NCBI GenBank assembly: GCA_963792405.1 | Contig: CAWBVU010000006.1 | Location: 410,325 to 474,324, forward strand | DNA from: an uncultured Acidimicrobiia bacterium | Lineage (GTDB): Bacteria; Actinomycetota; Acidimicrobiia; Spongiisociales; UBA5794 | DNA length: 64,000 bases | Reading direction: 5' to 3' | In this document: positions 1 through 64,000 of the stretch, piece after piece | How positions within the stretch are numbered: position 1 is the stretch's first letter | Layout of the letters: each line of letters opens with the position of its first letter | Notes under the pieces: generated by a model | The model's database searches: none | What the model saw: only the letters and a program-made list of their open reading frames with translations | Told to the model about the DNA's origin: nothing | Made by a program: the position numbers and the translations under genes

Positions 1-94
1 GCGGCCCGATACGATCGGTGGTCGTCGGCATCGTCGACGACGTGCACGAGGTACAAGACACGGACTAGGCGGACCCCTCGGTAGCCTGCCGCGC

Positions 95-466
95 ATGGTC
101 AGGATCCGTCTGTGCGCCGTCGGCGTCGTACTCGCCGTGGTGGCGTCCTCATGCGGGGGAGGCATCTCTGCCGACACCTGCGACGAGGTCGTGGATGTGA
201 CCATGGACCTGATCCAGAGGCTGATCGACGATGTCGACGGCGAGTTCGGCGACCTGACGGTCACGGAGTTCCTCGCGAGCGGCGAGGACCTGCCGTCCGT
301 GTCCCACTTCGGGGAGGACGCCGCGAGGATCGATGAGATCGCGGTGGAGCTGGGCTGCGATCCCTCCGCCATCGCCGCTGGCGTCGATGCGAGGATCGGA
401 GAGCTCACGGCGACCACCGACCTCGGGAGGTTCCTCATCGATGCCCTCCGAGCGGGAGGCCTCTGA
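95..466 (+). CDS. hypothetical lipoprotein (signal peptide with LAVVASSC lipobox)
   Basis: ORF 95..466; N-terminal hydrophobic stretch followed by Cys lipobox; acidic mature part; weak RBS. Confidence 0.45.
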   Translation: MVRIRLCAVGVVLAVVASSCGGGISADTCDEVVDVTMDLIQRLIDDVDGEFGDLTVTEFLASGEDLPSVSHFGEDAARIDEIAVELGCDPSAIAAGVDARIGELTATTDLGRFLIDALRAGGL

Positions 467-474
467 CCGGGCGC

Positions 475-1146
475 CTACAGCAACGCGGCCGCCGTCTCGT
501 CGAGGATCCACAGGACGCGTTCGCGTGCCGTCACCCTGCCCGCTGGGAGGTCCTCACCCGATGCGACTGCGGCCATCGCCTCGGCCTTGGAATCCCCCGA
601 GACCAGGAAGAGCACGACGTCGGCTGCCGAGAGGAGGCTGAAGGTCGCCGTGAGTCGCCATGCATCGAGGGTCGGGACGAAGTTCGCGACGTATGACGGC
701 GTCGACGCGTCGAGCGCACGGGTTCCGGGGAAGAGCGAGGCGGTGTGCCCATCTGCGCCCATCCCGAGCATCACCACCGACCTGCGAGACCGATCGGTGA
801 CCATCGGCACCACGCGATCGGCGTAGGCGCGTGCCACATCGGCGGGGTTGCGTGTCCGCGTGTCCGGTGCGAGGAAGTCGACGCCGACACGATCGACCAG
901 GGACTCGCGGGCCATTCGCTGGTTCGCATCCGGGTCGTCGGGCCGCACCCATCGCTCGTCGGTGAGCCACGCCACCGTGTGCGACCAATCGAGATCACGC
1001 TCCGCGAGGATCTCGTGCATCGCCCGCGGCGTCGTGCCCCCGGCGAGTCCGAGGATCAGGCGATCGGAGGACTCGATCTCACCCTGTACGATGTCCGCAG
1101 CGGTCGATGCGAGATCTCCCGGGTCTCCGACGACGATCCGTTCCAT
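475..1146 (-). CDS. pgl: 6-phosphogluconolactonase
   Basis: Motifs LILGLAGGTTP and GMGADGHTASLFPG typical of the Pgl/NagB family; start moved to internal ATG (MERIVVGDPG) inside the longer ORF 475..1401. Confidence 0.85.
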   Translation of the reverse strand: MERIVVGDPGDLASTAADIVQGEIESSDRLILGLAGGTTPRAMHEILAERDLDWSHTVAWLTDERWVRPDDPDANQRMARESLVDRVGVDFLAPDTRTRNPADVARAYADRVVPMVTDRSRRSVVMLGMGADGHTASLFPGTRALDASTPSYVANFVPTLDAWRLTATFSLLSAADVVLFLVSGDSKAEAMAAVASGEDLPAGRVTARERVLWILDETAAALL

Positions 1147-1204
1147 CCCGCAAAGATACGCCCCGCTGTCGGCGCCGCGAACGGTGGGTGACGAAACGAG
1201 GACC

Positions 1205-1939
1205 ATGGAAGACGGCGCCATCGGGTGGCTGCGCGAGGGGGATCCGGCGATGGAGGGACGGACGACGAGAATCGAGGTCCCGACGGCCCACGGCTCCGTC
1301 AGCGCCGTGCTCTCCGGCCCGGACGGCGGGGGTGCGCAGGTCGGCATCGCCCTCGCGCACGGCGCAGGGGCGGGGATCGACCACCCGTGGATGGTCGCCA
1401 TGCGTGAACGGCTGGCTGCACGCGGCTTCCTCGTCCTCGCCTTCGAGTACGCCTACATGGCGCAGGGGAGGAAGGCCCCCGATCGACTCCCCAAGCTCCT
1501 CGACGTCCACGAGTCCGCCGTCGGGGCCCTCGCCGAGCACGCCGACACCGTGGTGCTGGCGGGCAAGTCCATGGGCGGGCGCGTCGGGGGACACCTCGCC
1601 GCCGAGCGCGGGGTCCACTGCGACGGGCTCATCTACCTCGGCTACCCCCTCGTCGCCATGGGAGCCCGTGAACCGAGACCCACCGGGCACCTCTCCGAGC
1701 TTGCCGCACCCCAGCTGTTCGTCTCCGGTGACAGGGACACCCTCGGACCCCTCGATCTCATCACGGAGGTCGCGTCGTCGGTACCCGACGGACGGCTCGT
1801 CGTCATCGAGTCCGGTGACCACTCCCTCGTGCCGCTGAAGCGGTCAGGCCGCACCCTTGGCGACACCCTCGACGAGGCCGTGGCGGCCATCGCGGAGTGG
1901 ATCGACGACCGTGTCGCTCACGACGACGGCGGTACGTAG
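1205..1939 (+). CDS. alpha/beta hydrolase (dienelactone-hydrolase-like / KANL3-Tex30-type)
   Basis: GKSMGG nucleophile elbow, GDRD and SGDHS motifs; start set at internal ATG MEDGAIG of ORF 848..1939. Confidence 0.7.
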   Translation: MEDGAIGWLREGDPAMEGRTTRIEVPTAHGSVSAVLSGPDGGGAQVGIALAHGAGAGIDHPWMVAMRERLAARGFLVLAFEYAYMAQGRKAPDRLPKLLDVHESAVGALAEHADTVVLAGKSMGGRVGGHLAAERGVHCDGLIYLGYPLVAMGAREPRPTGHLSELAAPQLFVSGDRDTLGPLDLITEVASSVPDGRLVVIESGDHSLVPLKRSGRTLGDTLDEAVAAIAEWIDDRVAHDDGGT

Positions 1940-2811
1940 CGCCCCGCCATCACGCGGCCCTTGATGGTGCGCAGCTCCCAGATCGAGGCCTTCTCCCACA
2001 TCGGTTCCCCATCCATCGGCACGCCTGCGGCGAACATGTGGCCGACGAGGTGCTCGATCACGTCCCCGTGCGTGCACAGGATCGCCGCCTCCCCCTGGAG
2101 CTCGTGGATCAGCGCGACGAGGCGATGCGGATGGGAGCCCTCGATGAGGGCGGGCTCGAACTCGACAGGGATGCCGAGCCGCTTCGAAAGGGGACGCATC
2201 GTCTGCATGCAGCGCTTGTAGTCGGATGAGCCGATCCGGGTGATCGGATGCGCCTGCAGCAGCTGTCGCAGGTCCTTGCGCTGCTGCTTGCCCACCGCAT
2301 CGAGCGGGCGGGCCCAGTCGTCCTCGATGGGCCCGGTTCGCTTCCCTGCCTCGCCATGGCGGACGAGGTAGATCATGCCGGCGGACCGTTCGAGGACCAT
2401 GTCGTTCGCCCGATCGAGCACCTCACGGTCGTTGCGATAGGTCAGGCGTGTGAGGCCCTTCTCGAACCGCACCCACTTGACCTTGTCGACCTCCTGGTTC
2501 GGCGTGAAGACCCCCTCGGACGCCTCACCGACCCACCACCGGACCACCTTGGGGTTGCCGTTCATCGTGTGGTAGGCGATCGTCCCCACGAGGCGGGGAT
2601 GGAGCGCCTCGAAGCCGGTCTCCTCGAAGGTCTCGCGGACGGCGCCCTCGAGGAACGACTCGTGCTTGTCGAGCTTTCCCTTCGGGAGCGTCCAGTCGTC
2701 GTACAGGGGCCGGTGGATGACGAGGTATTCGGGTGTGCCGTCGTCGCGGAAGCGGTACAGGACGCATCCCGCTGCCCAGATCGATTCCTTGGGGGGCGGT
2801 TCGACGTCCAT
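1918..2811 (-). CDS. NUDIX hydrolase fused to SixA-type histidine phosphatase
   Basis: N-terminal Nudix box (GKLDKHESFLEGAVRETFEETG), C-terminal LVRHGEAG phosphohistidine phosphatase motif; start at MDVEPPP. Confidence 0.7.
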   Translation of the reverse strand: MDVEPPPKESIWAAGCVLYRFRDDGTPEYLVIHRPLYDDWTLPKGKLDKHESFLEGAVRETFEETGFEALHPRLVGTIAYHTMNGNPKVVRWWVGEASEGVFTPNQEVDKVKWVRFEKGLTRLTYRNDREVLDRANDMVLERSAGMIYLVRHGEAGKRTGPIEDDWARPLDAVGKQQRKDLRQLLQAHPITRIGSSDYKRCMQTMRPLSKRLGIPVEFEPALIEGSHPHRLVALIHELQGEAAILCTHGDVIEHLVGHMFAAGVPMDGEPMWEKASIWELRTIKGRVMAGRYVPPSS

Positions 2812-2818
2812 GGGCGTG

Positions 2819-3268
2819 TCAACCCCGATTGCGGTCAAGCTCCACCACCTTGCGCAGCCTGCGGGCATGGCGTTCCTCGCCGGAGAACCTGGCGGCGATG
2901 AACGTGTCGACGATCTCGCTCGCGGTGACGACGCCGATCACCCTGGCTCCGAGCGCAAGGACGTTCATGTCGTCGTGCTCGACGGCCTGGTGGGCGGTGT
3001 ACTGGTCATGGACGACCGCACAGCGCGCACCCGTGACCTTGTTGGCGGCGATCGATGCCCCGGCTCCCGATCCGCAGACCACGATGCCGCGTTCGGCCTC
3101 GCCCCCGACCACCGCACGTGCCACCGCGGCCGCATAGTCGGGGTAGTCGACCGGCTCGGTCGAGTCCGTACCCACGTCGATGATCGTGTGCCCCGCATCC
3201 TCGAGATGTGACACGAGCATCTCTTTCAGCGGGAATCCGGCGTGGTCCGCGCCGATGACGATGCGCAC
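2819..3268 (-). CDS. rpiB: ribose-5-phosphate isomerase B
   Basis: RIVIGADHAGF...VCGSGAGASIAANK RpiB/LacAB signature; GTG start preceded by GGAGGAG RBS; co-directional with the Nudix gene. Confidence 0.85.
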   Translation of the reverse strand: MRIVIGADHAGFPLKEMLVSHLEDAGHTIIDVGTDSTEPVDYPDYAAAVARAVVGGEAERGIVVCGSGAGASIAANKVTGARCAVVHDQYTAHQAVEHDDMNVLALGARVIGVVTASEIVDTFIAARFSGEERHARRLRKVVELDRNRG

Positions 3269-3356
3269 GATGCTCCTCCGGTCCGGTGGTTCATGTCCTG
3301 AGGTGGGGCAGCGTAGCCCGACCGAGGTGTACGCCCTCTGCCCTAGCCTCATCGGC

Positions 3357-3878
3357 ATGCGGACGATGCTGCCGAAGTCCTCCGTCGTCCTCGCGATCGC
3401 CCTGGTCGCCGTGGCGTGCTCGTCGGGTCCATCGGCGCCCCCGACGGACCCCGTGCGGGAGGTGTGCACCGAGGCGTTCTGCCTCGACGTCCCCGCAGGG
3501 TGGGATGGGGAGGTGGCCGACACGTTCATCTCGTTCCACCACGAGCTCCTTCCGGATGGGACGTTCCTCACGGCCAACGTGGTCGACATGGAGGCCATCG
3601 TGACCGCGGCGGGCGGCACGTGGCCCGTGCCGACCGACGAGGCAGTCACGGCGTTCTGGTCCCTCCTCGAGGACGTCGACGAGGGGGAACTGGCCCGGAC
3701 CGAGCGCATGGTCGGGGGCGCTGTGCGGTCCTGGGGTCGCCACAGCACGGGGGACATGTGGTATCTCCTCGCCGCGGTCGGGGGATCGAAGGGCATCGGC
3801 GTGGAGTTGCGCGCGCCCAACGACTCATGGGAGGCGCACGCCGACGTGGTGTTCTCCTCGGTCGCTCCCGTTCCCTGA
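3357..3878 (+). CDS. hypothetical lipoprotein
   Basis: MRTMLPKSSVVLAIALVAVACSSGP signal peptide with lipobox; no recognisable domain. Confidence 0.55.
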   Translation: MRTMLPKSSVVLAIALVAVACSSGPSAPPTDPVREVCTEAFCLDVPAGWDGEVADTFISFHHELLPDGTFLTANVVDMEAIVTAAGGTWPVPTDEAVTAFWSLLEDVDEGELARTERMVGGAVRSWGRHSTGDMWYLLAAVGGSKGIGVELRAPNDSWEAHADVVFSSVAPVP

Positions 3879-3964
3879 TCACGGTCACCGGATCCCGGCG
3901 GATCGGATCGGGTGCCACCGCCCAAAGACGCCCCATAGGGGCCGGTCGACGTAACCTCCCGTGG

Positions 3965-5218
3965 ATGTCCGACTCGATCGTGGTTCGTGGTGGCCGGTCG
4001 CTCCACGGTTCGGTACCGATCCTTGGCGCCAAGAACGCCGTGCTCAAGCACATGGTGGCCTCGTTGCTCGCGCCCGGCGTCCACACGATCGAGAACGTGC
4101 CCGGCATCCTCGACGTGCGCATCATGGGCGACGTCATCGAGCACGTCGGGGCGTCGTGCAGGCTCGACGGCACCACCCTCGTCATCGACGTACCGGAGGA
4201 TCCGAACCCCGAGGCACCCCTCGACCTCGTCCGTCAGATGCGAGCGTCGATCCTCGTTCTCGGCGCCCTGCTCGCCCGTACCGGCGAGGCGCGGGTCGCC
4301 CTCCCCGGTGGCGACGACTTCGGCTCCCGCCCGATCGACCTCCACGTCCGCGGCCTCGAGGCCATGGGTGCCGAGTTCGCGCTCCGGCACGGGGTCCTCC
4401 ACGCCTCCGCGCCCGATGGGCTCCACGGCACCGAGGTGTTCCTCGAGATCCCATCCGTCGGCGCCACGGAGAACCTCCTGCTGGCCGCCGTGCTCGCCGA
4501 TGGCACCACGGTCATCGGCAACGCAGCCCGCGAACCGGAACTCGCCGACCTCGCCGAGTACCTCCAGAAGATGGGGGCGAAGATCGACGGAGCGGGCACG
4601 TCCACCATCGAGGTCCACGGGGTTCCGCAGCTCTCGCCTGCGACCCATCGCACCGTCCCCGATCGCCTCGAAGCGGGGACGTACCTCGTCGCAGCGGCGA
4701 TGACCCGAGGCACCGTCACCGTGACGGGTTGCCGACCGGAGCACCTGCGGATGGAGCTCTCGAAGCTCGAGGCCACGGGGTGCGAGATCGAGATCGGCGA
4801 GTCGACCGTGACCGTGACGGGGCCGGATCGGCCGACCGCGGTCGATGTCGCCACGCTCCCGTTCCCCGGCTTCCACACCGACATGCATCCACAGATGGTC
4901 GCGTACCTGTCCGTTGCGAACGGCACGTCACTCGTCACCGAGAACATCTACTCGGGCAGGTTCCGGTACCTGGGTGAGCTGAACCGGATGGGGGCCGAGA
5001 TCAACGCGGACGGCCAGCACGTCGTGATCCGCGGGGTCGAGGACCTGTCGGGGTGCGAGGTCGACGGATGCGACATCCGTGCCGCCGCCGCCCTCACGAT
5101 TGCGGGCTTGCGGGCCGACGGGGAGACCGTCATCACGAACGCCAGTCATGTCGACCGCGGATACGACGGGTTCGTCGCGAAGCTGGCGTCGCTCGGTGCC
5201 GACATCGCACGGTCATGA
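3965..5218 (+). CDS. murA: UDP-N-acetylglucosamine 1-carboxyvinyltransferase
   Basis: Full-length MurA/EPSP-synthase-fold protein (418 aa) beginning MSDSIVVRGG; internal ATG of ORF 3416..5218. Confidence 0.95.
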   Translation: MSDSIVVRGGRSLHGSVPILGAKNAVLKHMVASLLAPGVHTIENVPGILDVRIMGDVIEHVGASCRLDGTTLVIDVPEDPNPEAPLDLVRQMRASILVLGALLARTGEARVALPGGDDFGSRPIDLHVRGLEAMGAEFALRHGVLHASAPDGLHGTEVFLEIPSVGATENLLLAAVLADGTTVIGNAAREPELADLAEYLQKMGAKIDGAGTSTIEVHGVPQLSPATHRTVPDRLEAGTYLVAAAMTRGTVTVTGCRPEHLRMELSKLEATGCEIEIGESTVTVTGPDRPTAVDVATLPFPGFHTDMHPQMVAYLSVANGTSLVTENIYSGRFRYLGELNRMGAEINADGQHVVIRGVEDLSGCEVDGCDIRAAAALTIAGLRADGETVITNASHVDRGYDGFVAKLASLGADIARS

Positions 5219-6561
5219 CACGCGGCGCGTGGCGGTCCGCCGTGCTCGCCCTCGCTGTCACCCTGACGGCGACGCTGGCGACGAGTCCTGCGCATGCGGC
5301 CACTCCGGACCAGGCTCCGGTCGTCACCGTCGAGCTCCGGGGGGACGACACGACCAGGTTCGTCGTCGACGGTCGGCGATACGCCGGCCCTGTGGTCTTC
5401 ACCCGCCTGGCCGACGGCATCACCCTCACGGAGCGGGTGTCGATCGAGCAGTACCTCGAGGGCATCGCGGAGATGCCGTTCTCATGGGAGGTGGAGGCGC
5501 TCGCGGCCCAAGCCGTCGCCGCGAGGACCTACCTGACCCGCACCCTCCTGGGCGGGCGGCGAGGCGACGCTGCGGCCCACGCCTACGACATCTGTGCGAC
5601 GAGCCGATGCCAGGTGTATCGAGGCGTGCAGTACGTCGAGGGCGAGGGCGGTGATCGTTGGCGGCGCGCCGTGAACGCCACAGAGGACGAGCTCGTCCTC
5701 TACGGGGGTCGACCGATCGAGGCGGTGTACACCTCGATGGTCGGCACGCGATCGAGGGCCAACCAGGACGTGTGGCCGTCGGATCCCGTGCCCTACCTCC
5801 AGCCCGTCGACTCACCGGAGGCGGGGAGGGCACCCTTCGCGCGGTGGGCGATCGAGGTCTCGGCTGCGCAGTTCGTCGAGATCCTGCGCGCCGACGGACT
5901 CGAGGTCGGAGGTGCACTCGTCGACATCGTCGTGGACGATCCTCCCGAGGGGGAGGGCAGGACCACGCTCACGATCATCACGGAGGGAGGGACCGACTCG
6001 ATCCTCGCCCCGGAGATGAAGGGATCGTTCAACCGACACGGTGATGTCCTGTACCCGGGAGCCCTTCCCGCCACGACCTCGGAGGGGCGACGGCTGCCCG
6101 AGCCATTGCCCTCCTACACCTACGACATCGAGAGGATCGAGATCCGCGAGCGTCCCGTCGATCGCTTCCTCGCGGCGGGCGATCGATCCGGGTCCGACGT
6201 CGTCCGCATCGTCGGTGAGGGGTGGGGCCACGGGGTGGGGATGAGCCAATGGGGAGCGCAGATCATGGCGGTCGATGGGGCGACCCACGAGGAGATCCTC
6301 ACCCACTACTACACGGGGACGACGGTCTCACCCGCCCCTGACCTCGTACCCGACACGGTCGTGGTGGGCCTCTCGACGGGTGCCACCGACGTCGTCGTCG
6401 ACGTCGAGGGAACGGCATCCCTGTTGGTCAACGGAATCCCGTTCACCTCGGTCGCCGCCGGCACGTGGGTGGTGCGCTCGGTGTCCGGCGCCCTGGCCCT
6501 CATCCCCGGTGATGGCGCACCCGCCGTCGCGCCGTTCGATACGAGGCCCTGGCCGAGGTAG
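5215..6561 (+). CDS. SpoIID/LytB domain protein (secreted)
   Basis: Signal peptide; EQYLEGIAEMPFSWEVEALAAQAVAARTYL and DICATSRCQVY SpoIID/LytB motifs; ATGA overlap with murA stop. Confidence 0.8.
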   Translation: MTRGAWRSAVLALAVTLTATLATSPAHAATPDQAPVVTVELRGDDTTRFVVDGRRYAGPVVFTRLADGITLTERVSIEQYLEGIAEMPFSWEVEALAAQAVAARTYLTRTLLGGRRGDAAAHAYDICATSRCQVYRGVQYVEGEGGDRWRRAVNATEDELVLYGGRPIEAVYTSMVGTRSRANQDVWPSDPVPYLQPVDSPEAGRAPFARWAIEVSAAQFVEILRADGLEVGGALVDIVVDDPPEGEGRTTLTIITEGGTDSILAPEMKGSFNRHGDVLYPGALPATTSEGRRLPEPLPSYTYDIERIEIRERPVDRFLAAGDRSGSDVVRIVGEGWGHGVGMSQWGAQIMAVDGATHEEILTHYYTGTTVSPAPDLVPDTVVVGLSTGATDVVVDVEGTASLLVNGIPFTSVAAGTWVVRSVSGALALIPGDGAPAVAPFDTRPWPR

Positions 6562-6634
6562 GGCCCCGGCCGAGGCAGGGTCGCCGGCCTGCCACATCCG
6601 GCCCCCGCGCCACGGCATGCGATCCCCTCGCCGG

Positions 6635-7372
6635 TCACTCGGTACGGAAGAAGCGGAGCGTCAACGTCGTGAAGGCCGCCGTGAGCAGGCCGACGACGAG
6701 CCAGGACAGGCCGGCGTCGAGCCCGAGCCACCCGTCCTGGAGCACCCGCACACCGTGGCGAAGCGGCGTGAGCTCCCCGATGGTCCCCATGGCACCGGAG
6801 AGGACCTCCGGAGGAGGACCGGCACCGCCGATCATGAGCAGCACGAACCAGACCAGGACGCCGAGGGCCTGGGCCGCCCGCGCCGTGGGCAGCACCGCCC
6901 CGAGCAGGACGCCGAGGGACGCGAACATCAGCGCCGAAGCGACGAACCCGAGGAGGACGAGACCGGGGCGGTCCGGACCTGCGACCTCGTGGACCGGCAT
7001 CGCGACGGCCACGAGCACGACGCCCGAGACGGTCGCGATCACGAATGTCGTGACGACGGACGCACCGACGATCACCCATGCGGGCAGCGAGGACGCCACA
7101 TACCGCTTCAGCACCCCCCTGTCGCGGTTGCCCGCCAGATGGGCGGGAAGGCTGATCAGCCCCACGGAGGCCGTGACCAGTGCGATGTAGGCCGGGACGT
7201 AGTAGTCCATCGCCCCGACCCCTCTGTAGACGTCCACCTCCGCGTCGTTGCCGAACACGCCCCCCATGACGAACAGCACGAGGAGGGGGAGGGCGAGCGC
7301 GAACAGGACGGTGAGCGGCTCGCGCATGAAGAGCTTGAGCTCGAGCCACGACAGCCTCGCGAGGAGCCTCAC
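6635..7372 (-). CDS. ABC-2 type transporter permease
   Basis: About 6 TM helices, ABC-2 family length and topology; 4-nt overlap with upstream ATPase gene. Confidence 0.8.
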   Translation of the reverse strand: MRLLARLSWLELKLFMREPLTVLFALALPLLVLFVMGGVFGNDAEVDVYRGVGAMDYYVPAYIALVTASVGLISLPAHLAGNRDRGVLKRYVASSLPAWVIVGASVVTTFVIATVSGVVLVAVAMPVHEVAGPDRPGLVLLGFVASALMFASLGVLLGAVLPTARAAQALGVLVWFVLLMIGGAGPPPEVLSGAMGTIGELTPLRHGVRVLQDGWLGLDAGLSWLVVGLLTAAFTTLTLRFFRTE

Positions 7373-8295
7373 GTGGAGGGCTCCCCGCCGTCGGTCAGCG
7401 CCAGGAACACGTCCTCGAGGGTCGGGCGGTCAGCGCGCAGGTCCATCGGTTCAATGCCGTGTCCGACGAGGGCCGCACCGACGTGGGCGAGGACGGGGCC
7501 ATCGCCCCGCACCTCGTACCGGAGGCCATCGGTGTCCACCGCGGTGACATGCGGAACGGCATCGAGCCACGGAAGGGGGTCCCCGGCGTGGGTGAACCGC
7601 ACGCGAACGCCGCCGCCGAACTCGTCGACGAGCGCACCCGGGGTCCCGGCTGCGACGACCAATCCGTGATCGATCACCACCAGCCGGTCGCACAGCCGTT
7701 CGGCCTCATCCATGAAGTGCGTGACGAGGACGACGGTCGTGCCCCTGTCCCGCACGCGTCGTATGAGGTCCCAGGCGACCCTGCGGGACGCCGGGTCGAG
7801 TCCCGTCGTCATCTCATCGAGGAACACGACATCAGGCTCGTTCGCAAGCGCCAGTGCGACGAACAAGCGCTGCTGTTGGCCTCCGGAGAGGTTGGCGAAG
7901 CGGGTGTTCGCCTTGTCGACGAGCCCCCAGTCCGAAAGGAGGGTGGCCACGTCCGGTCCACGCTCGCTCATGGACCCGATCAGGTCGAGCGCCTCCCACA
8001 CCTTCATCCGCTCCGGCAGCGCGGACTCCTGGAGCTGCGAGCCCACCCTCCGCCGGAGGTCCCGGGCATGGCGGCGCGGGTCGTATCCCAACACGGACAC
8101 CGTTCCCCCATCGGCGTGGCGGAGTCCCTGGAGGCACTCGACGGTGGTCGTCTTCCCTGCCCCATTGGGGCCGAGGATCCCGAAGATCTCGCCCCTCCCC
8201 ACCGCGAACGAGACGTCGGACACGGCGGTGACACCGCCGTAGGCCTTCCTGAGGTGCTCGACGGACACGACCGCGTCGGTGGTGGTCACCCGCAC
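7369..8295 (-). CDS. ABC transporter ATP-binding protein
   Basis: Walker A GPNGAGKTT, signature LSGGQQQR, Walker B VVFLDEMT. Confidence 0.9.
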   Translation of the reverse strand: MRVTTTDAVVSVEHLRKAYGGVTAVSDVSFAVGRGEIFGILGPNGAGKTTTVECLQGLRHADGGTVSVLGYDPRRHARDLRRRVGSQLQESALPERMKVWEALDLIGSMSERGPDVATLLSDWGLVDKANTRFANLSGGQQQRLFVALALANEPDVVFLDEMTTGLDPASRRVAWDLIRRVRDRGTTVVLVTHFMDEAERLCDRLVVIDHGLVVAAGTPGALVDEFGGGVRVRFTHAGDPLPWLDAVPHVTAVDTDGLRYEVRGDGPVLAHVGAALVGHGIEPMDLRADRPTLEDVFLALTDGGEPST

Positions 8296-8439
8296 ATCCT
8301 ACGCGGCGCCGCGGCTGCCGAGCCGACGGCGTCGTGACCTCACGGAAGCATTCCTCCTACGACGATGTTGCAAAAGAGCCGGGCACGTGGGGGTACCATG
8401 TGCGCACGGGAGAAGAGCCGTCAGGAGCACGGGACAGGG

Positions 8440-8727
8440 ATGGACGGAAGCATCATCGAAATCGCATTGCCCTCGGATGCGCCGAAGAGCGGCGAGTCCT
8501 CGGTCGACCGCGAGCAGCTCGAGACGACGCTGGAGTACATCCGGCCCGCTCTGCAGGCCGACGGCGGCGACATGATCCTCCTCGGCGTCGATGGCGGGAC
8601 GGTCAACCTCCAGCTGGTCGGTGCCTGCGGCGGCTGCCCGATCTCCGAGACGACCGTGACCGCGGGCATCGAGCGCATCCTCCGCGATCGGGTGCCGGGC
8701 GTCACCCACGTCGTCGCCACGGGCTGA
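8440..8727 (+). CDS. NifU C-terminal-domain (Nfu-type) Fe-S assembly protein
   Basis: LEYIRPALQADGGDMILLGVDGGTVNLQLVGACGGCP matches the NifU_C CxxC motif; start at internal ATG MDGSIIE. Confidence 0.75.
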   Translation: MDGSIIEIALPSDAPKSGESSVDREQLETTLEYIRPALQADGGDMILLGVDGGTVNLQLVGACGGCPISETTVTAGIERILRDRVPGVTHVVATG

Positions 8728-8843
8728 CCACGCGGCGTGCGAACCCCTGCCCGCATCCCGGGGCCCCCTCCGGCGCGTGCGTCCCATCGTGTGCCCCCGG
8801 GTGAGCCACCTCCCCGGATTCGGATGCGCCTACGATCACCGAG

Positions 8844-9770
8844 GTGACCACCGATGACCTCCTCGTCCAGGCCAGGGCCGGCGACATCCGATCCGTCGCC
8901 CGTCTGCTGAGCCAGGTCGAGGATCGGACCGTGATCGGAAGGGAGGCGTTCGCCGCGCTCTTCCCGAGCGCCGGGAACGCATGGGCGACCGGCATCACCG
9001 GTGCCCCGGGTGCAGGCAAGTCCACACTGGTGTCGGCGCTCATCCCACGTCTGGTACCGACCGAGGGTCGGCTGGCCGTGGTCGCGGTCGACCCGTCCAG
9101 CCCATTCAGTGGCGGGGCCATCCTCGGTGACCGGATCCGCATGGGGGGCCACATCGACGATTCGCGGGTGTACATCCGCTCCGTGGCCAACCGGGGTTCG
9201 CTCGGCGGCATCTCCGAGGCGACGCCGGCGATCATGGCGGTGCTCGACGCACTCGGCTTCGAGGAGTTGCTCGTCGAGACGGTCGGCGTCGGCCAATCAG
9301 AGGTGGAGGTCGCGACCGCGGCCGACACGACGGTGGTGGTCGTCAGCCCCGGCTGGGGCGATGCCATCCAGACGAGCAAGGCGGGCTTCCTCGAGGTCGC
9401 GGACGTCTTCGTCGTGAACAAGGCGGATCGTCCCGACGCCGAAGGTGCGGTGCGTGACCTCGAGGCGATGATCGCGCTCGGCCCCGGGAACGGATGGGTG
9501 CCTCCGGTCGTGGCGACCGTCGCCACGGACGGGTGGGGCGTGGCGGACCTCGCCGACGCAATCCACGCCCATCGGGACCACCTCGAGGCGTCGGGTGAAC
9601 GTACGCGACGGCGCCGCCGTCGCGCCGCTCGGGAGCTCGCCGCGGCGGTCCGCATGGCTGCGGAGGCATCGGTGGACGAGGCGGGAGCGCCGGAGGACCT
9701 CGTTGCCCGCATCGCCGCGCACGAGGTCGACCCGTGGACCGCAGCCGACGCCCTCGTGCGCATCCGGTAG
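8844..9770 (+). CDS. meaB: methylmalonyl-CoA-mutase-associated GTPase (MeaB/ArgK)
   Basis: G1 GAPGAGKST, VNKAD G4 motif and overall MeaB architecture; GTG start. Confidence 0.85.
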   Translation: MTTDDLLVQARAGDIRSVARLLSQVEDRTVIGREAFAALFPSAGNAWATGITGAPGAGKSTLVSALIPRLVPTEGRLAVVAVDPSSPFSGGAILGDRIRMGGHIDDSRVYIRSVANRGSLGGISEATPAIMAVLDALGFEELLVETVGVGQSEVEVATAADTTVVVVSPGWGDAIQTSKAGFLEVADVFVVNKADRPDAEGAVRDLEAMIALGPGNGWVPPVVATVATDGWGVADLADAIHAHRDHLEASGERTRRRRRRAARELAAAVRMAAEASVDEAGAPEDLVARIAAHEVDPWTAADALVRIR

Positions 9771-9816
9771 CCTGCGCGTAGACCGGACACACGTTCCCGA
9801 CGAAAAGGACCGCCAC

Positions 9817-10584
9817 GTGGAACTCGTCGACTACGCCGTCGATGACGCCGTTGCCGTCATCACCCTGAACCGACCCCCTGTGAATGCGCTGAACCCCGCC
9901 CTGATCGGCGACATCGACGCCGCGATCGCGCGTGCCGAGGATCCCGACGTGCGGGCCGTCGTCATCACCGGGACTCCGCACTTCGCCGCAGGCGCCGACA
10001 TCACGGGCTTCCAGGCGGCCTTCGACTCCGGAGCGAAGGAGCGCCAGGCGACGGGGCTCTCGGAGGCCGTGCTGAGGCTCGAGAACCTGCACAAGCCGAC
10101 CATTGCCGCGATCAGGGGATTCGCCCTCGGCGGTGGCCTCGAGCTGGCGATGGGTGCGGACTTCCGGTACCTCGCCGAGGGGGCGCGCGTCGGCCAGCCC
10201 GAGATCCTCCTCGGCATCATCCCCGGCGCAGGAGGGACCCAACGGCTCGCCCGCATCGTCGGACCGCAGCGGTGCAAGGAGATGTGCATGACCGGCCGCC
10301 ACGTGAGCGCGGAGGAGGCGTCGAGGATCGGGCTCGCGGACAGGGTCGTCCCCGACGACGAGCTGTTGGACGCGGCACTCGACGCCGCACGCGCCTTCGC
10401 CGAGGGCCCGACCGTGGCGTACGCCGCCGTCAAGCGGGCGATCGCCCGAGGCGTCGACCGACCCCTCGACGACGGGCTGGCGATCGAGGCAGAGCAGTTC
10501 GCCCGCGTCTTCCAGACCGAGGATGCGAGGATCGGCGTGCGAGCGTTCCTCGCCAAGGAGTCGCCGGAGTTCCTCGGACGGTGA
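9817..10584 (+). CDS. enoyl-CoA hydratase/isomerase family protein
   Basis: Crotonase fold motifs AAIRGFALGGGLELAMGADFR; GTG start VELVDYAVDD. Confidence 0.85.
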   Translation: MELVDYAVDDAVAVITLNRPPVNALNPALIGDIDAAIARAEDPDVRAVVITGTPHFAAGADITGFQAAFDSGAKERQATGLSEAVLRLENLHKPTIAAIRGFALGGGLELAMGADFRYLAEGARVGQPEILLGIIPGAGGTQRLARIVGPQRCKEMCMTGRHVSAEEASRIGLADRVVPDDELLDAALDAARAFAEGPTVAYAAVKRAIARGVDRPLDDGLAIEAEQFARVFQTEDARIGVRAFLAKESPEFLGR

Positions 10585-10660
10585 CACGGCGGGGTCGCGA
10601 CCGGCGCTGGACCCGGGGTCGACACCGTCCCCACGCCCTCCATCCTCCTACCCTTGCCGG

Positions 10661-11800
10661 ATGGCCCGGACCCTCCCGAGATGGATCGGACGCGTCGCCC
10701 TCGTCGTCGGCGCCGTGGTCGTCGTCGCGTGGATCCTGCTCGGGTGGCTCCACGCCAACGCCATTCGCAGCGAGTTCCTGATTCCCCGACCCCACCTCGA
10801 GGGCTACCCGCTCGAGGTCGTCTCCAATGACGCGGGCCGGGTCGTGGTCACCGCGACACCGGAATCCGAGAGGGAGGGCGTCTGGGGTCTCGAAGGGCAG
10901 GACGGGTATGCACAGGTGTCGACGATCGTCGCCATCACCCCCGAGCAGGTCGAACGGGGTGTCCGCACGCTGGAGGGGGATCTCCAGGCCGGCGACATGG
11001 CCAGGATCGACCCCGATGCCTTCACGGGTGATCCCCTCACCGCCCACAGGATCGGGTTCGAGGATGCGGTGATCCCCTCCGACATCGGACCGCACGTCGG
11101 GTGGTTCGTCGACGGCAGGAGGTCGACGTGGATCATCTTCGTCCACGGCATCGGGAACGACCGCCACACCGAGTCGTTGCGGTTGATCCCCAGCCTCGTC
11201 GAGCAGGGCTTCCCCGTCATGGTCATCTCCTACCGCAATGACATCGGCGCCACACCGAGCCCTTCGGGTATGCGGGTGTGGGGTCTCGAGGAATGGCGTG
11301 ACGTGGATGCCGCGATCGAGCTCGCCCTCCGGAAGGGGGCGAAGGACTTCGTGCTGTACGGATCGGGGTACGGGGCGAGCATCGTGTCGATGTTCCTCCA
11401 CGATTCCGACCAGATCGGAACCGTCAGGGGCGCCGTGTACGAATCGCCGGTCGTCGACCTCGAGTCGGTCGTCGTCCGATGGGCGCGGGAATCCGGCACC
11501 CCCCGTATCGTCGGGTGGCTCGGACGTCGACTCGCCGCGATCCGGTTCGGTGTCGACTGGGGGATGCTCGACCAGGTCGAGCGAGCACAGGAATTCGACG
11601 TCCCGCTGCTCGTCCTGGTCGGGGGCGAGGACCCGGTGTCGTACCCTTCCGAGATCGAGGCGTTCGCCGATGCGGTCGGACCCCTCGCGACGTCCTCCCG
11701 CTTCGAGCAGGCGGGGCACGCCGACCTGTGGAACATCGATCAGGAGAGGTACGAGCGCACGATCAGGGACTGGCTCCTTGAGCTGCTCGGACCCGAATAG
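10661..11800 (+). CDS. membrane-anchored alpha/beta hydrolase
   Basis: N-terminal TM helix, IFVHGIGND, GSGYGAS nucleophile elbow. Confidence 0.7.
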   Translation: MARTLPRWIGRVALVVGAVVVVAWILLGWLHANAIRSEFLIPRPHLEGYPLEVVSNDAGRVVVTATPESEREGVWGLEGQDGYAQVSTIVAITPEQVERGVRTLEGDLQAGDMARIDPDAFTGDPLTAHRIGFEDAVIPSDIGPHVGWFVDGRRSTWIIFVHGIGNDRHTESLRLIPSLVEQGFPVMVISYRNDIGATPSPSGMRVWGLEEWRDVDAAIELALRKGAKDFVLYGSGYGASIVSMFLHDSDQIGTVRGAVYESPVVDLESVVVRWARESGTPRIVGWLGRRLAAIRFGVDWGMLDQVERAQEFDVPLLVLVGGEDPVSYPSEIEAFADAVGPLATSSRFEQAGHADLWNIDQERYERTIRDWLLELLGPE

Positions 11801-11809
11801 GTGGACGCA

Positions 11810-12945
11810 ATGACGGACACGCTCTATCTCGACCACGCCGCGACGACGACGCTGCGCCCCGAGGCCAGGCGACGACTCATCGCCGCACTCGACGAGGCGG
11901 CGGGCAACCCATCGGGCACCCACGCCGTGGCGCGGGCGGCGAAGAACCTCCTCGAGGACGCCCGTGAGCGTGCCGCGATCCTCCTCGGCGCCGACACGCC
12001 GCACGAGATCGTCTTCACGGCTGGCGGAACGGAGTCGGACAACCTCGCCGTCGTCGGGGCCGCGCTCGCCCACGAAGGGCATGGCATCGTGGTCTCGGCG
12101 ATCGAGCACAAGGCGGTGTCGGCTCCCGCCCACTCCCTGGTTCGTTCCGGGTACCACGTGGAGGAGGCGGCGTGCGATCGCGATGGCGTCGTCCATCCCG
12201 ATCACGTCACACCGCTCGTGTCGGCACGAACGGCCGTCGTCTCCGTCATGGCGGCGAACAACGAGGTCGGTACCGTGCAACCCGTCGCCGCCATCGCGCG
12301 TGCCGTGCGGACGACGTCGTCGGCGGTCGTCCACACCGATGCCGTCCAGGCCTTCGTCGGCACCGACCTGTCGGTGGCGGGAACCGCCGCGGACCTCATC
12401 TCCCTCTCTGCGCACAAGTTCGGAGGCCCGAAGGGCGTCGGTCTCCTGTACGTGCGACGCGGGACGAGGCTCGATCCCATCCTCCGCGGCGGCGGCCAAG
12501 AGGCCGGACGACGGCCGGGGACGTCCAACGTGGCGGGAGCGGCGGGCATGGTCGCCGCCATGGAGGCGACAGTGGCGGACCGGGATCGGTTCGCCGTCGT
12601 GGTGGGAGGGGAGAGGGACGCCTTCGAAGCCAGGCTCGCGGAGCTGGTGCCCGGCATCGTCGTGTCCGGTGAAGGTGCGACGAGGATGCCCCACTTCTCC
12701 CACATCCGCTTTCCCGGCATTCGTGCGGAAACGCTGCTCATCCGCCTCGACCGCCATGGCATCCACGCCTCGGCGGGATCGGCATGCCAGTCGGGCGCCA
12801 TCGAACCGAGCCACGTCCTCACCGCGATGGGGATGAGCGAGGTGGACGCAGCACGATGCGTGCGGTTCACCTTCGGATGGGACACGGTCGAGGGAGACGG
12901 AACGAAGGCAGCCGACGCCGTGGCCGCGGTCGTGAAGGACGCCTC

Positions 12946-12949
<4 letters not shown>
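11810..12949 (+). CDS. iscS: cysteine desulfurase (IscS/NifS class)
   Basis: LYLDHAATT, SAHKFGGPKG PLP lysine motif and GSACQSG active-site Cys loop; immediately upstream of mnmA as in the actinobacterial iscS-mnmA pair. Confidence 0.9.
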
Positions 12950-16078
<3,129 letters not shown>

Positions 16079-16098
16079 TCCGCCGACGCGGCGCGTCC

Positions 16099-16497
16099 TC
16101 AGCCCGAGAACTCGACGGTGACGCCATCGACGCCGTCATGCCCCGAGAGGGCGTCGCCCACTCGGATCAGGAGGGCATCGGAGTCGCCGATGCGGTTCCG
16201 TCCGCGGAGGCGATCCCCCATCGAGCGGTGCCTGCCGATCGTGACGCCGCCCGTATGCGGCAGTTCGTCGCTGTCGACGGAACACGCGCAGTGGTACCTG
16301 GCGTCGCCGATCCGGACGTCGAAGTCCCAGCCGTGGTCCTCGTCGTAGACCTCCGAGACCTCGACATCACCGACGCGCAGGACGTCGGTGAGCCATTCGG
16401 CGAGTGCCCGCCCACCGATCCCGTTGATGGTCTGCGCACGCACCTCGTCGGGATCGTCGAAGGCGTCCGAGGTGAACGACACGTGTGCGAAAGTCAT
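16099..16497 (-). CDS. hypothetical protein (acidic, 132 aa)
   Basis: ORF with genome-typical codon usage, convergent with ligA; no recognised domain. Confidence 0.45.
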   Translation of the reverse strand: MTFAHVSFTSDAFDDPDEVRAQTINGIGGRALAEWLTDVLRVGDVEVSEVYDEDHGWDFDVRIGDARYHCACSVDSDELPHTGGVTIGRHRSMGDRLRGRNRIGDSDALLIRVGDALSGHDGVDGVTVEFSG

Positions 16498-16556
16498 CGG
16501 TCTCCCTCCGTCGTCGGGGCCCCGACCCGTTCCGCGGGCTCATCGGCGATCATCGC

Positions 16557-17651
16557 TCAGCCCTCGGGTCCTGCCGAGAACACCACTTCGAGCGTGGCGC
16601 CGTCCTCCATCTCGACGAAGCCGCCGGTGAACACGGGGACGTCGAAGTCGGACAGGACGATGAAGGTCTCTCCTGTGATCGAAAGGGTGGCGTCCTCCTC
16701 GATCCTCGCCTCGATCGACCACGTCACCGGCATCGTGATGTCGTTGATGGTCATGTCGCCGGTCACGTCGAAGGCGACGACCTCCCCGACGGCCGCCTCG
16801 GGCGGAAGGCCGAACTCGTCGCCGGAGAAGACGCCTTCGGGATGCTCCGCAAACCAGCCTCGCACCCTGCCGTCGCGCTGGCTCTGGTCCGAGACGAACG
16901 ACTGGAGGTCGATCGTGAACGAGAACGGTCCGGCGGGGATGATCGATCCGGTGATGGACTCCGTGGTGCCAACCGCCACGGTGGCGAGTCCTCGCAGCGT
17001 CTCCTCCACGGAGTAGGTGGCGAGTCCGGTCGAGACGGTGTACGACGGTGCGAGGTCCTCTGGGATCGAGAGTGCGCCCTCGAGTGCGCGGACGGTCGTC
17101 GTCGTGGCTTCCGTGGACCCAGTGGCGGCCGCCACGGTCGTGGTGGTGCTGGCCACGGGGAGGTCGTCGAGTCCGAGCTCCCCGGAGGCGACGTTCCCCC
17201 TCCCGAAGAGACCGATCCCGAGCGCGACCGCGATCGCGACGGGGATCGCGCCCAACCACATCGAGGACGTGAGGCCCGAGAGCAGGGGAGTGAGGAAGCC
17301 GAGGGTGATGAAGATGATCGCGGCGAGCGGTGCGGCGTACGGCACGAGGTTCGAGAGGGTCGTCTGGTCCACGATGGTGACCGCGAGCATCGCGACGAAC
17401 CACCCGCCGGCCATCGCCCATCCGAACAGTCGGCGGGGATGTGCGGACGCACGGATGCGCCTCCACAGCATGCCGGCCACGACGCCGAGCGCGAGCGACA
17501 CGAGGACGACCGTGAGGCTGTTGGCGACGATCTCGTCGGGACTCCGCAAGGGGAGGGACACGAGGGCGGCCACGATGGCCGCGATGGCGCCTGCCACGAG
17601 GCCCGCCACTGCGGGATGCCACGCATCGGGGTCGTAGGTGTACTCGGTCAC
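16557..17651 (-). CDS. YceI-like domain protein with four N-terminal TM helices
   Basis: C-terminal YceI-like beta-barrel motifs (SFTIDLQSFVSD...WSIEARI); Thr/Ala-rich linker; GTG start with GAGGAG RBS. Confidence 0.65.
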   Translation of the reverse strand: MTEYTYDPDAWHPAVAGLVAGAIAAIVAALVSLPLRSPDEIVANSLTVVLVSLALGVVAGMLWRRIRASAHPRRLFGWAMAGGWFVAMLAVTIVDQTTLSNLVPYAAPLAAIIFITLGFLTPLLSGLTSSMWLGAIPVAIAVALGIGLFGRGNVASGELGLDDLPVASTTTTVAAATGSTEATTTTVRALEGALSIPEDLAPSYTVSTGLATYSVEETLRGLATVAVGTTESITGSIIPAGPFSFTIDLQSFVSDQSQRDGRVRGWFAEHPEGVFSGDEFGLPPEAAVGEVVAFDVTGDMTINDITMPVTWSIEARIEEDATLSITGETFIVLSDFDVPVFTGGFVEMEDGATLEVVFSAGPEG

Positions 17652-17676
17652 ATGTCGCTCCTCTGCCCGCCGATCC

Positions 17677-18078
17677 TCACTGGACCCTGAACGTCCACAC
17701 CACGGTGCCCGCATCCATGCCGGTGTCACCGCCGACGTACGTCGCCACGACGGTGTGGTCGCCGGGCGACCATCGCTCGATCACCTTCCCGGAGCCGGGT
17801 TCGAACTGGTGTCGTCCCGTCTCGATGATGGAGTCCACCTGGTCCTCCGGGATCGTCTGTCCATCGATCACGAACGTGGCCGTGTAGCCGGGAAGCAGGT
17901 CGATGATCACCTTGATCGGCTGGACCACGAGGTCGCCGTCACCTGGTGCGTAGGACTCAACGGCTGGCGGCAGGCGCTCGGGGTCGCCCGACGGGATGAA
18001 CAGGATGGCGCCCCCCACGATCGCGACGAGGGCGACGGCGAGGAGCGTGTAGACGATCCGGTAGCCCGTGGTGGTCAT
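17677..18078 (-). CDS. small membrane-anchored hypothetical protein
   Basis: Single TM helix then soluble domain; start set at MTTTGYRIV within ORF 17677..18174. Confidence 0.45.
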   Translation of the reverse strand: MTTTGYRIVYTLLAVALVAIVGGAILFIPSGDPERLPPAVESYAPGDGDLVVQPIKVIIDLLPGYTATFVIDGQTIPEDQVDSIIETGRHQFEPGSGKVIERWSPGDHTVVATYVGGDTGMDAGTVVWTFRVQ

Positions 18079-18139
18079 GTGCGGGGATGCTACGGCGGCA
18101 GATGACGAACGAGGACCGGCCATCGGGTAGCGTTGCCCC

Positions 18140-19291
18140 GTGCATCTCAATCCCGTCCTCACCCAGCTCGGCACCTACCCGATCGCCGCGGTCCAGGAGC
18201 GTGCGGCGACGAGACGCGAGATGGGGCTTCCCGTCATCGACTTCTCCATCGGCGACCCCCGCGAACCCACCCCCGAGTTCATCGCCGAAGCCCTCAGGAA
18301 CGGTGTTCCCGCGGTGTCCCAGTACCCGACGACGGCAGGCCGGAAGGAGTTGAGGGAGGCGATCGCCGAATACCTGCTGCGTCGCCACGGTGTCCAGGTC
18401 GATCCGGCATCGCAGATCATCCCGACGAGCGGGTCGAAGGAGGCGATCTTCAGCACGCCGTTCGCGTTCGTCGACAAGGATGCCCGTGACATCGTCGTGT
18501 TCCCTTCGCCCGGCTATCCGGTCTACGAGCGCGGCGCGATGTTCGCGGGGGCCGAGCTGTACCGGGTGGTGCTGTCGGGTGATTTCGTGTTGAGGGCCTC
18601 CGACATTCCGCCGGAGGTGTGGGAGCGGTCACCGCTCGTGTGGATCTGCACCCCTCACAACCCGTCGGGATCGGTCACCACGGAGGATGACCTGAGGCAG
18701 CTCGTCGCGATGACGAGGGCTCACGACGCGCTCCTGTTGTCCGACGAGTGCTACTCGGACGTCTATGAGGACGAGGCGTACCCGGACGGTCCCGCATCGA
18801 TCCTCCAGGTTGCGGGAGACGACCTCTCGCACGTCCTCGTGTACCTGTCGCTGTCGAAGCGCTCGGGGATGACGGGGTATCGGTCAGGCGCGATCGTCGG
18901 CGATCGCGAGGCGATCGCGGCGTTGAAGTCGCTGCGATCGACGACCGGCACGGCTTCGGCCGATTTCGTGCAGTCCGCCGCCATCGCGGCGTGGGGAGAC
19001 GACGCCCATGCCGCAGATCGACGTCACATCTTCACGGCGAAGCGACGCATCCTCGAGCGTGCCTTCCTCGAGGCGGGGATGGAGATCGTCGGATCGAGGG
19101 CGGGCCTGTACCTGTGGGTACGGGTCGGCGACGACTTCGCCGTGACCGACCACCTCCTCGAATACGGCATCGTCGTGTCGCCCGGCACCTTCTTCGGAGA
19201 GGGGGGCGAGGGGTACATCAGGCTCGCACTCGTCCCGAGCCTGGACGAGTGCGAGGCAGCGGCGGATGCCCTGTCGGATGCCCTGAGGTGA
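18140..19291 (+). CDS. dapC: PLP-dependent aminotransferase, probable N-succinyldiaminopimelate aminotransferase
   Basis: Class I aminotransferase with SLSKRSGMTGYRSG lysine motif; directly upstream of dapD and dapE. Confidence 0.75.
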   Translation: MHLNPVLTQLGTYPIAAVQERAATRREMGLPVIDFSIGDPREPTPEFIAEALRNGVPAVSQYPTTAGRKELREAIAEYLLRRHGVQVDPASQIIPTSGSKEAIFSTPFAFVDKDARDIVVFPSPGYPVYERGAMFAGAELYRVVLSGDFVLRASDIPPEVWERSPLVWICTPHNPSGSVTTEDDLRQLVAMTRAHDALLLSDECYSDVYEDEAYPDGPASILQVAGDDLSHVLVYLSLSKRSGMTGYRSGAIVGDREAIAALKSLRSTTGTASADFVQSAAIAAWGDDAHAADRRHIFTAKRRILERAFLEAGMEIVGSRAGLYLWVRVGDDFAVTDHLLEYGIVVSPGTFFGEGGEGYIRLALVPSLDECEAAADALSDALR

Positions 19292-19352
19292 GGCAGGTGG
19301 CCCGAGCGCCCGGCACCGGACACAGCAGACGGACGAGGGAGGAGTGACGCCG

Positions 19353-20156
19353 ATGGACGACCGATCGACGATCGAGGCTGCGTACCTCGGTGAGATCCCG
19401 ATCGACGACGCTGCAGACGCCGTTGCACGGACGATCGCCGAGCTCGACGCCGGCCGCGTCAGGGTCGCCGATCCGAACGATGGGTGGCACGTCCATGCGT
19501 GGGTGAAGGAGGCGATCCTGTTGTACTTCCGCCTCTCCGACATGGCGACCGTCGAGGTCGGACCCTTCGAGTACCACGACAAGATCCCGACCAAGAGGGG
19601 ACTCGCCGACCAGGGGGTGCGCGTCGTGCCGCCCGGGACGGTCCGCTACGGGGCGTTCTGCGAGCCCGGCGTCATCATCATGCCGGGCTACGTCAACATC
19701 GGTGCCTATGTCGGTGCGGGGACCATGGTCGATACGTGGGCCACCGTCGGATCCTGTGCGCAGATCGGAAGGGACGTCCACCTGTCGGGGGGCGTTGGCA
19801 TCGGGGGGGTCCTCGAACCACCGGGTGCCCGGCCGGTCATCATCGAGGACGGAGCATTCATCGGCAGCAGGAGCATCATCGTTGAGGGAACGCTCGTCGA
19901 GCGCGGGGCCGTCATCGGAGCGAACACGACGATCACCGCCTCCACTCCGATCATCGACGTCACGGGGAGCGAACCCGTGGAGATGCGGGGGAGGGTTCCC
20001 GCGAACAGCGTCGTGGTGCCGGGCTCGCGACCGAAGGCCTTCCCTGCAGGGACCTACGACCTTCCCTGTGCCCTCATCATCGGCACCCGCTCGGAGTCGA
20101 CCGACCGCAAGACCTCACTCAACGACGCCCTTCGCACCTTCCAGGTCTCCGTATGA
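19353..20156 (+). CDS. dapD: 2,3,4,5-tetrahydropyridine-2,6-dicarboxylate N-succinyltransferase
   Basis: Actinobacterial-type DapD with hexapeptide repeats; GGAGG RBS 8 nt upstream of ATG. Confidence 0.85.
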   Translation: MDDRSTIEAAYLGEIPIDDAADAVARTIAELDAGRVRVADPNDGWHVHAWVKEAILLYFRLSDMATVEVGPFEYHDKIPTKRGLADQGVRVVPPGTVRYGAFCEPGVIIMPGYVNIGAYVGAGTMVDTWATVGSCAQIGRDVHLSGGVGIGGVLEPPGARPVIIEDGAFIGSRSIIVEGTLVERGAVIGANTTITASTPIIDVTGSEPVEMRGRVPANSVVVPGSRPKAFPAGTYDLPCALIIGTRSESTDRKTSLNDALRTFQVSV

Positions 20157-21223
20157 GCGTTCTCGACACCCTCATCGAGATCGTGAACGTCCCCTCCGTC
20201 ACCGGTGATGAGGGGGCGATCTGCTCACTGCTCGAGGAGCGGTTCGGCGACCACCACACGACCCGGATCGGGAACTCGCTCGTGGTCGGGCTCCCCACGT
20301 TGGGCGAGCCGTTCTTCGCCCTGTACGGTCACCTCGACACGGTGCCCGAACAGGGTGACCCGAAGGCGAGGGTCGATGGCGACCACCTCGTCGGGCTCGG
20401 TGCCTCCGACATGAAGGGCGGCGTGGCGGTGATGATCGACCTGCTCGAGGATCAGGATCTCGCGCCGGCCCATGATGTCGTGTTCGTGTTCTACGCAGGC
20501 GAGGAAGGGCCTGCAGATGGCAACGAGCTCGGCGCGGTCCTCGACGGCTGCCCATGGCTCACCGACGCTGCCCTGTCGATCGTGCTCGAACCGACCGACC
20601 TCAACGTCGAGATCGGCTGCAACGGCGTGATCAACGCCGATGTCGTGTTCGTCGGGAAGAGTGCGCACTCCGCCAGGCCGTGGCTCGGACGCAATGCCAT
20701 CACGAGAGCGGGGTCGTGGCTGGCGATGCTCGATGCGATGGAGCCGGAGCTGGTCGACATCGACGGTCTGGAGTACCGGGAGGTCTTCTCGGTGACCAGG
20801 GCGGCGGGCGGCATCGCGAACAACATCATCCCACCCGAGTTCGTGCTCAACCTCAACTATCGCTTCCCGCCGATCTACACGCTCGCCGAGGCAGAGCAGA
20901 GGCTCCACACCGTGACGGCACAGGCGGACGAGGTCGTCATCAAGGATCGTGCGCCTGCCGGCGGGGCGGCTCCCGACGACCCATGGGTCAGGCGGCTCGA
21001 GGCCGTTGCGGGAGGCCGTCGCCAGGCCAAGCAGGGTTGGACGGACGTGGCGAGGCTCACGGCGCGCGGCGCCGTGGCGGTGAACTATGGGCCAGGCATC
21101 GTCGCCCAGGCCCATCAGGTCGGCGAGTACGTCCCGATCGGGAACCTCGATCGAGCCCATTCGGTCCTGTGGGAGTTCCTCTCGGGGATCGATGGTGGGA
21201 CGGGGGACGGGCTCGCCGAGTAG
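20153..21223 (+). CDS. dapE: succinyl-diaminopimelate desuccinylase
   Basis: M20 peptidase motifs YGHLDTV, GASDMKGG, AGEEG; ATGA overlap with dapD. Confidence 0.85.
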   Translation: MSVLDTLIEIVNVPSVTGDEGAICSLLEERFGDHHTTRIGNSLVVGLPTLGEPFFALYGHLDTVPEQGDPKARVDGDHLVGLGASDMKGGVAVMIDLLEDQDLAPAHDVVFVFYAGEEGPADGNELGAVLDGCPWLTDAALSIVLEPTDLNVEIGCNGVINADVVFVGKSAHSARPWLGRNAITRAGSWLAMLDAMEPELVDIDGLEYREVFSVTRAAGGIANNIIPPEFVLNLNYRFPPIYTLAEAEQRLHTVTAQADEVVIKDRAPAGGAAPDDPWVRRLEAVAGGRRQAKQGWTDVARLTARGAVAVNYGPGIVAQAHQVGEYVPIGNLDRAHSVLWEFLSGIDGGTGDGLAE

Positions 21224-21263
21224 GTTGGGGCCCGCGCAGGCGAGTGGCACACCAGGAGGCACG

Positions 21264-21647
21264 GTGGACATCGGCGGATGGGAGGTTGCGGAGCATCTCG
21301 CACTCTGGATCGAGTTCGCCGCGGTCGTCATCATCGCCATCGACGTCGTGCTGGCGATCGCGATGGCGATCAGGACCCAGGTCATCCATGGTTCGGGTGC
21401 CGCCTTCGACATCTTCAAGAAGACGATGGCGCGTGGCCTGCTCGTGGGCCTCGACCTCCTCATCGCCGCGGACATCATCAAGACGGTCACCCTCGAGCCC
21501 ACGCTCGACAACGTCCTCGTGCTCGCGATCCTCGTCCTGGTTCGCACGTTCCTGAGCTGGAGCCTCGTGGTCGAGATCGAGGGACGCTGGCCGTGGGAGG
21601 TGCGCTCGTCCCGACACGAGGAGGCGGTCCGTCCGACGGACAGTTGA
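21264..21647 (+). CDS. DUF1622-type small membrane protein
   Basis: Two TM helices, conserved LVGLDLLIAADIIKTV; GTG start preceded by AGGAGG. Confidence 0.6.
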   Translation: MDIGGWEVAEHLALWIEFAAVVIIAIDVVLAIAMAIRTQVIHGSGAAFDIFKKTMARGLLVGLDLLIAADIIKTVTLEPTLDNVLVLAILVLVRTFLSWSLVVEIEGRWPWEVRSSRHEEAVRPTDS

Positions 21648-21704
21648 TCCCCCTGCGGAGGTCCTCAGGCGCTAGGGTGGTGGTTACTGACGAAAGGTGG
21701 ATGG

Positions 21705-21890
21705 ATGGGAGACTTCCTCAAGGCACTCGCCGTGTTCGCGATCGCCTTCGTGGTGTTCACGTTCCCTGCGACATGGTTGCTGATGCTCTTCTTCGGGAAC
21801 CTCGGGCTCGCGCTGTCCTACATGGCCACGCTCCCGCTCGGCATCCTCGTATCCGTCGTCATCGGTGGAGTCACCTCGCGCAGCTGGTGA
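21705..21890 (+). CDS. small hydrophobic protein (61 aa)
   Basis: Two predicted TM helices; AAGGTGG-like RBS; could be non-coding. Confidence 0.35.
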   Translation: MGDFLKALAVFAIAFVVFTFPATWLLMLFFGNLGLALSYMATLPLGILVSVVIGGVTSRSW

Positions 21891-22070
21891 GCCTGCGCTC
21901 CCGCGAGGTTCCCATCCCGTCGGTCGTGAGTCCCGCGAACCGAGACCATCAGCCCTCCCCCGATAGTTGCTGAGTCGCACAGTCAAGATCTCAGCGATAG
22001 ACTGATCCCGTTTGGGCATCGAGCCGGGCGCTCGCGCACGCGGGCACCGGGGATCCGGGAGGAGACGATC

Positions 22071-23072
22071 ATGACCACGTCGGCGCAGTCGGCCAAGGGC
22101 GGATTCGGCAGCGTAGGGACCACACGAAAGATCGCGGCCGCTGTGGTCGTCATCGTCGGCGTGGTGTTCATCGCAGTGACGTTCATCAACAACCTGTTCG
22201 CGGTCGGCCCCGCATTCGAGGAGCTGATCGATGACTTCAGGCCGGTGCTGTCGGATGAATCCCTCGCCACGGCGCGGGCGGACATCGGCGGCCTCCAGGC
22301 AGCGGGGGAGGAGTTCCAGACCACGGTGGCGCCTGCCATGGCGGGAGCCATGGGCATCAGCGTCGAGGAGTTCGGCGCGATGGTGCAGACGAACTACCCG
22401 GCGGTCGCCCAGGGCATGGCGGCCCTCCCGGAGATCACGACGACCTTCTCGGGCCTCGTGGACACGCTCGAGAGCCAGCGACCCCTCTTCGAGTCCGCCG
22501 ACGCCATCCCGACGGATGACCTGCCCGCGACGACGGTTCCCTGGATCATCACGATCTCCGGTCTCCTCGCGATCGCGGCGGGGGTGCTCCTGCTGCTGCC
22601 CGGGCGGGTGTGGCCCATCGTGACGGCCGCCCTCGGTGCGGTGCTCCTCATCGCCACCTTCGCCCTCAGCCTGCCGCAGAAGGCGGCTGATGCCGACGAG
22701 CTCAACGAGAACCTCACCCCCATCTACACGCAGGAGCTCATCGACGGTGCCACGGCCTCCCTCGGGGTCGTGGCAGCGATGGGTGAGCAGATGCAGACGA
22801 GCATGCTCCCGGACCTGGCCGCCCAGATGGGCATGTCACAGGATGAGCTGAATGCCTTCATGGGGCAGAACTTCCCGGCGACCGCGGCGGCGATGCAGTC
22901 GATGCCGGATGCCATGGGGCGTTTCACGGCCTTCGTCGGGGTCTTCGAGGCCAATCTCGACAACTACGAGACGATCCAGCCCGTGAGCTTCAGCCCCATC
23001 ATCTGGATGATGGTGGCCGGTGGCGTGATCCTCGTCCTCGTGGGTGGGGCACTCGTGTTCGTGAAGACGTGA
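22071..23072 (+). CDS. membrane protein with internal duplication (hypothetical)
   Basis: GGGAGGAG RBS; four TM segments; two about 95-aa soluble segments that align (MGISVEEFGAMVQTNYPAVAQGMAALP vs MGMSQDELNAFMGQNFPATAAAMQSMP). Confidence 0.6.
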   Translation: MTTSAQSAKGGFGSVGTTRKIAAAVVVIVGVVFIAVTFINNLFAVGPAFEELIDDFRPVLSDESLATARADIGGLQAAGEEFQTTVAPAMAGAMGISVEEFGAMVQTNYPAVAQGMAALPEITTTFSGLVDTLESQRPLFESADAIPTDDLPATTVPWIITISGLLAIAAGVLLLLPGRVWPIVTAALGAVLLIATFALSLPQKAADADELNENLTPIYTQELIDGATASLGVVAAMGEQMQTSMLPDLAAQMGMSQDELNAFMGQNFPATAAAMQSMPDAMGRFTAFVGVFEANLDNYETIQPVSFSPIIWMMVAGGVILVLVGGALVFVKT

Positions 23073-23092
23073 TCTGACCACCCTCGTGGCGA

Positions 23093-23764
23093 TCAGGGGC
23101 GGGGCCCGCGGGCACCCGCCCCTGGCGCGTCGTGGGCGGTGGGGCCAGGAGGGGGGACAGTCAGTGGCTCGAGGCTGAGGGCGGGCAGGAGCCAGCCGAC
23201 CAGCGGCCCGACGCCGAACGCGAACACCACGGTGCCGATGCCGACGGTGCCACCGAGGAACCAGCCCACGATCAGGACGGTGATCTCGATGGCCGCCCGC
23301 CCGACGCCGATCGGGATTCCGCGCCTCCCGAGGCCGGTCATCAGGCCGTCGCGAGGCCCGGGCCCCAGGCCGGCACCGATGTACAGGCCCGTGCCGACGG
23401 CGATCACGAAGGTGCCGCCCACGAGCAGCGCCCATCGCTGCCATGTCGATGAGACCCCGTCGGGAGCCACGAACAGCGTCACGTCGATGACGACGCCGAT
23501 GAGCAGGACGTTGGCGACGGTCCCGATCCCCGGTCGCTCGCGGAGTGGGAACCAGAGGAGGAGGACGACGAGACCGGTGAGGATCCCCACCGTGCCGAGC
23601 GGGATCTGCGTGTTCACCGAGATGCCCTGGTGGAACACCTCCCACGGCGACAGGCCGAGACGCGACACGACCATCATCGAGATTCCCACACCGAACAGGA
23701 CGAGGCCCGACAGCAGCCTGGGCATGCGGCGTGCCAACTGCCGTCGTGAGGGGGTCGGGAGCAT
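23093..23764 (-). CDS. YitT/YczE-family membrane protein
   Basis: Multi-TM protein with GLYIGAGLGPGPRDGLM motif typical of YczE/YitT family; start at MLPTPSRR. Confidence 0.6.
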   Translation of the reverse strand: MLPTPSRRQLARRMPRLLSGLVLFGVGISMMVVSRLGLSPWEVFHQGISVNTQIPLGTVGILTGLVVLLLWFPLRERPGIGTVANVLLIGVVIDVTLFVAPDGVSSTWQRWALLVGGTFVIAVGTGLYIGAGLGPGPRDGLMTGLGRRGIPIGVGRAAIEITVLIVGWFLGGTVGIGTVVFAFGVGPLVGWLLPALSLEPLTVPPPGPTAHDAPGAGARGPRP

Positions 23765-23820
23765 CGGGTGAAGGTAGCCTTCCTGATGCCAGGCCGCCCC
23801 GCTTCGGTACCATCCACGGC

Positions 23821-24108
23821 ATGCCCGTGGACATCGACATCGCAAAGGTCGCGAACCTGGCGAGGCTCGCCCTCACCGACGCGGAGCTCGAGGGGTATGG
23901 AACGCAGCTCGAGGTCATCCTCGAACACGCAGAGCGCGTCCAGGCACTCCCGACCGAGGGGGTGGAGCCCACGTCGCACCCCCTTCCGATGGTGAACGCC
24001 TTCCGACCCGATGTGGTCGGTGAGTGCCTCGACCCGGCCAGCTTCCTCGAGGAGGCGCCGGACGTCCAGGACGGCCAGTTCCGCGTCCCGAGGATCCTCG
24101 GCGAGTGA
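23821..24108 (+). CDS. gatC: Asp-tRNA(Asn)/Glu-tRNA(Gln) amidotransferase subunit C
   Basis: 95-aa GatC (VANLARLALTDAELE); followed by gatA and gatB with overlapping stop/start. Confidence 0.9.
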   Translation: MPVDIDIAKVANLARLALTDAELEGYGTQLEVILEHAERVQALPTEGVEPTSHPLPMVNAFRPDVVGECLDPASFLEEAPDVQDGQFRVPRILGE

Positions 24109-25589
24109 CCGACCTCGCCGACCTGACCATCGCCGAGGCGGGCGTGGGCCTCCGGAACGGTGCCTTCACGTCCCGCGATCTCCTCACCTCGGTCATCACC
24201 CGAGCGGCGGCGACCGAGGCCCACCTGCACGCCTACCTCACCCTCGACACCGAAGGTGCGCAGCGGTCCGCGGATGCAGCCGATGCGGCCTTCGGCCGCG
24301 GGGAGGACGCCGGGCCCCTCCAGGGGATCCCCCTCGCCCTCAAGGACAACATGTGCACGGAGGGCGTCGACACCACCGCGTCATCGAAGATCCTCGCGGG
24401 CTGGAAGCCCCCCTACGACGCCACCGCCGTCAGCAGGCTGCGGGCCGCAGGTGCGGTCATCACGGGGAAGACCAACCTCGACGAGTTCGCGATGGGCTCA
24501 TCGACGGAGAACTCCGCCTTCGGGGCGACCAGGAACCCGTGGGACACCGACAGGGTGCCCGGCGGGTCGTCGGGTGGATCGGCCGCGGCGGTCGCCGTCG
24601 GGTCCGCATTCGGTGCGTTCGGGAGTGACACCGGGGGCTCGATCCGCCAACCTGCGGCGCTGACCGGCACGGTGGGGGTGAAGCCCACCTATGGACTGGT
24701 GTCGCGGTACGGGCTCATCGCGTTTGCATCGTCCCTCGATCAGATCGGTCCCTTCGCCCGAACCGTCGAGGATGCCGTGACGCTGCTCGCGGGAGTCGCG
24801 GGCTGGGACCCGATGGATGCGACGAGCATCAGGGGCCAGGTGCCGGACTTCGGGGCCTCCCTCGGGTCGGGCGTGTCCGGCCTCCGCATCGGCGTGGTCA
24901 CGGAGCTGATGGGAGACGGGATCGACGCCGAGGTGCGTGCCGCCACGAAGGGGATGGTGGACAAGCTCTCGGATGCCGGCGCGAGCATCACGGAGATATC
25001 TCTGCCGTCGTCGGAGTATGCGCTGTCCGCCTACTACCTCATCGCCCCCGCGGAATGCTCCTCCAACCTCGCCAGGTTCGACGGCGTCCGGTACGGCCAC
25101 CGATCGGACATCGGTGACACGACCGAGGAGATGATGCGCCACACGCGGGCAGAGGGATTCGGCCCCGAGGTCATCCGGCGGATCCTCCTCGGCACCTATG
25201 CCCTGTCGGCGGGCTACTACGACGCGTTCTACGGCCAGGCGCAGAAGGTCCGGACGCTCGTGCGACGCGAGTTCGCCGATGCCTATGCGGACGTCGACGT
25301 CCTCGTGTCACCGACGAGCCCGACCACGGCCTTTGCGGTGGGCGAGAGGGCGGCGGACCCGATCGCCATGTACTACTCGGACGTCTGCACGATCCCCTCG
25401 AACCTCGCCGGAGACCCCTCGATGTCGGTACCCATCGCGTTGGACTCCCGGCATCTCCCGATCGGCTTCCAGATCATGGCGCCGGCCCTCGGGGAGGAAC
25501 GCATGTTCCAGGTTGCGGCCGAGGTGGAGCGCCTGGCCGGATTCTCCTCCAGGGCGCCGCTCGCCACGTCGAAGGTGGTGATGCCGTGA
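24105..25589 (+). CDS. gatA: Glu-tRNA(Gln) amidotransferase subunit A
   Basis: Amidase signature GGSSGGSAAAVA; GTGA overlap with gatC. Confidence 0.95.
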   Translation: MTDLADLTIAEAGVGLRNGAFTSRDLLTSVITRAAATEAHLHAYLTLDTEGAQRSADAADAAFGRGEDAGPLQGIPLALKDNMCTEGVDTTASSKILAGWKPPYDATAVSRLRAAGAVITGKTNLDEFAMGSSTENSAFGATRNPWDTDRVPGGSSGGSAAAVAVGSAFGAFGSDTGGSIRQPAALTGTVGVKPTYGLVSRYGLIAFASSLDQIGPFARTVEDAVTLLAGVAGWDPMDATSIRGQVPDFGASLGSGVSGLRIGVVTELMGDGIDAEVRAATKGMVDKLSDAGASITEISLPSSEYALSAYYLIAPAECSSNLARFDGVRYGHRSDIGDTTEEMMRHTRAEGFGPEVIRRILLGTYALSAGYYDAFYGQAQKVRTLVRREFADAYADVDVLVSPTSPTTAFAVGERAADPIAMYYSDVCTIPSNLAGDPSMSVPIALDSRHLPIGFQIMAPALGEERMFQVAAEVERLAGFSSRAPLATSKVVMP

Positions 25590-27043
25590 GCCGCGACGCG
25601 TGGGAGGCCGTGATCGGCATCGAGACGCACGTCGAGCTGTCGACGGCATCGAAGATGTTCTGCGCGTGCCCCGTCGACGTCGAAGGTGCCCCGAACACCG
25701 CATGCTGCCCCGTGTGTCTCGCCCTCCCCGGTGCCCTCCCCGTGCCGAACGAGAAGGCCATCGAGGGCATCGTGAAGATCGGCATGGCCCTCGACTGTGA
25801 GATCAACCGGCATTCACTCTTCTACCGGAAGAACTACTTCTACCCGGACCTCCCGAAGAACTACCAGATCTCCCAGTACACGTTCCCGGTGTGCGAGCAC
25901 GGTGCGATCGACATCGACACCGACGGCGTCGTGTCGCGCATCGGCATCACCCGCGTCCACATGGAGGAGGACACGGGGAAGAGCTCACACCTCGGCGACG
26001 GCGGTGGCCGCATCCACGACGCCGCCCACACCCTGCTCGACTTCAATCGCGCGGGCGTGCCCCTCGTCGAGATCGTGACCGAGCCGGACATCACCAGCGC
26101 CGAGCAGGCAAGGGCCTACGGGGCGGAGCTCCAGCGCATCGTCCTCGCCCTCGGCGTCTCCGACGCCAGGCTCGAGGCCGGCTCGATGCGCTTCGACGCC
26201 AACGTGTCCGTCAGGCCCAAGGGGTCGGAGGGTCTCGGAACCCGCTCCGAGACCAAGAACGTGAACTCGCTCAGGAGCCTCCAACGGGCGATCGCCTTCG
26301 AGATCGATCGCCAGATCGCCATCCTCGAGGGCGGCGGGACAGTGATCCAGGAGACGAGGCACTGGGACGAGAACACGGGCGTCACGACCGGAATGCGGTC
26401 GAAGGAGGAGTCCGAGGACTACCGGTACTTCCAGGATCCCGACCTCCTGCCGCTCGAGGTCACGGAAGCCTGGCAGGACGACATCCGCGCAGGCATCCCC
26501 GAGCTCCCCGCGGCACGAAGGGTCCGGTACCTCGCCCGCGGAGCCGATCAGGCGGCGGCCGATCTGCTGGCGGACTCGCCCGACCTCGCCTCGCTCTTCG
26601 AACAGGCCGTCGACGGTGGTGCACCCGGACGCACGATCGGCATCTGGCTGACAGGAGACGTCGTCGGGCACACGAGGCGCCTCGACATCGGGGTCGCCGA
26701 CACGAGCCTGACGGCAGAGCACCTGATCGAACTCGCGGCGATGGTCGATGCGGGCGATCTGTCGTCGTCCGCGGCCAAGGAGGTCCTCATCGCAGCGATC
26801 GAGGGCGAGGGAGCCCCCGCGCAGATCGCCGAGGTACGCGACCTCGTGCAGGTGTCCGACGTCGGAGCCATCGAGGAAGCCGTCGACGCAGTCCTCGCCG
26901 CGAACCCCGAGGCGATCGCGAAGATCGCCGGAGGGGACATGAAGCCGCTCGGGTTCCTCGTCGGCCAGGTGATGCGCCACACGGGTGGAAGGGCGGATCC
27001 GAGGATCGTGCAGGACCTCGTCAAGGCCAAGACCACCTCCTGA
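25586..27043 (+). CDS. gatB: Glu-tRNA(Gln) amidotransferase subunit B
   Basis: GatB N-terminal (GIETHVEL) and C-terminal YqeY-like domains; GTGA overlap with gatA. Confidence 0.95.
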   Translation: MSRDAWEAVIGIETHVELSTASKMFCACPVDVEGAPNTACCPVCLALPGALPVPNEKAIEGIVKIGMALDCEINRHSLFYRKNYFYPDLPKNYQISQYTFPVCEHGAIDIDTDGVVSRIGITRVHMEEDTGKSSHLGDGGGRIHDAAHTLLDFNRAGVPLVEIVTEPDITSAEQARAYGAELQRIVLALGVSDARLEAGSMRFDANVSVRPKGSEGLGTRSETKNVNSLRSLQRAIAFEIDRQIAILEGGGTVIQETRHWDENTGVTTGMRSKEESEDYRYFQDPDLLPLEVTEAWQDDIRAGIPELPAARRVRYLARGADQAAADLLADSPDLASLFEQAVDGGAPGRTIGIWLTGDVVGHTRRLDIGVADTSLTAEHLIELAAMVDAGDLSSSAAKEVLIAAIEGEGAPAQIAEVRDLVQVSDVGAIEEAVDAVLAANPEAIAKIAGGDMKPLGFLVGQVMRHTGGRADPRIVQDLVKAKTTS

Positions 27044-27062
27044 CGGCAGGGCCTCGCGATGG

Positions 27063-29795
27063 TCAGCCGGTGTTGCGCAGCCCGGATGCCAATCCGTTGA
27101 TCGTGAGCAGGAGCGCGCGTTGGAGGTCGCGGTCGTCGTTCGTGCGCGTCCGCCACCGATGCAGGAGTGACACCTGGAGATAACTGATCGGATCCAGGTA
27201 CCGGTCCCTCACCTCGAGCGTCCGTTTGAGGGAGGGATCGTGGTCGACGAGGCCGGCTCCCGTGATCCTCGTCACGGCTGCGACGGTGCGCCGGTGCTCG
27301 TCCTCGATGACACCGAAGACCCCGGCGTGCTCGCTCGACGCCAGTGCCGCATACCTCGCAGCGATCGTGAGGTCCGTCTTGGCGAGGGTCATCTCGACGT
27401 TCGAGATGAAGGTGCGGAAGAACGGCCAGCGGTCATACATGTCGTCGAGCGCATCCGGGCCGAAGGCCTCGGCGGCGGTGTCGAGCCCGGTGCCGACGCC
27501 GAACCACCCCGGCACGATCTGGCGTGACTGGGTCCACCCGAACACCCATGGGATGGCTCGCAAACCGTCGATCGAGATCTCGCCCGTGCCGGGGCGACGG
27601 GCGGGGCGTGACCCGATGTTCATGTCACCGAGCTCGTCGACGGGGGTCGATGCGAGGAAGTAGGGCATCAGGTGGGGCGAGTCGATCAGGCTCCGGTACG
27701 CGGCGTAGGCGGCATCCGACACCGCTCCCATGGTCCGATCCCACGTGTCGAGCACGTCGCGGGGCTGCCTGGGGGAGCGATGGAGGAGTGACGCCTGGAG
27801 TGTCGCGGCGACGGTCAGCTCGAGGTTGCGACGTCCGAGCACCGGCAACGCATACTTGTCGGAGATCACCTCGCCCTGCTCGGTGATCTTGATCTGGCCG
27901 TCGACGGTTCCCCAGGGCTGGGCGAGGATGGCTGCCTCCGTCGGGCCACCTCCCCTCCCCACCGTGCCTCCTCGCCCATGGAAGAGTCGCAGTGCGATCC
28001 CATGCGATGCCGCGACATCCCTCAGGTCCCTCGAGGCTCGGTAGAGCTCCCACTGGCTGGTGGCGATGCCCGCATGCTTGTTCGAGTCCGAATAGCCGAG
28101 CATCACCTCCTGGAGGTCACCCCTCAGCGCGAGGTGATCCCGATAGGCGGGCACGGCGAACAGCTCCTCGAGCAGCGCGCCGGCGTCACGCACCTCGTCG
28201 ATCGTCTCGAACAGCGGGACGAACCCCACACGGGCAACGCCCGCGGGGTTGTCGATCAGGCCGGCCTCGCGTGCGATGACCATCGCGGCGAGGACGTCTG
28301 CGGGTGTGCGGGTCTCCGAGATGATGTACGACTCGATCACCTCCATGCCGAAGATGTCCTGGGCCTCACGGATGGCGCGCATCGTGGCGAGCGTGCGCTC
28401 AGGATCGCCCTCGAGCGCCACGGCAGACGACGTGATGGGACGCCTTCCGGACAGTTCCTCGATCAGGAGATGGGCACGCTCGTCCCGATCGGACGGGTAG
28501 GTGACCCCGATGGTGTCGTACAGCGCGAAGAGTGTCGTGTGATGCATGAGCGCGTGCTCGCGGACGTCCATCGTGGCGAGGCGGAACCCGAATGCGGCGA
28601 CGAGGTGGATCAGGCGACTCACGGCACCATCGGCGATGACCCCGCCCCGGTTGTCGCGCAGCGAATCCCTGATGAGCTCGAGGTCGATGATGAGCTCGCC
28701 ATGGTCCGCATAGGCGTCTCCCATGTCCGGGCGAGCGCCCTTCTCGAAGGAGGCGAGGGTATTCAACAGTCGCTGGTGGATGAAGGCGAGCTTCTGGCGA
28801 TAGGGCTCGCCTGACGACAGGGCGGTGAACCGGGAGTGGACGGCGGGGAACCGCTCGGCCTCCCTCGAGAGCGACGAGCGGAGCGCCTCGGTGATCCCCA
28901 CGATGCGCTCCGACGTGGACAGCTCGGTGGCGAGATGCTCGACCATCGTGATCAGGTTCCGCACCGCATGGACGTGCTGGAGCCTCAGGACACCCATCGT
29001 CACGTCGGGTGTGACGTTCGGGTTGCCGTCGCGGTCGCCTCCGACCCACGTCCCGAAGGTGAGCGGGTGTTGTCTCGATCCGAGCTCGACACCGAGCCGG
29101 CGGAACTGATGGCCGAGCTCGTCGTAGACGTCCGGCACCGACGAGGTGAGAAGGCCATCGAAGTAGTGGATCACCGACCGGGCCTCGTCGATCGGGGTCG
29201 GCCGCTCGACGCGCAGTTCGTCCGTCTGCCACATGGCGTCGATGAGCTCGGCGATGCGACGTTCGGCGCGGCGTCGCTCCGCCGACGTGCGCGACGATGC
29301 ACTGCGCTCTCGCAGCAGACCTGCGATCTCGATCGTCTTGGCCTGCACGGAGCGCCTCGCCGCCTCCGTCGGATGAGCGGTGAAGACCGGCCGCACCTCG
29401 AGCCTGCTCGTGACTTCGCGGATCGTGTCCTCGTCGAGTCGGGAGGCCAGGACCAGGTCGACGGTGTGGTCCAGGTCGAACCGCAGCTCCGCCGCGTCGT
29501 AGCGATGCTCCTGCTCGGCGACGTTGGCGAGCGCGAAGTACATCGAGAACGCCCGGACGAGCTGGATCGTGCGGTCGAGGTCCATGGCGTCGAGCAGCTC
29601 GACGAGGGCCGCTGCGGCCCGATCGGATACCTCGGGCTCACCTGCCTCCCTGACGACCTTGGCGAGGCTCCGGACCTCCTCGACGACATCGAGGAGCTCC
29701 TGCCCGTGCTGGCGCACGAGTGTCTCGCCCAGCATGCCGCCGAGCAGCCGCACGTCGGCTCGAAGTGCGCTGTCGGGATCGGGATGGTCGGTCAC
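27063..29795 (-). CDS. ppc: phosphoenolpyruvate carboxylase
   Basis: 910 aa; PEPC motifs VFTAHPTE, FHGRGGTVGRGGGP, C-terminal QNTG. Confidence 0.95.
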   Translation of the reverse strand: MTDHPDPDSALRADVRLLGGMLGETLVRQHGQELLDVVEEVRSLAKVVREAGEPEVSDRAAAALVELLDAMDLDRTIQLVRAFSMYFALANVAEQEHRYDAAELRFDLDHTVDLVLASRLDEDTIREVTSRLEVRPVFTAHPTEAARRSVQAKTIEIAGLLRERSASSRTSAERRRAERRIAELIDAMWQTDELRVERPTPIDEARSVIHYFDGLLTSSVPDVYDELGHQFRRLGVELGSRQHPLTFGTWVGGDRDGNPNVTPDVTMGVLRLQHVHAVRNLITMVEHLATELSTSERIVGITEALRSSLSREAERFPAVHSRFTALSSGEPYRQKLAFIHQRLLNTLASFEKGARPDMGDAYADHGELIIDLELIRDSLRDNRGGVIADGAVSRLIHLVAAFGFRLATMDVREHALMHHTTLFALYDTIGVTYPSDRDERAHLLIEELSGRRPITSSAVALEGDPERTLATMRAIREAQDIFGMEVIESYIISETRTPADVLAAMVIAREAGLIDNPAGVARVGFVPLFETIDEVRDAGALLEELFAVPAYRDHLALRGDLQEVMLGYSDSNKHAGIATSQWELYRASRDLRDVAASHGIALRLFHGRGGTVGRGGGPTEAAILAQPWGTVDGQIKITEQGEVISDKYALPVLGRRNLELTVAATLQASLLHRSPRQPRDVLDTWDRTMGAVSDAAYAAYRSLIDSPHLMPYFLASTPVDELGDMNIGSRPARRPGTGEISIDGLRAIPWVFGWTQSRQIVPGWFGVGTGLDTAAEAFGPDALDDMYDRWPFFRTFISNVEMTLAKTDLTIAARYAALASSEHAGVFGVIEDEHRRTVAAVTRITGAGLVDHDPSLKRTLEVRDRYLDPISYLQVSLLHRWRTRTNDDRDLQRALLLTINGLASGLRNTG

Positions 29796-29871
29796 GGCGC
29801 CGAGGCTACCGGCTCGGTGCGCGCGCGACGCCAGCGACCCGTTGTCCGCGCCGGATCCCTAGGTTGACGTC

Positions 29872-30573
29872 ATGTCGTTCATCGTCGATGCGCTCTCCGA
29901 CGGCATCCGCTACCTCGCCGAGTTCGGTCCGGACCTCCGTGCGATCGTCGCGTTGACGATCGTCGTGTCCCTCACGGCCACCGTGATCGGGGCGGGTACC
30001 GGCATTCCCGCAGGTATCGCCCTCGCACAGGCACGCTTTCCCGGCCGTGGCCTGGTGATGACGCTGGTGAACGTCGGCATGGGCATCCCACCCGTTCTCG
30101 CCGGTCTGTTCGTGCTCCTGCTGTTGTGGGGGGAGGGTCCGTTCGGATCGTTCGAGCTGATGTTCACGCCGTCGGCGATGATCATCGTCCAGACGCTGCT
30201 CGCCTTCCCCATCGCCGTGGGCGTCACGGTGGCCGCGGTGTCGAACCTCGCGCCCGCCGCGCACGAGCAGCTCCGCGCCCTGCGCGTCGGGCCCGTTCGG
30301 CGGGGGCGGCTGCTCGCAGGTGAGGCCCGCGCCGGTGTGATCGCTGCCGTGGCGGCGTCGTTCGGGCGCGTCGTGTCGGAAGTGGGGGCGGTCCTCATCG
30401 TGGGGGGCAACATCGCCGGGGAGACCAGGGTCCTGACGACGGCGATCGTGCAGGAGAGTCGGCAAGCGAGGTTCGGCGCCGCGATCGCCCTCGGCATCGT
30501 CCTCCTCATGATCTCGTTCGCGGTCAACGGCACCCTCACGTGGCTGCAGGGATGGGGGAGGAGTGATGGCTGA
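29872..30573 (+). CDS. ABC transporter permease, tungstate/molybdate (TupB/ModB-like) type
   Basis: About 230 aa, 5-6 TM helices, binding-protein-dependent permease (EAA-like) loop; first gene of a three-gene operon. Confidence 0.7.
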   Translation: MSFIVDALSDGIRYLAEFGPDLRAIVALTIVVSLTATVIGAGTGIPAGIALAQARFPGRGLVMTLVNVGMGIPPVLAGLFVLLLLWGEGPFGSFELMFTPSAMIIVQTLLAFPIAVGVTVAAVSNLAPAAHEQLRALRVGPVRRGRLLAGEARAGVIAAVAASFGRVVSEVGAVLIVGGNIAGETRVLTTAIVQESRQARFGAAIALGIVLLMISFAVNGTLTWLQGWGRSDG

Positions 30574-31558
30574 AGGGTTCACGTTCGGTGATCTGTGGTA
30601 CCCGTCCGATGGATCCGCCCTGCGCGGCGTCACACTCCAGCTCGGACCCGCCGAGAGAGCGACGGTCTTCGGCCCGAATGGCTCCGGGAAGACGACGCTC
30701 CTCCGATCGATTGCGGGAACCCTGCCGGGCGGCCGCCGCCGAGACGACGTCGCCTACCTCCCGCAGACGCCGTACCTGTTCCGCGGCACGGCGAGGTCGA
30801 ACCTCCGCCTCGGGAGGGATGCCGACCCGCCGCACGGCCTCGCAGAAGCTCTCGGTGTCGACGACATCCTCGATCAGCAGGTCACGACGCTCTCGGGCGG
30901 TCAACGCCAACGGGTCGCCCTCGCCAGGACACTGGCGGGTCGCGAACCACTCGTGCTCCTCGACGAGCCCCTCGCACCGATCGACGTCGTCGACAGGAAC
31001 GCCGTGATCGACGCCATCCGGGCCGCCACGGAGGGCAGGGCACTGCTGTGCGTGACCCACGCCATCGACGACGCAGCCGCGATGGCCGAGACGATCGCCG
31101 TCATGGACGAGGGTCTCGTGGTCCAGCGCGGCCCGATCGAGGAGGTCCTCGCCATGCCCGCAACCGACCGTATCGCGAGGATCGTCGGGGTCTCCAACGT
31201 GGTCCACGGCAGGGTCGTGTCACGCGAAGGCGCCCTCGCCACCGTCGCAGCCGATGGAGCGACGCTCCTCGTCGTCACCGATGCCGAGCCGGGAAGGGAG
31301 CTCGTCCTGCGCATCGACGCCGCGACGATCGCCGTCCAGGCGGAGGCGGGATCACCATCGTCTGCGCGCAACGTGATCAACGGGACGGTACGTTCGGTCG
31401 TGCCGAGGGGTGCCCTCGTCGAGATCGCCATGGCAGGCCAGCTCGGGCTGGTCGCCCTCGTGACCCCCGGAGCGCTCGACGTGCTCGGCCTCACCAGCGG
31501 CTCACCTGTGTGGTTCGTGGTCAAGACCGCTGCCATCGATGTCATCGGGGTGCGATGA
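30566..31558 (+). CDS. ABC transporter ATP-binding protein with C-terminal TOBE (Mop) domain
   Basis: Walker A GPNGSGKTT, LSGGQRQR, LLDEP; C-terminal about 100 aa TOBE-like domain as in ModC/TupC. Confidence 0.8.
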   Translation: MAEGFTFGDLWYPSDGSALRGVTLQLGPAERATVFGPNGSGKTTLLRSIAGTLPGGRRRDDVAYLPQTPYLFRGTARSNLRLGRDADPPHGLAEALGVDDILDQQVTTLSGGQRQRVALARTLAGREPLVLLDEPLAPIDVVDRNAVIDAIRAATEGRALLCVTHAIDDAAAMAETIAVMDEGLVVQRGPIEEVLAMPATDRIARIVGVSNVVHGRVVSREGALATVAADGATLLVVTDAEPGRELVLRIDAATIAVQAEAGSPSSARNVINGTVRSVVPRGALVEIAMAGQLGLVALVTPGALDVLGLTSGSPVWFVVKTAAIDVIGVR

Positions 31559-32370
31559 CGGGGTGGGCCCTCATCGGGGTGCGTCGTGCGCTGGGCATCG
31601 CCCTGCTCGTCATCGTCGCGCTCGCGTCCGCATGCTCGAGTCGATCCGACACGAGGGTGGTGGTGGCGGCGGGAACGACCCTCGTCGACTCCGGGTTCCT
31701 CCGGGAGGTCATCGACGCCTACACGTCGAGCCATGGAGGCGTGACCTTCTCGCTCGTCGGTGTCGGATCCGCGGAGGCGGTCGCCTATGCCGATGCGGGG
31801 AACGCCCAGATCATCGTGACCCACGAGCCCTCGGTGCTGGCGTCGTTCCTCGCACGGGCTCCGCACGCCGTCGCAACGAGGCCCTTCAGCAGCACCTTCG
31901 TCGTCCTCGCCCCACCCGGGGTCGACGTCGACACGGCCGACGCAGCCGCAGCCTTCCGATCGGTCGCGAGCGGCGGCATCCCCTTCGTGAGCAGGGATGA
32001 CGCGTCAGGGACCCACACGAGGGAGCTCCAGATCTGGCAGTCCACAGGGATCGATCCCACGGGTCGCCCGTGGTACATCAGGTCGGGGGCGGGGATGGCG
32101 GCGTCACTGCTCGTGGCCGACCAGCGCCGCGCGGTGACCCTCTCGGAGATCGGCGCCTACCTCGCAGCCAGGGAGGCATTGGACCTCACCGTGGTACCCA
32201 TTCGCGACGAATCCGACCTCGCCAACCCATATGACCTCACCGTCGTGGTCCCGGCCGAGATGCCGGAGGCGACCGCGTTCCAGGCATGGCTCGCCTCTGC
32301 GGAGGGCATCAGGGAGATCGAGGCGGCGAACGAGCGATTGTTCGGACAGCAGGTGTACACGGTGCCGTAA
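31555..32370 (+). CDS. periplasmic substrate-binding lipoprotein, TupA-like (tungstate-type)
   Basis: Lipoprotein signal (ALASACSS); GTTLVDSGFL motif resembling the TupA TTTS..SGLLD anion-binding motif; ATGA overlap with ATPase. Confidence 0.6.
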   Translation: MTGWALIGVRRALGIALLVIVALASACSSRSDTRVVVAAGTTLVDSGFLREVIDAYTSSHGGVTFSLVGVGSAEAVAYADAGNAQIIVTHEPSVLASFLARAPHAVATRPFSSTFVVLAPPGVDVDTADAAAAFRSVASGGIPFVSRDDASGTHTRELQIWQSTGIDPTGRPWYIRSGAGMAASLLVADQRRAVTLSEIGAYLAAREALDLTVVPIRDESDLANPYDLTVVVPAEMPEATAFQAWLASAEGIREIEAANERLFGQQVYTVP

Positions 32371-32462
32371 CCTCTGCCTGAGGGCGCCCGGAGGTGCCAT
32401 CACACCTCGGTGGGCCATGAGGTACCCATCGCCCGCCCGACCATGACACCCCTGGAGATCCC

Positions 32463-34049
32463 ATGACGTTGCCGAACGTGATCATCGCGGAGCCCATCGC
32501 CGAGGAGGGTCTCGCGGCGCTCGCGGGCACGGCGACGGTCGTCGACCTCGTCGGAGCCGATCGCAGTGCCATCCTCGCGGCGATCCCGCTGGCCGCCGCC
32601 ATCATCGTTCGCTCGGCCACCAAGGTCGACAGGGAGATGATCGAGGCAGGCACCGGTCTCACGGTCATCGGACGGGCGGGCATCGGCACCGACAACATCG
32701 ACCTCGACGCCGCCACCGAGCGCGGCATCATGGTCGTCAACGCCCCCGACGCGAACACCATCTCCGCTGCGGAGCACACGATGGCCCTGATCCTCGCCCA
32801 GGCCCGCCACGTGGCGAGAGCCGACCGATCACTGCGCGAGGGGCGCTGGGAGCGGGCATCGTTCCAGGGCGTCGAGCTCCACGGCAAGACACTCGGGATC
32901 CTTGGACTCGGGAAGATCGGGACCCTCGTGGCGCAGCGGGCCTCTGCGTTCGGCATGCGCATCGTCGCCTACGACCCCTACGTCTCCACCGACCGGGCCC
33001 GTCGCCTCGGGGTCTCGATGATGCCCCTCGAGGAGGTCCTCGCGATCGCCGACATCGTCACCATCCACCTGCCGAGGACGCCCCAGACCGAGCACCTGAT
33101 CGATGCGAGGACGATCGCGACGATGCGCGACGGCGTACGCATCGTCAACGTTGCGAGAGGCGGGATCGTCGACGAGGCCGCCCTCGCGGACGCCATTCGA
33201 TCGGGGAAGGTCGCGGGAGCGGCGATCGATGTCTTCGCCACGGAACCGACCACGGACAGCCCGCTCTTCGACGTCCCGGAGGCGACCGTGACGCCGCATC
33301 TCGGCGCCTCGACCGTGGAGGCGCAGGGCAAGGCGGGCGTCGCCGTCGCCGAGGCGGTGGCGCAGGCCCTCAGGGGCGAGCTCGTCCTCAGTGCCGTGAA
33401 CCTCGACCTCGGGCCCTCCGTGTCGTCCACGGTCAAGCCGTTCATCGGCCTCGCGGAGCAGCTCGGCAAGATCTACACCGCGCTCGCGAAGGGCCTCCCC
33501 TCGGAGTTGACGGTCACAGTGCGCGGGGAGATCGCAGAGGAGTCGATCAAGCCGATCGCCCTGTCGGCCCTCAAGGGCGCCCTGGCGGCGAGTAGTGACG
33601 TGCCCGTCTCGTACGTCAACGCGCCACTCCTCGCCGAGTCGAGGGGTATGTCGGTGATCGAGGAGTCGCAGCTCGACGTGGAGGACTATCAGTCGGTGGT
33701 GCGGCTGTCCGGCGAGGTGGGCGGCCGATGGCGGACCGTCGCAGGCACCTACATGGCCAGGAAGGGTGCCGCACTGGTGGGTCTCGACGGGTATGCGATC
33801 GAGGTGCCCCTCACCGACCACATGCTGCTCATCCGCAACGAGGACGTTCCCGGCTGCATTGGGCGCGTCGGCACGTACCTGGGCGACATCGACAAGAACA
33901 TCGCCGACATGGTCGTGGGCCGATCGCCGGACGGAGCGGCCGCCATGATGGGGATCGCCCTCGACTCGCCGCTCAGCCAGGATCAGCTCGAGGGACTCCT
34001 GGCGCTGAGGGGCATCGCGGCAGCTCGCTACATCGACTTGTCGTCGTAG
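32463..34049 (+). CDS. serA: D-3-phosphoglycerate dehydrogenase
   Basis: 528 aa with NAD-binding GLGKIGT and C-terminal ASB+ACT domains. Confidence 0.95.
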   Translation: MTLPNVIIAEPIAEEGLAALAGTATVVDLVGADRSAILAAIPLAAAIIVRSATKVDREMIEAGTGLTVIGRAGIGTDNIDLDAATERGIMVVNAPDANTISAAEHTMALILAQARHVARADRSLREGRWERASFQGVELHGKTLGILGLGKIGTLVAQRASAFGMRIVAYDPYVSTDRARRLGVSMMPLEEVLAIADIVTIHLPRTPQTEHLIDARTIATMRDGVRIVNVARGGIVDEAALADAIRSGKVAGAAIDVFATEPTTDSPLFDVPEATVTPHLGASTVEAQGKAGVAVAEAVAQALRGELVLSAVNLDLGPSVSSTVKPFIGLAEQLGKIYTALAKGLPSELTVTVRGEIAEESIKPIALSALKGALAASSDVPVSYVNAPLLAESRGMSVIEESQLDVEDYQSVVRLSGEVGGRWRTVAGTYMARKGAALVGLDGYAIEVPLTDHMLLIRNEDVPGCIGRVGTYLGDIDKNIADMVVGRSPDGAAAMMGIALDSPLSQDQLEGLLALRGIAAARYIDLSS

Positions 34050-34067
34050 CGGACACGGCGACGGCCC

Positions 34068-34517
34068 TCACAGCAGCCACATCACCAGCCAACCCGAGGC
34101 GAGACCGTAGAGCCCTGCGACGACGTCGTCCATCGTGATCCCCACCGATCCCTCCAACGCCTCCGCCTGGGGAACGCCGGGGAGCACCTTGAAGATGTCG
34201 GCGAGGCGCGCCACGACGACGGCGACGAGCCATGGAAAGCCAGACAACCCGATCACGGCGACGAACGTGCCGGCCATCTCGTCGATGACGATCCAGCCGG
34301 GATCCGCGTGATCGCGGGCGAAGGGTGTCGCCGACCAGAGGGAGAGGGCGAGGAACACGGCGAAGACCCCGAGTTGGGCCCACCACGACCGATGCCACCA
34401 GATGAGCGAGAGCCCTGCGGCGAGGGCTGAGCCGAACGTTCCCGCACCACTGTCGCTGTGCCACAGCCGGGACGGGATGAGCCCGACACCGAAGCCTGAT
34501 GCGATGAACCGGCGCAT
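34068..34517 (-). CDS. pgpA: phosphatidylglycerophosphatase A
   Basis: PgpA motifs GFGVGLIP, GTFGS, IDEMAG; start at MRRFIASGFG. Confidence 0.75.
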   Translation of the reverse strand: MRRFIASGFGVGLIPSRLWHSDSGAGTFGSALAAGLSLIWWHRSWWAQLGVFAVFLALSLWSATPFARDHADPGWIVIDEMAGTFVAVIGLSGFPWLVAVVVARLADIFKVLPGVPQAEALEGSVGITMDDVVAGLYGLASGWLVMWLL

Positions 34518-34632
34518 GGGCCTCCACAGTAGGGCTTCGATGGTCGCATGGTCGCTCCGTGGCCATGGATGCCCCACGGACGCGCACGTGCCCGGATCGA
34601 GTCGACCCGGGCACGTCGTCTCGTCGTCGCGA

Positions 34633-35058
34633 TCAGCCCTCCGAGGCCGCCTCCGCCGTCATGGTCCCCTCCATGCCCGCGGTGAAGTGGCCCTCGAGCG
34701 CACAGATGATCTGGTACTCGCCCGCAGGGACGTTGAACGTTCCTGTGCCGGACCCACCCGGTGCCACGGCCTCGACTTCGAACAGTACGTCCTCTTCGTC
34801 GAAGTCCGTCTCGCTCGAGATCTCGTTGCCCGGATTGATGATCACCCACTCGTGCTCGACCGAGTCGCTGACGTTCTCCACCGTGACGGTGATGTCCTCG
34901 TCTGCGACGACGGTCACCTCGTCGGGGTCGAAGCTGAAGGAGTCCGCCTCGACCGTGAAGGAAGTGACGGCACCTCCACCGTCGTCGCTGCCGCAGGCCG
35001 TCAGTCCGAGGGCCACGATGGCCACCAGACACGTCGATACGATCGTCGTCCTTCTCAT
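34633..35058 (-). CDS. cupredoxin-like (plastocyanin/azurin family) lipoprotein
   Basis: Lipobox LTACGSD; type-1 copper ligand pattern H(EW)...C..EGH...M (YQIICALEGHFTAGM). Confidence 0.65.
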   Translation of the reverse strand: MRRTTIVSTCLVAIVALGLTACGSDDGGGAVTSFTVEADSFSFDPDEVTVVADEDITVTVENVSDSVEHEWVIINPGNEISSETDFDEEDVLFEVEAVAPGGSGTGTFNVPAGEYQIICALEGHFTAGMEGTMTAEAASEG

Positions 35059-35419
35059 TCCCCTGTGTGCCCTGCCCTCCGTGTCCGCGTCATGTTCCCC
35101 ACGGACGCTCGGCATCGATGCCGGATCCGTCTGCGGAGGAGGTGAGACAGGACTCATCGCCGGACGCGAAGCAGGTCTGAGACCGGCTTCCCCGTCGGGC
35201 GGTTGCCCCGGATCGCACCTTCCCGCTCCCCGGGGCCGTCCTTGCCGCCAGGTTTCCCTCTGCGTCCGCGACCCCTCCCCGGCCGACCGCCAGGTGTTGT
35301 TGGTATAGCGTCATTGACCCCGAGCACGCAAGTGGTGGTCATAGGGCACGGTCGCGCAGGCCCGTCCACAGGCCCCCGATCGGTCTAGCGTGGATCGTCC
35401 CGCGTACCGAAGGAGCCAC

Positions 35420-37333
35420 ATGCAGCCGGGCCAACTCGCCGATTACCGCGTCCCGTCCGACGCCGTCCTCCACCCCGACGGCACCGGGGTGGCCTTCGTC
35501 CTCACCTCGATGGACCTCGAAGAGGACCGCTACGTCCGTCGCATCTGGTCGTGGGACGGGACCGAGACACGACCCCTGACCTCGGGCTCGATGGACACGA
35601 GCCCCCGCTGGTCGCCGGATGGCGCGACCCTGGCCTTCCTGCGCAAGGGCACCGGTGACAAGGACCGCCCCCAGGTGGCACTGCTCCCCACCGGTGGCGG
35701 CGAGGCAGAGGTCGTCACGAGTTTCGAGCTCGGTGTCTCCGCCCTCGAGTGGTCGCCCGACGGCTCGTCGCTGCTCCTCCAGGTCGCGGAGTACGTCGAC
35801 GGCATCGAGGATGACGAGGAACGCACGAGGGCGCCGCGCAGGATCACCGACCCGGCGTTCCGCTTCGACAACATCGGGTGGACCCACGACAAGAGGTCTC
35901 ACCTGTGGGTGCTCGATGCCTCGTCGCACGACGTGGTGCAGATCACCAGCGGTGACTTCAGCGAATCGGGCGCGGCATGGAGCCCCGACGGTTCGCAGGT
36001 CGCGTACCTGTCGGCCACCGGCGACGACCGGTGGATCAAGCCCCTCGGCAACGTCTTCGCGGTGGCGGCCACCGGAGGCACACCGACCGAGGTGACGCCG
36101 AGGGGCCAATGGGACTGGGTGGGGTACGCGCCAGACGGCACGATGTTCGTCCTCGGGATGGCCACGGACGAGTTCCGACTCGAGGCTTCCCCCCTCCAGC
36201 GTCTCGGCGACGACGGCGCGCTCGTCCGCGTCACGGACCTCGACCGCAACCTTCGTCCCGGCCACCCACCGGGACCACTCACCGGTCCGCGGTTCCTCGA
36301 CGATGGGACCATCCACTGTGTCCTCGAGGACCGTGGCACGCAGAGGGTCATCGCCATCGCCCCCGACGGGGGAGTGACGGAGGTCACAGGGGGGCCGAGG
36401 CTCATCACCGGATGGGACCCGAGGCCCGACGGATCGGCGGCGGTCTTCACCGCGACGAGCCCCCTCGAGCCGGGCGACCTGCGATGGTGGGATGGCTCCG
36501 ACGAGCGGGTCATCGCCACGTTCAACGACGGGTTCGCAGAGGCTGCCGAACTGGTCATGCCGCAGGAGTTCACCTACGCCTCCGATGATGCCGAGATCCA
36601 CGGCTGGGTGCTCCTCCCCCCAGGGGACGACGAGGTTCCGCTGCTCCTCACCATCCATGGCGGCCCCGCCACCCAGTACGGATGGGGCTTCTTCGACGAG
36701 TTCCAGGTCTATGTCGGAGCGGGCTACGGCGTGGTCGCCGTGAATCCGCGAGGCGCATCGGGATACGGTGACGCCTTCATGCAGGTGCCCGTGGGACGGT
36801 GGGGCGACGAGGTCCCCCCTGACCAGGCAGACCTCATGCGGGCGCCCTACGCCGCCGCGGAGCAGTTCCCTCGCCTCGACACGACCCGGATGGGGGTCAT
36901 GGGCGGCTCCTACGGGGGCCTGTCGACGGTGATGGTGACCTCCATGGACCACGCCTATCGGTCTGCCGTCGCCGAGCGCGGCGTCTACAACTGGGGGTCG
37001 ATGGCGGGGACGACGGACATCCCGTGGTTCGTCGGCGTCTATCTCCATGCGGCGATGCCAGACGACGCCGACACGATCTGGAAGGCGAGCCCCCTCGCAC
37101 GGGCAGGGGCGATCACGACACCGACCCTCATCATCCACTCGGAGGGGGACTACCGATGCCCGGTCGAGCAGGGCCAGCAGCTCTTCACCCTGCTGTACAG
37201 CGGGGGGGTGGACACCGAGCTCCTCCTCTTCCCGCAGGGCGAGGGCCACGAGCTGTCGCGCAGCGGGAAGCCCAAGCACCGGAGGGAGCGTTTCGAGGCC
37301 ATCCTGGCATGGCACGGCGAGCGATTGACGTAG
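35420..37333 (+). CDS. S9 family peptidase (prolyl oligopeptidase / acylaminoacyl-peptidase-like)
   Basis: N-terminal beta-propeller, C-terminal GGSYGG nucleophile elbow, catalytic Asp and His region; AAGGAG RBS. Confidence 0.85.
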   Translation: MQPGQLADYRVPSDAVLHPDGTGVAFVLTSMDLEEDRYVRRIWSWDGTETRPLTSGSMDTSPRWSPDGATLAFLRKGTGDKDRPQVALLPTGGGEAEVVTSFELGVSALEWSPDGSSLLLQVAEYVDGIEDDEERTRAPRRITDPAFRFDNIGWTHDKRSHLWVLDASSHDVVQITSGDFSESGAAWSPDGSQVAYLSATGDDRWIKPLGNVFAVAATGGTPTEVTPRGQWDWVGYAPDGTMFVLGMATDEFRLEASPLQRLGDDGALVRVTDLDRNLRPGHPPGPLTGPRFLDDGTIHCVLEDRGTQRVIAIAPDGGVTEVTGGPRLITGWDPRPDGSAAVFTATSPLEPGDLRWWDGSDERVIATFNDGFAEAAELVMPQEFTYASDDAEIHGWVLLPPGDDEVPLLLTIHGGPATQYGWGFFDEFQVYVGAGYGVVAVNPRGASGYGDAFMQVPVGRWGDEVPPDQADLMRAPYAAAEQFPRLDTTRMGVMGGSYGGLSTVMVTSMDHAYRSAVAERGVYNWGSMAGTTDIPWFVGVYLHAAMPDDADTIWKASPLARAGAITTPTLIIHSEGDYRCPVEQGQQLFTLLYSGGVDTELLLFPQGEGHELSRSGKPKHRRERFEAILAWHGERLT

Positions 37334-37394
37334 CCGTCGGGACGCAACCGGATTCCGCCCCCGAAACCGACCGCTCCATGCCAAACTAGGGCGC

Positions 37395-38309
37395 ATGAAT
37401 CCGACCGACTACATCTGGATGGACGGCGAGCTCGTGCCATGGGAGTCCGCGACGGTCCACGTCCTCGTGCACGGCCTCCACTACGGGACCGGTGCCTTCG
37501 AGGGCATCCGCGCCTACGAGACGCCCAAGGGCACCGCGGTGTTCAGGCTCACCGATCACATGGACCGGCTGCGTCGCTCGGCCAAGGCGGTCGGGATCCC
37601 GTTCCCGTATGAGGTCGAGGAGCTCGTCGAGGCGGCGAAGGAGACGCTGCGGTCCAACGGGTTGCGCTCGGGCTACATCCGTCCCATCACCTTCTTCGGA
37701 ACCGGCTCGATGGGGCTCAACCCGGCAGGAGCCTCGGTGCACACGGTCATCGCCGCGTGGGAGTGGGGTGCCTACCTCGGTGAGGACGGCATCCAGAACG
37801 GCATCAGGATCGCCGTGTCGTCATGGCGCCGCATCGGCCACAACGCGCTCATGCCCGACGCCAAGGTGACCGGCGGGTACGTGAACTCCGTCCTCGCCAA
37901 GAGCGCCGCCATCAGGGCTGGGTACGACGAGGCGTTGCTCCTGAACGAGGACGGCCTCATCGCCGAGGGGTCCGGTGAGAACCTCTTCATGGTCCGCAAC
38001 GGCATCGTCCACACGCCGCCGACATCCGCAGGCGCCCTCGATGGCATCACGAGGGACTCCGTGTATGCCCTCCTCGCCGAGGACGGCCACCGCATCAAGG
38101 AGACCCAGATCACGAGGACGGACCTCTACTACGCCGACGAGGTGTTCTTCACGGGTACCGCAGCCGAGGTCACGCCCGTTCGCGAGATCGACGACCGGGA
38201 GGTCGGGGACGGCAAACCAGGCCCCGTGACCCGCAGGGCCCAGGAGCTGTACATGGGGACGGTCAAGGGCGAGCTCGGGTCCCATCCCGAGTGGCTCGAG
38301 TACATCTGA
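37395..38309 (+). CDS. ilvE: branched-chain amino acid aminotransferase
   Basis: Class IV aminotransferase with EGSGENLF and GTAAEVTPV motifs. Confidence 0.95.
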   Translation: MNPTDYIWMDGELVPWESATVHVLVHGLHYGTGAFEGIRAYETPKGTAVFRLTDHMDRLRRSAKAVGIPFPYEVEELVEAAKETLRSNGLRSGYIRPITFFGTGSMGLNPAGASVHTVIAAWEWGAYLGEDGIQNGIRIAVSSWRRIGHNALMPDAKVTGGYVNSVLAKSAAIRAGYDEALLLNEDGLIAEGSGENLFMVRNGIVHTPPTSAGALDGITRDSVYALLAEDGHRIKETQITRTDLYYADEVFFTGTAAEVTPVREIDDREVGDGKPGPVTRRAQELYMGTVKGELGSHPEWLEYI

Positions 38310-38319
38310 CCGCACCTCG

Positions 38320-38864
38320 ATGGCCGACACCGACCGATACCGGTTCATCACCGGACAGCGCTTCGAGTTCACGCCAGCGATCACCACGATCGCCGGCACG
38401 CACACCCCGTATTGCTGGGGCTGCGGTCCCCAGGCGCGGGAGGGGCTCGGCCTGGCCCGCGACTCGAAGGGGCCGAGGTCGTGGCGGAACTCGAGTTCGA
38501 TCCGAGGTTCGAGGGAGGACCCGGCACCGTCCACGGCGGCGCCATCGCGGCCTTCATGGACGATCTCCTCGGGTACGTCCCGGTCGCGTACGGTTCCCCC
38601 GGCGTCACCGCACGCCTCGACACGAACTACCGGAAGCCGGTCCCGCTCGGCGTCGAGGTGCACGGGAGGGCGTGGCTCTCGGACGCCGACGGACGGAAGA
38701 TGTGGGCGGAGGGCACCATCGAGGCGGATGGCGACGTGTTCGTCGAGGCGTCGGCGATGTTCGTGGCCATCGACCCTTCGCACTACCAGAGGGTCTTCGA
38801 GGGGCTGACCGAGGAACAACTCGCCCGCAATGTCACCTACCGTTCCGGCGACTACTACCCCTGA
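38320..38864 (+). pseudogene. PaaI/4HBT-type hotdog thioesterase interrupted by a frameshift near 38455-38470
   Basis: N-terminal part (MADTDRYRFITGQRFEF...HTPYCWGCGPQAREGLGL) is in the frame of ORF 38320..38808; the hotdog core (LEGAEVVAELEFDP...GGPGTVHGGAIAAFMDD) continues in the frame of ORF 38412..38864, offset by one nt. Confidence 0.55.
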
Positions 38865-38876
38865 TTCGGAGGCGGC

Positions 38877-39641
38877 ATGAAGATCGTCCGCATCGACGCC
38901 GACAACGACGACATCACCTACGGCACCGTCGAGCCGGACGGCATCCGCCTCTACCACGGATCGCCCTTCTTCCAATGGGAGCGATCCGAGACCGTGCTCC
39001 CCATCACGCAGGTCAAGCTCCTCGCCCCTGTCATCCCCACGAAGGTGGTCGCCGTCGGGAAGAACTACGTCGACCACGCCGCAGAGATGGACTCCGCGGT
39101 CCCCGAGAGCCCGATCATCTTCCTGAAGCCTCCCACCAGTGTCATCGGGCCGCTGTCGCCGATCCGGCTTCCCCCGGAGTCCAGGGAGGTCCACCACGAG
39201 GGCGAGCTTGCCGTGGTGATGGGGAAGGTGGCCAGGCACGTCGCTGCCGAGGACGCCAGCCGCTACATCCTCGGCTACACGATCGCCAACGACGTCACGG
39301 CACGCGACCTCCAACGCGCCGACGGCCAATGGACGAGGGCGAAGGGATTCGACACCTTCTGCCCTCTCGGTCCCGCGATCGACACGGAGTTCGACCCGAC
39401 CGAGCCGAACAGCCTCACGACGAGGGTCGACGACGAGCTGCGCCAGGACGGTTCGACGGCCGACATGGTGTTCGGCGTCGCGGACCTCGTCGCCTTCGTG
39501 TCCTCCGTCATGACCCTCCTACCGGGTGACGTCATCCTCACCGGCACGCCGTCGGGGGTGGGGCCGATCCGCGAGGGCGACCGTGTCGAGGTGGAGATCG
39601 AGGGCCTCGGGGTGCTGATGAACCCCGTGGTGTCGGCGTGA
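38877..39641 (+). CDS. fumarylacetoacetate hydrolase (FAH) family protein
   Basis: FAH-fold motifs GKNYVDHAAE, HEGELAVV, GDVILTGTPSGVG. Confidence 0.85.
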   Translation: MKIVRIDADNDDITYGTVEPDGIRLYHGSPFFQWERSETVLPITQVKLLAPVIPTKVVAVGKNYVDHAAEMDSAVPESPIIFLKPPTSVIGPLSPIRLPPESREVHHEGELAVVMGKVARHVAAEDASRYILGYTIANDVTARDLQRADGQWTRAKGFDTFCPLGPAIDTEFDPTEPNSLTTRVDDELRQDGSTADMVFGVADLVAFVSSVMTLLPGDVILTGTPSGVGPIREGDRVEVEIEGLGVLMNPVVSA

Positions 39642-41086
39642 GCGTCAGGGTCCGGTTCGCCCCGTCACCGACCGGCTACCTGCACGTCGGCTCCGCACGC
39701 ACCGCCTTGTACAACTACCTGTTCGCCAACGCCAACGGCGGCCAGTTCATCCTCCGCTCGGACGACACGGACGAGGCGAGGTCGACCGAGGAGTACCAGC
39801 AGGACATCCTCGATCACCTCAGGTGGCTCGGGCTCGAGTGGGACGAGGGATTCGCCAAGGGCGGACCACACGGCACCTACCGCCAGTCCGACCGATTCGA
39901 GCGGTATGCCGAGGTCGCCCACGGCCTCGTGCGCGACGGCAAGGCGTACTACTCCTTCGCGACGCCGGACCAGCTCGAGGGGTTCAGGCGGCAGGCGCAC
40001 ACGGAAGGCACATCGCCCGCCTACGACGGGTCGCTCGAACCGACGAGGGACCAGGTGTCACGGAGGCTTGCGGACGGTGAGACCGCCGTCGTCCGCTTCA
40101 GGGTGCCGAGGCCGGGCGAGACGGTCTTCGAGGACGTCGTCAGGGGTGAGATGCGCTTCGACCATGCGCAGGTCGACGACTTCGTGATCCTGCGATCGGA
40201 CAACACGCCGACCTACCACCTCGCGTCGACCGTCGACGACGTCGACTACGGGATCACCCATGTGATCAGGGGAGAGGACCTGCTGCCCTCCACCCCCAAA
40301 CACATCCTCCTCACTCAGGCCATGGACGCCCCGCCTGCCACCTACGCCCACCTGTCGCTGCTGATGGGCCCGGACGGCAAGAAGCTCTCGAAACGCCACG
40401 GGGACACGGCGATGAGCGCGTACCGCGAGGCCGGATACCTGCCGGAGGCGATGGACAACTACCTCGCCCTGCTCGGGTGGAACGTCGGCGAGGACGAAGA
40501 CGTGGTGTCCCTCGACGAGATGGTGCGGCGTTTCGACCTCGGCGCGGTCTCGCGCAATCCCGCCGTGTTCGACACGAGGAAGCTCGAGTGGATGAACGGC
40601 GTGTACGTCAGGGCGCTACGGGACGACGTGTTCGTCACGATGACCCTCCCCATCGTCGAGGAGGCGCTTGGGCGCACCCTCGACGATGCCGAACGTGCAC
40701 GGTTCGCGACCATCGCCCCCCTCGTGAAGGAGCGGACGAAGCTCCTCCCTGAGGTCGCCGACCAGGTCCGTTTCCTCTTCGCCGCCGTCGAGTCCTACGA
40801 CGAGGACTCCTGGCGGAAGGTGATGGAGACCGAGGAGGCGCCCGTCGCCCTCGACGGTGCAGCCTCCTCCCTTGGGGACCTCGACGTGTGGTCCACGACA
40901 TCGATCGATGACGCCCTCAGGGCGATGCTCGAGGCGACGGGACTGTCCGCGAGGAAGGGCCTGCAGCCGATCCGGGTGGCGGTGTCCGGCTCGACGGTCA
41001 GCCCACCGCTGTTCGAGTCGCTCGAGGCGCTCGGCAGGGACGAGACCCTCGCCCGGATCGCCTCGGCGAGGGCGGAGCTCGGCTGA
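39638..41086 (+). CDS. gltX: glutamate--tRNA ligase
   Basis: Class I HIGH motif (PSPTGYLHVGSAR) and KLSKR (KMSKS) motif; GTGA overlap with upstream gene. Confidence 0.95.
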   Translation: MSVRVRFAPSPTGYLHVGSARTALYNYLFANANGGQFILRSDDTDEARSTEEYQQDILDHLRWLGLEWDEGFAKGGPHGTYRQSDRFERYAEVAHGLVRDGKAYYSFATPDQLEGFRRQAHTEGTSPAYDGSLEPTRDQVSRRLADGETAVVRFRVPRPGETVFEDVVRGEMRFDHAQVDDFVILRSDNTPTYHLASTVDDVDYGITHVIRGEDLLPSTPKHILLTQAMDAPPATYAHLSLLMGPDGKKLSKRHGDTAMSAYREAGYLPEAMDNYLALLGWNVGEDEDVVSLDEMVRRFDLGAVSRNPAVFDTRKLEWMNGVYVRALRDDVFVTMTLPIVEEALGRTLDDAERARFATIAPLVKERTKLLPEVADQVRFLFAAVESYDEDSWRKVMETEEAPVALDGAASSLGDLDVWSTTSIDDALRAMLEATGLSARKGLQPIRVAVSGSTVSPPLFESLEALGRDETLARIASARAELG

Positions 41087-41087
41087 C

Positions 41088-41468
41088 ATGCCACCCGCCG
41101 ACGCCCAGATCACCTTCCTGCCGTGCACCGACCTGTCGAGGAGCAGGGCGTTCTACGAGGGCATCCTCGGGCTCGACCTCGTCGTCGACCAGGGCAGCTG
41201 CCTGATCTTCCGTGTCGTCGAAGGCGCCTTCGTGGGGCTCTGCGAGCACCTCGACCCGATCCGGGGGAGGAGCGTGATCCTCACCATCGTCACCGACGAC
41301 GTCGATGCGTGGTGTCGCAGGATCACCGACCATGGTGGGCTCGTGGAGTCGGGACCGGAGCACAACGACCGCTACGGCATCTACCACGCCTTCACGAGGG
41401 ACCCGGACGGCCACTACGTCGAGATCCAGCGATTCGACGACCCCTCCTGGTCGTCCCCCATCGCGTGA
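41088..41468 (+). CDS. VOC (glyoxalase/bleomycin-resistance fold) family protein
   Basis: 126-aa protein with VOC betaalphabetabetabeta repeats; starts 2 nt after gltX stop. Confidence 0.7.
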   Translation: MPPADAQITFLPCTDLSRSRAFYEGILGLDLVVDQGSCLIFRVVEGAFVGLCEHLDPIRGRSVILTIVTDDVDAWCRRITDHGGLVESGPEHNDRYGIYHAFTRDPDGHYVEIQRFDDPSWSSPIA

Positions 41469-41532
41469 CGCGAGCGATTCAGGGGCCCTCGTTGCCATTA
41501 CGGGTCGGTCCCACGTATCCTTGCCGACGCCT

Positions 41533-41604
41533 TCGGGGGTGGTGTAATTGGCAACACGCCGGGTTCTGGTCCCGTTATTGAGGGTTCGAGTCCTTCCCCC
41601 CGAG
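41533..41604 (+). tRNA. tRNA-Gln (anticodon CTG)
   Basis: Cloverleaf: acceptor TCGGGGG/CCCCCGA, D-arm GTGT-AATTGGCA-ACAC, anticodon loop TTCTGGT, T-arm GAGGG-TTCGAGT-CCTTC, discriminator G; CCA not encoded. Confidence 0.8.
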
Positions 41605-41628
41605 CCGGCAGATACACTCTGCCCACAC

Positions 41629-41701
41629 GGCCCCGTCGTCTAGCGGCCTAGGACGCCGCCCTCTCAAGGCGGTAGCGCCGGTTCAAATCCGGTCGGGGCT
41701 A
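41629..41701 (+). tRNA. tRNA-Glu (anticodon CTC)
   Basis: GTCTAGCGGCCTAGGAC D-arm characteristic of tRNA-Glu; anticodon arm CCGCC-CTCTCAA-GGCGG; T-arm GCCGG-TTCAAAT-CCGGT; acceptor GGCCCCG/CGGGGCT. Confidence 0.85.
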
Positions 41702-41947
41702 CGAAGAGACCTCTCGCATCTCACGCGGGGGGTTTCTTTGCGTTACCCCCTTGAGAGTGCGGCGTGCCGCTTCTGCTCTCCCTTTGGCAAGGCGGTAGCG
41801 CCGGTTCACATCCGGTCGGGGCTACGAAGAGACCTCTCGCATCTCACGCGGGGGGTTTCTTTGCGTTACCCCCTTGAGAGTGCGGCGTGCCGCTTCTGCT
41901 CTCCCTTTGGCAAGGCGGTAGCGCCGGTTCACATCCGGTCGGGGCTA
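41702..41947 (+). repeat. two tandem 123-nt direct repeats, each ending in a copy of the tRNA-Glu 3' half (anticodon-loop to 3' end, T-loop TTCACAT instead of TTCAAAT)
   Basis: Near-identical units at about 41702-41824 and 41825-41947; each carries CAAGGCGGTAGCGCCGGTTCACATCCGGTCGGGGCT but no 5' acceptor/D-arm, so they are not complete tRNAs. Confidence 0.8.
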
Positions 41948-41952
41948 CAAGC

Positions 41953-41981
41953 CAGAAACCCCTGTACCGCAGGGGTTTCTG
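41953..41981 (+). terminator. perfect 12-bp stem / 5-nt loop hairpin (CAGAAACCCCTG-TACCG-CAGGGGTTTCTG), probable intrinsic terminator of the tRNA cluster
   Basis: Inverted repeat seen directly in sequence; no U-tract (common in high-GC actinobacteria). Confidence 0.55.
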
Positions 41982-42217
41982 CGCGTTCCGAGCCCGATGC
42001 GTGACGGGGGTGGCGCGGGCGGACGATGCCGATTTCGGCGGTTTGGTGGTGGGATGGTGCGAAACGGGACGTCGCGCCCGTATCATCGGCTCAGCTGCTT
42101 CGGCGGCCTTCCCCTTGCTCGTTGTCCTACGACTCTGATTCTCGGGTCGGTTCCGGACATCTCATCAGGTGCGGCACACCGTGTGCGCGCACATCCCTGA
42201 CAGCAAAGGAAGCTGCC

Positions 42218-42463
42218 ATGAACATCTTCGTCGGCAATTTGCCATTTACCGCCTCCGAGTCGGATCTCCGAGGCCTGTTCGCCGAATACGGCGATATCGA
42301 ATCCGTCGCGATCATCTCCGACCGCGACACCGGACGCTCACGTGGGTTCGGCTTCGTCGAGCTCGCCGCTGATGCCCGCGCCAATGACGCGATCCGCGAC
42401 CTGGACGGCACCAGCCTCGATGGTCGCAACATCAACGTCAACCAGGCCAAGCCACGTTCGTGA
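42218..42463 (+). CDS. RRM-domain (RNP-1) RNA-binding protein
   Basis: RNP-2 IFVGNL and RNP-1 RGFGFVE motifs; 81 aa; AAGGAAG RBS; long (over 200 nt) upstream untranslated region. Confidence 0.8.
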   Translation: MNIFVGNLPFTASESDLRGLFAEYGDIESVAIISDRDTGRSRGFGFVELAADARANDAIRDLDGTSLDGRNINVNQAKPRS

Positions 42464-42639
42464 CGACCGACCAAGGCCGGGACGACGCCCCGTCGTCGGA
42501 GCTGTCCACCTGCACTCGCTGTGGGATGGAGCTTCGGACGACAGAGCTGTGGGCCCACACGGCCCACGCTCACAACATCGACCTCGACGCCAAGAAGCCG
42601 AAGAGCAAGGGCAAGGGACGCGATCGGGGAGGACGTTGA
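42460..42639 (+). CDS. small C2H2-like zinc-finger protein with Lys/Arg-rich tail (59 aa)
   Basis: GTG start overlapping the rbp stop (GTGA); C-x2-C-x11-H-x2-H-x-H pattern then KKPKSKGKGRDRGGR; coding status inferred from coupling and codon usage. Confidence 0.45.
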   Translation: MTTDQGRDDAPSSELSTCTRCGMELRTTELWAHTAHAHNIDLDAKKPKSKGKGRDRGGR

Positions 42640-42827
42640 TGCTCAATGGCCTCCTCCAGCACACGCCCTGCATCATCACGACGATCGACGGTGACTCGGT
42701 CACCGGCGTCTACGGCGGGATCGAGACACGACATGGTGACTGGGCGGTGCTCGTCCGTAGGGAGACCGACACGCTCAGCATCCCCGTCGAATCCATCAGG
42801 GCGGCGTCCCGAGCCACCCGCGCCTAG
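42639..42827 (+). CDS. small hypothetical protein (62 aa)
   Basis: ATG overlaps the preceding stop (ATGA); no recognisable domain. Confidence 0.4.
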   Translation: MLNGLLQHTPCIITTIDGDSVTGVYGGIETRHGDWAVLVRRETDTLSIPVESIRAASRATRA

Positions 42828-42870
42828 TCACCGACGTCGGAGCTGCGGTGCGGGAGGCGTCTCGCTTCCT

Positions 42871-42889
42871 TCTCCCCCTTTGGGGGAGA
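42871..42889 (+). terminator. hairpin TCTCCCCC-TTT-GGGGGAGA downstream of the three-gene mini-operon
   Basis: 8-bp GC-rich stem, 3-nt loop, 44 nt after the stop at 42827. Confidence 0.5.
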
Positions 42890-42960
42890 TGCCCGGTAGG
42901 GCAGAGGGGGGAGTGCGGTGCGGGAGGCGTCTCGTCGCGGTGCGCGCTGTCAGTACTGCG

Positions 42961-43065
42961 GCCCTCTCTGCGTCGCTTCGCTCCGCGTCTCTCCCGCGGG
43001 GAGAGACGGAGCAGGGTGCCCTCTCTGCGTCGCTGCGCTCCGCGTCTCTCCCGCGGGGAGAGACG
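42961..43065 (+). repeat. two tandem about 57-nt units each containing a 10-bp hairpin CGTCTCTCCC-GCG-GGGAGAGACG
   Basis: Units GCCCTCTCTGCGTCGCT(T/G)CGCTCCGCGTCTCTCCCGCGGGGAGAGACG at about 42961-43008 and 43018-43065; an additional 22-nt direct repeat GTGCGGTGCGGGAGGCGTCTCG at about 42843 and 42913. Confidence 0.6.
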
Positions 43066-43275
43066 ACGAACGGCGGTCGCTCCTCGCGTCCGTTCGATCC
43101 TCGGTCGTGGCGAACGATCTTCATCTGCGCCCCACAGCGGCGTGTCGCCCGCGTAGCCTCGGGTTGACGGCCCTGTGTCGGCCGCTGTCCACACACAGGC
43201 CCGGGCATGCTCGGTGCCTCCGTGCGGACACGGGTCGGCGGGGCACGCGAAGAAACGGGAGAGGAAAGGGGAACC

Positions 43276-45837
43276 ATGTCCCTCCAGCGAATCCATCGAA
43301 CGCGGCGCGTTCGAGTCGTCCTCACGGTCGTGGCGGTGCTCGCCGCACTGCTCGTCCTGGCTGCGCCGTCGGCGCAGGCAGAGCCGCCGGACGGCTATGA
43401 CACCGCCACGTTCACCCTGACCATCCTGCACAACAACGACGGCGAGTCGCAGCTCGTGAATGCAGGTAGCGGCATCGAGACGTACGGGGGCGCCGCGCGG
43501 TTCGATGCGCTCGTCGACGCCCGCCGGACGGCCCAGGCGGGCCTCACCGACGGGGTGCTGATGGTGTCGTCCGGTGACAACTTCCTCGCGGGACCGGAGT
43601 TCAATCTGGGCCTCGAGAATTTCCTCGCGACGGGAGAGCCGTTCTACGACACCGTGGCCATGGCGCTGATCGGCTACGACGCCGTCGCACTCGGCAACCA
43701 CGACTTCGACTTCGGTCCCGAGGTCCTCGCGGACTTCCTCACCGGGTACCAGACGCCGCCGACGGGCTACGTGGGACCCTATGTCACGCCGCCCTACGTC
43801 TCGGCGAACCTGGACTTCGTGGGTGAGCCGACGCTCAACGCGCTCGTCGATCCCCTCGGACCGATCACGACGGCGGTCGACCCGCTGAGGCCGATCGCCA
43901 AGAGCACGATCGTGAGCTCGGGAGGCGTCGATATCGGGTTCATCGGCCTCGAGACCCCGAACCTCGCCTCCATCTCGAGCCCGAGGAACGTGGCGATCGA
44001 CAGGGCGATCGTGAGCGTCGTCCAGGCGCAGGTGACCGCACTCGACGGCCTCGGCGTCGACCACATCGTGCTGTTGAGCCACCTCCAGGACATCGACAAC
44101 GAGAAGAGCCTGATCGCCCAGGTCACGGGCCTCGACGTGGTCGTCGCAGGTGGCGGTGACGAGCTGCTCGCCAATGCCGGCGACACGCTCATCCCCGGCG
44201 ACACCGCGGTGGACACGTATCCCGTGTGGCAGCAGGACGCAGCAGACGTCTACGTCCCGATCGTCACCACGTCCGGTGAGTACAAGTACCTCGGACAGCT
44301 CGAGGTTGGCTTCGACGCCGCCGGTGCGGTCGTGGGGGTCGGGCCGAACAGCGGCCCGCTCGTCGTGTCGACCGCTGCGGGCAACGACGCCGACATGCAG
44401 ACGTGGGTCGTCGATCCCGTCGTCGCAGGACTGGACGTCCTCGCCTCCACCAAGGTGGCGACGAGCCAGGTCGACCTCGACGGCCGTCGCGACTCGGTGC
44501 GCTTCATGGAGACGAATGAGGGCAACCTGATCGCCGACAGCCAGCTCTGGCAGGCGAAGAAGATCGCTGCCGACTTCGGCGCGAAGGCGCCGGACGTCGC
44601 CCTCCAGAACGGCGGCGGCATCAGGAACAACACCATCATCTCGGCCGGTGACCTCACCGTGCTCGACACGTTCGACATGGTGCCGTTCCCGAACTTCGTC
44701 ACAGTCGTCGAGGACGTGCCGATCGCCCAGTTCAAGGAGATCCTCGAGAACGCGGTCTCGGCCGTGGATGGGCTCTCCGGCGGCACCGGGCGGTTCGCAC
44801 AGGTCGCGGGCTTCTCCATGACCTACAACCCGTCGGCGCAGGCGCAGGTCGTCAATGACGCGGGGTTCGTGCTGAAGCCCGGCATGCGCATCCAGGACGT
44901 CAAGCTCGACGACGGTACGGTGCTCGTCAAGGACGGCGCGCTCATGCCGGCCACGAAGCCGAGCGTGAGCATCGCGATCGTCGACTTCCTCGCTCGCGGC
45001 GGTGATCAGTATCCGTTCAGGAACGCACCCTTCAAGGTGCTCGGTGTTTCGTACCAGCAGGCACTCCAGAACTACCTGGAGATGCTCGGCACGGTGACCG
45101 CGGCGGACTACCCGGAGGGTGGCGAGGGCAGGATCACCCTGTCCGGTGCCCAGGTCGGGCTCGTTGACACGAGCACCGGCGTGTGGACGCTCGGCGGTGA
45201 CGCCTTCTACTACGGCAACCCCGGCGATGTGCCGTTCGTGGGTGACTGGGACTGCAATGGCACGTCGACACCGGGCCTGTACCGGCAATCGGACGGATTC
45301 GCCTACCTGAGGAACTCGAACACACAGGGCACAGCGGACCTGACGTTCTTCTTCGGGAACCCGGGCGACGTGCCGATCGCCGGCGACTTCGACGGTGACG
45401 GATGTGACACGCTGTCGATCTATCGCCCGTCGAACCAGACGTTCTACATCATCAACGAGCTCGGAAAGGACGGTGGGGGCCTCGGCGCCGCCGACTTCAG
45501 CTTCGTGTTCGGTGATCCGGGAGATGAGCCCTTCGTCGGCGATCTCGACGGTGACGGGATCGACGAGGTCGCCCTTCACCGTGACACGACCGGTCTGGTC
45601 TACTACCGGACCACGCTGACGACCGGGGCGGCGAACGTCTCGTTCATCTGGGGCGACCCCGCGGACACGGTGTTCGCAGGTGACTGGAACGGCGACGGCA
45701 CCGACACGGTCGGATTGTTGCGGGCATCGAACTCCACGTTCTACTACCGCAACACCAACACCCAGGGCGTGGCGGACGGCAGCAGCGTGCTCACCGGGGG
45801 CGCCACCGGCGTTCCGGTGGTGGGGCGGTTCGGCTGA
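43276..45837 (+). CDS. secreted bifunctional 5'-nucleotidase / 2',3'-cyclic-nucleotide phosphodiesterase (UshA-like) with C-terminal FG-GAP/VCBS-like repeats
   Basis: Signal peptide; metallophosphoesterase motifs ILHNNDGES, GNHDFDFG; 5'-nucleotidase C-terminal domain; about 250-aa C-terminal region with 5 repeats of FxxGNPGDxPxxGDWDGDGxDTxGLYR. Confidence 0.85.
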   Translation: MSLQRIHRTRRVRVVLTVVAVLAALLVLAAPSAQAEPPDGYDTATFTLTILHNNDGESQLVNAGSGIETYGGAARFDALVDARRTAQAGLTDGVLMVSSGDNFLAGPEFNLGLENFLATGEPFYDTVAMALIGYDAVALGNHDFDFGPEVLADFLTGYQTPPTGYVGPYVTPPYVSANLDFVGEPTLNALVDPLGPITTAVDPLRPIAKSTIVSSGGVDIGFIGLETPNLASISSPRNVAIDRAIVSVVQAQVTALDGLGVDHIVLLSHLQDIDNEKSLIAQVTGLDVVVAGGGDELLANAGDTLIPGDTAVDTYPVWQQDAADVYVPIVTTSGEYKYLGQLEVGFDAAGAVVGVGPNSGPLVVSTAAGNDADMQTWVVDPVVAGLDVLASTKVATSQVDLDGRRDSVRFMETNEGNLIADSQLWQAKKIAADFGAKAPDVALQNGGGIRNNTIISAGDLTVLDTFDMVPFPNFVTVVEDVPIAQFKEILENAVSAVDGLSGGTGRFAQVAGFSMTYNPSAQAQVVNDAGFVLKPGMRIQDVKLDDGTVLVKDGALMPATKPSVSIAIVDFLARGGDQYPFRNAPFKVLGVSYQQALQNYLEMLGTVTAADYPEGGEGRITLSGAQVGLVDTSTGVWTLGGDAFYYGNPGDVPFVGDWDCNGTSTPGLYRQSDGFAYLRNSNTQGTADLTFFFGNPGDVPIAGDFDGDGCDTLSIYRPSNQTFYIINELGKDGGGLGAADFSFVFGDPGDEPFVGDLDGDGIDEVALHRDTTGLVYYRTTLTTGAANVSFIWGDPADTVFAGDWNGDGTDTVGLLRASNSTFYYRNTNTQGVADGSSVLTGGATGVPVVGRFG

Positions 45838-45889
45838 TCCGTTCGCACCGACAGAAACGCCCCTCGGCACCAGCGGTGGGGTGACATAC

Positions 45890-45916
45890 GGGGCCCGGTT
45901 CACTGAACCGGGCCCC
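45890..45916. terminator. palindromic hairpin GGGGCCCGGTTCA-C-TGAACCGGGCCCC between convergent genes (putative bidirectional terminator)
   Basis: Near-perfect 11-13-bp inverted repeat in the 85-nt gap between the 5'-nucleotidase stop and the PPOX stop. Confidence 0.55.
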
Positions 45917-45922
45917 CTCGCG

Positions 45923-46339
45923 TCAACGGTCCGTAGCCGACCAGCCGGCCAGCCCATCGATCGAGAAGGCGAGCACGGTGTGGACCGCCGCATCGGTGGC
46001 GTATGCCGGATATCTGTCCGCGAGCACGTCACGCCACATAGCCGGGTCGTCCTCTCCGACGAAGGTGAGGTCGGCACGAACCCACCACAGCGCCTCCCAG
46101 TCGTCGGACCGCCCGTCGACGAGCAGCGATGCCCTCGGGTCGGCTTCCAGGTTTGACGTCCGCCTCAGCCGCAGCGACGCCTTCGATTTGATGGTGTCGA
46201 TCGGGATGGCAAGGCGGTCACCGTCGATGGCGAACACGACGGGTACGAGATGCGCGCCGCGTACCGGGTCCACCGTGCCGAGGACACCGAATCGGCACGA
46301 GGCGATCCTCACCATGCACGCGGCGGAGTCGAGTCGCAT
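45923..46339 (-). CDS. PPOX-class probable F420-dependent enzyme (pyridoxamine-5'-phosphate-oxidase-like split barrel)
   Basis: Motifs LGTVDP..GAHLVPVVFA and WWVRADL; only the C-terminal 138 codons of the long ORF 45923..47671 are credible; start ATG MRLDSAAC (alternative MVRIAS at 46315). Confidence 0.7.
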   Translation of the reverse strand: MRLDSAACMVRIASCRFGVLGTVDPVRGAHLVPVVFAIDGDRLAIPIDTIKSKASLRLRRTSNLEADPRASLLVDGRSDDWEALWWVRADLTFVGEDDPAMWRDVLADRYPAYATDAAVHTVLAFSIDGLAGWSATDR

Positions 46340-46414
46340 GCGGCAGACGGTACCGACTCGGGTAGCGTGTGCTCTCGATCCGACCGTTTCGAGTCGTGAG
46401 GAGGTGCGTCGCGG

Positions 46415-47719
46415 ATGGTGGGGCTGACCGTCCTCGTGGTGCTGTTCATCGTGTACGCAGTGTTCTCGCGCCGGATGGAGCGAAGCCCGATCACCGGACC
46501 GATCGTCTTCACCGCAGCAGGCCTGCTCGCCGGCCTCGAACTCATCGGTGGGGGCACCGCCATCGAGACCCTCGAACTGGGGCTCGAGAGTGAGGTCATC
46601 CAGGGATTCCTCGAAGCCACACTCGCGGTCATCCTGTTCTCGGACGCCGTCATGATCGACACCCCGGCAGTGCGCAGGGAGGCCTTCCTCCCGGGCCGCC
46701 TGCTCGGCATCGGACTCCCTCTGACCATCCTCGTCGGCACGCTGGCGGTCTTCCCGATCCTTCCCGGCGTGTCGTTCTGGCCGGCGGTGGTCCTCGCGGT
46801 CGTGCTTGCACCGACCGATGCGGCCCTCGGGCAGGCTGTGGTGGCCAATCCCGGTGTGCCGGGTACGGTGCGGCAGGGACTGGTCGTCGAGAGCGGGCTC
46901 AACGACGGGATGGTCGTGCCCGCGCTCGCCGTCGCCCTGGCCGCCGCCGCGGGTGAGATGCAGTCCGCGGGCGAGATCGTCGGCGTCTTCGTCGAGGAGA
47001 TCGGCCTCGCCGTGGTCGTGGGCGTCGCCGTGGGATGGGTGGGGGCGAAGGTCGTGCGGTGGTCGAGCGAACGTGGATGGATGGCGCGCGAAGGTCGCCA
47101 GGTCATCCTGCTGTTCCTCGCCTTCCTGTGCTATCTGGCAGCCGACCCGGTCGGAGGGTCTGGCTTCATTGCGGCCTTCGTGGGTGGACTGACGTTTGGC
47201 TATCAACTCAGGCGCGTGTACCCCGATATGTCGCACTTCTCGGAGGGGGTCGGGCACCTGATGACGATGTTCGCCTTCTTCATCTTCGGGGGACTCGTCC
47301 TCGCCCCGTACATCGAGGTCGTGACCTGGCGGATCGTGCTCTACGCGGTCGTGAGCCTGACGGTCGTTCGGATGATCCCCGTCGCGATCTCCCTCATCGG
47401 CACCGGGCTGTCGATCCCCACACAGATGTACGTCGGCTGGTTCGGACCGAGGGGTCTCGCCTCGCTCGTGTTCCTGGGCACGGTCGTCGTCCAGGCCGCC
47501 CCCGACGATGCCCCCGAGATCATTGCGACAGGCGCCACCGCCGTTGGCCTCTCCGTGCTCCTCCATGGCCTCACGGCATGGCCGCTGTCGCAGTGGTATG
47601 CGGCATGGTGGGCCAGGGAGAAGGACACCGGTACCGCCGAGGGGATGGCTGAGGCGCATGCCGCCGAACACATCCCGACCCGTCGCCTCGAGGGGCGGAT
47701 GCGTCCCCCGATGGAGTGA
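46415..47719 (+). CDS. cation:proton antiporter (CPA1 Na+/H+ exchanger family)
   Basis: 434 aa, about 12 TM helices, motif VVESGLNDGMVVP (NhaP-type). Confidence 0.85.
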   Translation: MVGLTVLVVLFIVYAVFSRRMERSPITGPIVFTAAGLLAGLELIGGGTAIETLELGLESEVIQGFLEATLAVILFSDAVMIDTPAVRREAFLPGRLLGIGLPLTILVGTLAVFPILPGVSFWPAVVLAVVLAPTDAALGQAVVANPGVPGTVRQGLVVESGLNDGMVVPALAVALAAAAGEMQSAGEIVGVFVEEIGLAVVVGVAVGWVGAKVVRWSSERGWMAREGRQVILLFLAFLCYLAADPVGGSGFIAAFVGGLTFGYQLRRVYPDMSHFSEGVGHLMTMFAFFIFGGLVLAPYIEVVTWRIVLYAVVSLTVVRMIPVAISLIGTGLSIPTQMYVGWFGPRGLASLVFLGTVVVQAAPDDAPEIIATGATAVGLSVLLHGLTAWPLSQWYAAWWAREKDTGTAEGMAEAHAAEHIPTRRLEGRMRPPME

Positions 47720-47722
47720 TCG

Positions 47723-49393
47723 CTACGCCGCGCCGGTGGGCGAGTAGGCCGAGCCGATTGCCGGACGCTGATCGGGTTCACCCTTGGCTGGCCACATCGA
47801 CATCGCTCGCTCCGACATGGCGGTGATCGTGAGGGAGGGGTTCACGCCGAGGTTGGCCCCGATGGCGGAGCCGTCGACGACGTGGAGGCCCTGGTGGCCG
47901 AAGACCCTGTGGTACGCGTCGATCACGCCGTCGTCCGAGGTCGCGCCGATCGGTGCGCCGCCGAGGATGTGCGCAGTGGTGGGCGTGTCGAAGAGTGCCT
48001 CGTTCACGGCACCCATGGCGATGCCGTCCATCTCTTCCGCGGCGAAGCGGGCGGCGAGATTTGCCGCGGGTATGTAGGTCGGATTCGGCTCGCCGTGGCC
48101 GGGCTCCGTCGTGAGTCGGGTCCGGAGGAATCCCCGCGTGCGGACGAGGCGGATGCTGTTGTCCCTGCTCTGCATCACGAGCAGGATCACGCTGCGCTCG
48201 GACCAATGCCACACGGACAGGGATCGGAGGAAGGTCACGGGATGGCGCACGACCTCGGCGAGGAACCTGAACTGGCGCGGCATGCCCTGCCCGCCGTCGA
48301 CGATGAGGGTCGAGATCAAGCCGAGGGCATTCGAGCCCCGTCCGTACCTCACGGGCTCGATGTGGGTGTCTGCGGTGGGGTGGATCGACGAGGTGATCGC
48401 CACGCCCGTCGAGTAGTCGACATCCCTGCGTCGTGCGACGGCGCCCACGAGCGCCTCGCTGTTCGTGCGGGTCTGGTACCCGAGGCGAGGGGAGAGGCCG
48501 GGGAGTCTTCCCCGTTCGCCGAGCTCGAGGAGCAGCCGTGTGGTCCCCAGCGCGCCGGCAGAGAAGACGACATCGTGCGCGGTGACGCGCATGCGCCTCC
48601 TCGACAGGCCGGGGGGCTTCGCCGTGACGAGCCATCGATCACCGATGCGTTCGAGGTCCACGACTTCGTGCTCCGCCCTGATGTCGGCACCCGCGCGTTC
48701 GGCGAACCAGAGGTAGTTCTTGTCGAGCGTGTTCTTGGCATTGTGGCGGCACCCCACCATGCAGTTCCCGCAGCCGATGCATCCGCTCCTGGCGGGACCC
48801 TCGCCCGCGAAGTACGGGTCATCGACCTCCACGCCCGGCTCCCCGAAGAACACGGCGACCGGCGTCGGTCGGTACGTGTCGGTGACACCCATGCGGCGGG
48901 CGATCGCACGGATCACGCCGTCGGCGGGAGTGTCGTGCGGGTTGTCCGTGACGCCGAGCATCGCGCGGGCGGTTGCGAACCACGGCGCGAGTTCGGACCT
49001 CCAGTCGGTGATGTCGTTCCACTGCGGATCCTCGTAGAACGCGTCGTGTGGTTCGAAGTGGGTGTTGGCATAGACGAGGGATCCCCCTCCGACGCCGCTC
49101 CCGGACAGCACCAACACGTGGCGCAGCAGGGAGAGGCGTTGGATGCCCTTCATACCGAGCCGCGGGAACCACAGCGACTTCCACACGTGCCAGTTCGTGT
49201 GGGGGAAGTCCTCGGCTTCCCATCGCCTGCCCGCCTCGAGGACGCACACCGAGTAGCCCTTCTCCGTGAGGCGATGCGCCGCGACGCTGCCGCCGAAGCC
49301 GGATCCGATGATGAGGACGTCGAAGTGTTCCGGGGTCGCCACGCCGACAGCGTAGACCCGTGGGATGGCCGTCAGATGACGGCGGAACCCCAC
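47723..49393 (-). CDS. GMC family oxidoreductase (cholesterol-oxidase-like)
   Basis: N-terminal FAD-binding DVLIIGSGFGGS, C-terminal GMC signature region; GTG start chosen (VGFRRHLTAIP), no in-frame ATG nearby. Confidence 0.8.
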   Translation of the reverse strand: MGFRRHLTAIPRVYAVGVATPEHFDVLIIGSGFGGSVAAHRLTEKGYSVCVLEAGRRWEAEDFPHTNWHVWKSLWFPRLGMKGIQRLSLLRHVLVLSGSGVGGGSLVYANTHFEPHDAFYEDPQWNDITDWRSELAPWFATARAMLGVTDNPHDTPADGVIRAIARRMGVTDTYRPTPVAVFFGEPGVEVDDPYFAGEGPARSGCIGCGNCMVGCRHNAKNTLDKNYLWFAERAGADIRAEHEVVDLERIGDRWLVTAKPPGLSRRRMRVTAHDVVFSAGALGTTRLLLELGERGRLPGLSPRLGYQTRTNSEALVGAVARRRDVDYSTGVAITSSIHPTADTHIEPVRYGRGSNALGLISTLIVDGGQGMPRQFRFLAEVVRHPVTFLRSLSVWHWSERSVILLVMQSRDNSIRLVRTRGFLRTRLTTEPGHGEPNPTYIPAANLAARFAAEEMDGIAMGAVNEALFDTPTTAHILGGAPIGATSDDGVIDAYHRVFGHQGLHVVDGSAIGANLGVNPSLTITAMSERAMSMWPAKGEPDQRPAIGSAYSPTGAA

Positions 49394-50085
49394 ACGGGCA
49401 CCATGGCCCCGTTGATCACCTTGGACCTCGTGCTCGCGACGAAGTCGATGACCTGGGCGATCTCCTCCGGCTGTGGCCAGTTGACGTAGTCGGCGTAGGG
49501 CAGGGCCGCTCTCGTCGCATTCGTGTTGATCACCGAGGGGAGCAGCGCATTGCAGGTGGTGTTCGTGTCGAGGAGCTCGATCGCGATCGAGCGGGCAAGC
49601 GCGAGCACTCCGGCCTTGGCGACGTTGTAGGCGGCCTGGCCCGCAGGGGCATCGATCGCGTGCTTGGAGCCCATCAGGATGATGCGGCCCCACTCCTGCG
49701 ACATCAGTGGGATCGCCACCCTCGCCGTGTTCCAGGCTGTCCGCAGGTTCAGGTCGAGCATCCGGTCGAGCCTCACGTCATCGGTCTCGACCACGTCCCT
49801 GCCACCCGACCAACCTCCGACGAGTGATGCCATCACATTGATCGGGCCGAAGGCATCCACCGTCTCCCCCATGAAGTCACCCACCGCGGCGGCGTCCGTG
49901 CAGTCGACCCTCCTTAGGATCAGTCGATCCTCCTCGAGGTCGATCTCCTCCTCGAGTGCGGTGGCCTCCTCCGGGAGGAGGTACGTCGCCGCGACCTTGA
50001 AGTCACGGGCGATGAGCATCGGGATGAGGCACCGCCCCACGGAACCGGTGCCGCCGGGGACGATCGCAACGAGGGAAGCAGCCAT
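49372..50085 (-). CDS. SDR family oxidoreductase
   Basis: TGGTGSVG Rossmann motif and YNVAK catalytic motif; its 3' end overlaps the GMC gene start by about 22 nt. Confidence 0.8.
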   Translation of the reverse strand: MAASLVAIVPGGTGSVGRCLIPMLIARDFKVAATYLLPEEATALEEEIDLEEDRLILRRVDCTDAAAVGDFMGETVDAFGPINVMASLVGGWSGGRDVVETDDVRLDRMLDLNLRTAWNTARVAIPLMSQEWGRIILMGSKHAIDAPAGQAAYNVAKAGVLALARSIAIELLDTNTTCNALLPSVINTNATRAALPYADYVNWPQPEEIAQVIDFVASTRSKVINGAMVPVWGSAVI

Positions 50086-50193
50086 GACGCCACACTAGCG
50101 GTGACCGGTGTGCCATCCGTGTACCGAGACGACCTCGTCGGAAGATGGTACGCTCAGGTCCGTCGCTGATCCTGACCACGGAGGAGCTCGAAG

Positions 50194-51417
50194 ATGGCGT
50201 CGATCACGCTTGAGGACATTGGGAAGATCTATCCGGATGGCACCCGTGCGGTGGGCGATGTGAACCTGAACATCGTCGATGGTGAGTTCCTGGTGCTGGT
50301 GGGTCCGTCGGGGTGTGGCAAGTCGACGGTGCTCCGGATGGTCGCCGGTCTCGAGGACATCTCGGAGGGGAAGCTGACGATCGGTGAGAAGATCGTCAAC
50401 GACGTGCCTCCGAAGGACCGCGACATCGCGATGGTGTTCCAGAACTATGCGTTGTATCCGCACATGTCGGTGTACGACAACATGGCGTTCGGGTTGAAGC
50501 TGCGCAAGATGCCGAAGGATGAGATCGATCGGCGCGTGAAGGAGGCTGCGGAGGTGCTCGAGATCACCGAGTACCTGGATCGCAAGCCGAAGGCGTTGTC
50601 GGGTGGTCAGCGGCAGCGTGTGGCGATGGGTCGTGCGATCGTGCGTGAGCCGAAGGCGTTCTTGATGGATGAGCCGCTGTCGAACCTGGATGCGAAGTTG
50701 CGGGTGCAGATGCGTACGGAGTTGGGGCGTCTGCATCAGCGGTTGGGGACGACGACGGTGTATGTGACCCATGATCAGGTGGAGGCGATGACGTTGGGGC
50801 ATCGGGTGGCGGTGATGCGTCCGGTGACGGCGAAGCGTCCGTACAACCTCCAGCAGGTGGCGCCGCCGACGGAGTTGTTCAACAATCCGTCGAACCTGTT
50901 CGTGGCGGGCTTCATCGGGTCGCCTGCGATGAACATGGTGTATGGCGAGTTGACCGAGGAGTCCGAGGGCCGAGTGTTCCTGGCGTTCGCGGGCAGGCGG
51001 TTGCTTGTGGAGAAGGCCGCGCTCGAGGCCCATCCCGGGATCGGGAACTACTACGGGAAGAAGATCGTGGTGGGGATCCGTCCGGGTGCCTTCGAGGATG
51101 CGCGGGTCGCCGGTGATGGTCCCGGGGATCGCACGATCCGGGTCACGACCGACGTCAACGAGCTGTTGGGCTCCGAGTCGTACGTGCACTTCGAGTTGGA
51201 TTCGCCCCCGGTGATCACGCCCGACATCGAGGAGTTGCTGGCGGACTCGGGTGAGGACGCTTCGACGCTTGGGCACCAGACGAAGTTCACGGCACGGGTG
51301 TCCCCCGATGTGCCGGTGCCGGACGGTTCCGAGGTCGACCTCGTCGTGGACACGTCAAAGCTCCACTTCTTCGATCTCGACACGGGCGACAAGGTCGGCT
51401 ACGCCGCCTGGGCCTGA
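50194..51417 (+). CDS. sugar ABC transporter ATP-binding protein (MsiK/MalK/UgpC-like, with C-terminal TOBE regulatory domain)
   Basis: Walker A GPSGCGKST, LSGGQRQR, LMDEP, H-loop; monocistronic as for actinobacterial msiK. Confidence 0.9.
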   Translation: MASITLEDIGKIYPDGTRAVGDVNLNIVDGEFLVLVGPSGCGKSTVLRMVAGLEDISEGKLTIGEKIVNDVPPKDRDIAMVFQNYALYPHMSVYDNMAFGLKLRKMPKDEIDRRVKEAAEVLEITEYLDRKPKALSGGQRQRVAMGRAIVREPKAFLMDEPLSNLDAKLRVQMRTELGRLHQRLGTTTVYVTHDQVEAMTLGHRVAVMRPVTAKRPYNLQQVAPPTELFNNPSNLFVAGFIGSPAMNMVYGELTEESEGRVFLAFAGRRLLVEKAALEAHPGIGNYYGKKIVVGIRPGAFEDARVAGDGPGDRTIRVTTDVNELLGSESYVHFELDSPPVITPDIEELLADSGEDASTLGHQTKFTARVSPDVPVPDGSEVDLVVDTSKLHFFDLDTGDKVGYAAWA

Positions 51418-51453
51418 AGGTTGCGCCGTGACGCCGCTCGCTGAGGGGTGACG

Positions 51454-52578
51454 TCAGCGATCCTCGACGGTCTCGGTCACGACGATGCCCGTCTGCGCCA
51501 GCTCAGGGAGCAGATCCGCCCCCGTCACGGCATCGTGCATCGTCAGGACGCCCGGCGCGAGCACCTCGCCACGAAGGATCAGGTCGGCGAGGGCCGTGGC
51601 CGGGAACGCGGTGGTGCGGGCGAGCGCTGAGAATGCGCCATGTGCCCTGTCCTCGATCTCGAGCGTCGTCCTGATGCCTCCCTGGTCCCGCCACACCCGC
51701 ACGAGCACGACGTCGGCATCATCCCGAGGGAGCGAACGGTTCAGGCGGTCGACCAGCACCGCCCTCGGTGCGACCTCGACGCCTGCGATGCGCCTCGGTG
51801 TCTCGTCGAACATGCCCATCTCGAACAGCGCCCTGAACACCTTCCCGTGGCCAGGGTATCGGAGCGTCTTGTACTCGAGGTCACGGACGCGTCCCTCGTG
51901 TCGTATGCACATCGTCGACGTGCCCCCCGCGGTCGAGAACGCCTCGAGGGGACCCCATCCTTCCCATGCCACGTCCTCGAAGCGCGACAAGGGCTCAACC
52001 GTCGCGTGGCGGCCGTGTTGGATCACCTCGCATGGCTCGGCGTACTCGTTGATCAGGCCCTCCGGGCTGAAGACGAGCTGGTAGGCGAGGGCGCCGACCG
52101 GTGACTGTGGCAGGGCACCCACCCGCATCTGGATCGCGTCGATCGGATGGCCCCCCGCCGACGCGATGAGATCCTCGGCGAGCACGTTCGCGAGACCGGG
52201 GGCGAGCCCGCAGTCCGGCACGATCATCACCCCGTTGGCCGCGGCGTCGTCGTGCATGCGTCGCTGTGCCGCCACCACCGTGGGGTTCCCGCCGAAGTCG
52301 AGGTAGTGCGTGCCCGTGGCGAGCGCGGCGGAGGCGACGGCGTATCCGAACCGGTACGGCACGGCGGACACGACGATGTCGTGGCGTGCGACGAGCTCCA
52401 TGAGCTCCCGACCGTATGCCACGTCGATGGTGGCCGCCGTCGCGCCGTAGGCGGTGGCGAGGCGGTGCACGGTCTCGGAGTCGGCGTCGGCGACCGTCAC
52501 CTCGTGGCCCCGTCTTCGGAGGTCCCACACCGCTGCCGACCCGACAATGCCCGCTCCCAGGACAAGTGTTGCCATCGC
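51454..52578 (-). CDS. saccharopine dehydrogenase family oxidoreductase (NADP-binding)
   Basis: N-terminal LVLGAGIVGS Rossmann motif and saccharopine-DH-like C-terminal domain; GGGGGAGG RBS overlapping the upstream gene stop. Confidence 0.8.
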   Translation of the reverse strand, partial: AMATLVLGAGIVGSAAVWDLRRRGHEVTVADADSETVHRLATAYGATAATIDVAYGRELMELVARHDIVVSAVPYRFGYAVASAALATGTHYLDFGGNPTVVAAQRRMHDDAAANGVMIVPDCGLAPGLANVLAEDLIASAGGHPIDAIQMRVGALPQSPVGALAYQLVFSPEGLINEYAEPCEVIQHGRHATVEPLSRFEDVAWEGWGPLEAFSTAGGTSTMCIRHEGRVRDLEYKTLRYPGHGKVFRALFEMGMFDETPRRIAGVEVAPRAVLVDRLNRSLPRDDADVVLVRVWRDQGGIRTTLEIEDRAHGAFSALARTTAFPATALADLILRGEVLAPGVLTMHDAVTGADLLPELAQTGIVVTETVEDR

Positions 52579-52585
52579 CTCCCCC

Positions 52586-53350
52586 TCAGGGATCCAGTCG
52601 CTTGAACGTCTCCGATGCCTCCACGCCCAGGTCGGCGCCGGCAGATCGGTGCCACGATGCGAGGCGCTGGATGAACGCCGTACGCTGCTCGGCGCCCGCA
52701 CCGGCGTCACCCATCGTGGTCACGGTCTGTGACGAGTGCTCGAGGAGCGCCGCGACCTTTCGGTCGAACCACGGCTCCTCGATGGGCTCTGCATGGTCGG
52801 GGGCGTCCGCCGACCACAGCAGCAGGACACCCGGGCGGTGCGCTCGGAGCCCTGAGTCGACGAGTGCCATCGGCTCCCTTGCCGTGACGATGGCGTCGAC
52901 CGTGGCGAAGCCCGTTGCCCGGTGGTCGGGATGCATCTGGTAGCGCTGCCACGGATCGTGCGTGAGCACGACGTCGGGGGTGAACAGGCGGATCTGCCGC
53001 GCGATGTCGTTACGGAGGCCCATCGTCGACTCGAGTTCCCCATCGACGTGTCCGAGATGAACGAACCGCTCGGCTCCGAGGATGGCGCCCGCGGCGGCCT
53101 GTTCCTCGATCCGGCGCCTGGCGAGCTCTGCCGGGTCGGCACCGGGGTCCCAGGAACCCTTCGATCCGTCCGTCACGATGCACATCGTGATCTCCGTCCC
53201 CTCGCCGGCCCATCGTGCAAGCGTCGCACCCGCGCCGAATTCGGCATCGTCGGGATGGGCCCCGACAGTGAGGACGCGCGACGGCGTCGCCAGACGGAGG
53301 GAATGTCCGGCGTCCCTGTCGTGCATGTCCCGGTAGATGTTCGACGTCAT
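52586..53350 (-). CDS. PIG-L (LmbE-like) family deacetylase
   Basis: VGAHPDDAEFG zinc-binding motif and conserved HPDH. Confidence 0.8.
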   Translation of the reverse strand: MTSNIYRDMHDRDAGHSLRLATPSRVLTVGAHPDDAEFGAGATLARWAGEGTEITMCIVTDGSKGSWDPGADPAELARRRIEEQAAAGAILGAERFVHLGHVDGELESTMGLRNDIARQIRLFTPDVVLTHDPWQRYQMHPDHRATGFATVDAIVTAREPMALVDSGLRAHRPGVLLLWSADAPDHAEPIEEPWFDRKVAALLEHSSQTVTTMGDAGAGAEQRTAFIQRLASWHRSAGADLGVEASETFKRLDP

Positions 53351-53919
53351 TCGGCGAGGCTAGGCATGTTCATCGTATGACCGAGGGCCGCCAGCTGCAG
53401 CGACGTGTCGATGTCGATCGAGAGGACGGCCGAGGGGACGACGACGGCGGCCGGTACCGCGGCGAGGTGGCGATGGAACGACCCGGGCCCGTACGAGAAG
53501 GGGAAGTCACCCCTGGAGGCGACGATGGTGGTGCCGCCGTCGAGGGATGGCACGAGCACGGTGTGCCCTGCCTCGACGAGACCGGCGATCCGACGGAGGG
53601 CCGACGCGTCCACCAGCGGCAGGTCGGCATGCGCGACGATCCACGGCCCCCGTGTCCCTGCCGTCGCCGAGGATGCCGCCGAGTTCAGGCCCTGTCCCGG
53701 ATCCTCGAGCACGTCGAGGCCGAGGCCGTCCGCCCAGGTGCGGACCCCGCGGTCGGACGTCACGACCATCACGTCGAGCCCGGCGTCGATCCCCGCGCGG
53801 ATCACGCGGACGGCGAGGTCGCGGATCAGCCGCGTGCGCGCAGCGACGTCCAGGCTGTCGGCAAGCCTCGTCATCCCCTCGAAGTCACGAATGGGCACGA
53901 GGAGCGCCACCGCTCCCAT
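53347..53919 (-). CDS. cofC: 2-phospho-L-lactate guanylyltransferase-like (CofC/FbiD, MobA-like NTP transferase fold)
   Basis: Alignable to the FbiD pattern (LVPIRDF...AKTRL-like, HADLP, LDGGTT, FSYGPGSF); start at MGAVALLVPI inside the longer ORF 53347..54186. Confidence 0.65.
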   Translation of the reverse strand: MGAVALLVPIRDFEGMTRLADSLDVAARTRLIRDLAVRVIRAGIDAGLDVMVVTSDRGVRTWADGLGLDVLEDPGQGLNSAASSATAGTRGPWIVAHADLPLVDASALRRIAGLVEAGHTVLVPSLDGGTTIVASRGDFPFSYGPGSFHRHLAAVPAAVVVPSAVLSIDIDTSLQLAALGHTMNMPSLAE

Positions 53920-54365
53920 CAGGAGCCCGTGTCGGGGAACTCGGCGAGTTGGATCAGGACCCCGTGGGCGGATCGCGGGTGGATGAACGCCTCCTTCCAC
54001 TCCGGATTGCCCTCGTCCATCCCGACGACCTCGAACCCGAGTTCTGTGGCGCGTGCGACGGCGACGCCGAGGTCGGTGACCTTGAACGTGAGGTGGTGCA
54101 GGCCCTCGCCCCTGGTCGCGAGGAACCGGTTGATGAAGTGGTCGGGATCGGGCGAGTCGGTGCGGATCAGCTCGAGGCGCCCCCAATGTGGGAGGTCGTA
54201 CTGCACCCAGTGGAAGTCGGTGCCCGGCTCGTAGCCACCGTCGAATCTCCTGCCCCCGATGAGGGCGATGAGGCCCTCGGCGGCGTCGAATCCGGACACG
54301 GCCATCGAGACGTGGTCGAAGCGCTCCACGACGTCGTTCAATGCGGTGGACGGGTCGTCGTTCAT
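53919..54365 (-). CDS. VOC family protein (glyoxalase / methylmalonyl-CoA-epimerase-like)
   Basis: 148-aa VOC fold (HVSMAV, HHLTFKV, HGVLIQLAE); only the C-terminal part of the long ORF 53919..55109 is credible. Confidence 0.7.
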   Translation of the reverse strand: MNDDPSTALNDVVERFDHVSMAVSGFDAAEGLIALIGGRRFDGGYEPGTDFHWVQYDLPHWGRLELIRTDSPDPDHFINRFLATRGEGLHHLTFKVTDLGVAVARATELGFEVVGMDEGNPEWKEAFIHPRSAHGVLIQLAEFPDTGS

Positions 54366-55174
54366 CCGGGCACGTGGATCCGCCGCTCGTACCACTGGAG
54401 GATCAGTGACAGCGACACCGTGAGGGCCAGGTACATGGCGGCGAGGATCATGTAGCCAGCGAAGAACTGGAAGGTCACGCCAGTCCACAGCTTCGTCATC
54501 TGCGTGAGCTCTCGCACGGCGAGGATCGACACCAGCGAGGAGTCCTTGAGGAGGGCGATGAGGTCGTTGCCGAGGGCTGGCATGACGTTCTTGATCGCCT
54601 GTGGCCAGACGATGAGGCGGAACACCTGTCGACGATGCAGGCCAACGGACATCCCTGCCTCCCGCTGCCCGAGGGGGACGGACTCGATGCCCGCCCTGAA
54701 CACCTCGGCGATGAACGCCGCGTAGATGATGCCGACCGCGACCGTGGTCTTCACCGCGGCTCGGCCGAGGAGGGACTGAGGCGGCACCCCGAGGACATCG
54801 AGGATCTGCGGCCAGATGACCAAACCCACGAAGAAGATCGTGACGAGGACGGGGATGCCGCGGATCAACTCGATGTAGAACATCGCCAGATTGCGGACGA
54901 GGCCGTTCTTGGACATTCGCGCAAGGGCGACGACCAGCCCGAGGACCATGGCGATGACGAACCCGCCGACCGTGACCGTGATCGTCAGGACCAGCCCGTC
55001 CTTGATGAAGAGGAAGCCCTCCTCCCACTTGGGGTCCGTGAGGACCTTGAAGGCGGGAAACGCGATGACGGCGATGATGCCGAGGAACCACCACGGGAAT
55101 CCGGACCATTCGAACGAGAGCCTCGCCCCAGGGGGCGTCGGGTCAAGGGGGGCTTCGGCGTTCAGCGTGGTCAT
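54362..55174 (-). CDS. polar amino acid ABC transporter permease (His/Glu/Gln/Arg/opine family)
   Basis: EAA-like loop and about 6 TM helices; start MTTLNAE with GAGGTG RBS; 4-nt overlap with downstream VOC gene. Confidence 0.85.
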   Translation of the reverse strand: MTTLNAEAPLDPTPPGARLSFEWSGFPWWFLGIIAVIAFPAFKVLTDPKWEEGFLFIKDGLVLTITVTVGGFVIAMVLGLVVALARMSKNGLVRNLAMFYIELIRGIPVLVTIFFVGLVIWPQILDVLGVPPQSLLGRAAVKTTVAVGIIYAAFIAEVFRAGIESVPLGQREAGMSVGLHRRQVFRLIVWPQAIKNVMPALGNDLIALLKDSSLVSILAVRELTQMTKLWTGVTFQFFAGYMILAAMYLALTVSLSLILQWYERRIHVPG

Positions 55175-55272
55175 CGTCACCTCACGATCGATCGAGCTCA
55201 GCGTACCGTCCGGACGCGAAGGGGACCGGGCGAGTACCCGGTCCCCTTCGTACGCAGCGAAGTGCGCTTCGC

Positions 55273-56061
55273 CTACCCGGCGTCGTACTCGACGAACCAC
55301 TTCTTGAAGAGGGCGTCGAGCGACCCGTCGTCCATCATCTCCTCGAGGGTGTCGTTCACCGGGCCGACGAGGTCCGAGCCCTTCGGGTAGATGAACCCGA
55401 GCGGGTCGGACTGGAGGTCGTCCGCGAGCAGCTTCGTCTGGTCAGCATTGACCCCGACATAGCCCTGACCGGCCGTGTCGTCGATGATGACGGCATCCAC
55501 GTCCCCGGCGATGAGTGCCTGGACCGCGAGGCCGAACTGGTCGAAGGCATCGACCCGTCCGGGGTCGACCAACTCGATCGCGAGCTCGTAGTTGGTGGTG
55601 CCTACCTGGGTCCCGAGGCGGTAGTCACCTGCCTGGAACTCCTCGAGGTTCGCGAAGCGGGTCTCGTCCGTTCGTACCATGAGGCGTTGGATGATCGTCA
55701 TGTACGGATCTGAGAAGTCGACGACTTCCTTGCGTTCGTCGGTGATGGAGATGCCATCGGCCGCAGTGTCGTAGATGCCCTGGCCGGTCTCCTCGATCAC
55801 GGCCGGCCATCCGGCCTCGACGAACTCCGCCGTGCAGCCGAGTCGCGAGCAGATCTCGTTCCAGACGTCGTAGTCGAAACCTGCCCCGTTCCCTGCATCG
55901 TCGATGAAGTTGTACGGGGGGTAGGCGTTCTCGACACCGACCTTGATCGTCCGGCCCTCGACGTCTCCACCGCTGTCGCTGCCACATGCCGTGGCGAGGA
56001 CGGCGACCGCAACCGCGAGGACCGCGATGCTCAAGGCTCTCTTCATGCTGGACTTCTTCAT
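55273..56061 (-). CDS. polar amino acid ABC transporter substrate-binding lipoprotein
   Basis: Lipobox LATACGSD; SBP_bac_3-type fold; GGAGGAG RBS. Confidence 0.8.
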
Positions 56062-56201
56062 GGTGTTTCGCTCCTCCGTGGTGGGGGATCGCGCCGTCGG
56101 CGCGTGCGATACGGTACCGCATTGCACGCCCGGCCGCGAGATCGCGGGGCGCCGCGCGGGCGTGCGTGCTCACGGCCTTGCGTCGCCTACAGTTCACGCC
56201 G

Positions 56202-57638
56202 ATGGAACGCAAGACCAAGGTCGTTGCCACACTCGGGCCGGCGTCGGATTCAGAGGAGCGGCTCACCGAGCTCGTCGCCACGGGCATGAACGTGGCGCGC
56301 TTCAACTTCAGCCACGGCACGCACGCCGACCACGAACAACGGTTCGAGATGGTCAGGCGGGTCTCGGATGCCCTCGACAAGCCGGTCGCCCTCATGCAGG
56401 ACATCCAGGGCCCGAAGATCAGGGTGGGGGAGTTCCCGGATGGCGAGATCGTCCTCGAGGCGGGATCGACGGTGGAGCTCCTCCCAGGGTCCGGTATGGG
56501 CGACCGTGGCCACATCCAGATCGCCTACCTCGACGACGTGAAGATGGAGCCCGGGGGCAAGGTACTGCTCGCCGACGGGCTCATCGAACTGCAGGCCGAG
56601 GACGTGGCAGACCATTGCGTCGTGGCGACGGTGGTGGGTGGCGGTGTCCTGTCCGATCACAAGGGCGCAGCCTTCCCCGGCGCGCGGACGACGGTCCCCG
56701 TGGTCACCGACAAGGACAAGGAGGATCTCGAGTTCGGCAGGATGCTCGGATTCGACCTCGTCGCCGCCTCGTTCGTCAGCTCGGGGCGTGACATCCGGTC
56801 CGTCAAGGACGTCGCGGGGGGCGTCCCCATCATCGCCAAGATCGAAACGGCATCGGGCTACATGAACCTCGAGGACATCCTGACGGAGGCCGCCGGTGCG
56901 ATGGTGGCGAGGGGAGACCTCGGCGTGGAGTTGTCGCTCGAGTCCGTCCCGGGGGCCCAGAGGGACATCCTCGCAAGGACGAACGCGGCGGGGAAGATCT
57001 CGATCACCGCGACCGAGATGCTCGAGTCGATGATCTCGTCGCCACGTCCGACGAGGGCCGAGGTCACCGACGTCTACCGTTCCGTCCTCGACGGGACGGA
57101 CGCCGTGATGCTGTCGGCGGAGACCGCTATCGGAAGCTACCCGGTGCGTGCCGTGCGGGCCATGGGCATCATCTGCACGGAAGCTGAGCGAGCCCACGAC
57201 TACGGCCGGGCGTCGAACATCTCGAGCCTCGCCGAGGGAGGAGCGTTCGCGTCGGCGACCGCGGAGGCGTCTGTCGACACGGCGGATCGTCTGGGCCTGT
57301 CGCTGATCGTCGCATTCACGGAATCGGGCACCACCGCACGCCTCCTGTCGAAGTACCGCCCACATGCCGACATCTACGCGTTCACACCGAACGTCGAGAC
57401 CTACCGGCGCATGGCGATCTACGGCGGTGTCCAGCCCGTCCTCATCGATCGGGTCCTGTCCACCGACGACATGATCGCGACCGCGGAGGCGAGGCTGCTC
57501 GAAGCGGGTCTGGTGGAGTACGGGGAGGGCGTGGTGATGGTGGCAGGTGTCCCGCCGAACCAGATGTCATCCACGAACCTCATGAAGCTCCACGTCATCG
57601 GATCGGGTGATGTGCTCCATCCGCTGTCCCGCCCCTGA
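56202..57638 (+). CDS. pyk: pyruvate kinase
   Basis: KVVATLGPAS, ARGDLGVE, ETAIGSYP motifs; 478 aa. Confidence 0.95.
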   Translation: MERKTKVVATLGPASDSEERLTELVATGMNVARFNFSHGTHADHEQRFEMVRRVSDALDKPVALMQDIQGPKIRVGEFPDGEIVLEAGSTVELLPGSGMGDRGHIQIAYLDDVKMEPGGKVLLADGLIELQAEDVADHCVVATVVGGGVLSDHKGAAFPGARTTVPVVTDKDKEDLEFGRMLGFDLVAASFVSSGRDIRSVKDVAGGVPIIAKIETASGYMNLEDILTEAAGAMVARGDLGVELSLESVPGAQRDILARTNAAGKISITATEMLESMISSPRPTRAEVTDVYRSVLDGTDAVMLSAETAIGSYPVRAVRAMGIICTEAERAHDYGRASNISSLAEGGAFASATAEASVDTADRLGLSLIVAFTESGTTARLLSKYRPHADIYAFTPNVETYRRMAIYGGVQPVLIDRVLSTDDMIATAEARLLEAGLVEYGEGVVMVAGVPPNQMSSTNLMKLHVIGSGDVLHPLSRP

Positions 57639-57700
57639 CATCGCATGCGTCGTGGAGTGACGAGGATCTGTCGAGGGCTCACGAGCGCGGGAGGCCTAGG

Positions 57701-58039
57701 ATGGCGGCGCACGGACGGTCGGACGCAGGAGGAGCCGTGGGTCAGCGAATAGCGATCGATCGCACTCGCGAGGTCGGCGACTCGATCATCGTATCGACCA
57801 ACCGGAGCCTCACGGGGACCGATGGTGAGGGATTCGATTCGCCCGCCGCGGCAGCCGACGGCACGACCTTCCCCGCAAAGCTCGCGGTCGAGCTGTTCCA
57901 GGTCGATGACGCGATACGCAGGGTCTTCGTGCACCAGAACGTCGTCGTCGTGACGAGGGACGGTGGATGGACCGACGAGGCACGGAACGCCTCTGGGAAG
58001 GTCATCGAGGAGTTCTTCCTCTTCTACCCGGAAGCCTGA
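57701..58039 (+). CDS. Nfu/NifU N-terminal-domain protein
   Basis: 112 aa resembling the Nfu_N scaffold domain; GGGAGG RBS 6 nt upstream of ATG. Confidence 0.55.
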   Translation: MAAHGRSDAGGAVGQRIAIDRTREVGDSIIVSTNRSLTGTDGEGFDSPAAAADGTTFPAKLAVELFQVDDAIRRVFVHQNVVVVTRDGGWTDEARNASGKVIEEFFLFYPEA

Positions 58040-58085
58040 TCGGGCGAATCCCCACGACGGCCCCTCTGGGCGACGAGGGGATTCG

Positions 58086-60098
58086 TCACCCGTCGTCCCC
58101 CGTGTCGCCTCCTCCGTCGTAGGCCCCCACAGTGAGCCTGATCGTCGAGCCGGCGGTGACCCACTCCCCGGGGAGCGGATCCTGTGACAGCACCACGCCG
58201 TCCCTGTCGGGATCGTCGACCGCCTCATCGACCCTCGCCGCGAGGAGCCCGAGCTCCTGGAGTTCGAGCAGGGCATCCTCCCAGGTCGACCCCCGAACGG
58301 AGGGCAGTGGCACGGGGCAGTTCACGGGCTCGCCGGTCACCTCGCACGGGTGCACGATGTACCGTTCGGACAGTGGCAGGTACCTCCATGTGAGGGACAG
58401 GTCCTGCTCCTGGCGACCATCCGGATACGTGACGATCCGCGCGACCCTCACGAGGAAGCCGTCGATGCCGCTGCGCTCCTTGACCCGCTCGCCGGGATCG
58501 ACGACGTCCTCCTCGTCAGCGACGAGCTCCTCCTCGAACTCGACGAGGTCCTCCTTCTCCGAGGTCTCCGCCGTGCAGGTCTTCCCACCATTGTCGCCGT
58601 ACATCTTGACGGTGATCGACGTGTCCGTGTAGGCGGTCTTGACGATGACGGGCGCGTCGGTGTCGTTGCGGAAGATCACGTCGGGGTGGGGATACCCGAG
58701 GGTCGCTTCGATCCCGAGCGGATAGCGAGCGAACGACAGCGAGTGCGGGCGATGCTCGATGTCCTCGAGGCAGGCATAGAACACGGTGTTGAACAGGGTC
58801 GTGGCGAACTGGCTGACTCCGCCTCCGATGTTGGCGGGATGGTCGCAGCAGTAGGGCTCGCCATTGATGATCGCAGGTGCAGCGACATACCCCTCTGCCT
58901 CTGTGCGTTGTCCGACGTGCTCGTTGAGTGACCACTCGGCTCCGGGCTGGACGATCGCCCCATCCACGTCGCGGGCGATCTGGTGGATGTTGATGACGCG
59001 ATCCTCACCCGCTGGATGGGTCGTGGTGAACTCCGCGAGCTTCTCGAGCGACGTGTACGACTCTGCTTCCTCGGTGGTGAATGACGGCTCGGCCCCGACG
59101 ATCAGCGGGAACACCCCTGTGCCGTCGCCGAGCGCGGCGGCCTTCATCTCGACGAGGAGGGCCGGAACGTCGAGCAGGGTGCCTGAGCGCGCGGGGATCA
59201 CCCGGATCCGGTCGGTGGCGAGGTCGATGTCGAATCGCGCGTCGACCGGCTGGATCTCGAAGTCGGGACGCCTCGGCTCGAGGATCTCGAGGACGCGGGC
59301 TTCGTCGAACGACACCTCGAGCGCATCGCCCTCGGGCGTGAGGGTCGCGGTCACTGCGTAGGCGAGCTGGTCGGGTGTGAACGAGGTGCGGAACCCGATG
59401 TCATTCGATCGAAGTGTGATGGGGTCGTCGATCATCTCGGCCATCTCCGCCGCGGCCGCGTCGATGTCGTCATCGGTCAGCGTCGGCTGGGCCACCACGA
59501 CGCCGAGATCCACGCCCTGCTTGTCGAGGGTCGACATCTCCTCGACGATCGCGGCATGGGCGCTCGCACGATCGATCTCCTCGCCGGCCTCCGGATACTG
59601 CCTCTCGATGGCGCCGTCCTCGACCCACACGTCGCCCTCGTACGCCGGATTCGTGATGGCCTCGGACTCCCATTGGGTGAGCTGGTCCTCGATGGCGCTC
59701 TCGGAGAAGGTGAGGTGGAGTGGGACCTCCTCGACTTCGGAGAAGGAGGCGATCCATGCGAGGAAGTTCGACACGAAGCCGCCGTCCCTCCGAGCGACCA
59801 TCGCGTCAGCGACGGCCCGCTGCGTGTTCGCCGTGAGGCCGATGGAGGTCGCGGAGAGCTTGAACGTCTCGCCGTTGACGGAGAAGACCCCTGTGCTCTG
59901 TCGGAGCTGCTCCTCGTGTGCCTGGATGGCTCCGACCGCGTCGGTCTCCGTGAGGCCACCGACCGCCACGCCCGCCACCGACACGTTCCGGGCGATCTCG
60001 TCGGAGGAGGTCGCCCGATCGATCCCGTACACCGCAAGGGGCAGGAGCAGGATCCCGAGTGGGACGAGGAGGAAGATGGCTCGGCGTGGGGCTGTCAT
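58086..60098 (-). CDS. VanW-domain protein with N-terminal TM anchor and C-terminal PASTA domain
   Basis: VanW core (NIGGGVSQFATTLFNTVFYAC, HRPHSLSF) ; C-terminal PASTA-like segment and Gly/Asp tail. Confidence 0.75.
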   Translation of the reverse strand: MTAPRRAIFLLVPLGILLLPLAVYGIDRATSSDEIARNVSVAGVAVGGLTETDAVGAIQAHEEQLRQSTGVFSVNGETFKLSATSIGLTANTQRAVADAMVARRDGGFVSNFLAWIASFSEVEEVPLHLTFSESAIEDQLTQWESEAITNPAYEGDVWVEDGAIERQYPEAGEEIDRASAHAAIVEEMSTLDKQGVDLGVVVAQPTLTDDDIDAAAAEMAEMIDDPITLRSNDIGFRTSFTPDQLAYAVTATLTPEGDALEVSFDEARVLEILEPRRPDFEIQPVDARFDIDLATDRIRVIPARSGTLLDVPALLVEMKAAALGDGTGVFPLIVGAEPSFTTEEAESYTSLEKLAEFTTTHPAGEDRVINIHQIARDVDGAIVQPGAEWSLNEHVGQRTEAEGYVAAPAIINGEPYCCDHPANIGGGVSQFATTLFNTVFYACLEDIEHRPHSLSFARYPLGIEATLGYPHPDVIFRNDTDAPVIVKTAYTDTSITVKMYGDNGGKTCTAETSEKEDLVEFEEELVADEEDVVDPGERVKERSGIDGFLVRVARIVTYPDGRQEQDLSLTWRYLPLSERYIVHPCEVTGEPVNCPVPLPSVRGSTWEDALLELQELGLLAARVDEAVDDPDRDGVVLSQDPLPGEWVTAGSTIRLTVGAYDGGGDTGDDG

Positions 60099-60232
60099 GC
60101 GTCTCGATCAGCGGCGGCAGGGTGAGGGCCCGGGAGGGGCGTCCCGCCGGGGAGTGTAGGGGTTGACCCCGACAACCGAGCGAGGCCGCGACGTCGTGGA
60201 ATCGTTGGTAGGGAAGGGTTTCGGGGCGGGCG

Positions 60233-62320
60233 TCAGCCGCCGTCGCCGCCACCGCCGTCGCCGCCATCGCCACCGCCGGTGTACCTGCCCACCGTGAGCG
60301 TGATGGTCGTCCCGGGGTCCTGGAAGCCTGTGGGGCTCGCCGACAGGACGATGCCGTCCTTGGCCGGGTCTTCGGTGTCCTGGAGGACCACGGCGACCGC
60401 GAATCCCGCTTCGGTGATCGCCGCCGAGGCGGTTCCCTGCGGGGTGCCCGACACGGCAGGCACCTGGATCGGGCACACGCCGCTACCGCCGACCCGCTCG
60501 TCACATGGGTGCACCAGGATCACGTTCTTCTCGCCCGAGTACCTCCATGGGAACTGCTCGCGCGTGATCTCGTTCCCGTCACGATCGTAGAAGATCCTGG
60601 TGTTGACGACGGACCAGCCCTTGGAGCCCTTCGACTTGACTCGCTCCTCACCCGGCTTGACGACCCCGTCGGGATCGGCCTGGTACTCGCGCCTCGGATC
60701 GGTCACGTTCGTCCGTTCAGACCGTTCCGTGCCGCAGGTCATGCCGTCCTGGTTGCCGAAGAACGTCACGGTGATCGATCGACGCGTGTACGAGGTGCGG
60801 ATGATCACGGGCGCCTTCGAGTCGTTCGTGAACGCCACGTCGGGGCTCGGATAGCCGAGCGTGGCCTCGCGCCCCTCCGGGTACTTGGAGAAGTAGATAC
60901 TGTGGGGCTGGTGGGTGACGTCCTCGTAGCAGCCGAAGTAGATTGCGTTGAAGATCGTGGTGCCGAACTGGCTCACACCGCCACCGATGTTGACCGTCTC
61001 CTCCTCGCAGGAGAGCTCGCCGGTGACGATCGCGCAGTCGTAGAGGAAGCCCTTGTCGAGGGTCCGCCTGCCCACGTGTTCGTTGACGGAGAACGTCTCG
61101 CCCGGCCAGACGATCGCGTTGTCGACCAGGTCGGCCATCAGGTCGATGTTGTGGGCCCTGTTCACCCCCGGCTTGTACGTCGTGAACTCCGAGACCTCGT
61201 ACAGCTCTCCGTACGCCTCCGCCATCTCGGTGGTGAACGAGGGCGGAGCGTCGAGCACGATGGGCAGCTCGCCACGACCCCCCGCACGAGCAGCGGCCTC
61301 GATCGCTGCCGCGACCTCGCCGGCGTCGATCGTCGTGCCGTTCCTCGCCGGGATCAACCTGATGGTGTCATCGGCGGGGAGGCTTGCGCGATCCTGTTCG
61401 CTGTCGGTGATCTCGTAGTTCTCGTCGACGTCCTCGAAGTCGTCGACGACGATGGTCTCCCAGTAGGCGTCCTGTGGGGGAAGCTCGAGTGACACTCGCT
61501 CCGCCTCGATGAGTGGGAGGAAGACGTCGTGATCGAAGGAGAACACGATCGTCGACGGGTCACCGTGCACGACCTCCGCGTCGAGAGCTTGCGCAATGTC
61601 GGAGGGGTCCACGCTGAGGGTGAATCCGTAGTCGTCCTGGGTCAGGAGCACCGGTGTGCTCATCATGGTCGTGGCCTCTTCCGCCGCAGCATCGAGGTCC
61701 TCGTTCGTGAGCGACGGTGTCGCGATGGCCGTGGGGAGGACGATGACGTCGGTCGCGCCCACACGGAGGGCATCGCCGATCAGCGTGCCTGCGACACCAC
61801 GATCGATCGCCTCGCCGTCCCTCGGGTACTCGACCTCGACATCGCCGTCGACGATGGCGATCGAGCCGTCGAACGCGGGATTGGGGATGGCCTCCTGCTC
61901 CCACTCGACGAGCTTGGCCTCGAGGAGATCAGGGTCGATGGTGGCAGTGATCGAGACGTCGATCGGCTCGGAGAATGCCCGCAGCCAGTCGGTGATCCCG
62001 CCCTTGTGCTGTTCCATCGCAGCGTCGACCGCTCCCTCGGTGTCGAAGGTCAGCCCGACCTCGCGTGGGTCGAGGGTGAACTCGCTGCCGTTCACGGACA
62101 CGGTGGCCGTTGTCGCCGTGAGCTCGGCCGCGTAGCGGTTCACTGCAGCGACGGCATCTGCCCTCGAATACCGTGCGATGTCGACGCCTTCCACCGTCAC
62201 GTTGCGCGCCACCTTGTCCGACGCCGCCGCCGAGTCGATCGCGTAGATCGACAGGGGCATCATCAGGATGATCAGGGGGACGATCGTGAAGAGGATCGCT
62301 CGTGTGCGGGAGGCGGCCAT
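60233..62320 (-). CDS. VanW-domain protein with N-terminal TM anchor and C-terminal PASTA domain (tandem paralog)
   Basis: Same architecture as 58086..60098, alignable throughout (NIGGGVSQFGTTIFNAIYFGC, HQPHSIYF); Gly/Asp-rich C-terminus. Confidence 0.75.
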   Translation of the reverse strand: MAASRTRAILFTIVPLIILMMPLSIYAIDSAAASDKVARNVTVEGVDIARYSRADAVAAVNRYAAELTATTATVSVNGSEFTLDPREVGLTFDTEGAVDAAMEQHKGGITDWLRAFSEPIDVSITATIDPDLLEAKLVEWEQEAIPNPAFDGSIAIVDGDVEVEYPRDGEAIDRGVAGTLIGDALRVGATDVIVLPTAIATPSLTNEDLDAAAEEATTMMSTPVLLTQDDYGFTLSVDPSDIAQALDAEVVHGDPSTIVFSFDHDVFLPLIEAERVSLELPPQDAYWETIVVDDFEDVDENYEITDSEQDRASLPADDTIRLIPARNGTTIDAGEVAAAIEAAARAGGRGELPIVLDAPPSFTTEMAEAYGELYEVSEFTTYKPGVNRAHNIDLMADLVDNAIVWPGETFSVNEHVGRRTLDKGFLYDCAIVTGELSCEEETVNIGGGVSQFGTTIFNAIYFGCYEDVTHQPHSIYFSKYPEGREATLGYPSPDVAFTNDSKAPVIIRTSYTRRSITVTFFGNQDGMTCGTERSERTNVTDPRREYQADPDGVVKPGEERVKSKGSKGWSVVNTRIFYDRDGNEITREQFPWRYSGEKNVILVHPCDERVGGSGVCPIQVPAVSGTPQGTASAAITEAGFAVAVVLQDTEDPAKDGIVLSASPTGFQDPGTTITLTVGRYTGGGDGGDGGGGDGG

Positions 62321-62418
62321 TGGGCTCCGGAGGTTCCTGGCTGGGTGAGTTCCTGGCTGAGGCCCTTCGAGTATATGAGCCGGGTCCCGGTAGCGAGCCC
62401 GTTGCGCGCCCCTTCAGA

Positions 62419-63219
62419 ATGGCTCGGACGTACCCTTCGGCGATGCGGCGACTCGACGACCTCCCTGACGGCGACCGTATGTCCGTGTCGGCGACCCTCA
62501 TGCTCACCTACCGCCGCTGTCCTCAACAGGCGCTCGCACGCGTGCTCGGCGTCTACCCCGTGCCGAATCGCGCCACGCTCCGTGGTGCCCTCGCCCATCG
62601 GATCTTCGCACGTCACCTCGCGCACGGACCGATCCCTGACGAGGGGTTCGCGCTGGCCTGCAGGCAGGAGACAGGAGCGAGCCTCAACCAGCAGCTCGCC
62701 GATGTGGGGATCTCGAAGCCGAGTGAATTCGCCGCAATCGTCGCCGAGGTCGCGCGCCTCTACGAGCGGTTCCGGTCGCTCCCTTTCGATGGCCTGGAAG
62801 CCGCTGAACTGCCATTCGAGGACGAGGCAGCGAACGGCGTGGTGCTCAAGGGACGGATCGATGCGGTCTTCAGCGACGAGGGACGCACCAGGATCGTGGA
62901 CTGGAAGACCGGAACGGAGCTCGGCGACGACGCCTCCACGCAGCTCGGCTTCTATGCCTTCGCCTGGCGGCGACGGACGGGTGCGCCGCCCGACACGGTC
63001 GAGGCGATGTCGATCGCGACCGGCGAGAGGGTCGTCGAGCATCCGTCCGCCTCGCGTCTGGACGCGATCGAGGCAGAGCTCGTCGACATGATCGCCGACC
63101 TCAGGGGTGCGTTGGCCTCCGGGGGAGAGCTCGCACGCACCGCAGGTCCGCACTGTCGATGGTGCCCGCTGCTCGACGAGTGCGGTGAGGGTCGTGTGGC
63201 CCTCGACATGCTCGGGTGA
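62419..63219 (+). CDS. PD-(D/E)XK nuclease family protein with Cas4/AddB-type four-Cys (Fe-S) arrangement
   Basis: One N-terminal Cys (YRRCPQQ) plus C-terminal CRWCPLLDEC as in the Cas4/RecB-nuclease iron-sulfur cluster; GRIDAVF...IVDWKTG matches the D..(D/E)xK core. Confidence 0.6.
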   Translation: MARTYPSAMRRLDDLPDGDRMSVSATLMLTYRRCPQQALARVLGVYPVPNRATLRGALAHRIFARHLAHGPIPDEGFALACRQETGASLNQQLADVGISKPSEFAAIVAEVARLYERFRSLPFDGLEAAELPFEDEAANGVVLKGRIDAVFSDEGRTRIVDWKTGTELGDDASTQLGFYAFAWRRRTGAPPDTVEAMSIATGERVVEHPSASRLDAIEAELVDMIADLRGALASGGELARTAGPHCRWCPLLDECGEGRVALDMLG

Positions 63220-63254
63220 CGACCTCGGCGCGTGGGTGCGCGATACTCCCACCC

Positions 63255-64000
63255 GTGACGCCAGGGACCCTCCTCTCGCTCCATGCCCACCCCGACGACG
63301 AATCCTCCAAGGGTGCAGGAACGGTCGCGCGGTATGTGGCGAAGGGGTGGAATGCCATCCTCGTCACGGCAACGGGTGGGGAGGCGGGGGACATCCTGAA
63401 CCCCGCGATGGATCGACCCGAGATCGTGCGTGACCTCGCATCGGTGCGCGAGGCCGAGCTTGCGGAGGCCGCCCGGATCATCGGTTACGGCGAGACGATC
63501 CTGCTGGGATACAGGGACTCCGGCATGCCGGATTCCGAGGACAACGCACGGCCGGACGCGTTCTGCAACCAGGACCACGATGCCGTGCTGGCGAGGCTCG
63601 TCGCCATCGTCCGATCACGGAGGCCCGACATCCTCCTCGGGTATGACGCGCATGAGTTCTACCCCCATCCCGACCACCTCTTCATCCACCGCCTGACCGT
63701 CGATCTGATGGACGCGGCAGCCGATCCCGAGCGGTTCCCCGACGCGGGCGCGCCTTGGCAGATCAAGAAGGTCTACGCCCCTGTGTTCACGATCGAGCGG
63801 ATCCGGGCCCTGCACGAGGCCATGGTCGAGCGCACGGGATCCTCCCCGTATCACGGCTGGATGGAGCGTCTCGACCGCGACGCAGACGATCGCCACATCA
63901 CCAGGGTGGACGTGACGGGCCATGTCGAGCAGGGAAGGGATGCGCTCCGCGCCCACCGGACCCAGGTCGACCCTGACGGCTTCTGGTTCATGGTGCCGAC
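63255..64000 (+). CDS. mca: mycothiol S-conjugate amidase (partial, runs off window end)
   Basis: HAHPDDESSKGAGTVARY...LVTATGGEAGDILNPAMD...YPHPDH agrees closely with Mca; GTG start; this frame is not in the ORF track because it has no stop in the window. Confidence 0.8.
   Translation, partial: MTPGTLLSLHAHPDDESSKGAGTVARYVAKGWNAILVTATGGEAGDILNPAMDRPEIVRDLASVREAELAEAARIIGYGETILLGYRDSGMPDSEDNARPDAFCNQDHDAVLARLVAIVRSRRPDILLGYDAHEFYPHPDHLFIHRLTVDLMDAAADPERFPDAGAPWQIKKVYAPVFTIERIRALHEAMVERTGSSPYHGWMERLDRDADDRHITRVDVTGHVEQGRDALRAHRTQVDPDGFWFMVP

Follow-up and report, generated by a model that had tools for sequence, protein, structure and literature searches.

Organization of the tRNA-Glu Locus

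The window, i.e., the whole 64-kb stretch of DNA that was analyzed, carries a tRNA-Gln(CTG)/tRNA-Glu(CTC) pair followed by an array of two tandem units (Table 1). The two genes were the only calls made by ARAGORN. Both are genuine tRNAs, and the Rfam tRNA model gave scores of 54.5 bits for tRNA-Gln and 59.7 bits for tRNA-Glu, the latter with a full cloverleaf.

Table 1. Features of the tRNA-Gln/tRNA-Glu locus and of the array behind it (positions in the window).
Feature	Position	Strand	Evidence
Promoter-like site TTGCCA-18-TATCCT, upstream of the tRNA-Gln/tRNA-Glu pair	41492..41521	+	Consensus scan, 1 vs 0.0 expected from shuffles; predicted
tRNA-Gln(CTG) gene	41533..41606	+	ARAGORN; Rfam tRNA
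tRNA-Glu(CTC) gene, called functional, CCA not encoded	41629..41702	+	ARAGORN; Rfam tRNA; repeats
T1 hairpin, unit 1 (16-bp stem, 7-nt loop ATCTCAC, U-rich 3′ arm and tail)	41702..41740	+	RNAfold dG -25.1 kcal/mol, z -5.1
tRNA-Glu positions 14-50 in inverted form, 5 nt deleted, unit 1	41740..41771	-	Repeat search; local alignment
Linker, unit 1 (16 nt, pyrimidine-rich, ends in GG)	41772..41787	+	Alignment of units
Direct copy 2 of tRNA-Glu C36-A73 (+C), A58C	41788..41825	+	Repeat search
T1 hairpin, unit 2, identical to that of unit 1	41825..41863	+	Unit identity; same fold
Inverted copy of tRNA-Glu positions 14-50, unit 2	41863..41894	-	Repeat search
Linker, unit 2	41895..41910	+	Unit identity
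Direct copy 3 of tRNA-Glu C36-A73 (+C), A58C	41911..41948	+	Repeat search
T0 hairpin	41951..41983	+	dG -25.6 kcal/mol, z -5.5

The initial annotation had reported that the 3′ half of tRNA-Glu recurs twice at a 123-nt period, and this was confirmed by Tandem Repeats Finder (41665-41948, period 123, 2.3 copies, 99% matches, score 561). The repeated 38-nt block, CAAGGCGGTAGCGCCGGTTCA[A/C]ATCCGGTCGGGGCTAC, extends from C36 to A73 of tRNA-Glu plus a C and occurs in three copies in direct order, the first of which (41665-41702) is positions 36-74 of the gene itself. The A-to-C change in the T-loop noted before is A58C, and both downstream copies have it. The 23-nt core pattern gave three matches in 64 kb versus 0.00 expected from shuffles. 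No further copy of the block was found elsewhere in the window, which does not contain the distant third partial copy (attR) considered earlier. The units 41703-41825 and 41826-41948 are identical strings (123/123).

The 85 nt separating the direct copies had been described as unique. In fact, they are made up of a 16-bp hairpin (T1), the reverse complement of tRNA positions 14-50 (local alignment with a 5-nt gap, z = 10.9, p < 0.0004) and a 16-nt linker, and 32 of the 85 nt are tRNA-derived. Positions 25-50 of the tRNA form the left arm of the inverted repeat, with 41740-41765 complementary to 41653-41678 of the gene (88% over 26 nt). The order in one 123-bp unit is thus T1 hairpin, tRNA 14-50 backwards, linker and tRNA 36-74 forwards. 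Seen from the gene, the layout is direct-inverted-direct (36-74 direct, 50-14 inverted, 36-74 direct) with the hairpin at its centre. The inverted piece begins directly after T1, contains the conserved motif GAGAGTGCGGCGT|GCCGCT and has a GCGGC/GCCGC pair at its far end. This stem is invariant across units and, because it never varies, provides no covariation evidence. The GG at the end of the linker is invariant in ten aligned units (L022 has AG), and the rest of the linker varies between lineages.

T0, which contains a perfect 12-bp inverted repeat (41953-41964/41970-41981), had been recorded as the hairpin that closes the array. It does so, but it is not the sole hairpin, since T1 begins every unit. 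A simple terminator consensus scan called neither T1 nor T0, because the T run pairs within the stem with an upstream A-rich stretch. Across lineages, the T1 stem is conserved with compensatory changes in 4 of 11 pairs, and its covariation score was 0.239 versus 0.151 for shuffles (0 of 500). T1 is probably the intrinsic terminator of the tRNA operon. T0 aligns with the sequence behind the tRNA in the unit-less lineage L013 (36 of 43 nt, z = 9.2), and by this alignment, it is the ortholog of the terminator located directly behind tRNA-Glu in relatives without units, which would make it the ancestral terminator. The outer stem and tail are common to T1 and T0 (z about 3-5). A wider homology of the segment behind the tRNA (X) with the post-array sequence beyond the terminator found no support: only the outer hairpin stem and tail match (z about 3).

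The downstream copies (41703-41948) gave no ARAGORN call and no Rfam tRNA match even at E <= 10, i.e., no cloverleaf was found for the units. A consensus scan showed no promoter-like site inside the unit, no Rfam family, RtT (RF00391) included, matched the units at E <= 10 (41000-42600), and the unit outside T1 was no more structured than shuffled sequence (z -0.8). These results lend no support to the independent small-RNA gene that was one of three options of the initial annotation. Exact-protein look-ups with the RRM protein and GluRS of the window gave no match. Based on the sequence data, the array is best regarded as rearranged tRNA-Glu DNA rather than extra genes. Nothing marks the unit as a new gene; it appears to be an old rearrangement scar with an unstable copy number, because units of this kind also occur in related Acidimicrobiia, where they number 1-3 or more.

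Units in Related Acidimicrobiia

At least eight related lineages of Acidimicrobiia (L003, L010/L001, L005, L004/L007, L002 and L022) have homologous units behind a syntenic tRNA-Glu; the sequences compared are mostly metagenome bins or contigs. The gltX and a VOC-family gene adjoin tRNA-Glu wherever the sequence includes the upstream flank (L005, L007, L010 and part of L003); the L002 and L004 sequences show no upstream flank, and in L022, the tRNA pair lies on the opposite strand from the VOC gene. The number of units varies, with 1, 2, 3, and 3 or more in the unit-bearing lineages and none in L014 or the sister clade L011/L013/L016/L018. In a gltX+VOC host tree (1540 nt), every unit-bearing lineage falls on one side. 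The gene order downstream of tRNA-Glu differs in every lineage. An identical array across the whole family would have pointed to a functional RNA according to the initial annotation. Homologous units are indeed widespread, but their copy number, sequence and distal flank vary.

Units from one genome are near-identical, and those from different genomes have diverged. L003 and L010 have flanks that are 97% identical, yet they carry two units versus one, and these units are 87-90% alike. The two units of L003 differ from each other at 6-7 positions and in the linker, and the three units of L005 differ in length. The forward copies show 0-4 differences per 38 nt from the gene, whereas the rest of the unit is 10-30% diverged; because of this difference, it is probable that recombination with the gene, or gene conversion, has kept the forward copies near-identical to it.

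The inverted piece was found in eight lineages. Its alignment with the reverse complement of the tRNA gave z values of 13.5 in L003 (25/26), 11.3 in L010 (24/26), 8.2 in L004 and 7.2 in L007, and 3.9-4.9 in L005, L002 and L022; it is shortened and diverged in L005, L002, L007 and L022.

T1 comes in two variants, ..CTCGCATCTCAC.. and ..CCTGCTCTCAC.., with a distribution that conflicts with the host tree: the variant differs between L003 and L010 and also between L005 and L017. This suggests horizontal exchange or the sorting of mixed arrays.

The unit has lasted through about 30% divergence in gltX+VOC. Judging from these comparisons, such persistence would exceed what is expected for a neutral scar, unless gene conversion and a terminator function account for it. 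A 1.27-kb segment in L004/L007 resembles an att-flanked island, but because it has the two halves of a unit's hairpin on either side, insertion into the loop of that hairpin is the better reading.

Proposed Pathway for Unit Formation

Based on the above results, we suggest an ancient fold-back/template-switch duplication centred on the terminator hairpin and later amplified by unequal crossing-over or slippage, a pathway to which we give about an even chance. In Kugelberg's tandem inversion duplications, the strand folds back at a short inverted repeat and the nascent strand is copied; copying then resumes at a second inverted repeat, after which a palindrome arm is lost by deletion (PMC4689423). 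At the present locus, the first step would be the folding back of the nascent strand at the hairpin behind the tRNA, where it copies itself backwards. Then, the strand would switch back onto the template where a second short inverted repeat lies, for which the D-loop GCGGC (15-19) and the anticodon-stem GCCGC (26-30) are the candidate pair, and the resulting palindrome would be trimmed by small deletions. All this would have been a single event in the ancestor of one Acidimicrobiia clade, and T1 has since then probably served as the terminator of the tRNA-Gln/tRNA-Glu operon. Subsequently, the number of units would go up and down via unequal crossing-over or slippage between the direct repeats. 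The variation in number is seen directly in the relatives, and the last expansion in this genome was very recent, because the units are identical. The slipped-strand duplication listed in the initial annotation, or else an unequal crossover, is supported for this last step: besides the identity of the units in the window, L003 and L010 differ in unit number at about 97% flank identity.

The direct-inverted-direct order is that of tandem inversion duplications (Kugelberg et al. 2010; DUP-TRP/INV-DUP), and the predicted fold of the tRNA together with X is a single long interrupted palindrome with T1 at its centre. The model places both junctions at short inverted repeats; of the two candidates here, the first coincides with the T1 hairpin, and the second adjoins the GCGGC/GCCGC pair but is blurred by the 16-nt linker and the 5-nt deletion. 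A third direct copy that continued into native sequence would leave T0 behind the last copy, which is where it is found. The model also accommodates subsequent asymmetric deletions and amplification by recombination between direct copies (PMC4689423). On the other hand, the known cases are kilobases to megabases long, recent and selected for gene dosage, whereas the duplication considered here is about 120 bp long, ancient and clade-fixed and needs extra deletions. A simple fold-back predicts the reverse complement of tRNA 74-51 directly behind T1, which is absent, and a direct copy from position 26, whereas clear identity begins only at position 36, after an unexplained 16-nt linker; therefore, the model requires no fewer than two secondary deletions or insertions. 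In addition, T1 and T0 should have been one sequence at the time of the event, and they now share about half their bases. Two further points count against the fold-back: the direct block runs from the anticodon loop to the tRNA 3′ end, which is the classical shape of a tyrosine-integrase att site, and integrase genes or relics lie beside the tRNA or the array in five relatives. The conflict of the T1 variants with the host tree and the long persistence of the unit count against it as well.

Integrases at tRNA-Glu

According to the second explanation, the unit is a shrunken remnant of an integrative element that lost its interior, so that the two arms became joined and something like an 85-bp 'CIME' was left. 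A tyrosine integrase would have inserted the element into tRNA-Glu, the unit might travel with integrase elements by accretion, and duplication by recombination between the att copies would have followed. We consider this origin rather unlikely. The att block classically corresponds to the stretch from the anticodon loop to the tRNA 3′ end, tandem arrays at one tRNA are known (PMC4383910), and integration-derived tRNA fragments are pervasive (PMC9897764); the direct block of the array has the same extent as such displaced fragments. CIMEs, defined as att-flanked segments without recombination or transfer genes beside integrase elements, and accretion (ICESt1) are established concepts (PMC5704250). 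The present unit, flanked by att-like copies and free of integration and transfer genes, matches a CIME in a formal sense only: CIMEs are kilobases long and visibly derived from ICEs or IMEs, in contrast to a unit of 85+38 nt that is largely tRNA-derived. In Dehalococcoides, ssrA is followed by many repeats of its 3′ end; a motif upstream of these repeats is conserved, and so is a mismatch between them and the gene (PMC3146451); both peculiarities are seen here, the mismatch being A58C, which recurs in three lineages.

The data from the relatives indicate that tRNA-Glu is an integration hot spot and the attachment site of a large tyrosine integrase family, which counts 1397 proteins in Acidimicrobiia at E <= 1e-40. 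L011 has an intact tyrosine integrase and a Xis-like HTH_17 gene directly behind tRNA-Glu-T0, and the integrase of L016 is broken by a frameshift. Integrase relics follow the arrays of L010/L001 (E 3e-7) and L003 (E 0.007), 21 nt of integrase are retained in L002, and an element encoding a TrwC relaxase plus two integrases adjoins tRNA-Glu genes in L024. The differing downstream gene order and the conflict of the T1 variants with the host tree also favor integration, as does the greater resemblance of T1 to the integrase-adjacent terminator of L011 (z 5.3) than to the T0 of the window (z 3.2).

Nevertheless, integration yields direct repeats only and leaves the inverted tRNA 14-50 behind the hairpin unexplained. 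Two displaced fragments attributable to the integrase family (the first copy in L002 and the tRNA-Glu(TTC) fragment in L024) start at tRNA position 27, after TGAA, whereas the unit copies start at position 36. The initial annotation also offered stacked integration scars: the hot spot in relatives fits this option, but the units are copies of one old unit, and the start of the fragments and the inverted piece do not agree with it. Its statement that no integrase gene lies within 20 kb agrees with the scans of the whole window, where neither tblastn (best E 0.32) nor the family HMM on six-frame ORFs (best E 0.65) revealed an integrase of the relatives' family. Eight of the ten ORFs in the 11 kb downstream match ordinary Pfam families, none of them mobile-element families, and the two ORFs without a match both overlap matched ORFs on the opposite strand. 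A presumed integrase relic downstream of T0 came down to a 13-nt match (E 0.55), which was taken as chance.

No parent element with arms matching the unit was found in phage, plasmid and IMG/VR searches: the 362-nt region matched only tRNA genes in the phage and plasmid collections, and IMG/VR gave no match to the C58 core, to either of two spacer segments, to the integrase or to a position-27-type fragment. The right end of the L016 element showed no att repeat. The TGGGACAC repeats after T0 in L002/L011, considered as arm-type sites, proved to be the C-terminal codons of the integrase.

Integrases account for the variable distal flank and the relics in relatives, and by the proposed pathway, the unit would form without an integrase. 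For annotation, a duplicated tRNA 3′ end is not necessarily an integration footprint. Here, an inverted tRNA copy behind a hairpin in the spacer points to a replication fold-back of about 100 bp that was fixed and then amplified.

Possible Function of the Unit

A third explanation is that the unit is kept as a functional RNA or regulatory device, because read-through of T1 would give a 26-37-nt antisense to tRNA-Glu. The antisense could trap the precursor in a duplex (e.g., for RNase III), or the unit RNAs could be processed like rtT. We regard this as improbable. The unit does persist over deep divergence, the inverted piece is nearly invariant in L003 and L010, and the E. coli analogue gives the annotated small RNA RttR. 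In addition, in the predicted MFE structure of the tRNA together with X, the cloverleaf is replaced by a helix of ~26 bp in which tRNA 25-50 pairs with the antisense piece (dG -84.6 kcal/mol, z -5.2 in the window; -87.9 kcal/mol, z -8.4 in L010). In a read-through transcript, the tRNA body is thus predicted to pair with the antisense piece. If the piece acts on such transcripts, this would be a simple new way to police tRNA precursors.

The results already given for the small-RNA gene weigh against this explanation, and a strong terminator-like hairpin starts every unit. Covariation was found only in T1, the GCGGC/GCCGC stem being invariant. As read from the sequence, the inverted anticodon arm of the window has lost two of its five stem pairs, and the piece is shortened and diverged in the four lineages mentioned above; neither the copy number nor the distal context is conserved. 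An acceptor-like stem proposed by RNAalifold (CYYTGGC with GTCGGGG) was rejected: pyrimidine/G pairs are its sole support, and two of the units break it.

In a more general form, to which we likewise assign a low probability, the locus would be a maintained device. The terminator and the antisense of the tRNA-Glu D and anticodon arms would make a read-through transcript fold onto the tRNA body (a duplex of ~26 bp), with the precursor being destroyed or withheld, or else the copies would be decoy landing sites for integrases. In the former case, tRNA-Glu output would be coupled to termination efficiency. In the latter case, integrases would insert without touching the working gene, and A58C in the older copies could alter site use.

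Reliability of the Array

The possibility that the two units are a mis-assembled tandem repeat, with a real number of one or above two, is smaller still and appears very unlikely. Since the units are 100% identical, only reads spanning 284 nt could separate them. In relatives, short-read contigs end precisely at repeat boundaries: L019 and L021 stop at GGGGCTAC and L020 at ..CTCTCA. L008, the closest relative found (its VOC protein is 95% identical to that of the window), breaks 7 nt past the tRNA. However, multi-unit arrays were also found in the independent assemblies of L003, L005 and L004, and the differences among the units within each of them rule out collapse or expansion artefacts. That the unit exists, with one copy or more in the window, is beyond doubt. 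In genome analysis, such units break short-read assemblies at fixed points and can be mistaken for att sites in island mapping.

Runs of tRNA-Glu genes occur in several Actinomycetota, and the unit length is near that of a tRNA plus spacer, but the idea that the downstream copies are former complete tRNA-Glu genes with decayed 5′ halves is effectively refuted and highly improbable: the 45-50 nt before each copy are below the shuffle mean in direct-orientation similarity to the tRNA 5′ half (p > 0.9, eight lineages), the tRNA-derived sequence before the copies is inverted, and the same junction precedes CAAGG across lineages.

Comparison with Known Systems

Known kinds of arrangement comparable to this locus are the tyrT/rtT repeats of E. 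coli and att scars, and the array is a variant of such kinds. With the tyrosine-integrase islands mapped by Islander/TIGER, it shares a direct repeat from the anticodon loop to the 3′ end and a location that is an integrase site in relatives. It differs from them in having only 85 nt between the copies, no integrase and no cargo, as well as in the starting position of the copies relative to that used by the relatives' integrase family and in the inverted tRNA piece inside. The array offers a clade-wide natural system for the concerted evolution of a mini-repeat against an essential gene, and also for terminator evolution behind tRNA operons and for the use of pseudo-sites by integrases.

As in E. 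coli tyrT/tyrV, a functional tRNA gene is followed by about two to three head-to-tail units, each of which regenerates the tRNA 3′ end. The distal repeats of E. coli tyrT were reportedly described in historical work by Egan & Landy (1978), Rossi (1981) and Bosl & Kersten (1991). There is no sequence or Rfam relationship between the two systems (no RtT match). Unlike those of E. coli, the units described here each contain a terminator hairpin and the tRNA middle in inverted form, and they regenerate 38 nt of the tRNA versus 19. The array is also without an ORF or annotated RNA, and its host belongs to a different phylum. In the E. coli MG1655 genome, which we checked, the repeats have a period of 178 with about 3.1 (3.14) copies and overlap the 3′ end of tyrV, and rttR and tpr are annotated inside them.

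Layout of the tRNA-Glu locus

The array lies in high-G+C DNA behind a tRNA pair that follows gltX and a VOC (glyoxalase-family) gene. The nearest relatives of the window are bins and contigs from Acidimicrobiia, and a JGI metagenome contig encodes a VOC-family protein 95% identical to that of the window. The initial annotation had described the 3′ part of tRNA-Glu as recurring twice at a 123-nt period, and both displaced copies were located, each consisting of C36–A73 of the tRNA and the next C. Tandem Repeats Finder agrees, reporting a period of 123, 2.3 copies and 99% matches, and the core pattern of the 38-nt block gave three matches against none expected from shuffles. The two units have the same sequence throughout. 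The A-to-C change noted earlier in the T-loop of both downstream copies was confirmed as A58C, as was the perfect 12-bp hairpin (T0) that closes the array.

Features of the tRNA-Glu locus and of the region downstream in the window
Feature	Position	Remark
gltX	39638-41086	
VOC/glyoxalase-family gene	end at 41468	
Promoter-like site (putative)	41492-41521	
tRNA-Gln(CTG)	41533-41606	
tRNA-Gln/tRNA-Glu spacer	41607-41628	22 nt
tRNA-Glu(CTC)	41629-41702	
Units	41703-41825, 41826-41948	
T1 hairpin	41702-41740	16 bp
Inverted tRNA piece, best part	41740-41765	88% complementary to tRNA 41653-41678
Displaced tRNA-Glu copies	41788-41825, 41911-41948	38 nt each
A58C	41809, 41932	
57-nt tandem copies	42961-43074	89% identical
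ORF	43207-45837	
74-nt segments	45328-45698	within the ORF

By eye, the spacer between the two tRNA genes forms a small hairpin (GGCAGA-TACAC-TCTGCC). It is apparently kept in L005, L007, L010, L011 and L017 (L-numbers denote comparison loci or contigs from related bins and metagenomes), with varying stem sequences, e.g., ACGGAC..GTCCGT in L010.

Anatomy of the repeat unit

The 85-nt segment of the unit had been regarded as unable to form a 5′ acceptor or D-arm. It indeed shows no similarity to the tRNA 5′ half in direct orientation, but it is not featureless. It opens with T1 (dG −25.1 kcal/mol, z −5.1), in which an A-rich 5′ arm pairs with a U-rich 3′ arm. Directly behind T1 begins a reverse-complement copy of the middle of tRNA-Glu, and the match extends over tRNA positions 14–50 if a 5-nt gap is allowed (z = 10.9 against shuffles). 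The inverted piece was found in all related units, with z values of 13.5 (25/26) in L003, 11.3 in L010, 8.2 in L004, 7.2 in L007 and 3.9–4.9 in L005, L002 and L022. The conserved motif GAG(A)G(T/G)GCGGCGT|GCCGCT is the inverted piece itself, in which the anticodon loop and 5′ stem, reversed, run into the D loop, also reversed. Between this piece and the direct copy lies a pyrimidine-rich 16-nt linker whose final GG is shared by all ten aligned units and replaced by AG in L022. Judged by its sequence, one unit is a hairpin followed by inverted tRNA 50→14, a linker and direct tRNA 36→74.

The units of L003 (complement of 7549-7605 and 7387-7443) and L010 (4659-4715) carry a 57-nt insert with two near-perfect hairpins, CCTGATCC-TTC-GGGTCAGG and GGAGTTGC-TCT-GCAACTCC, at the very position of the 5-nt deletion that the inverted piece shows in other units; it separates the two halves of the GCGGC/GCCGC stem.

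Units in related bacteria

When a single genome of each species was scanned for the 3′ block without a preceding T, five loci emerged, all in Acidimicrobiia or Actinomycetes bins; a metagenome scan added two, and homologues of the neighbouring VOC protein led to additional syntenic loci. One unit is present in L010 (= L001), L002 and L022 (degenerate), two in L003, three of differing lengths in L005, three or more in L004 (one split by a 1.27-kb insertion), and one plus a split unit in L007. No units were found in L011, L013, L016, L018 and L014; in L013 a T0-type hairpin lies directly 3′ of the tRNA and aligns to the T0 of the window (z = 9.2). In a neighbour-joining tree of gltX and VOC (1540 nt), the unit-bearing lineages fall on one side and the unit-less L011, L013, L016 and L018 on the other. 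In pairwise comparison these coding flanks share just 63–86% identity, which argues that the unit is old or has been exchanged between lineages.

Units are near-identical inside one genome, and their non-tRNA parts differ by 10–30% between genomes. In L003 and L010, the flanks are 97% identical, the unit number is unequal, the unit differs by 10–13% and the sequence after the array is completely different. Three independent short-read contigs from one lineage (L019, L020 and L021) break off precisely at a boundary of the 38-nt block, either its start (..CTCTCA) or its end (GGGGCTAC), which suggests a repeat or strain/population variation at those points. The longer contig L018 has no unit.

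The 1.27-kb segment (L007, complement of about 870-2080; L004, about 240-1545) carries small lipoprotein and membrane ORFs. The halves of one unit's hairpin (AACAGAGACCCACGTCCTCGAGG ... CGGGGGTTTCGCC) lie on either side of it, as if it had been inserted into the loop. Beyond it, the final tRNA copy ends after TTCA. Heptamer repeats, (GAACCGT)n and (TTTACGG)3, follow T1-type hairpins in L017 (4190-4267), whose contig terminates within them, and L005 (about 2265-2285).

Integrases at the tRNA-Glu site

In L011, the genes that follow tRNA-Glu and T0 are those of a tyrosine integrase, intact and assigned to Pfam PF00589 by precomputed annotation, and of an HTH_17 protein. The same type of integrase gene is fragmented in L016, and tblastn detected relics immediately behind the arrays in L010/L001 (E 3e-7) and L003 (E 0.007), while L002 retains 21 nt of the gene's end. 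In L024, tRNA-Glu(CTC) and tRNA-Glu(TTC) have beside them an element that encodes a TrwC relaxase and two L011-family integrases. At E ≤ 1e-40 the family numbers 1397 proteins, many of which are truncated; it matches the solved Int structure 6en0 at E 3.5e-10 and is under 30% identical to actinomycete plasmid integrases; its sequence marks it as an ordinary tyrosine recombinase. The upstream aminotransferase, FAA-hydrolase and gltX genes are kept in all loci showing them, and VOC in all but L024, whereas the downstream gene order is different at every locus. Together with the neighbouring integrases and relics, this identifies tRNA-Glu here as an integration hot spot.

As had been reported for integrase genes in the vicinity of the array, the window contains no integrase or integrase relic. 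Of the next ten ORFs tested after the array, eight belong to ordinary Pfam families, none of them mobile-element families; the other two overlap, on the opposite strand, ORFs that do have a match, and gave no Pfam match themselves.

In L024 (4070-12250), the two related integrases are in opposite orientations, an HTH_17 gene is present, and the relaxase has been disrupted by a transposase that carries rve (integrase-core) domains. Its tRNA-Gln/tRNA-Glu(CTC) pair is inverted with respect to gltX. Since the displaced tRNA-Glu(TTC) fragment and its gene lie on opposite strands, an inversion between elements is likely. In L010, a PemK-family toxin gene (5099-5437) is located just past the integrase relic.

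Origin of the unit

We give about an even chance to an origin by fold-back template switching (tandem inversion duplication), because its signature is a direct-inverted-direct order with junctions at short inverted repeats, and the array shows this order together with candidate junctions of that kind. In the published model, the nascent strand folds back at an inverted repeat and copies itself, the template is resumed at a second inverted repeat, and later deletions trim the palindrome (PMC4689423). Here, the first inverted repeat would be the putative terminator hairpin, and the second GCGGC (D loop) with GCCGC (anticodon stem), exactly at the end of the inverted piece. The third, direct copy would continue into T0, the putative native terminator, matching the observed layout. 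Recombination between the two direct copies could later have altered the unit number, the two identical units of the window being the latest such step. The estimate is no higher because the fit is imperfect: the reverse complement of positions 74–51 is absent, direct-copy identity begins at 36 and not 26, the model gives no explanation for the linker, and T1 and T0 are today alike only in the outer stem and tail.

An integrase scar or CIME seems an unlikely source of the unit, even though the 38-nt block has a canonical att-type span, integrases neighbour tRNA-Glu or the arrays in relatives, T1 variants conflict with the host tree, and parallels exist in the Dehalococcoides ssrA repeats (PMC3146451) and CIME accretion (PMC5704250). 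Integration yields direct repeats only and leaves the inverted tRNA middle directly behind a hairpin unaccounted for. Moreover, the two displaced fragments attributable to the L011-type family start from tRNA position 27, following TGAA, unlike the unit copies, which start from 36, following GG. The window array resembles integrase att duplications (PMC4383910, PMC9897764) in the shape of its repeats, and departs from them in having no integrase, no cargo and another fragment boundary.

The known locus most similar in anatomy is E. coli tyrT/tyrV, where a 178-bp unit in 3.1 copies overlaps the tRNA 3′ end and the repeats hold rttR and tpr; no sequence or Rfam relationship between that repeat and the window unit was found. 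The array is a warning for genomic-island mapping and assembly and, if fold-back duplication is correct, would offer a small-scale example of it, with concerted evolution, beside an essential gene.

Constraint and possible function

In the T1 stem, 4 of 11 pairs are changed on both sides (compensatory), and the covariation score of 0.239 exceeds that of shuffles (0.151; 0/500) and of all slid controls. As T1 lies directly behind a working gene, its simplest reading would be the terminator of the tRNA operon. The GCGGC/GCCGC stem is invariant among units and therefore uninformative on structure. The unit without T1 is no more stable than shuffles (z −0.8), and neither a promoter-like site within it nor an Rfam match to it was found.

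Direct copies differ from the tRNA-Glu gene at 0–4 of 38 positions, which fits homogenisation through recombination with the gene. A58C also occurs in distal copies of two other lineages, L005 (2128) and L007 (complement of 2101); it may be the older or ancestral state of the displaced copy and could be relevant to integrase-site use. C50T is common to the displaced copies of L004 and L007.

For tRNA-Glu plus spacer, the fold predicted to have the lowest energy (window, dG −84.6 kcal/mol, z −5.2; L010, −87.9, z −8.4) has no cloverleaf; a transcript reading through T1 is predicted to form instead about 26 bp of helix that pair tRNA positions 25–50 with the antisense piece. Of the stem pairs within the inverted anticodon arm itself, two are already gone in the window, and several lineages have a shortened inverted piece. 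A maintained function of the unit appears very improbable.

Other repeats downstream

The two 57-nt tandem copies, each with a palindrome (TCTCTCCCGCGGGGAGAGA), lie in the gap upstream of an ORF for which a 5′-nucleotidase C-terminal domain is the sole Pfam domain reported. Within this ORF, three 74-nt segments, 65–73% alike and 141–156 nt apart, code for GDxDGDG-type repeats.

Follow-up and report, generated by a model that had tools for sequence, protein, structure and literature searches.

A candidate three-gene operon of an Acidimicrobiia bacterium predicted to encode an RRM protein, a zinc-finger mini-protein and an Sm-like barrel protein

Bacterial proteins consisting of a single RRM domain, such as the cyanobacterial RbpA-type proteins and RbpA, RbpB and RbpC of Bacteroides, have only recently begun to be seen as RNA chaperones of the cold-shock type, and they have no known partner proteins. 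In Bacteroides, the rbp genes encode cold-shock proteins, carry leaders of 122–155 nt and are subject to post-transcriptional auto-regulation to which the UTR contributes (PMC13370968). The genes described so far are not followed by coupled zinc-finger and Sm-like barrel genes, unlike the one considered here, which is located at positions 42218–42827 of the window (i.e. the entire 64 000-nucleotide stretch of DNA analysed) and which also differs from the described rbp systems in its host lineage, the Acidimicrobiia. Literature searches found no report on RRM genes in Acidimicrobiia or on the three-gene module.

As judged from its reading frames, 42218–42827 is a small three-gene operon. ORF1 (42218–42463, + strand) starts with ATG and encodes an 81-residue single-domain RRM protein; ORF2 (42460–42639, + strand) starts with GTG and encodes a 59-residue Cys2-His2(-His) zinc-finger-like mini-protein with a Lys/Arg/Gly tail; ORF3 (42639–42827, + strand) starts with ATG and encodes a 62-residue protein predicted to form an Sm-like or SH3-like small β-barrel. 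The GTG of ORF2 lies in a GTGA overlap with the stop codon of ORF1, and ORF2 and ORF3 share one base in TGATG (stop 42637–42639, ATG 42639–42641), with GGGGAGGA 6–13 nt 5′ of the ORF3 ATG. The start/stop overlaps on which an earlier note on this DNA had based a claim of translational coupling are thus present, the second being this one-base TGATG and not the ATGA that had been read there. An upstream extension of the ORF3 frame to 42342 (161 aa) was rejected as the true start, because it is interrupted by stops in L002 and L003 and is not conserved; the N-terminus of the ORF3 family is MLNxL. A putative terminator hairpin, GCGGGAGGCGTCTCGC followed by TTCCTTCTCC (42850–42865, + strand), was picked up by a consensus scan alone and has a poor T-run, so that it counts as weak evidence. 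The neighbours in the window are gltX, a glyoxalase and a 5′-nucleotidase.

The assignment of ORF1 as an RRM protein was borne out by matches above cutoff to both Pfam RRM_1 (E 2e-22, 79 bits, cutoff 20.7) and NCBIfam NF058537 ‘Rbp_regulator’, described as an ‘RNA-binding regulator’ (111.2 bits, cutoff 100). The RNP2 and RNP1 motifs can be read directly as IFVGNL and RGFGFVEL, the protein is acidic (pI 4.6) and lacks a Gly-rich tail, and its dN/dS is approximately 0.05. With about 80 residues, one RRM and canonical RNP1 and RNP2, as in the cyanobacterial and Bacteroides proteins, ORF1 is by its sequence a bona fide member of the bacterial single-RRM Rbp proteins. Such genes had been said to be uncommon in Actinobacteria, which does not hold for this lineage, since five genes with an RRM domain lie within an 8-kb stretch of an Acidimicrobiia contig (L006). 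The lower GC ascribed to the RRM gene amounts to a modest dip (GC 0.61; GC3 0.77 against 0.85–0.91 in the adjoining genes), and of the codons said to mark it, AAT occurs twice and TTG once, but ATA is absent.

The order of the RRM, zinc-finger and barrel genes and both overlaps are kept in L002, L003 and L037, and partly in L001, all of which are Acidimicrobiia-type contigs with differing genomic contexts, and the same order is found in a divergent paralogous cluster in L006. A scan of genome contigs gave one locus only. It had been stated beforehand that a lack of ORF2 and ORF3 behind rbp homologues would argue against a module; both are retained at every orthologous locus found and in the paralogous cluster. 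The genomic contexts of the operon are four, all different and of housekeeping type, and this variation is among the observations that would fit a cargo of an integrative or mobile element residing at tRNA-Glu, or a toxin–antitoxin or defence cassette, together with the GC3 of the RRM gene, slightly below that of its neighbours, and the position of the operon directly 3′ of a tRNA-Glu and a tandem array. The array is real (41665–41948; a 123-nt unit repeated 2.3 times and containing the tRNA 3′ half) and the operon does follow it directly, as had been pointed out, but no link between the two emerged: the 123-nt-period repeats are in tandem and do not flank an island, and both the array and a nearby tRNA are absent at the other operon copies. 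No integrase is found among the neighbours of the operon, which has no match in plasmids or phages, nor in PADLOC or PHROGs. The idea of a small mobile cargo was therefore rejected, and horizontal transfer of this kind is considered extremely improbable.

Conservation also extends upstream of the RRM gene, where it begins abruptly at 42092–42093, about 7 nt past a candidate −10 box, TATCAT (TANNNT; 42081–42086, + strand), placed 6–8 nt 5′ of the start of the conserved sequence. A TANNNT sequence occupies the same place in all seven aligned leaders (TATCAT, TACGCT, TACCGT in three cases, TATCGT and TAGTCT), and a consensus sigma-70 scan found no promoter. From the box and the sharp edge of conservation, transcription would start near 42092, giving a conserved, structured leader of approximately 125 nt that begins CAGCUGCUUCGGCGG and runs to the start codon (42092–42217, + strand), whereas the initial proposal had put the 5′ UTR at over 200 nt. 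Between the window, L002, L003 and L037, conservation of the leader equals or exceeds that of the coding sequence, and homology ends abruptly 5′ of the leader. Copies of this leader are also found ahead of other RRM genes, twice in L006 and also in L025. A search of 42092–42217 against Rfam 15 gave no match at E ≤ 1, and a covariance model of the leader recovered the training sequences only and detected no further copy, either ahead of the helicase genes or at another place in the window.

The leader has a minimum free energy of −50.9 kcal/mol (z = −2.4), and its main predicted element is a long-range helix, also found in the single-sequence minimum free energy structure of five of six leaders. 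The 5′ arm, GGCGGC-CUUCC-UUGCU (42102–42119, + strand), is an anti-Shine–Dalgarno segment, and the 3′ arm, AGCAA-A-GGAAGCUGCC (42202–42217, + strand), contains the Shine–Dalgarno sequence AAGGAAG (42206–42212, + strand) and abuts the ATG. By using RNAalifold and pair counts on six to seven sequences, which represent essentially two clades and from which the tested structure was itself derived, 91.7% of cells were found paired as compared with 39–53% when partners were slid, and six pairs were altered on both sides as compared with zero to three in the slid controls. As computed, and with the support of these compensatory changes, the 5′ arm would pair with the Shine–Dalgarno sequence and the helix is predicted to occlude the ribosome-binding site of the RRM gene, so that translation of the first cistron should need helix opening. 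A possible alternative hairpin, cUGC-UUCG-GCGG (42095–42106), overlaps the 5′ arm and, in the folding models, suggests a possible switch. Likely triggers of opening would be temperature and/or feedback by Rbp itself, as described for csp and rbp genes elsewhere. The helix that sequesters the Shine–Dalgarno sequence is, however, more stable in the cold, so that cold induction is not explained by the helix alone. The leader represents a new candidate cis-regulatory RNA motif.

The ligand pattern claimed for ORF2 was confirmed, namely C18-x2-C21-x11-H33-x2-H36-x-H38 followed by the basic KKPKSKGKGRDRGGR. The spacing C-x2-C-x11-H-x2-H compares with C-x2-4-C-x12-H-x3-5-H of classical C2H2 fingers, and a low-confidence AF2 model shows a β-β-α core (pLDDT 84 at residues 21–30). 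Searches with the window ORF2 returned no Pfam family at E ≤ 1, C2H2 HMMs included, and no family of NCBIfam, PADLOC or PHROGs; with six ORF2 homologues, zf-Di19 (0.068) and zf_UBZ (0.072) were the only Pfam matches, with one member each. Neither an exact-sequence look-up nor a metagenome scan with ORF2 patterns returned anything, and fold searches with the low-confidence model gave no significant match and are uninformative. A word-indexed search of 5.8 billion protein clusters did not return even ORF2 itself, which is explained by the failure of gene callers to detect the gene, as they passed over it in L003 and L037–L042.

It may be asked, therefore, whether only the RRM gene is functional, ORF2 and/or ORF3 being frames that stay open by chance in a GC-rich 3′ untranslated region, or ORF2 a spacer. 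Many spurious ORFs arise in GC-rich DNA, ORF2 is unannotated in every database searched, and its full-length dN/dS between close relatives is as high as 0.4–0.8. However, ORF2 measures 180, 183, 174 and 168 nt in four genomes, so that the differences are of whole codons only and the frame is kept. Furthermore, C18, C21, H33, H36, H38 and N39 are invariant across the six homologues, two of which are distant paralogues, the core pN/pS is 0.24–0.43, every change in the ELWAHTAHAHN block is synonymous, and the start/stop overlaps are conserved. ORF2 is under purifying selection. As for ORF3, with a dN/dS of 0.19–0.37 it is also under purifying selection, its family comprises 174 clusters or more, and its fold is predicted with confidence. 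The chance-frame explanation is thus largely refuted by the comparative data and highly improbable. ORF2-like paralogues are also found 3′ of other RRM genes in L006 (two) and L025; those at L006 7051–7215, adjoining a CSD gene, and in L025 follow small RRM genes in the absence of a barrel gene, so that the link between zinc finger and RRM is independent of the barrel.

The search of ORF2 against 177,635 PDB sequences pointed to small proteins in archaeal ribosome models. With the profile, the top matches were 9qf4_Bk (7.8e-4), 9sra_Bk (1.1e-3) and 6skg_Bo (0.03), which are borderline values, and the single sequence gave the same top matches at a non-significant E of 0.78. These chains are ‘C2H2-type domain-containing proteins’ of 47–65 residues, a size close to that of ORF2, present in 70S models of Pyrococcus abyssi and Thermococcus kodakarensis (6SKG, chain Bo; 9QF4 and 9SRA, chain Bk). 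Common to them and ORF2 are R-C-P/T-R-C-G/S-M (RCPRCGM), a His pair on the following helix and a Lys/Gly-rich tail of the KPKGK type. ORF2 differs from the Thermococcales chains in an additional invariant His, its third, and an invariant Asn (HxAHAHN), and the similarity, which is borderline, is between archaeal chains and a bacterial protein. The literature consulted on the Thermococcales 70S ribosome yielded no description of the role or position of the C2H2 protein. The archaeal ribosomal protein aS21 has two zinc knuckles (PMC7005279), which sets it apart from the archaeal C2H2 chains matched by ORF2 and rules out that ORF2 is aS21.

On these grounds, ORF2 might be a bacterial counterpart of the Thermococcales C2H2 protein, namely a mini-protein that associates with the ribosome, is co-produced with a cold-type Rbp and adapts the ribosome. 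It would then be functionally similar to the pairing of rbpA1 with rpsU (S21) in cyanobacteria, where, according to what Sato et al. reportedly described in 1997, the two genes adjoin. Cold induction of cyanobacterial rpsU is cited in PMC6337551. That the Thermococcales chains rank first with profile and single sequence alike, and that the operon of L003 is close to rpsF-ssb-rpsR-rplI, would be in line with such a role, but the E-values are borderline or not significant, the fold searches with the ORF2 model gave nothing significant, and a ribosomal-gene neighbourhood occurs in one context only. On this view, the module would exert its effect on the ribosome, not as a free RNA chaperone. This role, which overlaps with our best explanation of the operon, is considered rather unlikely, if conceivable.

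The 62-residue product of ORF3, to which no recognizable fold had been attributed, turns out to be confidently predicted as an Sm-like small β-barrel, and the predicted structure has the five-stranded bent β-barrel of the Sm fold. Sequence searches returned no family in Pfam, NCBIfam, PADLOC or PHROGs, and exact look-ups of ORF3 and of protein P0001 returned nothing. Searches of Pfam with the ORF3 family found no LSM or Hfq, the best value being that of SM-ATX (0.03, 3 of 29 members), and hhalign against Escherichia coli Hfq aligned 11 columns with a probability of 0.9%. By comparison with Sm, Lsm and Hfq proteins, ORF3 has neither the Sm1/Sm2 motifs nor the YKH motif of Hfq, T-x-S-I-P being found at the position equivalent to the latter, and the N-terminal α-helix is absent from its prediction. 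As neither HMMs nor profiles gave a significant match to Hfq, LSM or Rof, ORF3 was rejected as a member of the Hfq or Rof families.

A resemblance to Rof (YaeO) may be considered. The site of Rho that Rof obstructs is the RNA-binding one and, by analogy only, the target of ORF3 could likewise be the RNA-binding domain of a partner and not RNA itself, although the genomic partner would be an RRM domain for ORF3 and is Rho for Rof. According to PMC11018626, the Sm-like protein Rof inhibits Rho through obstruction of a binding site. One could go further and take ORF3 for a Rof-like anti-terminator that inhibits Rho and is co-expressed under stress with an RNA-binding protein to which it has no physical tie. 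This is very unlikely: no match of ORF3 to the Pfam Rof family was found at E ≤ 1, the hhalign probability against an approximate E. coli Rof sequence was 0.3%, and both the gene neighbours ending in an RRM and the fusion of the barrel family to an RRM would be left unexplained.

These associations are what connects the barrel to the RRM protein. In the clade of the window, the barrel gene follows a small RRM gene. In 25 of the 27 informative metagenome loci, all retrieved with one peptide pattern and therefore biased to one subfamily, with near-duplicate contigs included, it lies 100–160 nt 3′ of a gene for a DEAD-box helicase with a C-terminal Pfam RRM_1 domain. A fusion of the barrel with an RRM exists in one lineage (P0007, 161 aa, four contigs from three samples). 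The barrel family tracks RRM domains in three architectures, in which it follows a small Rbp gene, follows a helicase-RRM gene or is fused directly to the RRM; the family members L011, L033 and L044 have no RRM neighbour. The median pI of the family is 9.3, but that of ORF3 is 6.0, and the slight acidity of ORF3 along with that of the RRM protein makes a simple role in increasing RNA affinity not obvious.

The conservation of ORF2 and ORF3 next to the RRM gene upholds the earlier suggestion of an undescribed RNA-chaperone or regulatory module. The explanation that we favour, and regard as probable if by a modest measure, is that of one Acidimicrobiia-type transcription unit encoding the parts of a small RNA-handling complex, with an RRM-centred RNA chaperone or regulator and two dedicated partners. 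With the downstream start codons in or at the preceding stops (GTGA and TGATG), translation of ORF2 and ORF3 would be coupled to that of the RRM gene, and the overlaps suggest production of all three proteins at a more or less constant ratio. The RRM protein would bind single-stranded RNA; the zinc-finger mini-protein would add affinity for RNA or rRNA through its β-β-α finger and Lys/Arg/Gly tail, and might also tether the complex to the ribosome; the Sm-like barrel would act as a dedicated partner of the RRM domain, extending or modulating its RNA-binding surface. The module would then belong to the cold-shock or RNA-remodelling class and serve as RNA chaperone or in post-transcriptional regulation.

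To our knowledge, Actinobacteria lack Hfq. A bolder proposal is that the three proteins form a defined bacterial mini-RNP that provides the Acidimicrobiia with their missing general RNA chaperone, in which the barrel would represent a new class of RRM partners also serving the DEAD-box-RRM helicases, and the zinc finger would be the link to the ribosome; we deem it unlikely. Independently of it, comparative genomics names two candidate families of RRM partners, the Sm-like barrel and the zinc-finger mini-protein, and ORF2 illustrates how a small gene can be conserved and yet be missing from protein databases. Should the complex form, it would open a testable route to post-transcriptional control in Acidimicrobiia, which are abundant and mostly uncultured marine and soil actinobacteria, and offer a bacterial case of RRM, zinc-finger and Sm-like modules acting together.

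Among known systems, the leader of the operon resembles those of the cspA type and RNA thermometers in being long and structured, with an upstream segment pairing with the Shine–Dalgarno sequence of a gene of the stress or RNA-chaperone type, but it has no sequence or Rfam relationship to them. Its approximately 125 nt compare with the 122–155 nt of the Bacteroides rbp UTRs, its sequence and structure being absent from Rfam. With respect to the proteins, and in a purely compositional likeness, RRM, C2H2-type finger and Sm-like barrel domains also meet on RNA in the eukaryotic snRNP sets, where the Sm/Lsm ring is found with RRM proteins and the C2H2 protein U1C, and Prp24 with Lsm2-8.

Direct reading of window positions 41200-43400 places three genes on the forward (+) strand: ORF1, encoding an RRM protein of 81 aa (42218-42463, ATG start), ORF2, encoding a Cys2-His2 mini-protein of 59 aa (42460-42639, GTG start), and ORF3, encoding a protein of 62 aa (42639-42827, ATG start). 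The GTGA overlap of ORF1 and ORF2 described in the earlier note is present in the sequence, whereas the ATGA proposed for ORF2 and ORF3 is actually a TGATG junction with one shared base. Further copies of the operon were obtained by fetching the DNA around relatives (n = 4), namely on a metagenome fragment (L001), in the Acidimicrobiia MAG SZUA-258 (L002), on a TARA ocean contig (L003) and on Logan contigs (L037-L042). Every complete copy keeps the GTGA, with the RRM stop over the GTG start, and joins the ORF2 stop to the ORF3 ATG as TGATG or TAATG; the architecture of the transcription unit and its stop/start overlaps are conserved. The trio recurs in the other copies, so ORF2 and ORF3 are conserved after rbp homologues, a point on which the earlier note had made its reading depend.

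A search of the protein database with ORF3 returned the protein itself (P0001, on a 2.09-Mb contig) and one metagenome protein (71% identical), and that with ORF2 no match, self included. ORF2 has never previously been called as a gene, and gene callers skipped it in the other copies too, leaving an annotation gap at its position. That both ORFs are coding follows from the kept overlaps, from ORF2 lengths (180, 183, 174 and 168 nt) that differ by whole codons, from the selection values (dN/dS 0.19-0.37 for ORF3 and 0.15-0.8 for full-length ORF2, pN/pS 0.24-0.43 for its 30-codon core), and from the ELWAHTAHAHN(V/I)DLD block of ORF2, in which the protein is invariant and the DNA carries synonymous changes. 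With ORF1 (dN/dS about 0.05), all three cistrons are under coding constraint.

The ORF1 product consists of the RRM domain alone, is acidic (pI 4.6), and matches Pfam RRM_1 (E 2e-22) and NCBIfam NF058537 ‘RNA-binding regulator’ (111 bits, cutoff 100), bearing out its initial identification as a further member of an already known kind of RRM protein. As to the unusual base composition and codons attributed to it, the dip in GC3 is real, though small (0.77 versus 0.85-0.91 in neighbouring genes), and the ATA codons are absent.

ORF3, in which no fold had been recognized, is modelled confidently by AlphaFold2 from a 120-sequence alignment (pLDDT 90.4) as five strands with no helix, a predicted small beta-barrel of the Sm-like type, from a family not yet described. 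In the fold comparison, Rof/YaeO scored 8.9, with all 62 residues aligned, followed by Gemin6 (7.9), the BirA C-terminal domain (7.8), Lsm and Hfq chains (7.3-7.7), RimP (7.4) and Mfd (7.0). Scanning all 1.84 billion representatives with HMMER yielded 28 relatives, and a profile search of a 5.8-billion-cluster database 174 family clusters. All members are 60-85 aa long and annotated as ‘hypothetical’, none carries a Pfam domain, the few relatives with a named source come from Acidimicrobiia or Actinomycetota MAGs, and the family motif is LNxLxxGxxYxxTTxxGxxxGxYLGxExxHGDxxILLRxxxxTxSI. Hits to SM-ATX (E 0.03) or DUF4444 (E 3e-4) are confined to three of 29 members, the profile gives no significant match to E. 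coli Hfq or Rof, and the YKH pocket of Hfq is absent from ORF3. The conserved LNxLRRG at the family's N-terminus resembles the N-terminal Hfq helix FLNALRRE, as the downstream ILLR does Hfq ILLK; the resemblance, which pairs columns 28-38 of alignment A5 with E. coli Hfq residues 9-19 at a non-significant hhalign probability of 0.9%, could hint at a very remote Hfq ancestry.

The neighbourhood of the barrel genes is the most informative result of the analysis. In the clade of the window, the barrel gene comes after a small RRM gene and ORF2, while in L004, L005 and L006 it closely follows the gene of a DEAD-box helicase, about 500 aa long, with a C-terminal Pfam RRM_1 domain. In a phmmer screen against the six-frame translations of 30 metagenome loci that carry family members, such a helicase-RRM gene ended 100-160 nt upstream of the barrel in 25 of the 27 loci with sufficient upstream sequence, a set retrieved with one peptide pattern, in which one subfamily is over-represented and several loci are near-duplicates. 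A third arrangement is the natural fusion P0007 (L043 592-1077), a protein of 161 aa with the barrel N-terminal and an RRM C-terminal. Four contigs, derived from three samples, carry it, and a separate RRM gene of 84 aa stands before it; P0005 and P0009 appear to be truncated forms of the fusion. No RRM-bearing neighbour was found for the barrels of L011 (2998-3123) and L033 (1848-1946) nor, separately, of L044 (5001-5219), where the upstream gene encodes a 747-aa AAA_31 protein. The linkage of the ORF3 family to RRM genes is strong, not universal, and the RRM domain, not the helicase, is the common denominator of the architectures. ORF2-like genes also follow RRM genes in L006 and L025; both small families are recurrently linked to RRM genes, fusion included. 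L006 contains a second, divergent cluster in which an RRM gene is followed in turn by an ORF2-like gene (E 7e-9), an ORF3-like gene and one more RRM gene, the last frameshifted in the assembly. Five genes with an RRM domain and one with a cold-shock domain, those of this cluster included, lie in the first 8 kb of L006 (1-8219 of a 3.48-Mb contig), where an RRM/ORF2-like pair stands directly 5' of the cold-shock-domain gene; the stretch looks like an RNA-chaperone gene island.

The finger-like Cys/His spacing noticed in ORF2 (C18, C21, H33, H36, H38) is common to six homologues, i.e. four orthologues and the paralogues that follow other RRM genes in L006 (that adjoining the cold-shock-domain gene) and L025. 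The Cys/His ligands are invariant, as are R20, M23, E29, A35, A37 and N39. A single-sequence AlphaFold2 model (pLDDT 68 overall, 84 in residues 21-30) predicts, with modest confidence, the beta-beta-alpha fold of a C2H2 finger, a beta-hairpin followed by a helix; fold searches with it returned nothing significant, and no Pfam zinc-finger model matches ORF2. Compared with the sequences of all PDB chains, a profile built from the six homologues ranked three small C2H2 proteins highest, each part of an archaeal 70S ribosome model: 9QF4_Bk (64 aa, E 7.8e-4); 9SRA_Bk (65 aa, E 1.1e-3), from the P. abyssi 70S-HibA structures (PMC13324472); and 6SKG_Bo (47 aa, E 0.03), from the T. kodakarensis ribosome (PMC8024482). 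The match spans R-C-P-R-C-G-M, the His pair and the KPKGK-type tail; the window ORF2 alone gave the identical ranking at a non-significant E of 0.78. Identification of these chains with aS21 was rejected, as aS21 carries two zinc knuckles (PMC7005279). This sequence match provides a lead that ORF2 may be a C2H2-like RNA- or rRNA-binding mini-protein, possibly ribosome-associated.

Homology between the window and L002 starts abruptly at CAGCTGCTTCGGCGG (window 42092) and extends 125 nt to the ATG of ORF1, with an identity at least equal to that of the coding sequence. This leader also stands before the RRM genes in L003 and L037 and before three RRM paralogues, two in L006 and one in L025; a TANNNT hexamer lies 6-8 nt upstream of all seven leaders. 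Thus, the 5' UTR, previously put at more than 200 nt, is about 125 nt. A -35-like GCG(G/A)AA(T/C) (window 42056-42066), which precedes the TANNNT box by 14-15 nt, is kept at equivalent positions in L002, L003 and L037, not in the L006/L025 clade, and is reminiscent of GGAAT/GGAAC-type alternative-sigma promoters. A long-range helix, predicted alike by RNAalifold and by folding of single sequences, joins GGCGGC-CUUCC-UUGCU (42102-42119) to AGCAA-A-GGAAGCUGCC (42202-42217) and in the predicted fold buries the Shine-Dalgarno sequence beside the AUG, so that the conserved leader is able to sequester the ribosome-binding site. Both arms are changed together in the L006/L025 clade; among six sequences of two clades, from which the structure was itself derived, 91.7% of cells are paired versus 39-53% with partners slid, and six pairs are changed on both sides versus 0-3 in the slid controls. 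The invariant 5' end may form an alternative cUGC-UUCG-GCGG hairpin that would leave the Shine-Dalgarno arm free. The leader matches no Rfam family, and a search with its covariance model detected no additional copy elsewhere in the window or in front of the helicase genes. A second leader type, beginning ..TCCGTCCGGCGGAG, precedes another small-RRM paralogue group near the helicase-barrel pair (L009 about 3610-3740, L013 about 5385-5515, L024 about 2690-2820, L029 about 2983-3110, all on the minus strand), and in most folds its GGACAUG pairs with the CAUGUCC start-codon region.

In all other copies ORF3 is followed by a fourth cistron (L001 292-501, L002 8205-8393, L003 4208-4396, L037 3568-3786) for a highly charged, helical protein of 62-72 aa with the motif DDxDAYERERxEANxRYEEQRKADHEAAE. 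This cistron (dN/dS 0.07-0.22) belongs to no Pfam family. The window lacks it and has palindromic repeats in its place, within 42844-43074. The non-coding DNA 3' of ORF3 contains a 21-nt direct repeat (42844-42864 and 42914-42934) and a 57-nt tandem repeat (42961-43017 and 43018-43074) with the palindrome TCTCTCCCGCGGGGAGAGA in each copy, neither occurring elsewhere in the window. Beyond this repeat-rich stretch lies the gene of an 876-aa 5'-nucleotidase-domain protein; a weak Rfam match to the ylbH leader just 5' of it, reaching into the gene start (43191-43290, 23 bits versus a gathering score of 50, E 0.029), is probably due to chance. On the 5' side are gltX, a glyoxalase-family gene, tRNA-Gln and tRNA-Glu. 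The repeat array of tRNA-Glu(CTC) after which the operon had been said to lie is real (41665-41948, directly 3' of the intact tRNA): its 123-nt unit, present 2.3 times in tandem in copies 97-100% identical, joins the final 38 nt of the tRNA to 85 nt of downstream sequence. Slippage or duplication and scars left by an integrating element are candidate sources, and no recombinase is found near it. The link to the operon does not hold, since flanks differ in each genome and no other copy has a tRNA nearby; the array is a coincidental neighbour. The suggestion of a mobile cargo is likewise disfavoured, as the operon has no integrase, no plasmid or phage match, and no PADLOC or PHROG family.

We infer an operon of the RRM-type RNA-chaperone kind, in which the leader is new and two accessory proteins had not been described; the libraries and literature searched contain no account of these two partner families, of their RRM linkage or of the leader. 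The three products would act jointly on RNA, the barrel as partner of the RRM domain and the finger contributing RNA or rRNA contacts. By analogy with the rbp genes of Bacteroides, the leader may gate translation by temperature and/or Rbp feedback. Co-transcription of a cyanobacterial rbp gene, rbpA1, with rpsU has reportedly been observed (attributed to Sato et al. 1997, a study cited in PMC6337551). The Bacteroides rbp genes have 5' UTRs of 122-155 nt and negative auto-regulation partly via the UTR, and their products act as cold-shock proteins (PMC13370968). The likeness to the eukaryotic snRNP set (Sm ring, RRM proteins and the C2H2 protein U1C) is compositional only. A mechanistic analogy for a barrel regulating an RNA-binding domain is offered by Rof, which obstructs the RNA-binding site of Rho. 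Rof is described as Sm-like and as inhibiting Rho through obstruction of a binding site (PMC11018626).

Follow-up and report, generated by a model that had tools for sequence, protein, structure and literature searches.

A cofC/fbiD gene in a probably mixed-function gene string of a conserved Acidimicrobiia gene-order block

In actinobacteria, fbiD normally lies apart from the other F420 genes. On the H37Rv map, Rv2983 is distant from the other fbi genes, and the region around it holds gltX, Rv2993c, serA, ligA, mnmA/iscS and MutT1. The M. tuberculosis fbiD (Rv2983) was identified late, as a separate gene, and loss-of-function mutations map to R25 of its product (10.1101/2020.09.10.292508). 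For the genes accompanying fbiD/cofC in the locus studied here, the closest described relatives are the PIG-L deacetylases, with Dac of Thermococcales as the best solved relative, and the P. horikoshii L-lysine 6-dehydrogenase PH1688 (3ABI; PMC10413350). Further comparisons are provided by the orphan MsiK-type ATPase of Streptomyces and by the E. coli GlnHPQ and Geobacillus ArtJ systems, in which a family-3 solute-binding protein (SBP) lipoprotein is combined with a single HEQRo-type permease and a GlnQ/ArtP-type ATPase. A hairpin after the SBP gene is common in binding-protein operons.

The locus lies in a 64-kb stretch of an Acidimicrobiia genome (the window), where six co-directional genes occupy positions 51454-56061 of the minus strand (Table 1). 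Their translations match exactly proteins already called on the 2,091,661-bp NCBI/ENA contig, so that the gene boundaries do not depend on our own choice, and the Pfam families (SBP, permease, VOC, CofC-like, PIG-L and saccharopine dehydrogenase, SDH) agree with those named in a first-pass annotation. As argued below, the genes probably form a co-transcribed string of mixed functions within an Acidimicrobiia-wide gene-order block, with no dedicated pathway behind it.

Table 1. Features of the gene string and its surroundings (window coordinates).
Feature	Position	Strand	Evidence
MalK/UgpC (MsiK-like) sugar-type ABC ATPase, orphan	50194..51417	+	NF008653 456.6 vs 432; PF00005, OB_MalK
Saccharopine-dehydrogenase-family oxidoreductase (Sacchrp_dh), 373 aa	51454..52575	-	PF03435, PF16653
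PIG-L/LmbE-family zinc deacetylase, 254 aa	52586..53350	-	PF02585, 106 bits
cofC/fbiD, predicted PEP or 2-phospho-L-lactate guanylyltransferase, F420 biosynthesis, 190 aa	53347..53919	-	PF01983
VOC/glyoxalase-fold protein, 148 aa	53919..54365	-	PF13669 37 bits, PF13468
PAAT-family ABC permease, 270 aa	54362..55174	-	PF00528, 79 bits
Hairpin, perfect 13 bp, G+C-rich, GAAGGGGACCGGG tactcg CCCGGTCCCCTTC	55218..55249	-	sequence
SBP lipoprotein, PAAT-type ABC importer	55273..56061	-	PF00497, 130.9 bits
Pyruvate kinase (pyk)	56202..57638	+	ORF + translation; PF00224, PF02887 in L001-L003 orthologues
Mca orthologue, second PIG-L-family gene, runs off window end	63216..64000	+	PF02585

The overlaps of 4, 1 and 4 nt described earlier were found directly in the sequence, as ATGA between permease and VOC, TGATG between VOC and CofC, and ATGA between CofC and PIG-L. 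The placing of the last ribosome-binding site also holds, as the Shine-Dalgarno sequence of SDH sits on the PIG-L stop codon within a junction (TGAGGGGGAGGCGATG) that leaves a gap of 10 nt. The SBP/permease junction, on which nothing had been said, is a 98-nt spacer with no overlap. Tight junctions are common in the window, and since they also occur between unrelated genes (FAA-hydrolase/GltX, -4; MnmA/LigA, +1; hydrolase/IscS, 0), they are evidence for co-transcription and not for a shared pathway.

The CofC-like protein scores 63 vs 22 with PF01983 and 102.5 with TIGR03552, 2.5 bits short of the cut-off of 105. Its AF2 model (pLDDT 93.4) retrieved as top Foldseek matches 6BWG/6BWH (TM 0.84), 7P97 (0.85) and 2I5E (0.81), which represent M. 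tuberculosis FbiD, 3-PG CofC and M. mazei CofC, while the next match had an E-value five orders of magnitude weaker. Among the eight ligand contacts of FbiD (residues as listed in PMC8764529 and PMC6450877), seven are identical (L92, D116, T148, G163, S166, D188, D190) and the eighth, K17, is replaced by R; S147, G144 and T130, which contact the PEP/2-PL carboxylate, are kept. Like FbiD and archaeal CofC, the protein has an Mg site formed by three aspartates, the S/G/T/L set of carboxylate contacts and, in its T-R-L motif, the essential Arg, its R18 being the invariant counterpart of M. tuberculosis R25. On the other hand, sequence identity is only about 25%, and K23 (M. tuberculosis numbering, as for K17) is changed to M, so that the lysine of the K-T/S-R-L motif is lost in the subclade of the window. 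Judged by the modelled fold together with the active site, the protein is an FbiD/CofC, which would guanylylate PEP or 2-PL for FbiA. Its isolation, previously regarded as odd, is the usual state for this gene, as cofD, fbiC and fno were found within 10 kb of cofC in none of 81 related loci. Like the Rv2983 neighbourhood, the window also holds gltX with tRNA-Gln/Glu, a Rv2993c-like gene, serA, ligA, mnmA/iscS and a MutT1-like gene, but it differs from the M. tuberculosis locus in that its fbiD is probably co-transcribed with genes for a PIG-L deacetylase and a LysDH-like enzyme.

No F420-dependent enzyme genes were found in the 64-kb window, and loci from the nearest subclade hold almost none. 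Across relatives, a homologue of F420-dependent LLM oxidoreductases lies at most 3.5 kb from cofC in 17 of 44 loci, in at least three arrangements and from two subfamilies, and all three homologues scored pass their models (TIGR03560, 272 and 283 vs 231; TIGR03619, 215 vs 167), which ties cofC to F420. The F420 pathway is also present in other members of the class whose genomes are smaller still (PMC7771536).

Gene order was compared in about 80 related Acidimicrobiia loci, with per-gene counts taken on subsets of 44-55 loci. Common to these loci is a class-wide block of pyk, cofC - PIG-L - (SDH), MalK and SDR - GMC, with a variable slot upstream of cofC, whereas the full six-gene arrangement is present in only 9 of 44. 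The first-pass annotation had named lack of conserved linkage in relatives as one half of what would speak against its proposal, and the opposite was found: directly downstream of cofC, no gene occurs more often than PIG-L (39/55 loci, 71%), at CofC identities of 36-57%, with an overlapping or abutting junction in the loci with gene calls (L001-L004). The two genes are probably co-transcribed and may be functionally linked, since their adjacency exceeds that of many unrelated pairs. SDH is kept in 24 of 55 loci (44%), MalK in 27 of 55, SDR in 36 of 45 (80%), and pyk, 5′ of cofC, in 31 of 49 (63%).

The transporter genes belong to the variable slot. The SBP carries a signal peptide with a lipobox-like cysteine, and its ATG is preceded at 7 nt by GGAGGAG. 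Among NCBIfam models, those for Lys/Arg/Orn, cystine and Gln binders match it best, each with a score under the cut-off, and its best PDB sequence matches are the ancestral Arg/Lys binders AncCDT-1 and AncQR, ArtJ and the Thermotoga Arg-binding protein; going by these similarities, the substrates are probably basic amino acids. The EhuD- and GlnP-like permease, with GTGAGGTGA 5′ of its ATG, passes the TIGR01726 HEQRo permease domain model (55.6 vs 42.2) and would function as a homodimer. As noted previously, the six-gene string has no ABC ATPase, and in contrast to GlnHPQ and ArtJ no GlnQ-type ATPase is encoded anywhere in the 64 kb either, an ATPase-less state conserved in at least nine related genomes. 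The SBP and permease genes are confined to one subclade (8/49 loci each). In L003, L040, L043, L045 and L057 a different PAAT transporter, only 29-36% identical to that of the window, occupies this slot or its vicinity and comes with a GlnQ-type ATPase of its own, which makes the transporter a separable module. The MalK/UgpC gene, absent from the earlier description, is convergent on SDH and 36 nt from its stop codon; like MsiK, it stands without an adjoining permease or SBP gene of its own. It is of the sugar (CUT1) class and occurs in relatives with or without the SBP-permease pair, being absent from L012 and L018 despite the pair, and is therefore unlikely to be the missing partner.

The VOC protein is distantly similar to methylmalonyl-CoA epimerase (TIGR03081, 48.6 vs 114.95), also its best PDB match (E 1e-7), and its orthologue lies directly 5′ of cofC in 11 of 49 relatives. 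The PIG-L protein has the PIG-L fold and the AHPDD and HPDH metal motifs of Dac, and its nearest relatives are archaeal diacetylchitobiose deacetylase and LnmX (8BGN, E 7e-28), although no chitin-utilisation genes lie near it. It was rejected by the curated models of BshB1 (85 vs 182), BshB2, Mca (50 vs 277) and MshB (38 vs 224). Of the earlier fallback reading, misplaced F420 and mycothiol steps, the F420 part stands and the mycothiol part falls, as the protein falls well short of both the MshB and the Mca cut-off and a separate Mca orthologue lies 7 kb from the operon; with TIGR03446 (cut-off 277) its partial window copy scores 260 and the full-length L013 orthologue 299.8. The SDH-like protein aligns end to end with 3ABI (E 1.6e-30), its best PDB match, with two saccharopine-dehydrogenase domains and similar length, and close homologues bear the JGI label 'lysine 6-dehydrogenase', but identity to PH1688 is low and the genomic context unrelated. 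After its GAGIVG motif, an Asp following strand beta-2 (TVADAD) suggests NAD rather than NADP as cofactor. PIG-L accompanies SDH in 23 of 24 SDH loci and is missing in one, which suggests a true pairing.

This pairing could be part of a unit for uptake and catabolism of basic amino acids with cofC as a passenger, in which, within the subclade of the window, either lysine or some basic amino acid bearing an N-acetyl group is imported by the SBP and permease, deacetylated by PIG-L and oxidised at the epsilon-amine to the semialdehyde by the LysDH-like enzyme. The co-directional, closely spaced or overlapping genes, the near-constant company of PIG-L at loci with SDH, and the similarities of the SBP and of the SDH-like protein are in agreement with such a unit. 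However, PIG-L and SDH predate the insertion of the SBP-permease pair and are found without it in L003, L013, L021, L037, L047 and L050, neither an aldehyde dehydrogenase nor a P6C-processing gene occurs in the vicinity, and the SDH-like protein, of low identity to LysDH, passes no curated model. Moreover, those PIG-L relatives of known substrate among the PDB and NCBIfam matches deacetylate GlcNAc moieties and are not known to act on N-acetyl-lysine, and we consider this unit unlikely.

Proposals that give PIG-L and SDH a common task with CofC fare worse. The dedicated pathway of the first-pass annotation, leading to a novel metabolite that is nucleotide-activated or N-acetylated and unrelated to F420, would join CofC, PIG-L, SDH and possibly VOC. 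On this reading, the CofC orthologue would have changed its function in the K17R/K23M subclade. The change of K23 to M or L in exactly the subclade carrying SBP, permease and VOC, the narrowly missed TIGR03552, the class-wide cofC-PIG-L linkage and a window without F420 genes could be read in its favour. Against it, the FbiD ligand contacts are kept as described, the gene is by synteny an orthologue and not a paralogue of the canonical K-K form, variant R-Y forms and one R-M form also adjoin F420-dependent LLM genes, many loci keep cofC without PIG-L or without SDH, and no fusions were present among the 120 CofC homologues listed. As the six genes are no stable unit and functionally unrelated neighbours (SDR, pyk) are kept about as often as PIG-L and SDH, this reading is unsupported and very improbable. 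Least probable of all, and barely credible in our view, is an extended F420 operon in which PIG-L and SDH shorten, alter or salvage the gamma-glutamyl tail or provide a precursor of the side chain. Amidases such as Mca belong to the PIG-L family, saccharopine-dehydrogenase-family enzymes handle glutamate adducts, PIG-L is the commonest downstream neighbour of cofC, and LLM genes share the neighbourhood. Yet we know of no biochemical precedent for PIG-L or SDH acting on F420, cofC stands without PIG-L in 16 of 55 loci, and SDH and LLM genes are nearly exclusive, with SDH in only 2 of the 17 LLM loci. Furthermore, neither a deacetylase nor an amine dehydrogenase is required in any known F420 step (PMC8498797).

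For the mixed-function string that we favour, transcription would most likely start within the 140 nt that separate the SBP gene from the divergent pyk. The SBP with its one permease, a basic-amino-acid-type pair, would have been inserted in one subclade into the slot 5′ of cofC, and would rely on a GlnQ-type ATPase encoded elsewhere. The permease, VOC, cofC, PIG-L and SDH genes are translated from the overlapping or abutting start and stop sites; VOC would be a separate module, and FbiD/CofC would serve ordinary F420 biosynthesis. PIG-L and the LysDH-like enzyme, as dispensable companions of cofC, would probably act sequentially, the first freeing an amine and the second oxidising it. The hairpin 3′ of the SBP gene, a feature shared with GlnHPQ and ArtJ, has no U-tract, no Rfam match, and was not picked up by a T-run terminator scan. 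It is a probable partial terminator or 3′-end stabiliser, through which the binding protein would be made in excess over the downstream products. The folding energy of the spacer that contains it is -50.1 kcal/mol, and a hairpin of like shape and position is found in 13 relatives, with compensatory changes in the stem.

The string of six minus-strand genes is best read as a mixed operon lying within a conserved syntenic block, with the CofC-like gene as an ordinary fbiD, the gene for the PEP or 2-phospho-L-lactate (2-PL) guanylyltransferase of F420 biosynthesis. Coordinates, Pfam matches and junction sequences confirm six co-directional genes with tight junctions, the Pfam assignments agree with the first-pass annotation, and all six translations, including the chosen starts, are exact matches to proteins annotated on an NCBI/ENA contig of 2,091,661 bp. 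Read from the sequence, the permease and VOC genes overlap by 4 nt (ATGA), the VOC and CofC-like genes by 1 nt (TGATG), and the CofC-like and PIG-L genes by 4 nt (ATGA), while PIG-L passes into the saccharopine-dehydrogenase-like (SDH) gene through TGAGGGGGAGGCGATG, where the stop codon carries the ribosome-binding site. The first-pass annotation had these three overlaps right, as it did the lack of an ATPase gene among the six, but it overlooked the 98-nt spacer between the solute-binding protein (SBP) and permease genes with its hairpin, as well as an orphan MalK/UgpC-type ATPase gene converging on the last operon gene across a 36-nt gap. Unrelated genes in the window, whose G+C content is about 68%, also overlap or abut (FAA-hydrolase/GltX by -4, MnmA/LigA by +1). 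No known RNA or riboswitch was matched in Rfam upstream of or inside the operon, and consensus promoter and terminator scans of this G+C-rich region found nothing.

Positions within the window of the operon genes and of other features discussed in the text
Feature	Position	Strand	Basis or remark
SBP	55273-56061	-	ORF + Pfam
Permease	54362-55174	-	ORF + Pfam
VOC	53919-54365	-	ORF + Pfam
CofC-like	53347-53919	-	ORF + Pfam
PIG-L	52586-53350	-	ORF + Pfam
Saccharopine-DH-like	51454-52575	-	ORF + Pfam
Perfect 13-bp G+C hairpin	55218-55249	-	within SBP-permease spacer
MalK/UgpC-type (MsiK-like) ATPase	50194-51417	+	
ModC/CysA-type ATPase	30512-31555		
ABC-2-type ATPase	7372-8298		
Mca (mycothiol S-conjugate amidase) orthologue, second PIG-L gene	63216-64000, past window end	+	TIGR03446
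VanW paralogue pair	58086-62320	-	VanW, PG_binding_4, PASTA
Small conserved ORF	57701-58039	+	no Pfam/NCBIfam match
FabG-like SDR	49372-50085	-	
GMC oxidoreductase	47723-49400	-	
Coding-like ORF	21930-23069	+	no Pfam match
Coding-like ORF	23096-23872	-	no Pfam match
Coding-like ORF	3147-3875	+	no Pfam match
Coding-like ORF	16102-16539	-	no Pfam match
Gene set in common with M. tuberculosis	1921-41702		Rv2983-Rv3025 region

In regard to the CofC-like protein, its score is well above the cut-off of PF01983 (63.0 bits against 22) and 2.5 bits short of that of the equivalog model TIGR03552 (102.5 against 105). An AlphaFold (AF2) model, built with 23 homologues as input and reaching a pLDDT of 93.4, placed the structures 6BWG, 6BWH, 7P97 and 2I5E at Foldseek ranks 1-8 (TM 0.81-0.85, E 5e-14 to 2e-12), with TM values of 0.84 for M. 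tuberculosis FbiD (6BWG/6BWH), 0.85 for the 3-PG-activating CofC (7P97) and 0.81 for M. mazei CofC (2I5E). The next nucleotidyltransferase family followed well apart, at E 1e-9 or weaker, and the modelled fold is nearer to the solved CofC/FbiD proteins than to other nucleotidyltransferases.

Eight residues of M. tuberculosis FbiD touch PEP and Mg, namely K17, L92, D116, T148, G163, S166, D188 and D190 (PMC6450877; PMC8764529), among them the three-aspartate Mg2+ motif D116, D188 and D190 (PMC6450877) and the PEP/2-PL contacts K17, L92, T148, G163 and S166 (PMC8764529). Their equivalents in the window protein are R11, L78, D99, T130, G144, S147, D169 and D171, so that the Mg2+ site is complete (D99/D169/D171), four PEP/2-PL contacts (L78, T130, G144, S147) are identical, and the only change is the conservative replacement of K17 by R11. 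Glycine instead of serine at position 163, as in the window protein, marks the PEP/2-PL type and not the 3-PG type. The window residue R18 corresponds to R25 of M. tuberculosis, a site of resistance-conferring loss-of-function mutations, and is invariant across relatives; it is the arginine kept from the K-T/S-R-L motif, whose lysine K23 has become M16. Among 81 related loci, K23 is retained in 44, 37 of which have lysine at both positions 17 and 23, and a few loci hold R-K intermediates, while the remaining ones combine arginine at 17 with M, L, Y or F at 23. Lysine at 17 together with a residue other than lysine at 23 occurs in none of the 81. Loss of K23, always paired with K17R, looks like compensation rather than decay, and suggests that Arg17 makes up for the missing motif lysine in Acidimicrobiia FbiD. 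Taken as a whole, the CofC-like gene is best read as an ordinary fbiD.

The related loci were collected from homologues on long contigs and from a survey using a single genome for each species, which gave 84 loci, all from Acidimicrobiia MAGs; the best match in the scan of GTDB representatives had 57% identity. Homologues of cofD, fbiC and fno, sought with the S. meliloti (pSymA) proteins as queries, were absent from the 64-kb window and from the 10 kb on either side of cofC in the 84 loci, and the same holds for the partner genes fbiA/cofD, fbiB/cofE and fbiC. In the M. tuberculosis gene map, too, fbiD stands apart from the other fbi genes, and scattered F420 genes are the arrangement expected for actinobacteria. 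A lone cofC is therefore the norm and not an anomaly, and the "orphan" state that had been regarded as unusual is the normal state of actinobacterial F420 biosynthesis. An F420 pathway has been reported in other Acidimicrobiia with even smaller genomes (PMC7771536).

Furthermore, clustering of the unassigned neighbours of cofC in relatives identified a luciferase-like oxidoreductase (LLM) as the commonest direct neighbour in other subclades. Three representatives score above the NCBI curated cut-offs for F420-dependent enzymes (271.7 and 283.0 against 231.4 for TIGR03560; 214.7 against 166.9 for TIGR03619). In 17 of 44 loci, cofC has an LLM gene no farther than 3.5 kb away. These genes come from two subfamilies and take at least three arrangements, standing upstream of cofC in divergent or co-directional orientation, or downstream after an SDR gene. 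FbiD variants with R-Y and R-M at positions 17 and 23 also adjoin LLM genes. Around cofC lies a hotspot of variation, seen in the relatives' loci L027, L035, L038, L042, L051, L053, L058, L064, L066, L069, L070, L072 and others, which is occupied by F420-dependent LLM genes or by a complete polar-amino-acid (PAAT) transporter with ATPase, or is empty.

When the window proteins were mapped to the ORFs in all six frames of the relatives' loci, a class-wide block emerged, composed of VanW-VanW-small ORF-pyk on one strand, the variable slot, cofC-PIG-L-(SDH), the convergent MalK gene, and SDR-GMC oxidoreductase-Na/H antiporter. The most persistent neighbour of cofC is the SDR gene, and the full six-gene arrangement occurs in 9 of the 44 loci having both flanks, all nine in the window's own subclade. 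According to these counts, linkage is kept in relatives, yet no better than for plainly unrelated neighbours, and the set of six is not kept together as a unit. The best 120 matches each from homology searches with SDH and PIG-L comprised only close Acidimicrobiia orthologues (58-100% identity), with no distant genomic context among them.

Retention of orthologues beside cofC (loci with an orthologue next to cofC / loci evaluable)
Orthologue	Loci	Share
SDR	36/45	80%
PIG-L	39/55	71%
pyk	31/49	63%
MalK	27/55	49%
SDH	24/55	44%
VOC	11/49	22%
SBP	8/49	16%
Permease	8/49	16%

The operon PIG-L protein exceeds the PF02585 cut-off (106.2 against 28.2), and its translation has intact metal motifs, AHPDDAEFG (AHPDD) and HPDHRATG (HPDH, HxxH), features of a predicted PIG-L/LmbE zinc deacetylase. 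It remains below the models for MshB (TIGR03445, 38.5 against 224), Mca (TIGR03446, 49.9 against 277) and BshB1 (TIGR04001, 85.2 against 182.5), does not reach the BshB2 model either, and has archaeal diacetylchitobiose deacetylases and LnmX as its closest solved relatives. An identity as MshB or Mca is rejected both by the curated cut-offs and by the presence of a true Mca gene nearby, whose full-length orthologue in the related locus L013 is above the TIGR03446 cut-off. Because of this Mca orthologue, the organism probably uses mycothiol, though not via the operon gene. The SDH-like protein has both saccharopine-dehydrogenase domains and reaches no NCBIfam model at cut-off. Its nearest solved protein is 3ABI (E 1.6e-30), the L-lysine 6-dehydrogenase (LysDH) of P. 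horikoshii (PMC10413350), ahead of saccharopine dehydrogenases/reductases (1e-11 to 3e-17). SDH is almost confined to PIG-L-bearing loci (23 of 24), and the two could reasonably perform a two-step conversion, deacetylation followed by amine oxidation. The VOC protein has a weak best PDB match (E 1e-7) and a distant likeness to methylmalonyl-CoA epimerase, below the cut-off of TIGR03081 (48.6 against 114.95).

The SBP is a family-3 lipoprotein (PF00497, 130.9 bits) with Arg/Lys binders as its nearest solved relatives, and the single permease is GlnP/EhuD-like (PF00528, 79 bits; HEQRo-type TIGR01726, 55.6 against 42.2), and by domain content the pair belongs to the PAAT family. A GlnQ/HisP-type ATPase gene was not found beside the permease, the relatives' GlnQ-type ATPases have no orthologue in the 64-kb window, and the only ATPases there are of the ABC-2, ModC/CysA and MalK types. 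The VOC gene could be imagined to have replaced a transporter ATPase gene, as five relatives' loci (L003, L040, L043, L045 and L057) hold an SBP-permease-GlnQ-type ATPase set in or near the slot upstream of cofC. However, that set is only 29-36% identical to the window's transporter, against 53-64% for the pyk, SDH and PIG-L of those loci; judged by identity it is a different transporter, and the replacement is rejected. The convergent MalK-type ATPase is likewise an unlikely partner, being of the sugar class, present without the pair, and absent from two relatives with the pair. Its gene has no adjoining permease or SBP gene, and its position is kept in about half of the relatives. In at least nine species-level genomes the ATPase-less pair remains intact, with 64-78% identity, and it is therefore under selection, presumably borrowing an ATPase encoded elsewhere.

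Each of the 13 relatives examined has a hairpin of like shape and position, with compensatory stem changes. These hairpins lie 3' of the SBP gene without a U-tract and probably act as read-through attenuators or mRNA 3'-end stabilisers; such a pattern is typical of elements that increase binding protein relative to permease.

The string had been interpreted as a small uncharacterised pathway, or alternatively as displaced F420 and mycothiol-related steps. The pathway interpretation is unsupported, as the CofC-like gene is probably an ordinary fbiD, unrelated neighbours are kept as often, and the six genes are separable, while the alternative holds for F420, through the FbiD fold and residues, but not for mycothiol, the operon PIG-L failing the MshB and Mca models. 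For actinobacterial genomes that are small and rich in G+C, a 4-nt overlap or a conserved neighbour does not by itself indicate a shared pathway; in the present case, unrelated neighbours persist as often as the supposed pathway genes. On the other hand, the window's subclade does combine, in one operon, a K17R/K23M FbiD, a basic-amino-acid SBP and permease, VOC, a non-mycothiol PIG-L and a LysDH-like dehydrogenase. It is improbable that FbiD of this subclade has acquired a new function or that PIG-L and SDH have an F420-related role, and there is similarly only a slim chance that the combination makes or modifies a novel compound, which could be a small guanylylated molecule that bears an amine and has nothing to do with F420, or else a form of F420 whose side chain is changed. 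If true, this would point to marine and hydrothermal Acidimicrobiia as producers of a new guanylylated metabolite or F420 derivative. Under the preferred reading as a mixed operon with an ordinary fbiD, specialists may find worth attention the cofC-PIG-L pairing across the class, an FbiD lineage trading K17/K23 for arginine and a hydrophobic residue, and a polar-amino-acid importer long maintained without its own ATPase gene.

Several other features of the window were observed. The two tandem VanW paralogues and the small conserved ORF lying between them and pyk (pyruvate kinase) form a trio adjoining pyk that is kept across the class. The GMC oxidoreductase, which adjoins the FabG-like SDR, is cholesterol oxidase-like and below cut-off (588 bits against 850), and four further ORFs have coding-like composition. 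The stretch at 1921-41702 has a gene set in common with the Rv2983-Rv3025 region of the M. tuberculosis gene map: a MutT1-like NUDIX and histidine-phosphatase fusion, iscS-mnmA-ligA, gatA-gatB, serA, ilvE, an Rv2993c-like FAA hydrolase, and gltX followed by tRNA-Gln and tRNA-Glu. Such a common gene set around fbiD fits deep actinobacterial synteny.
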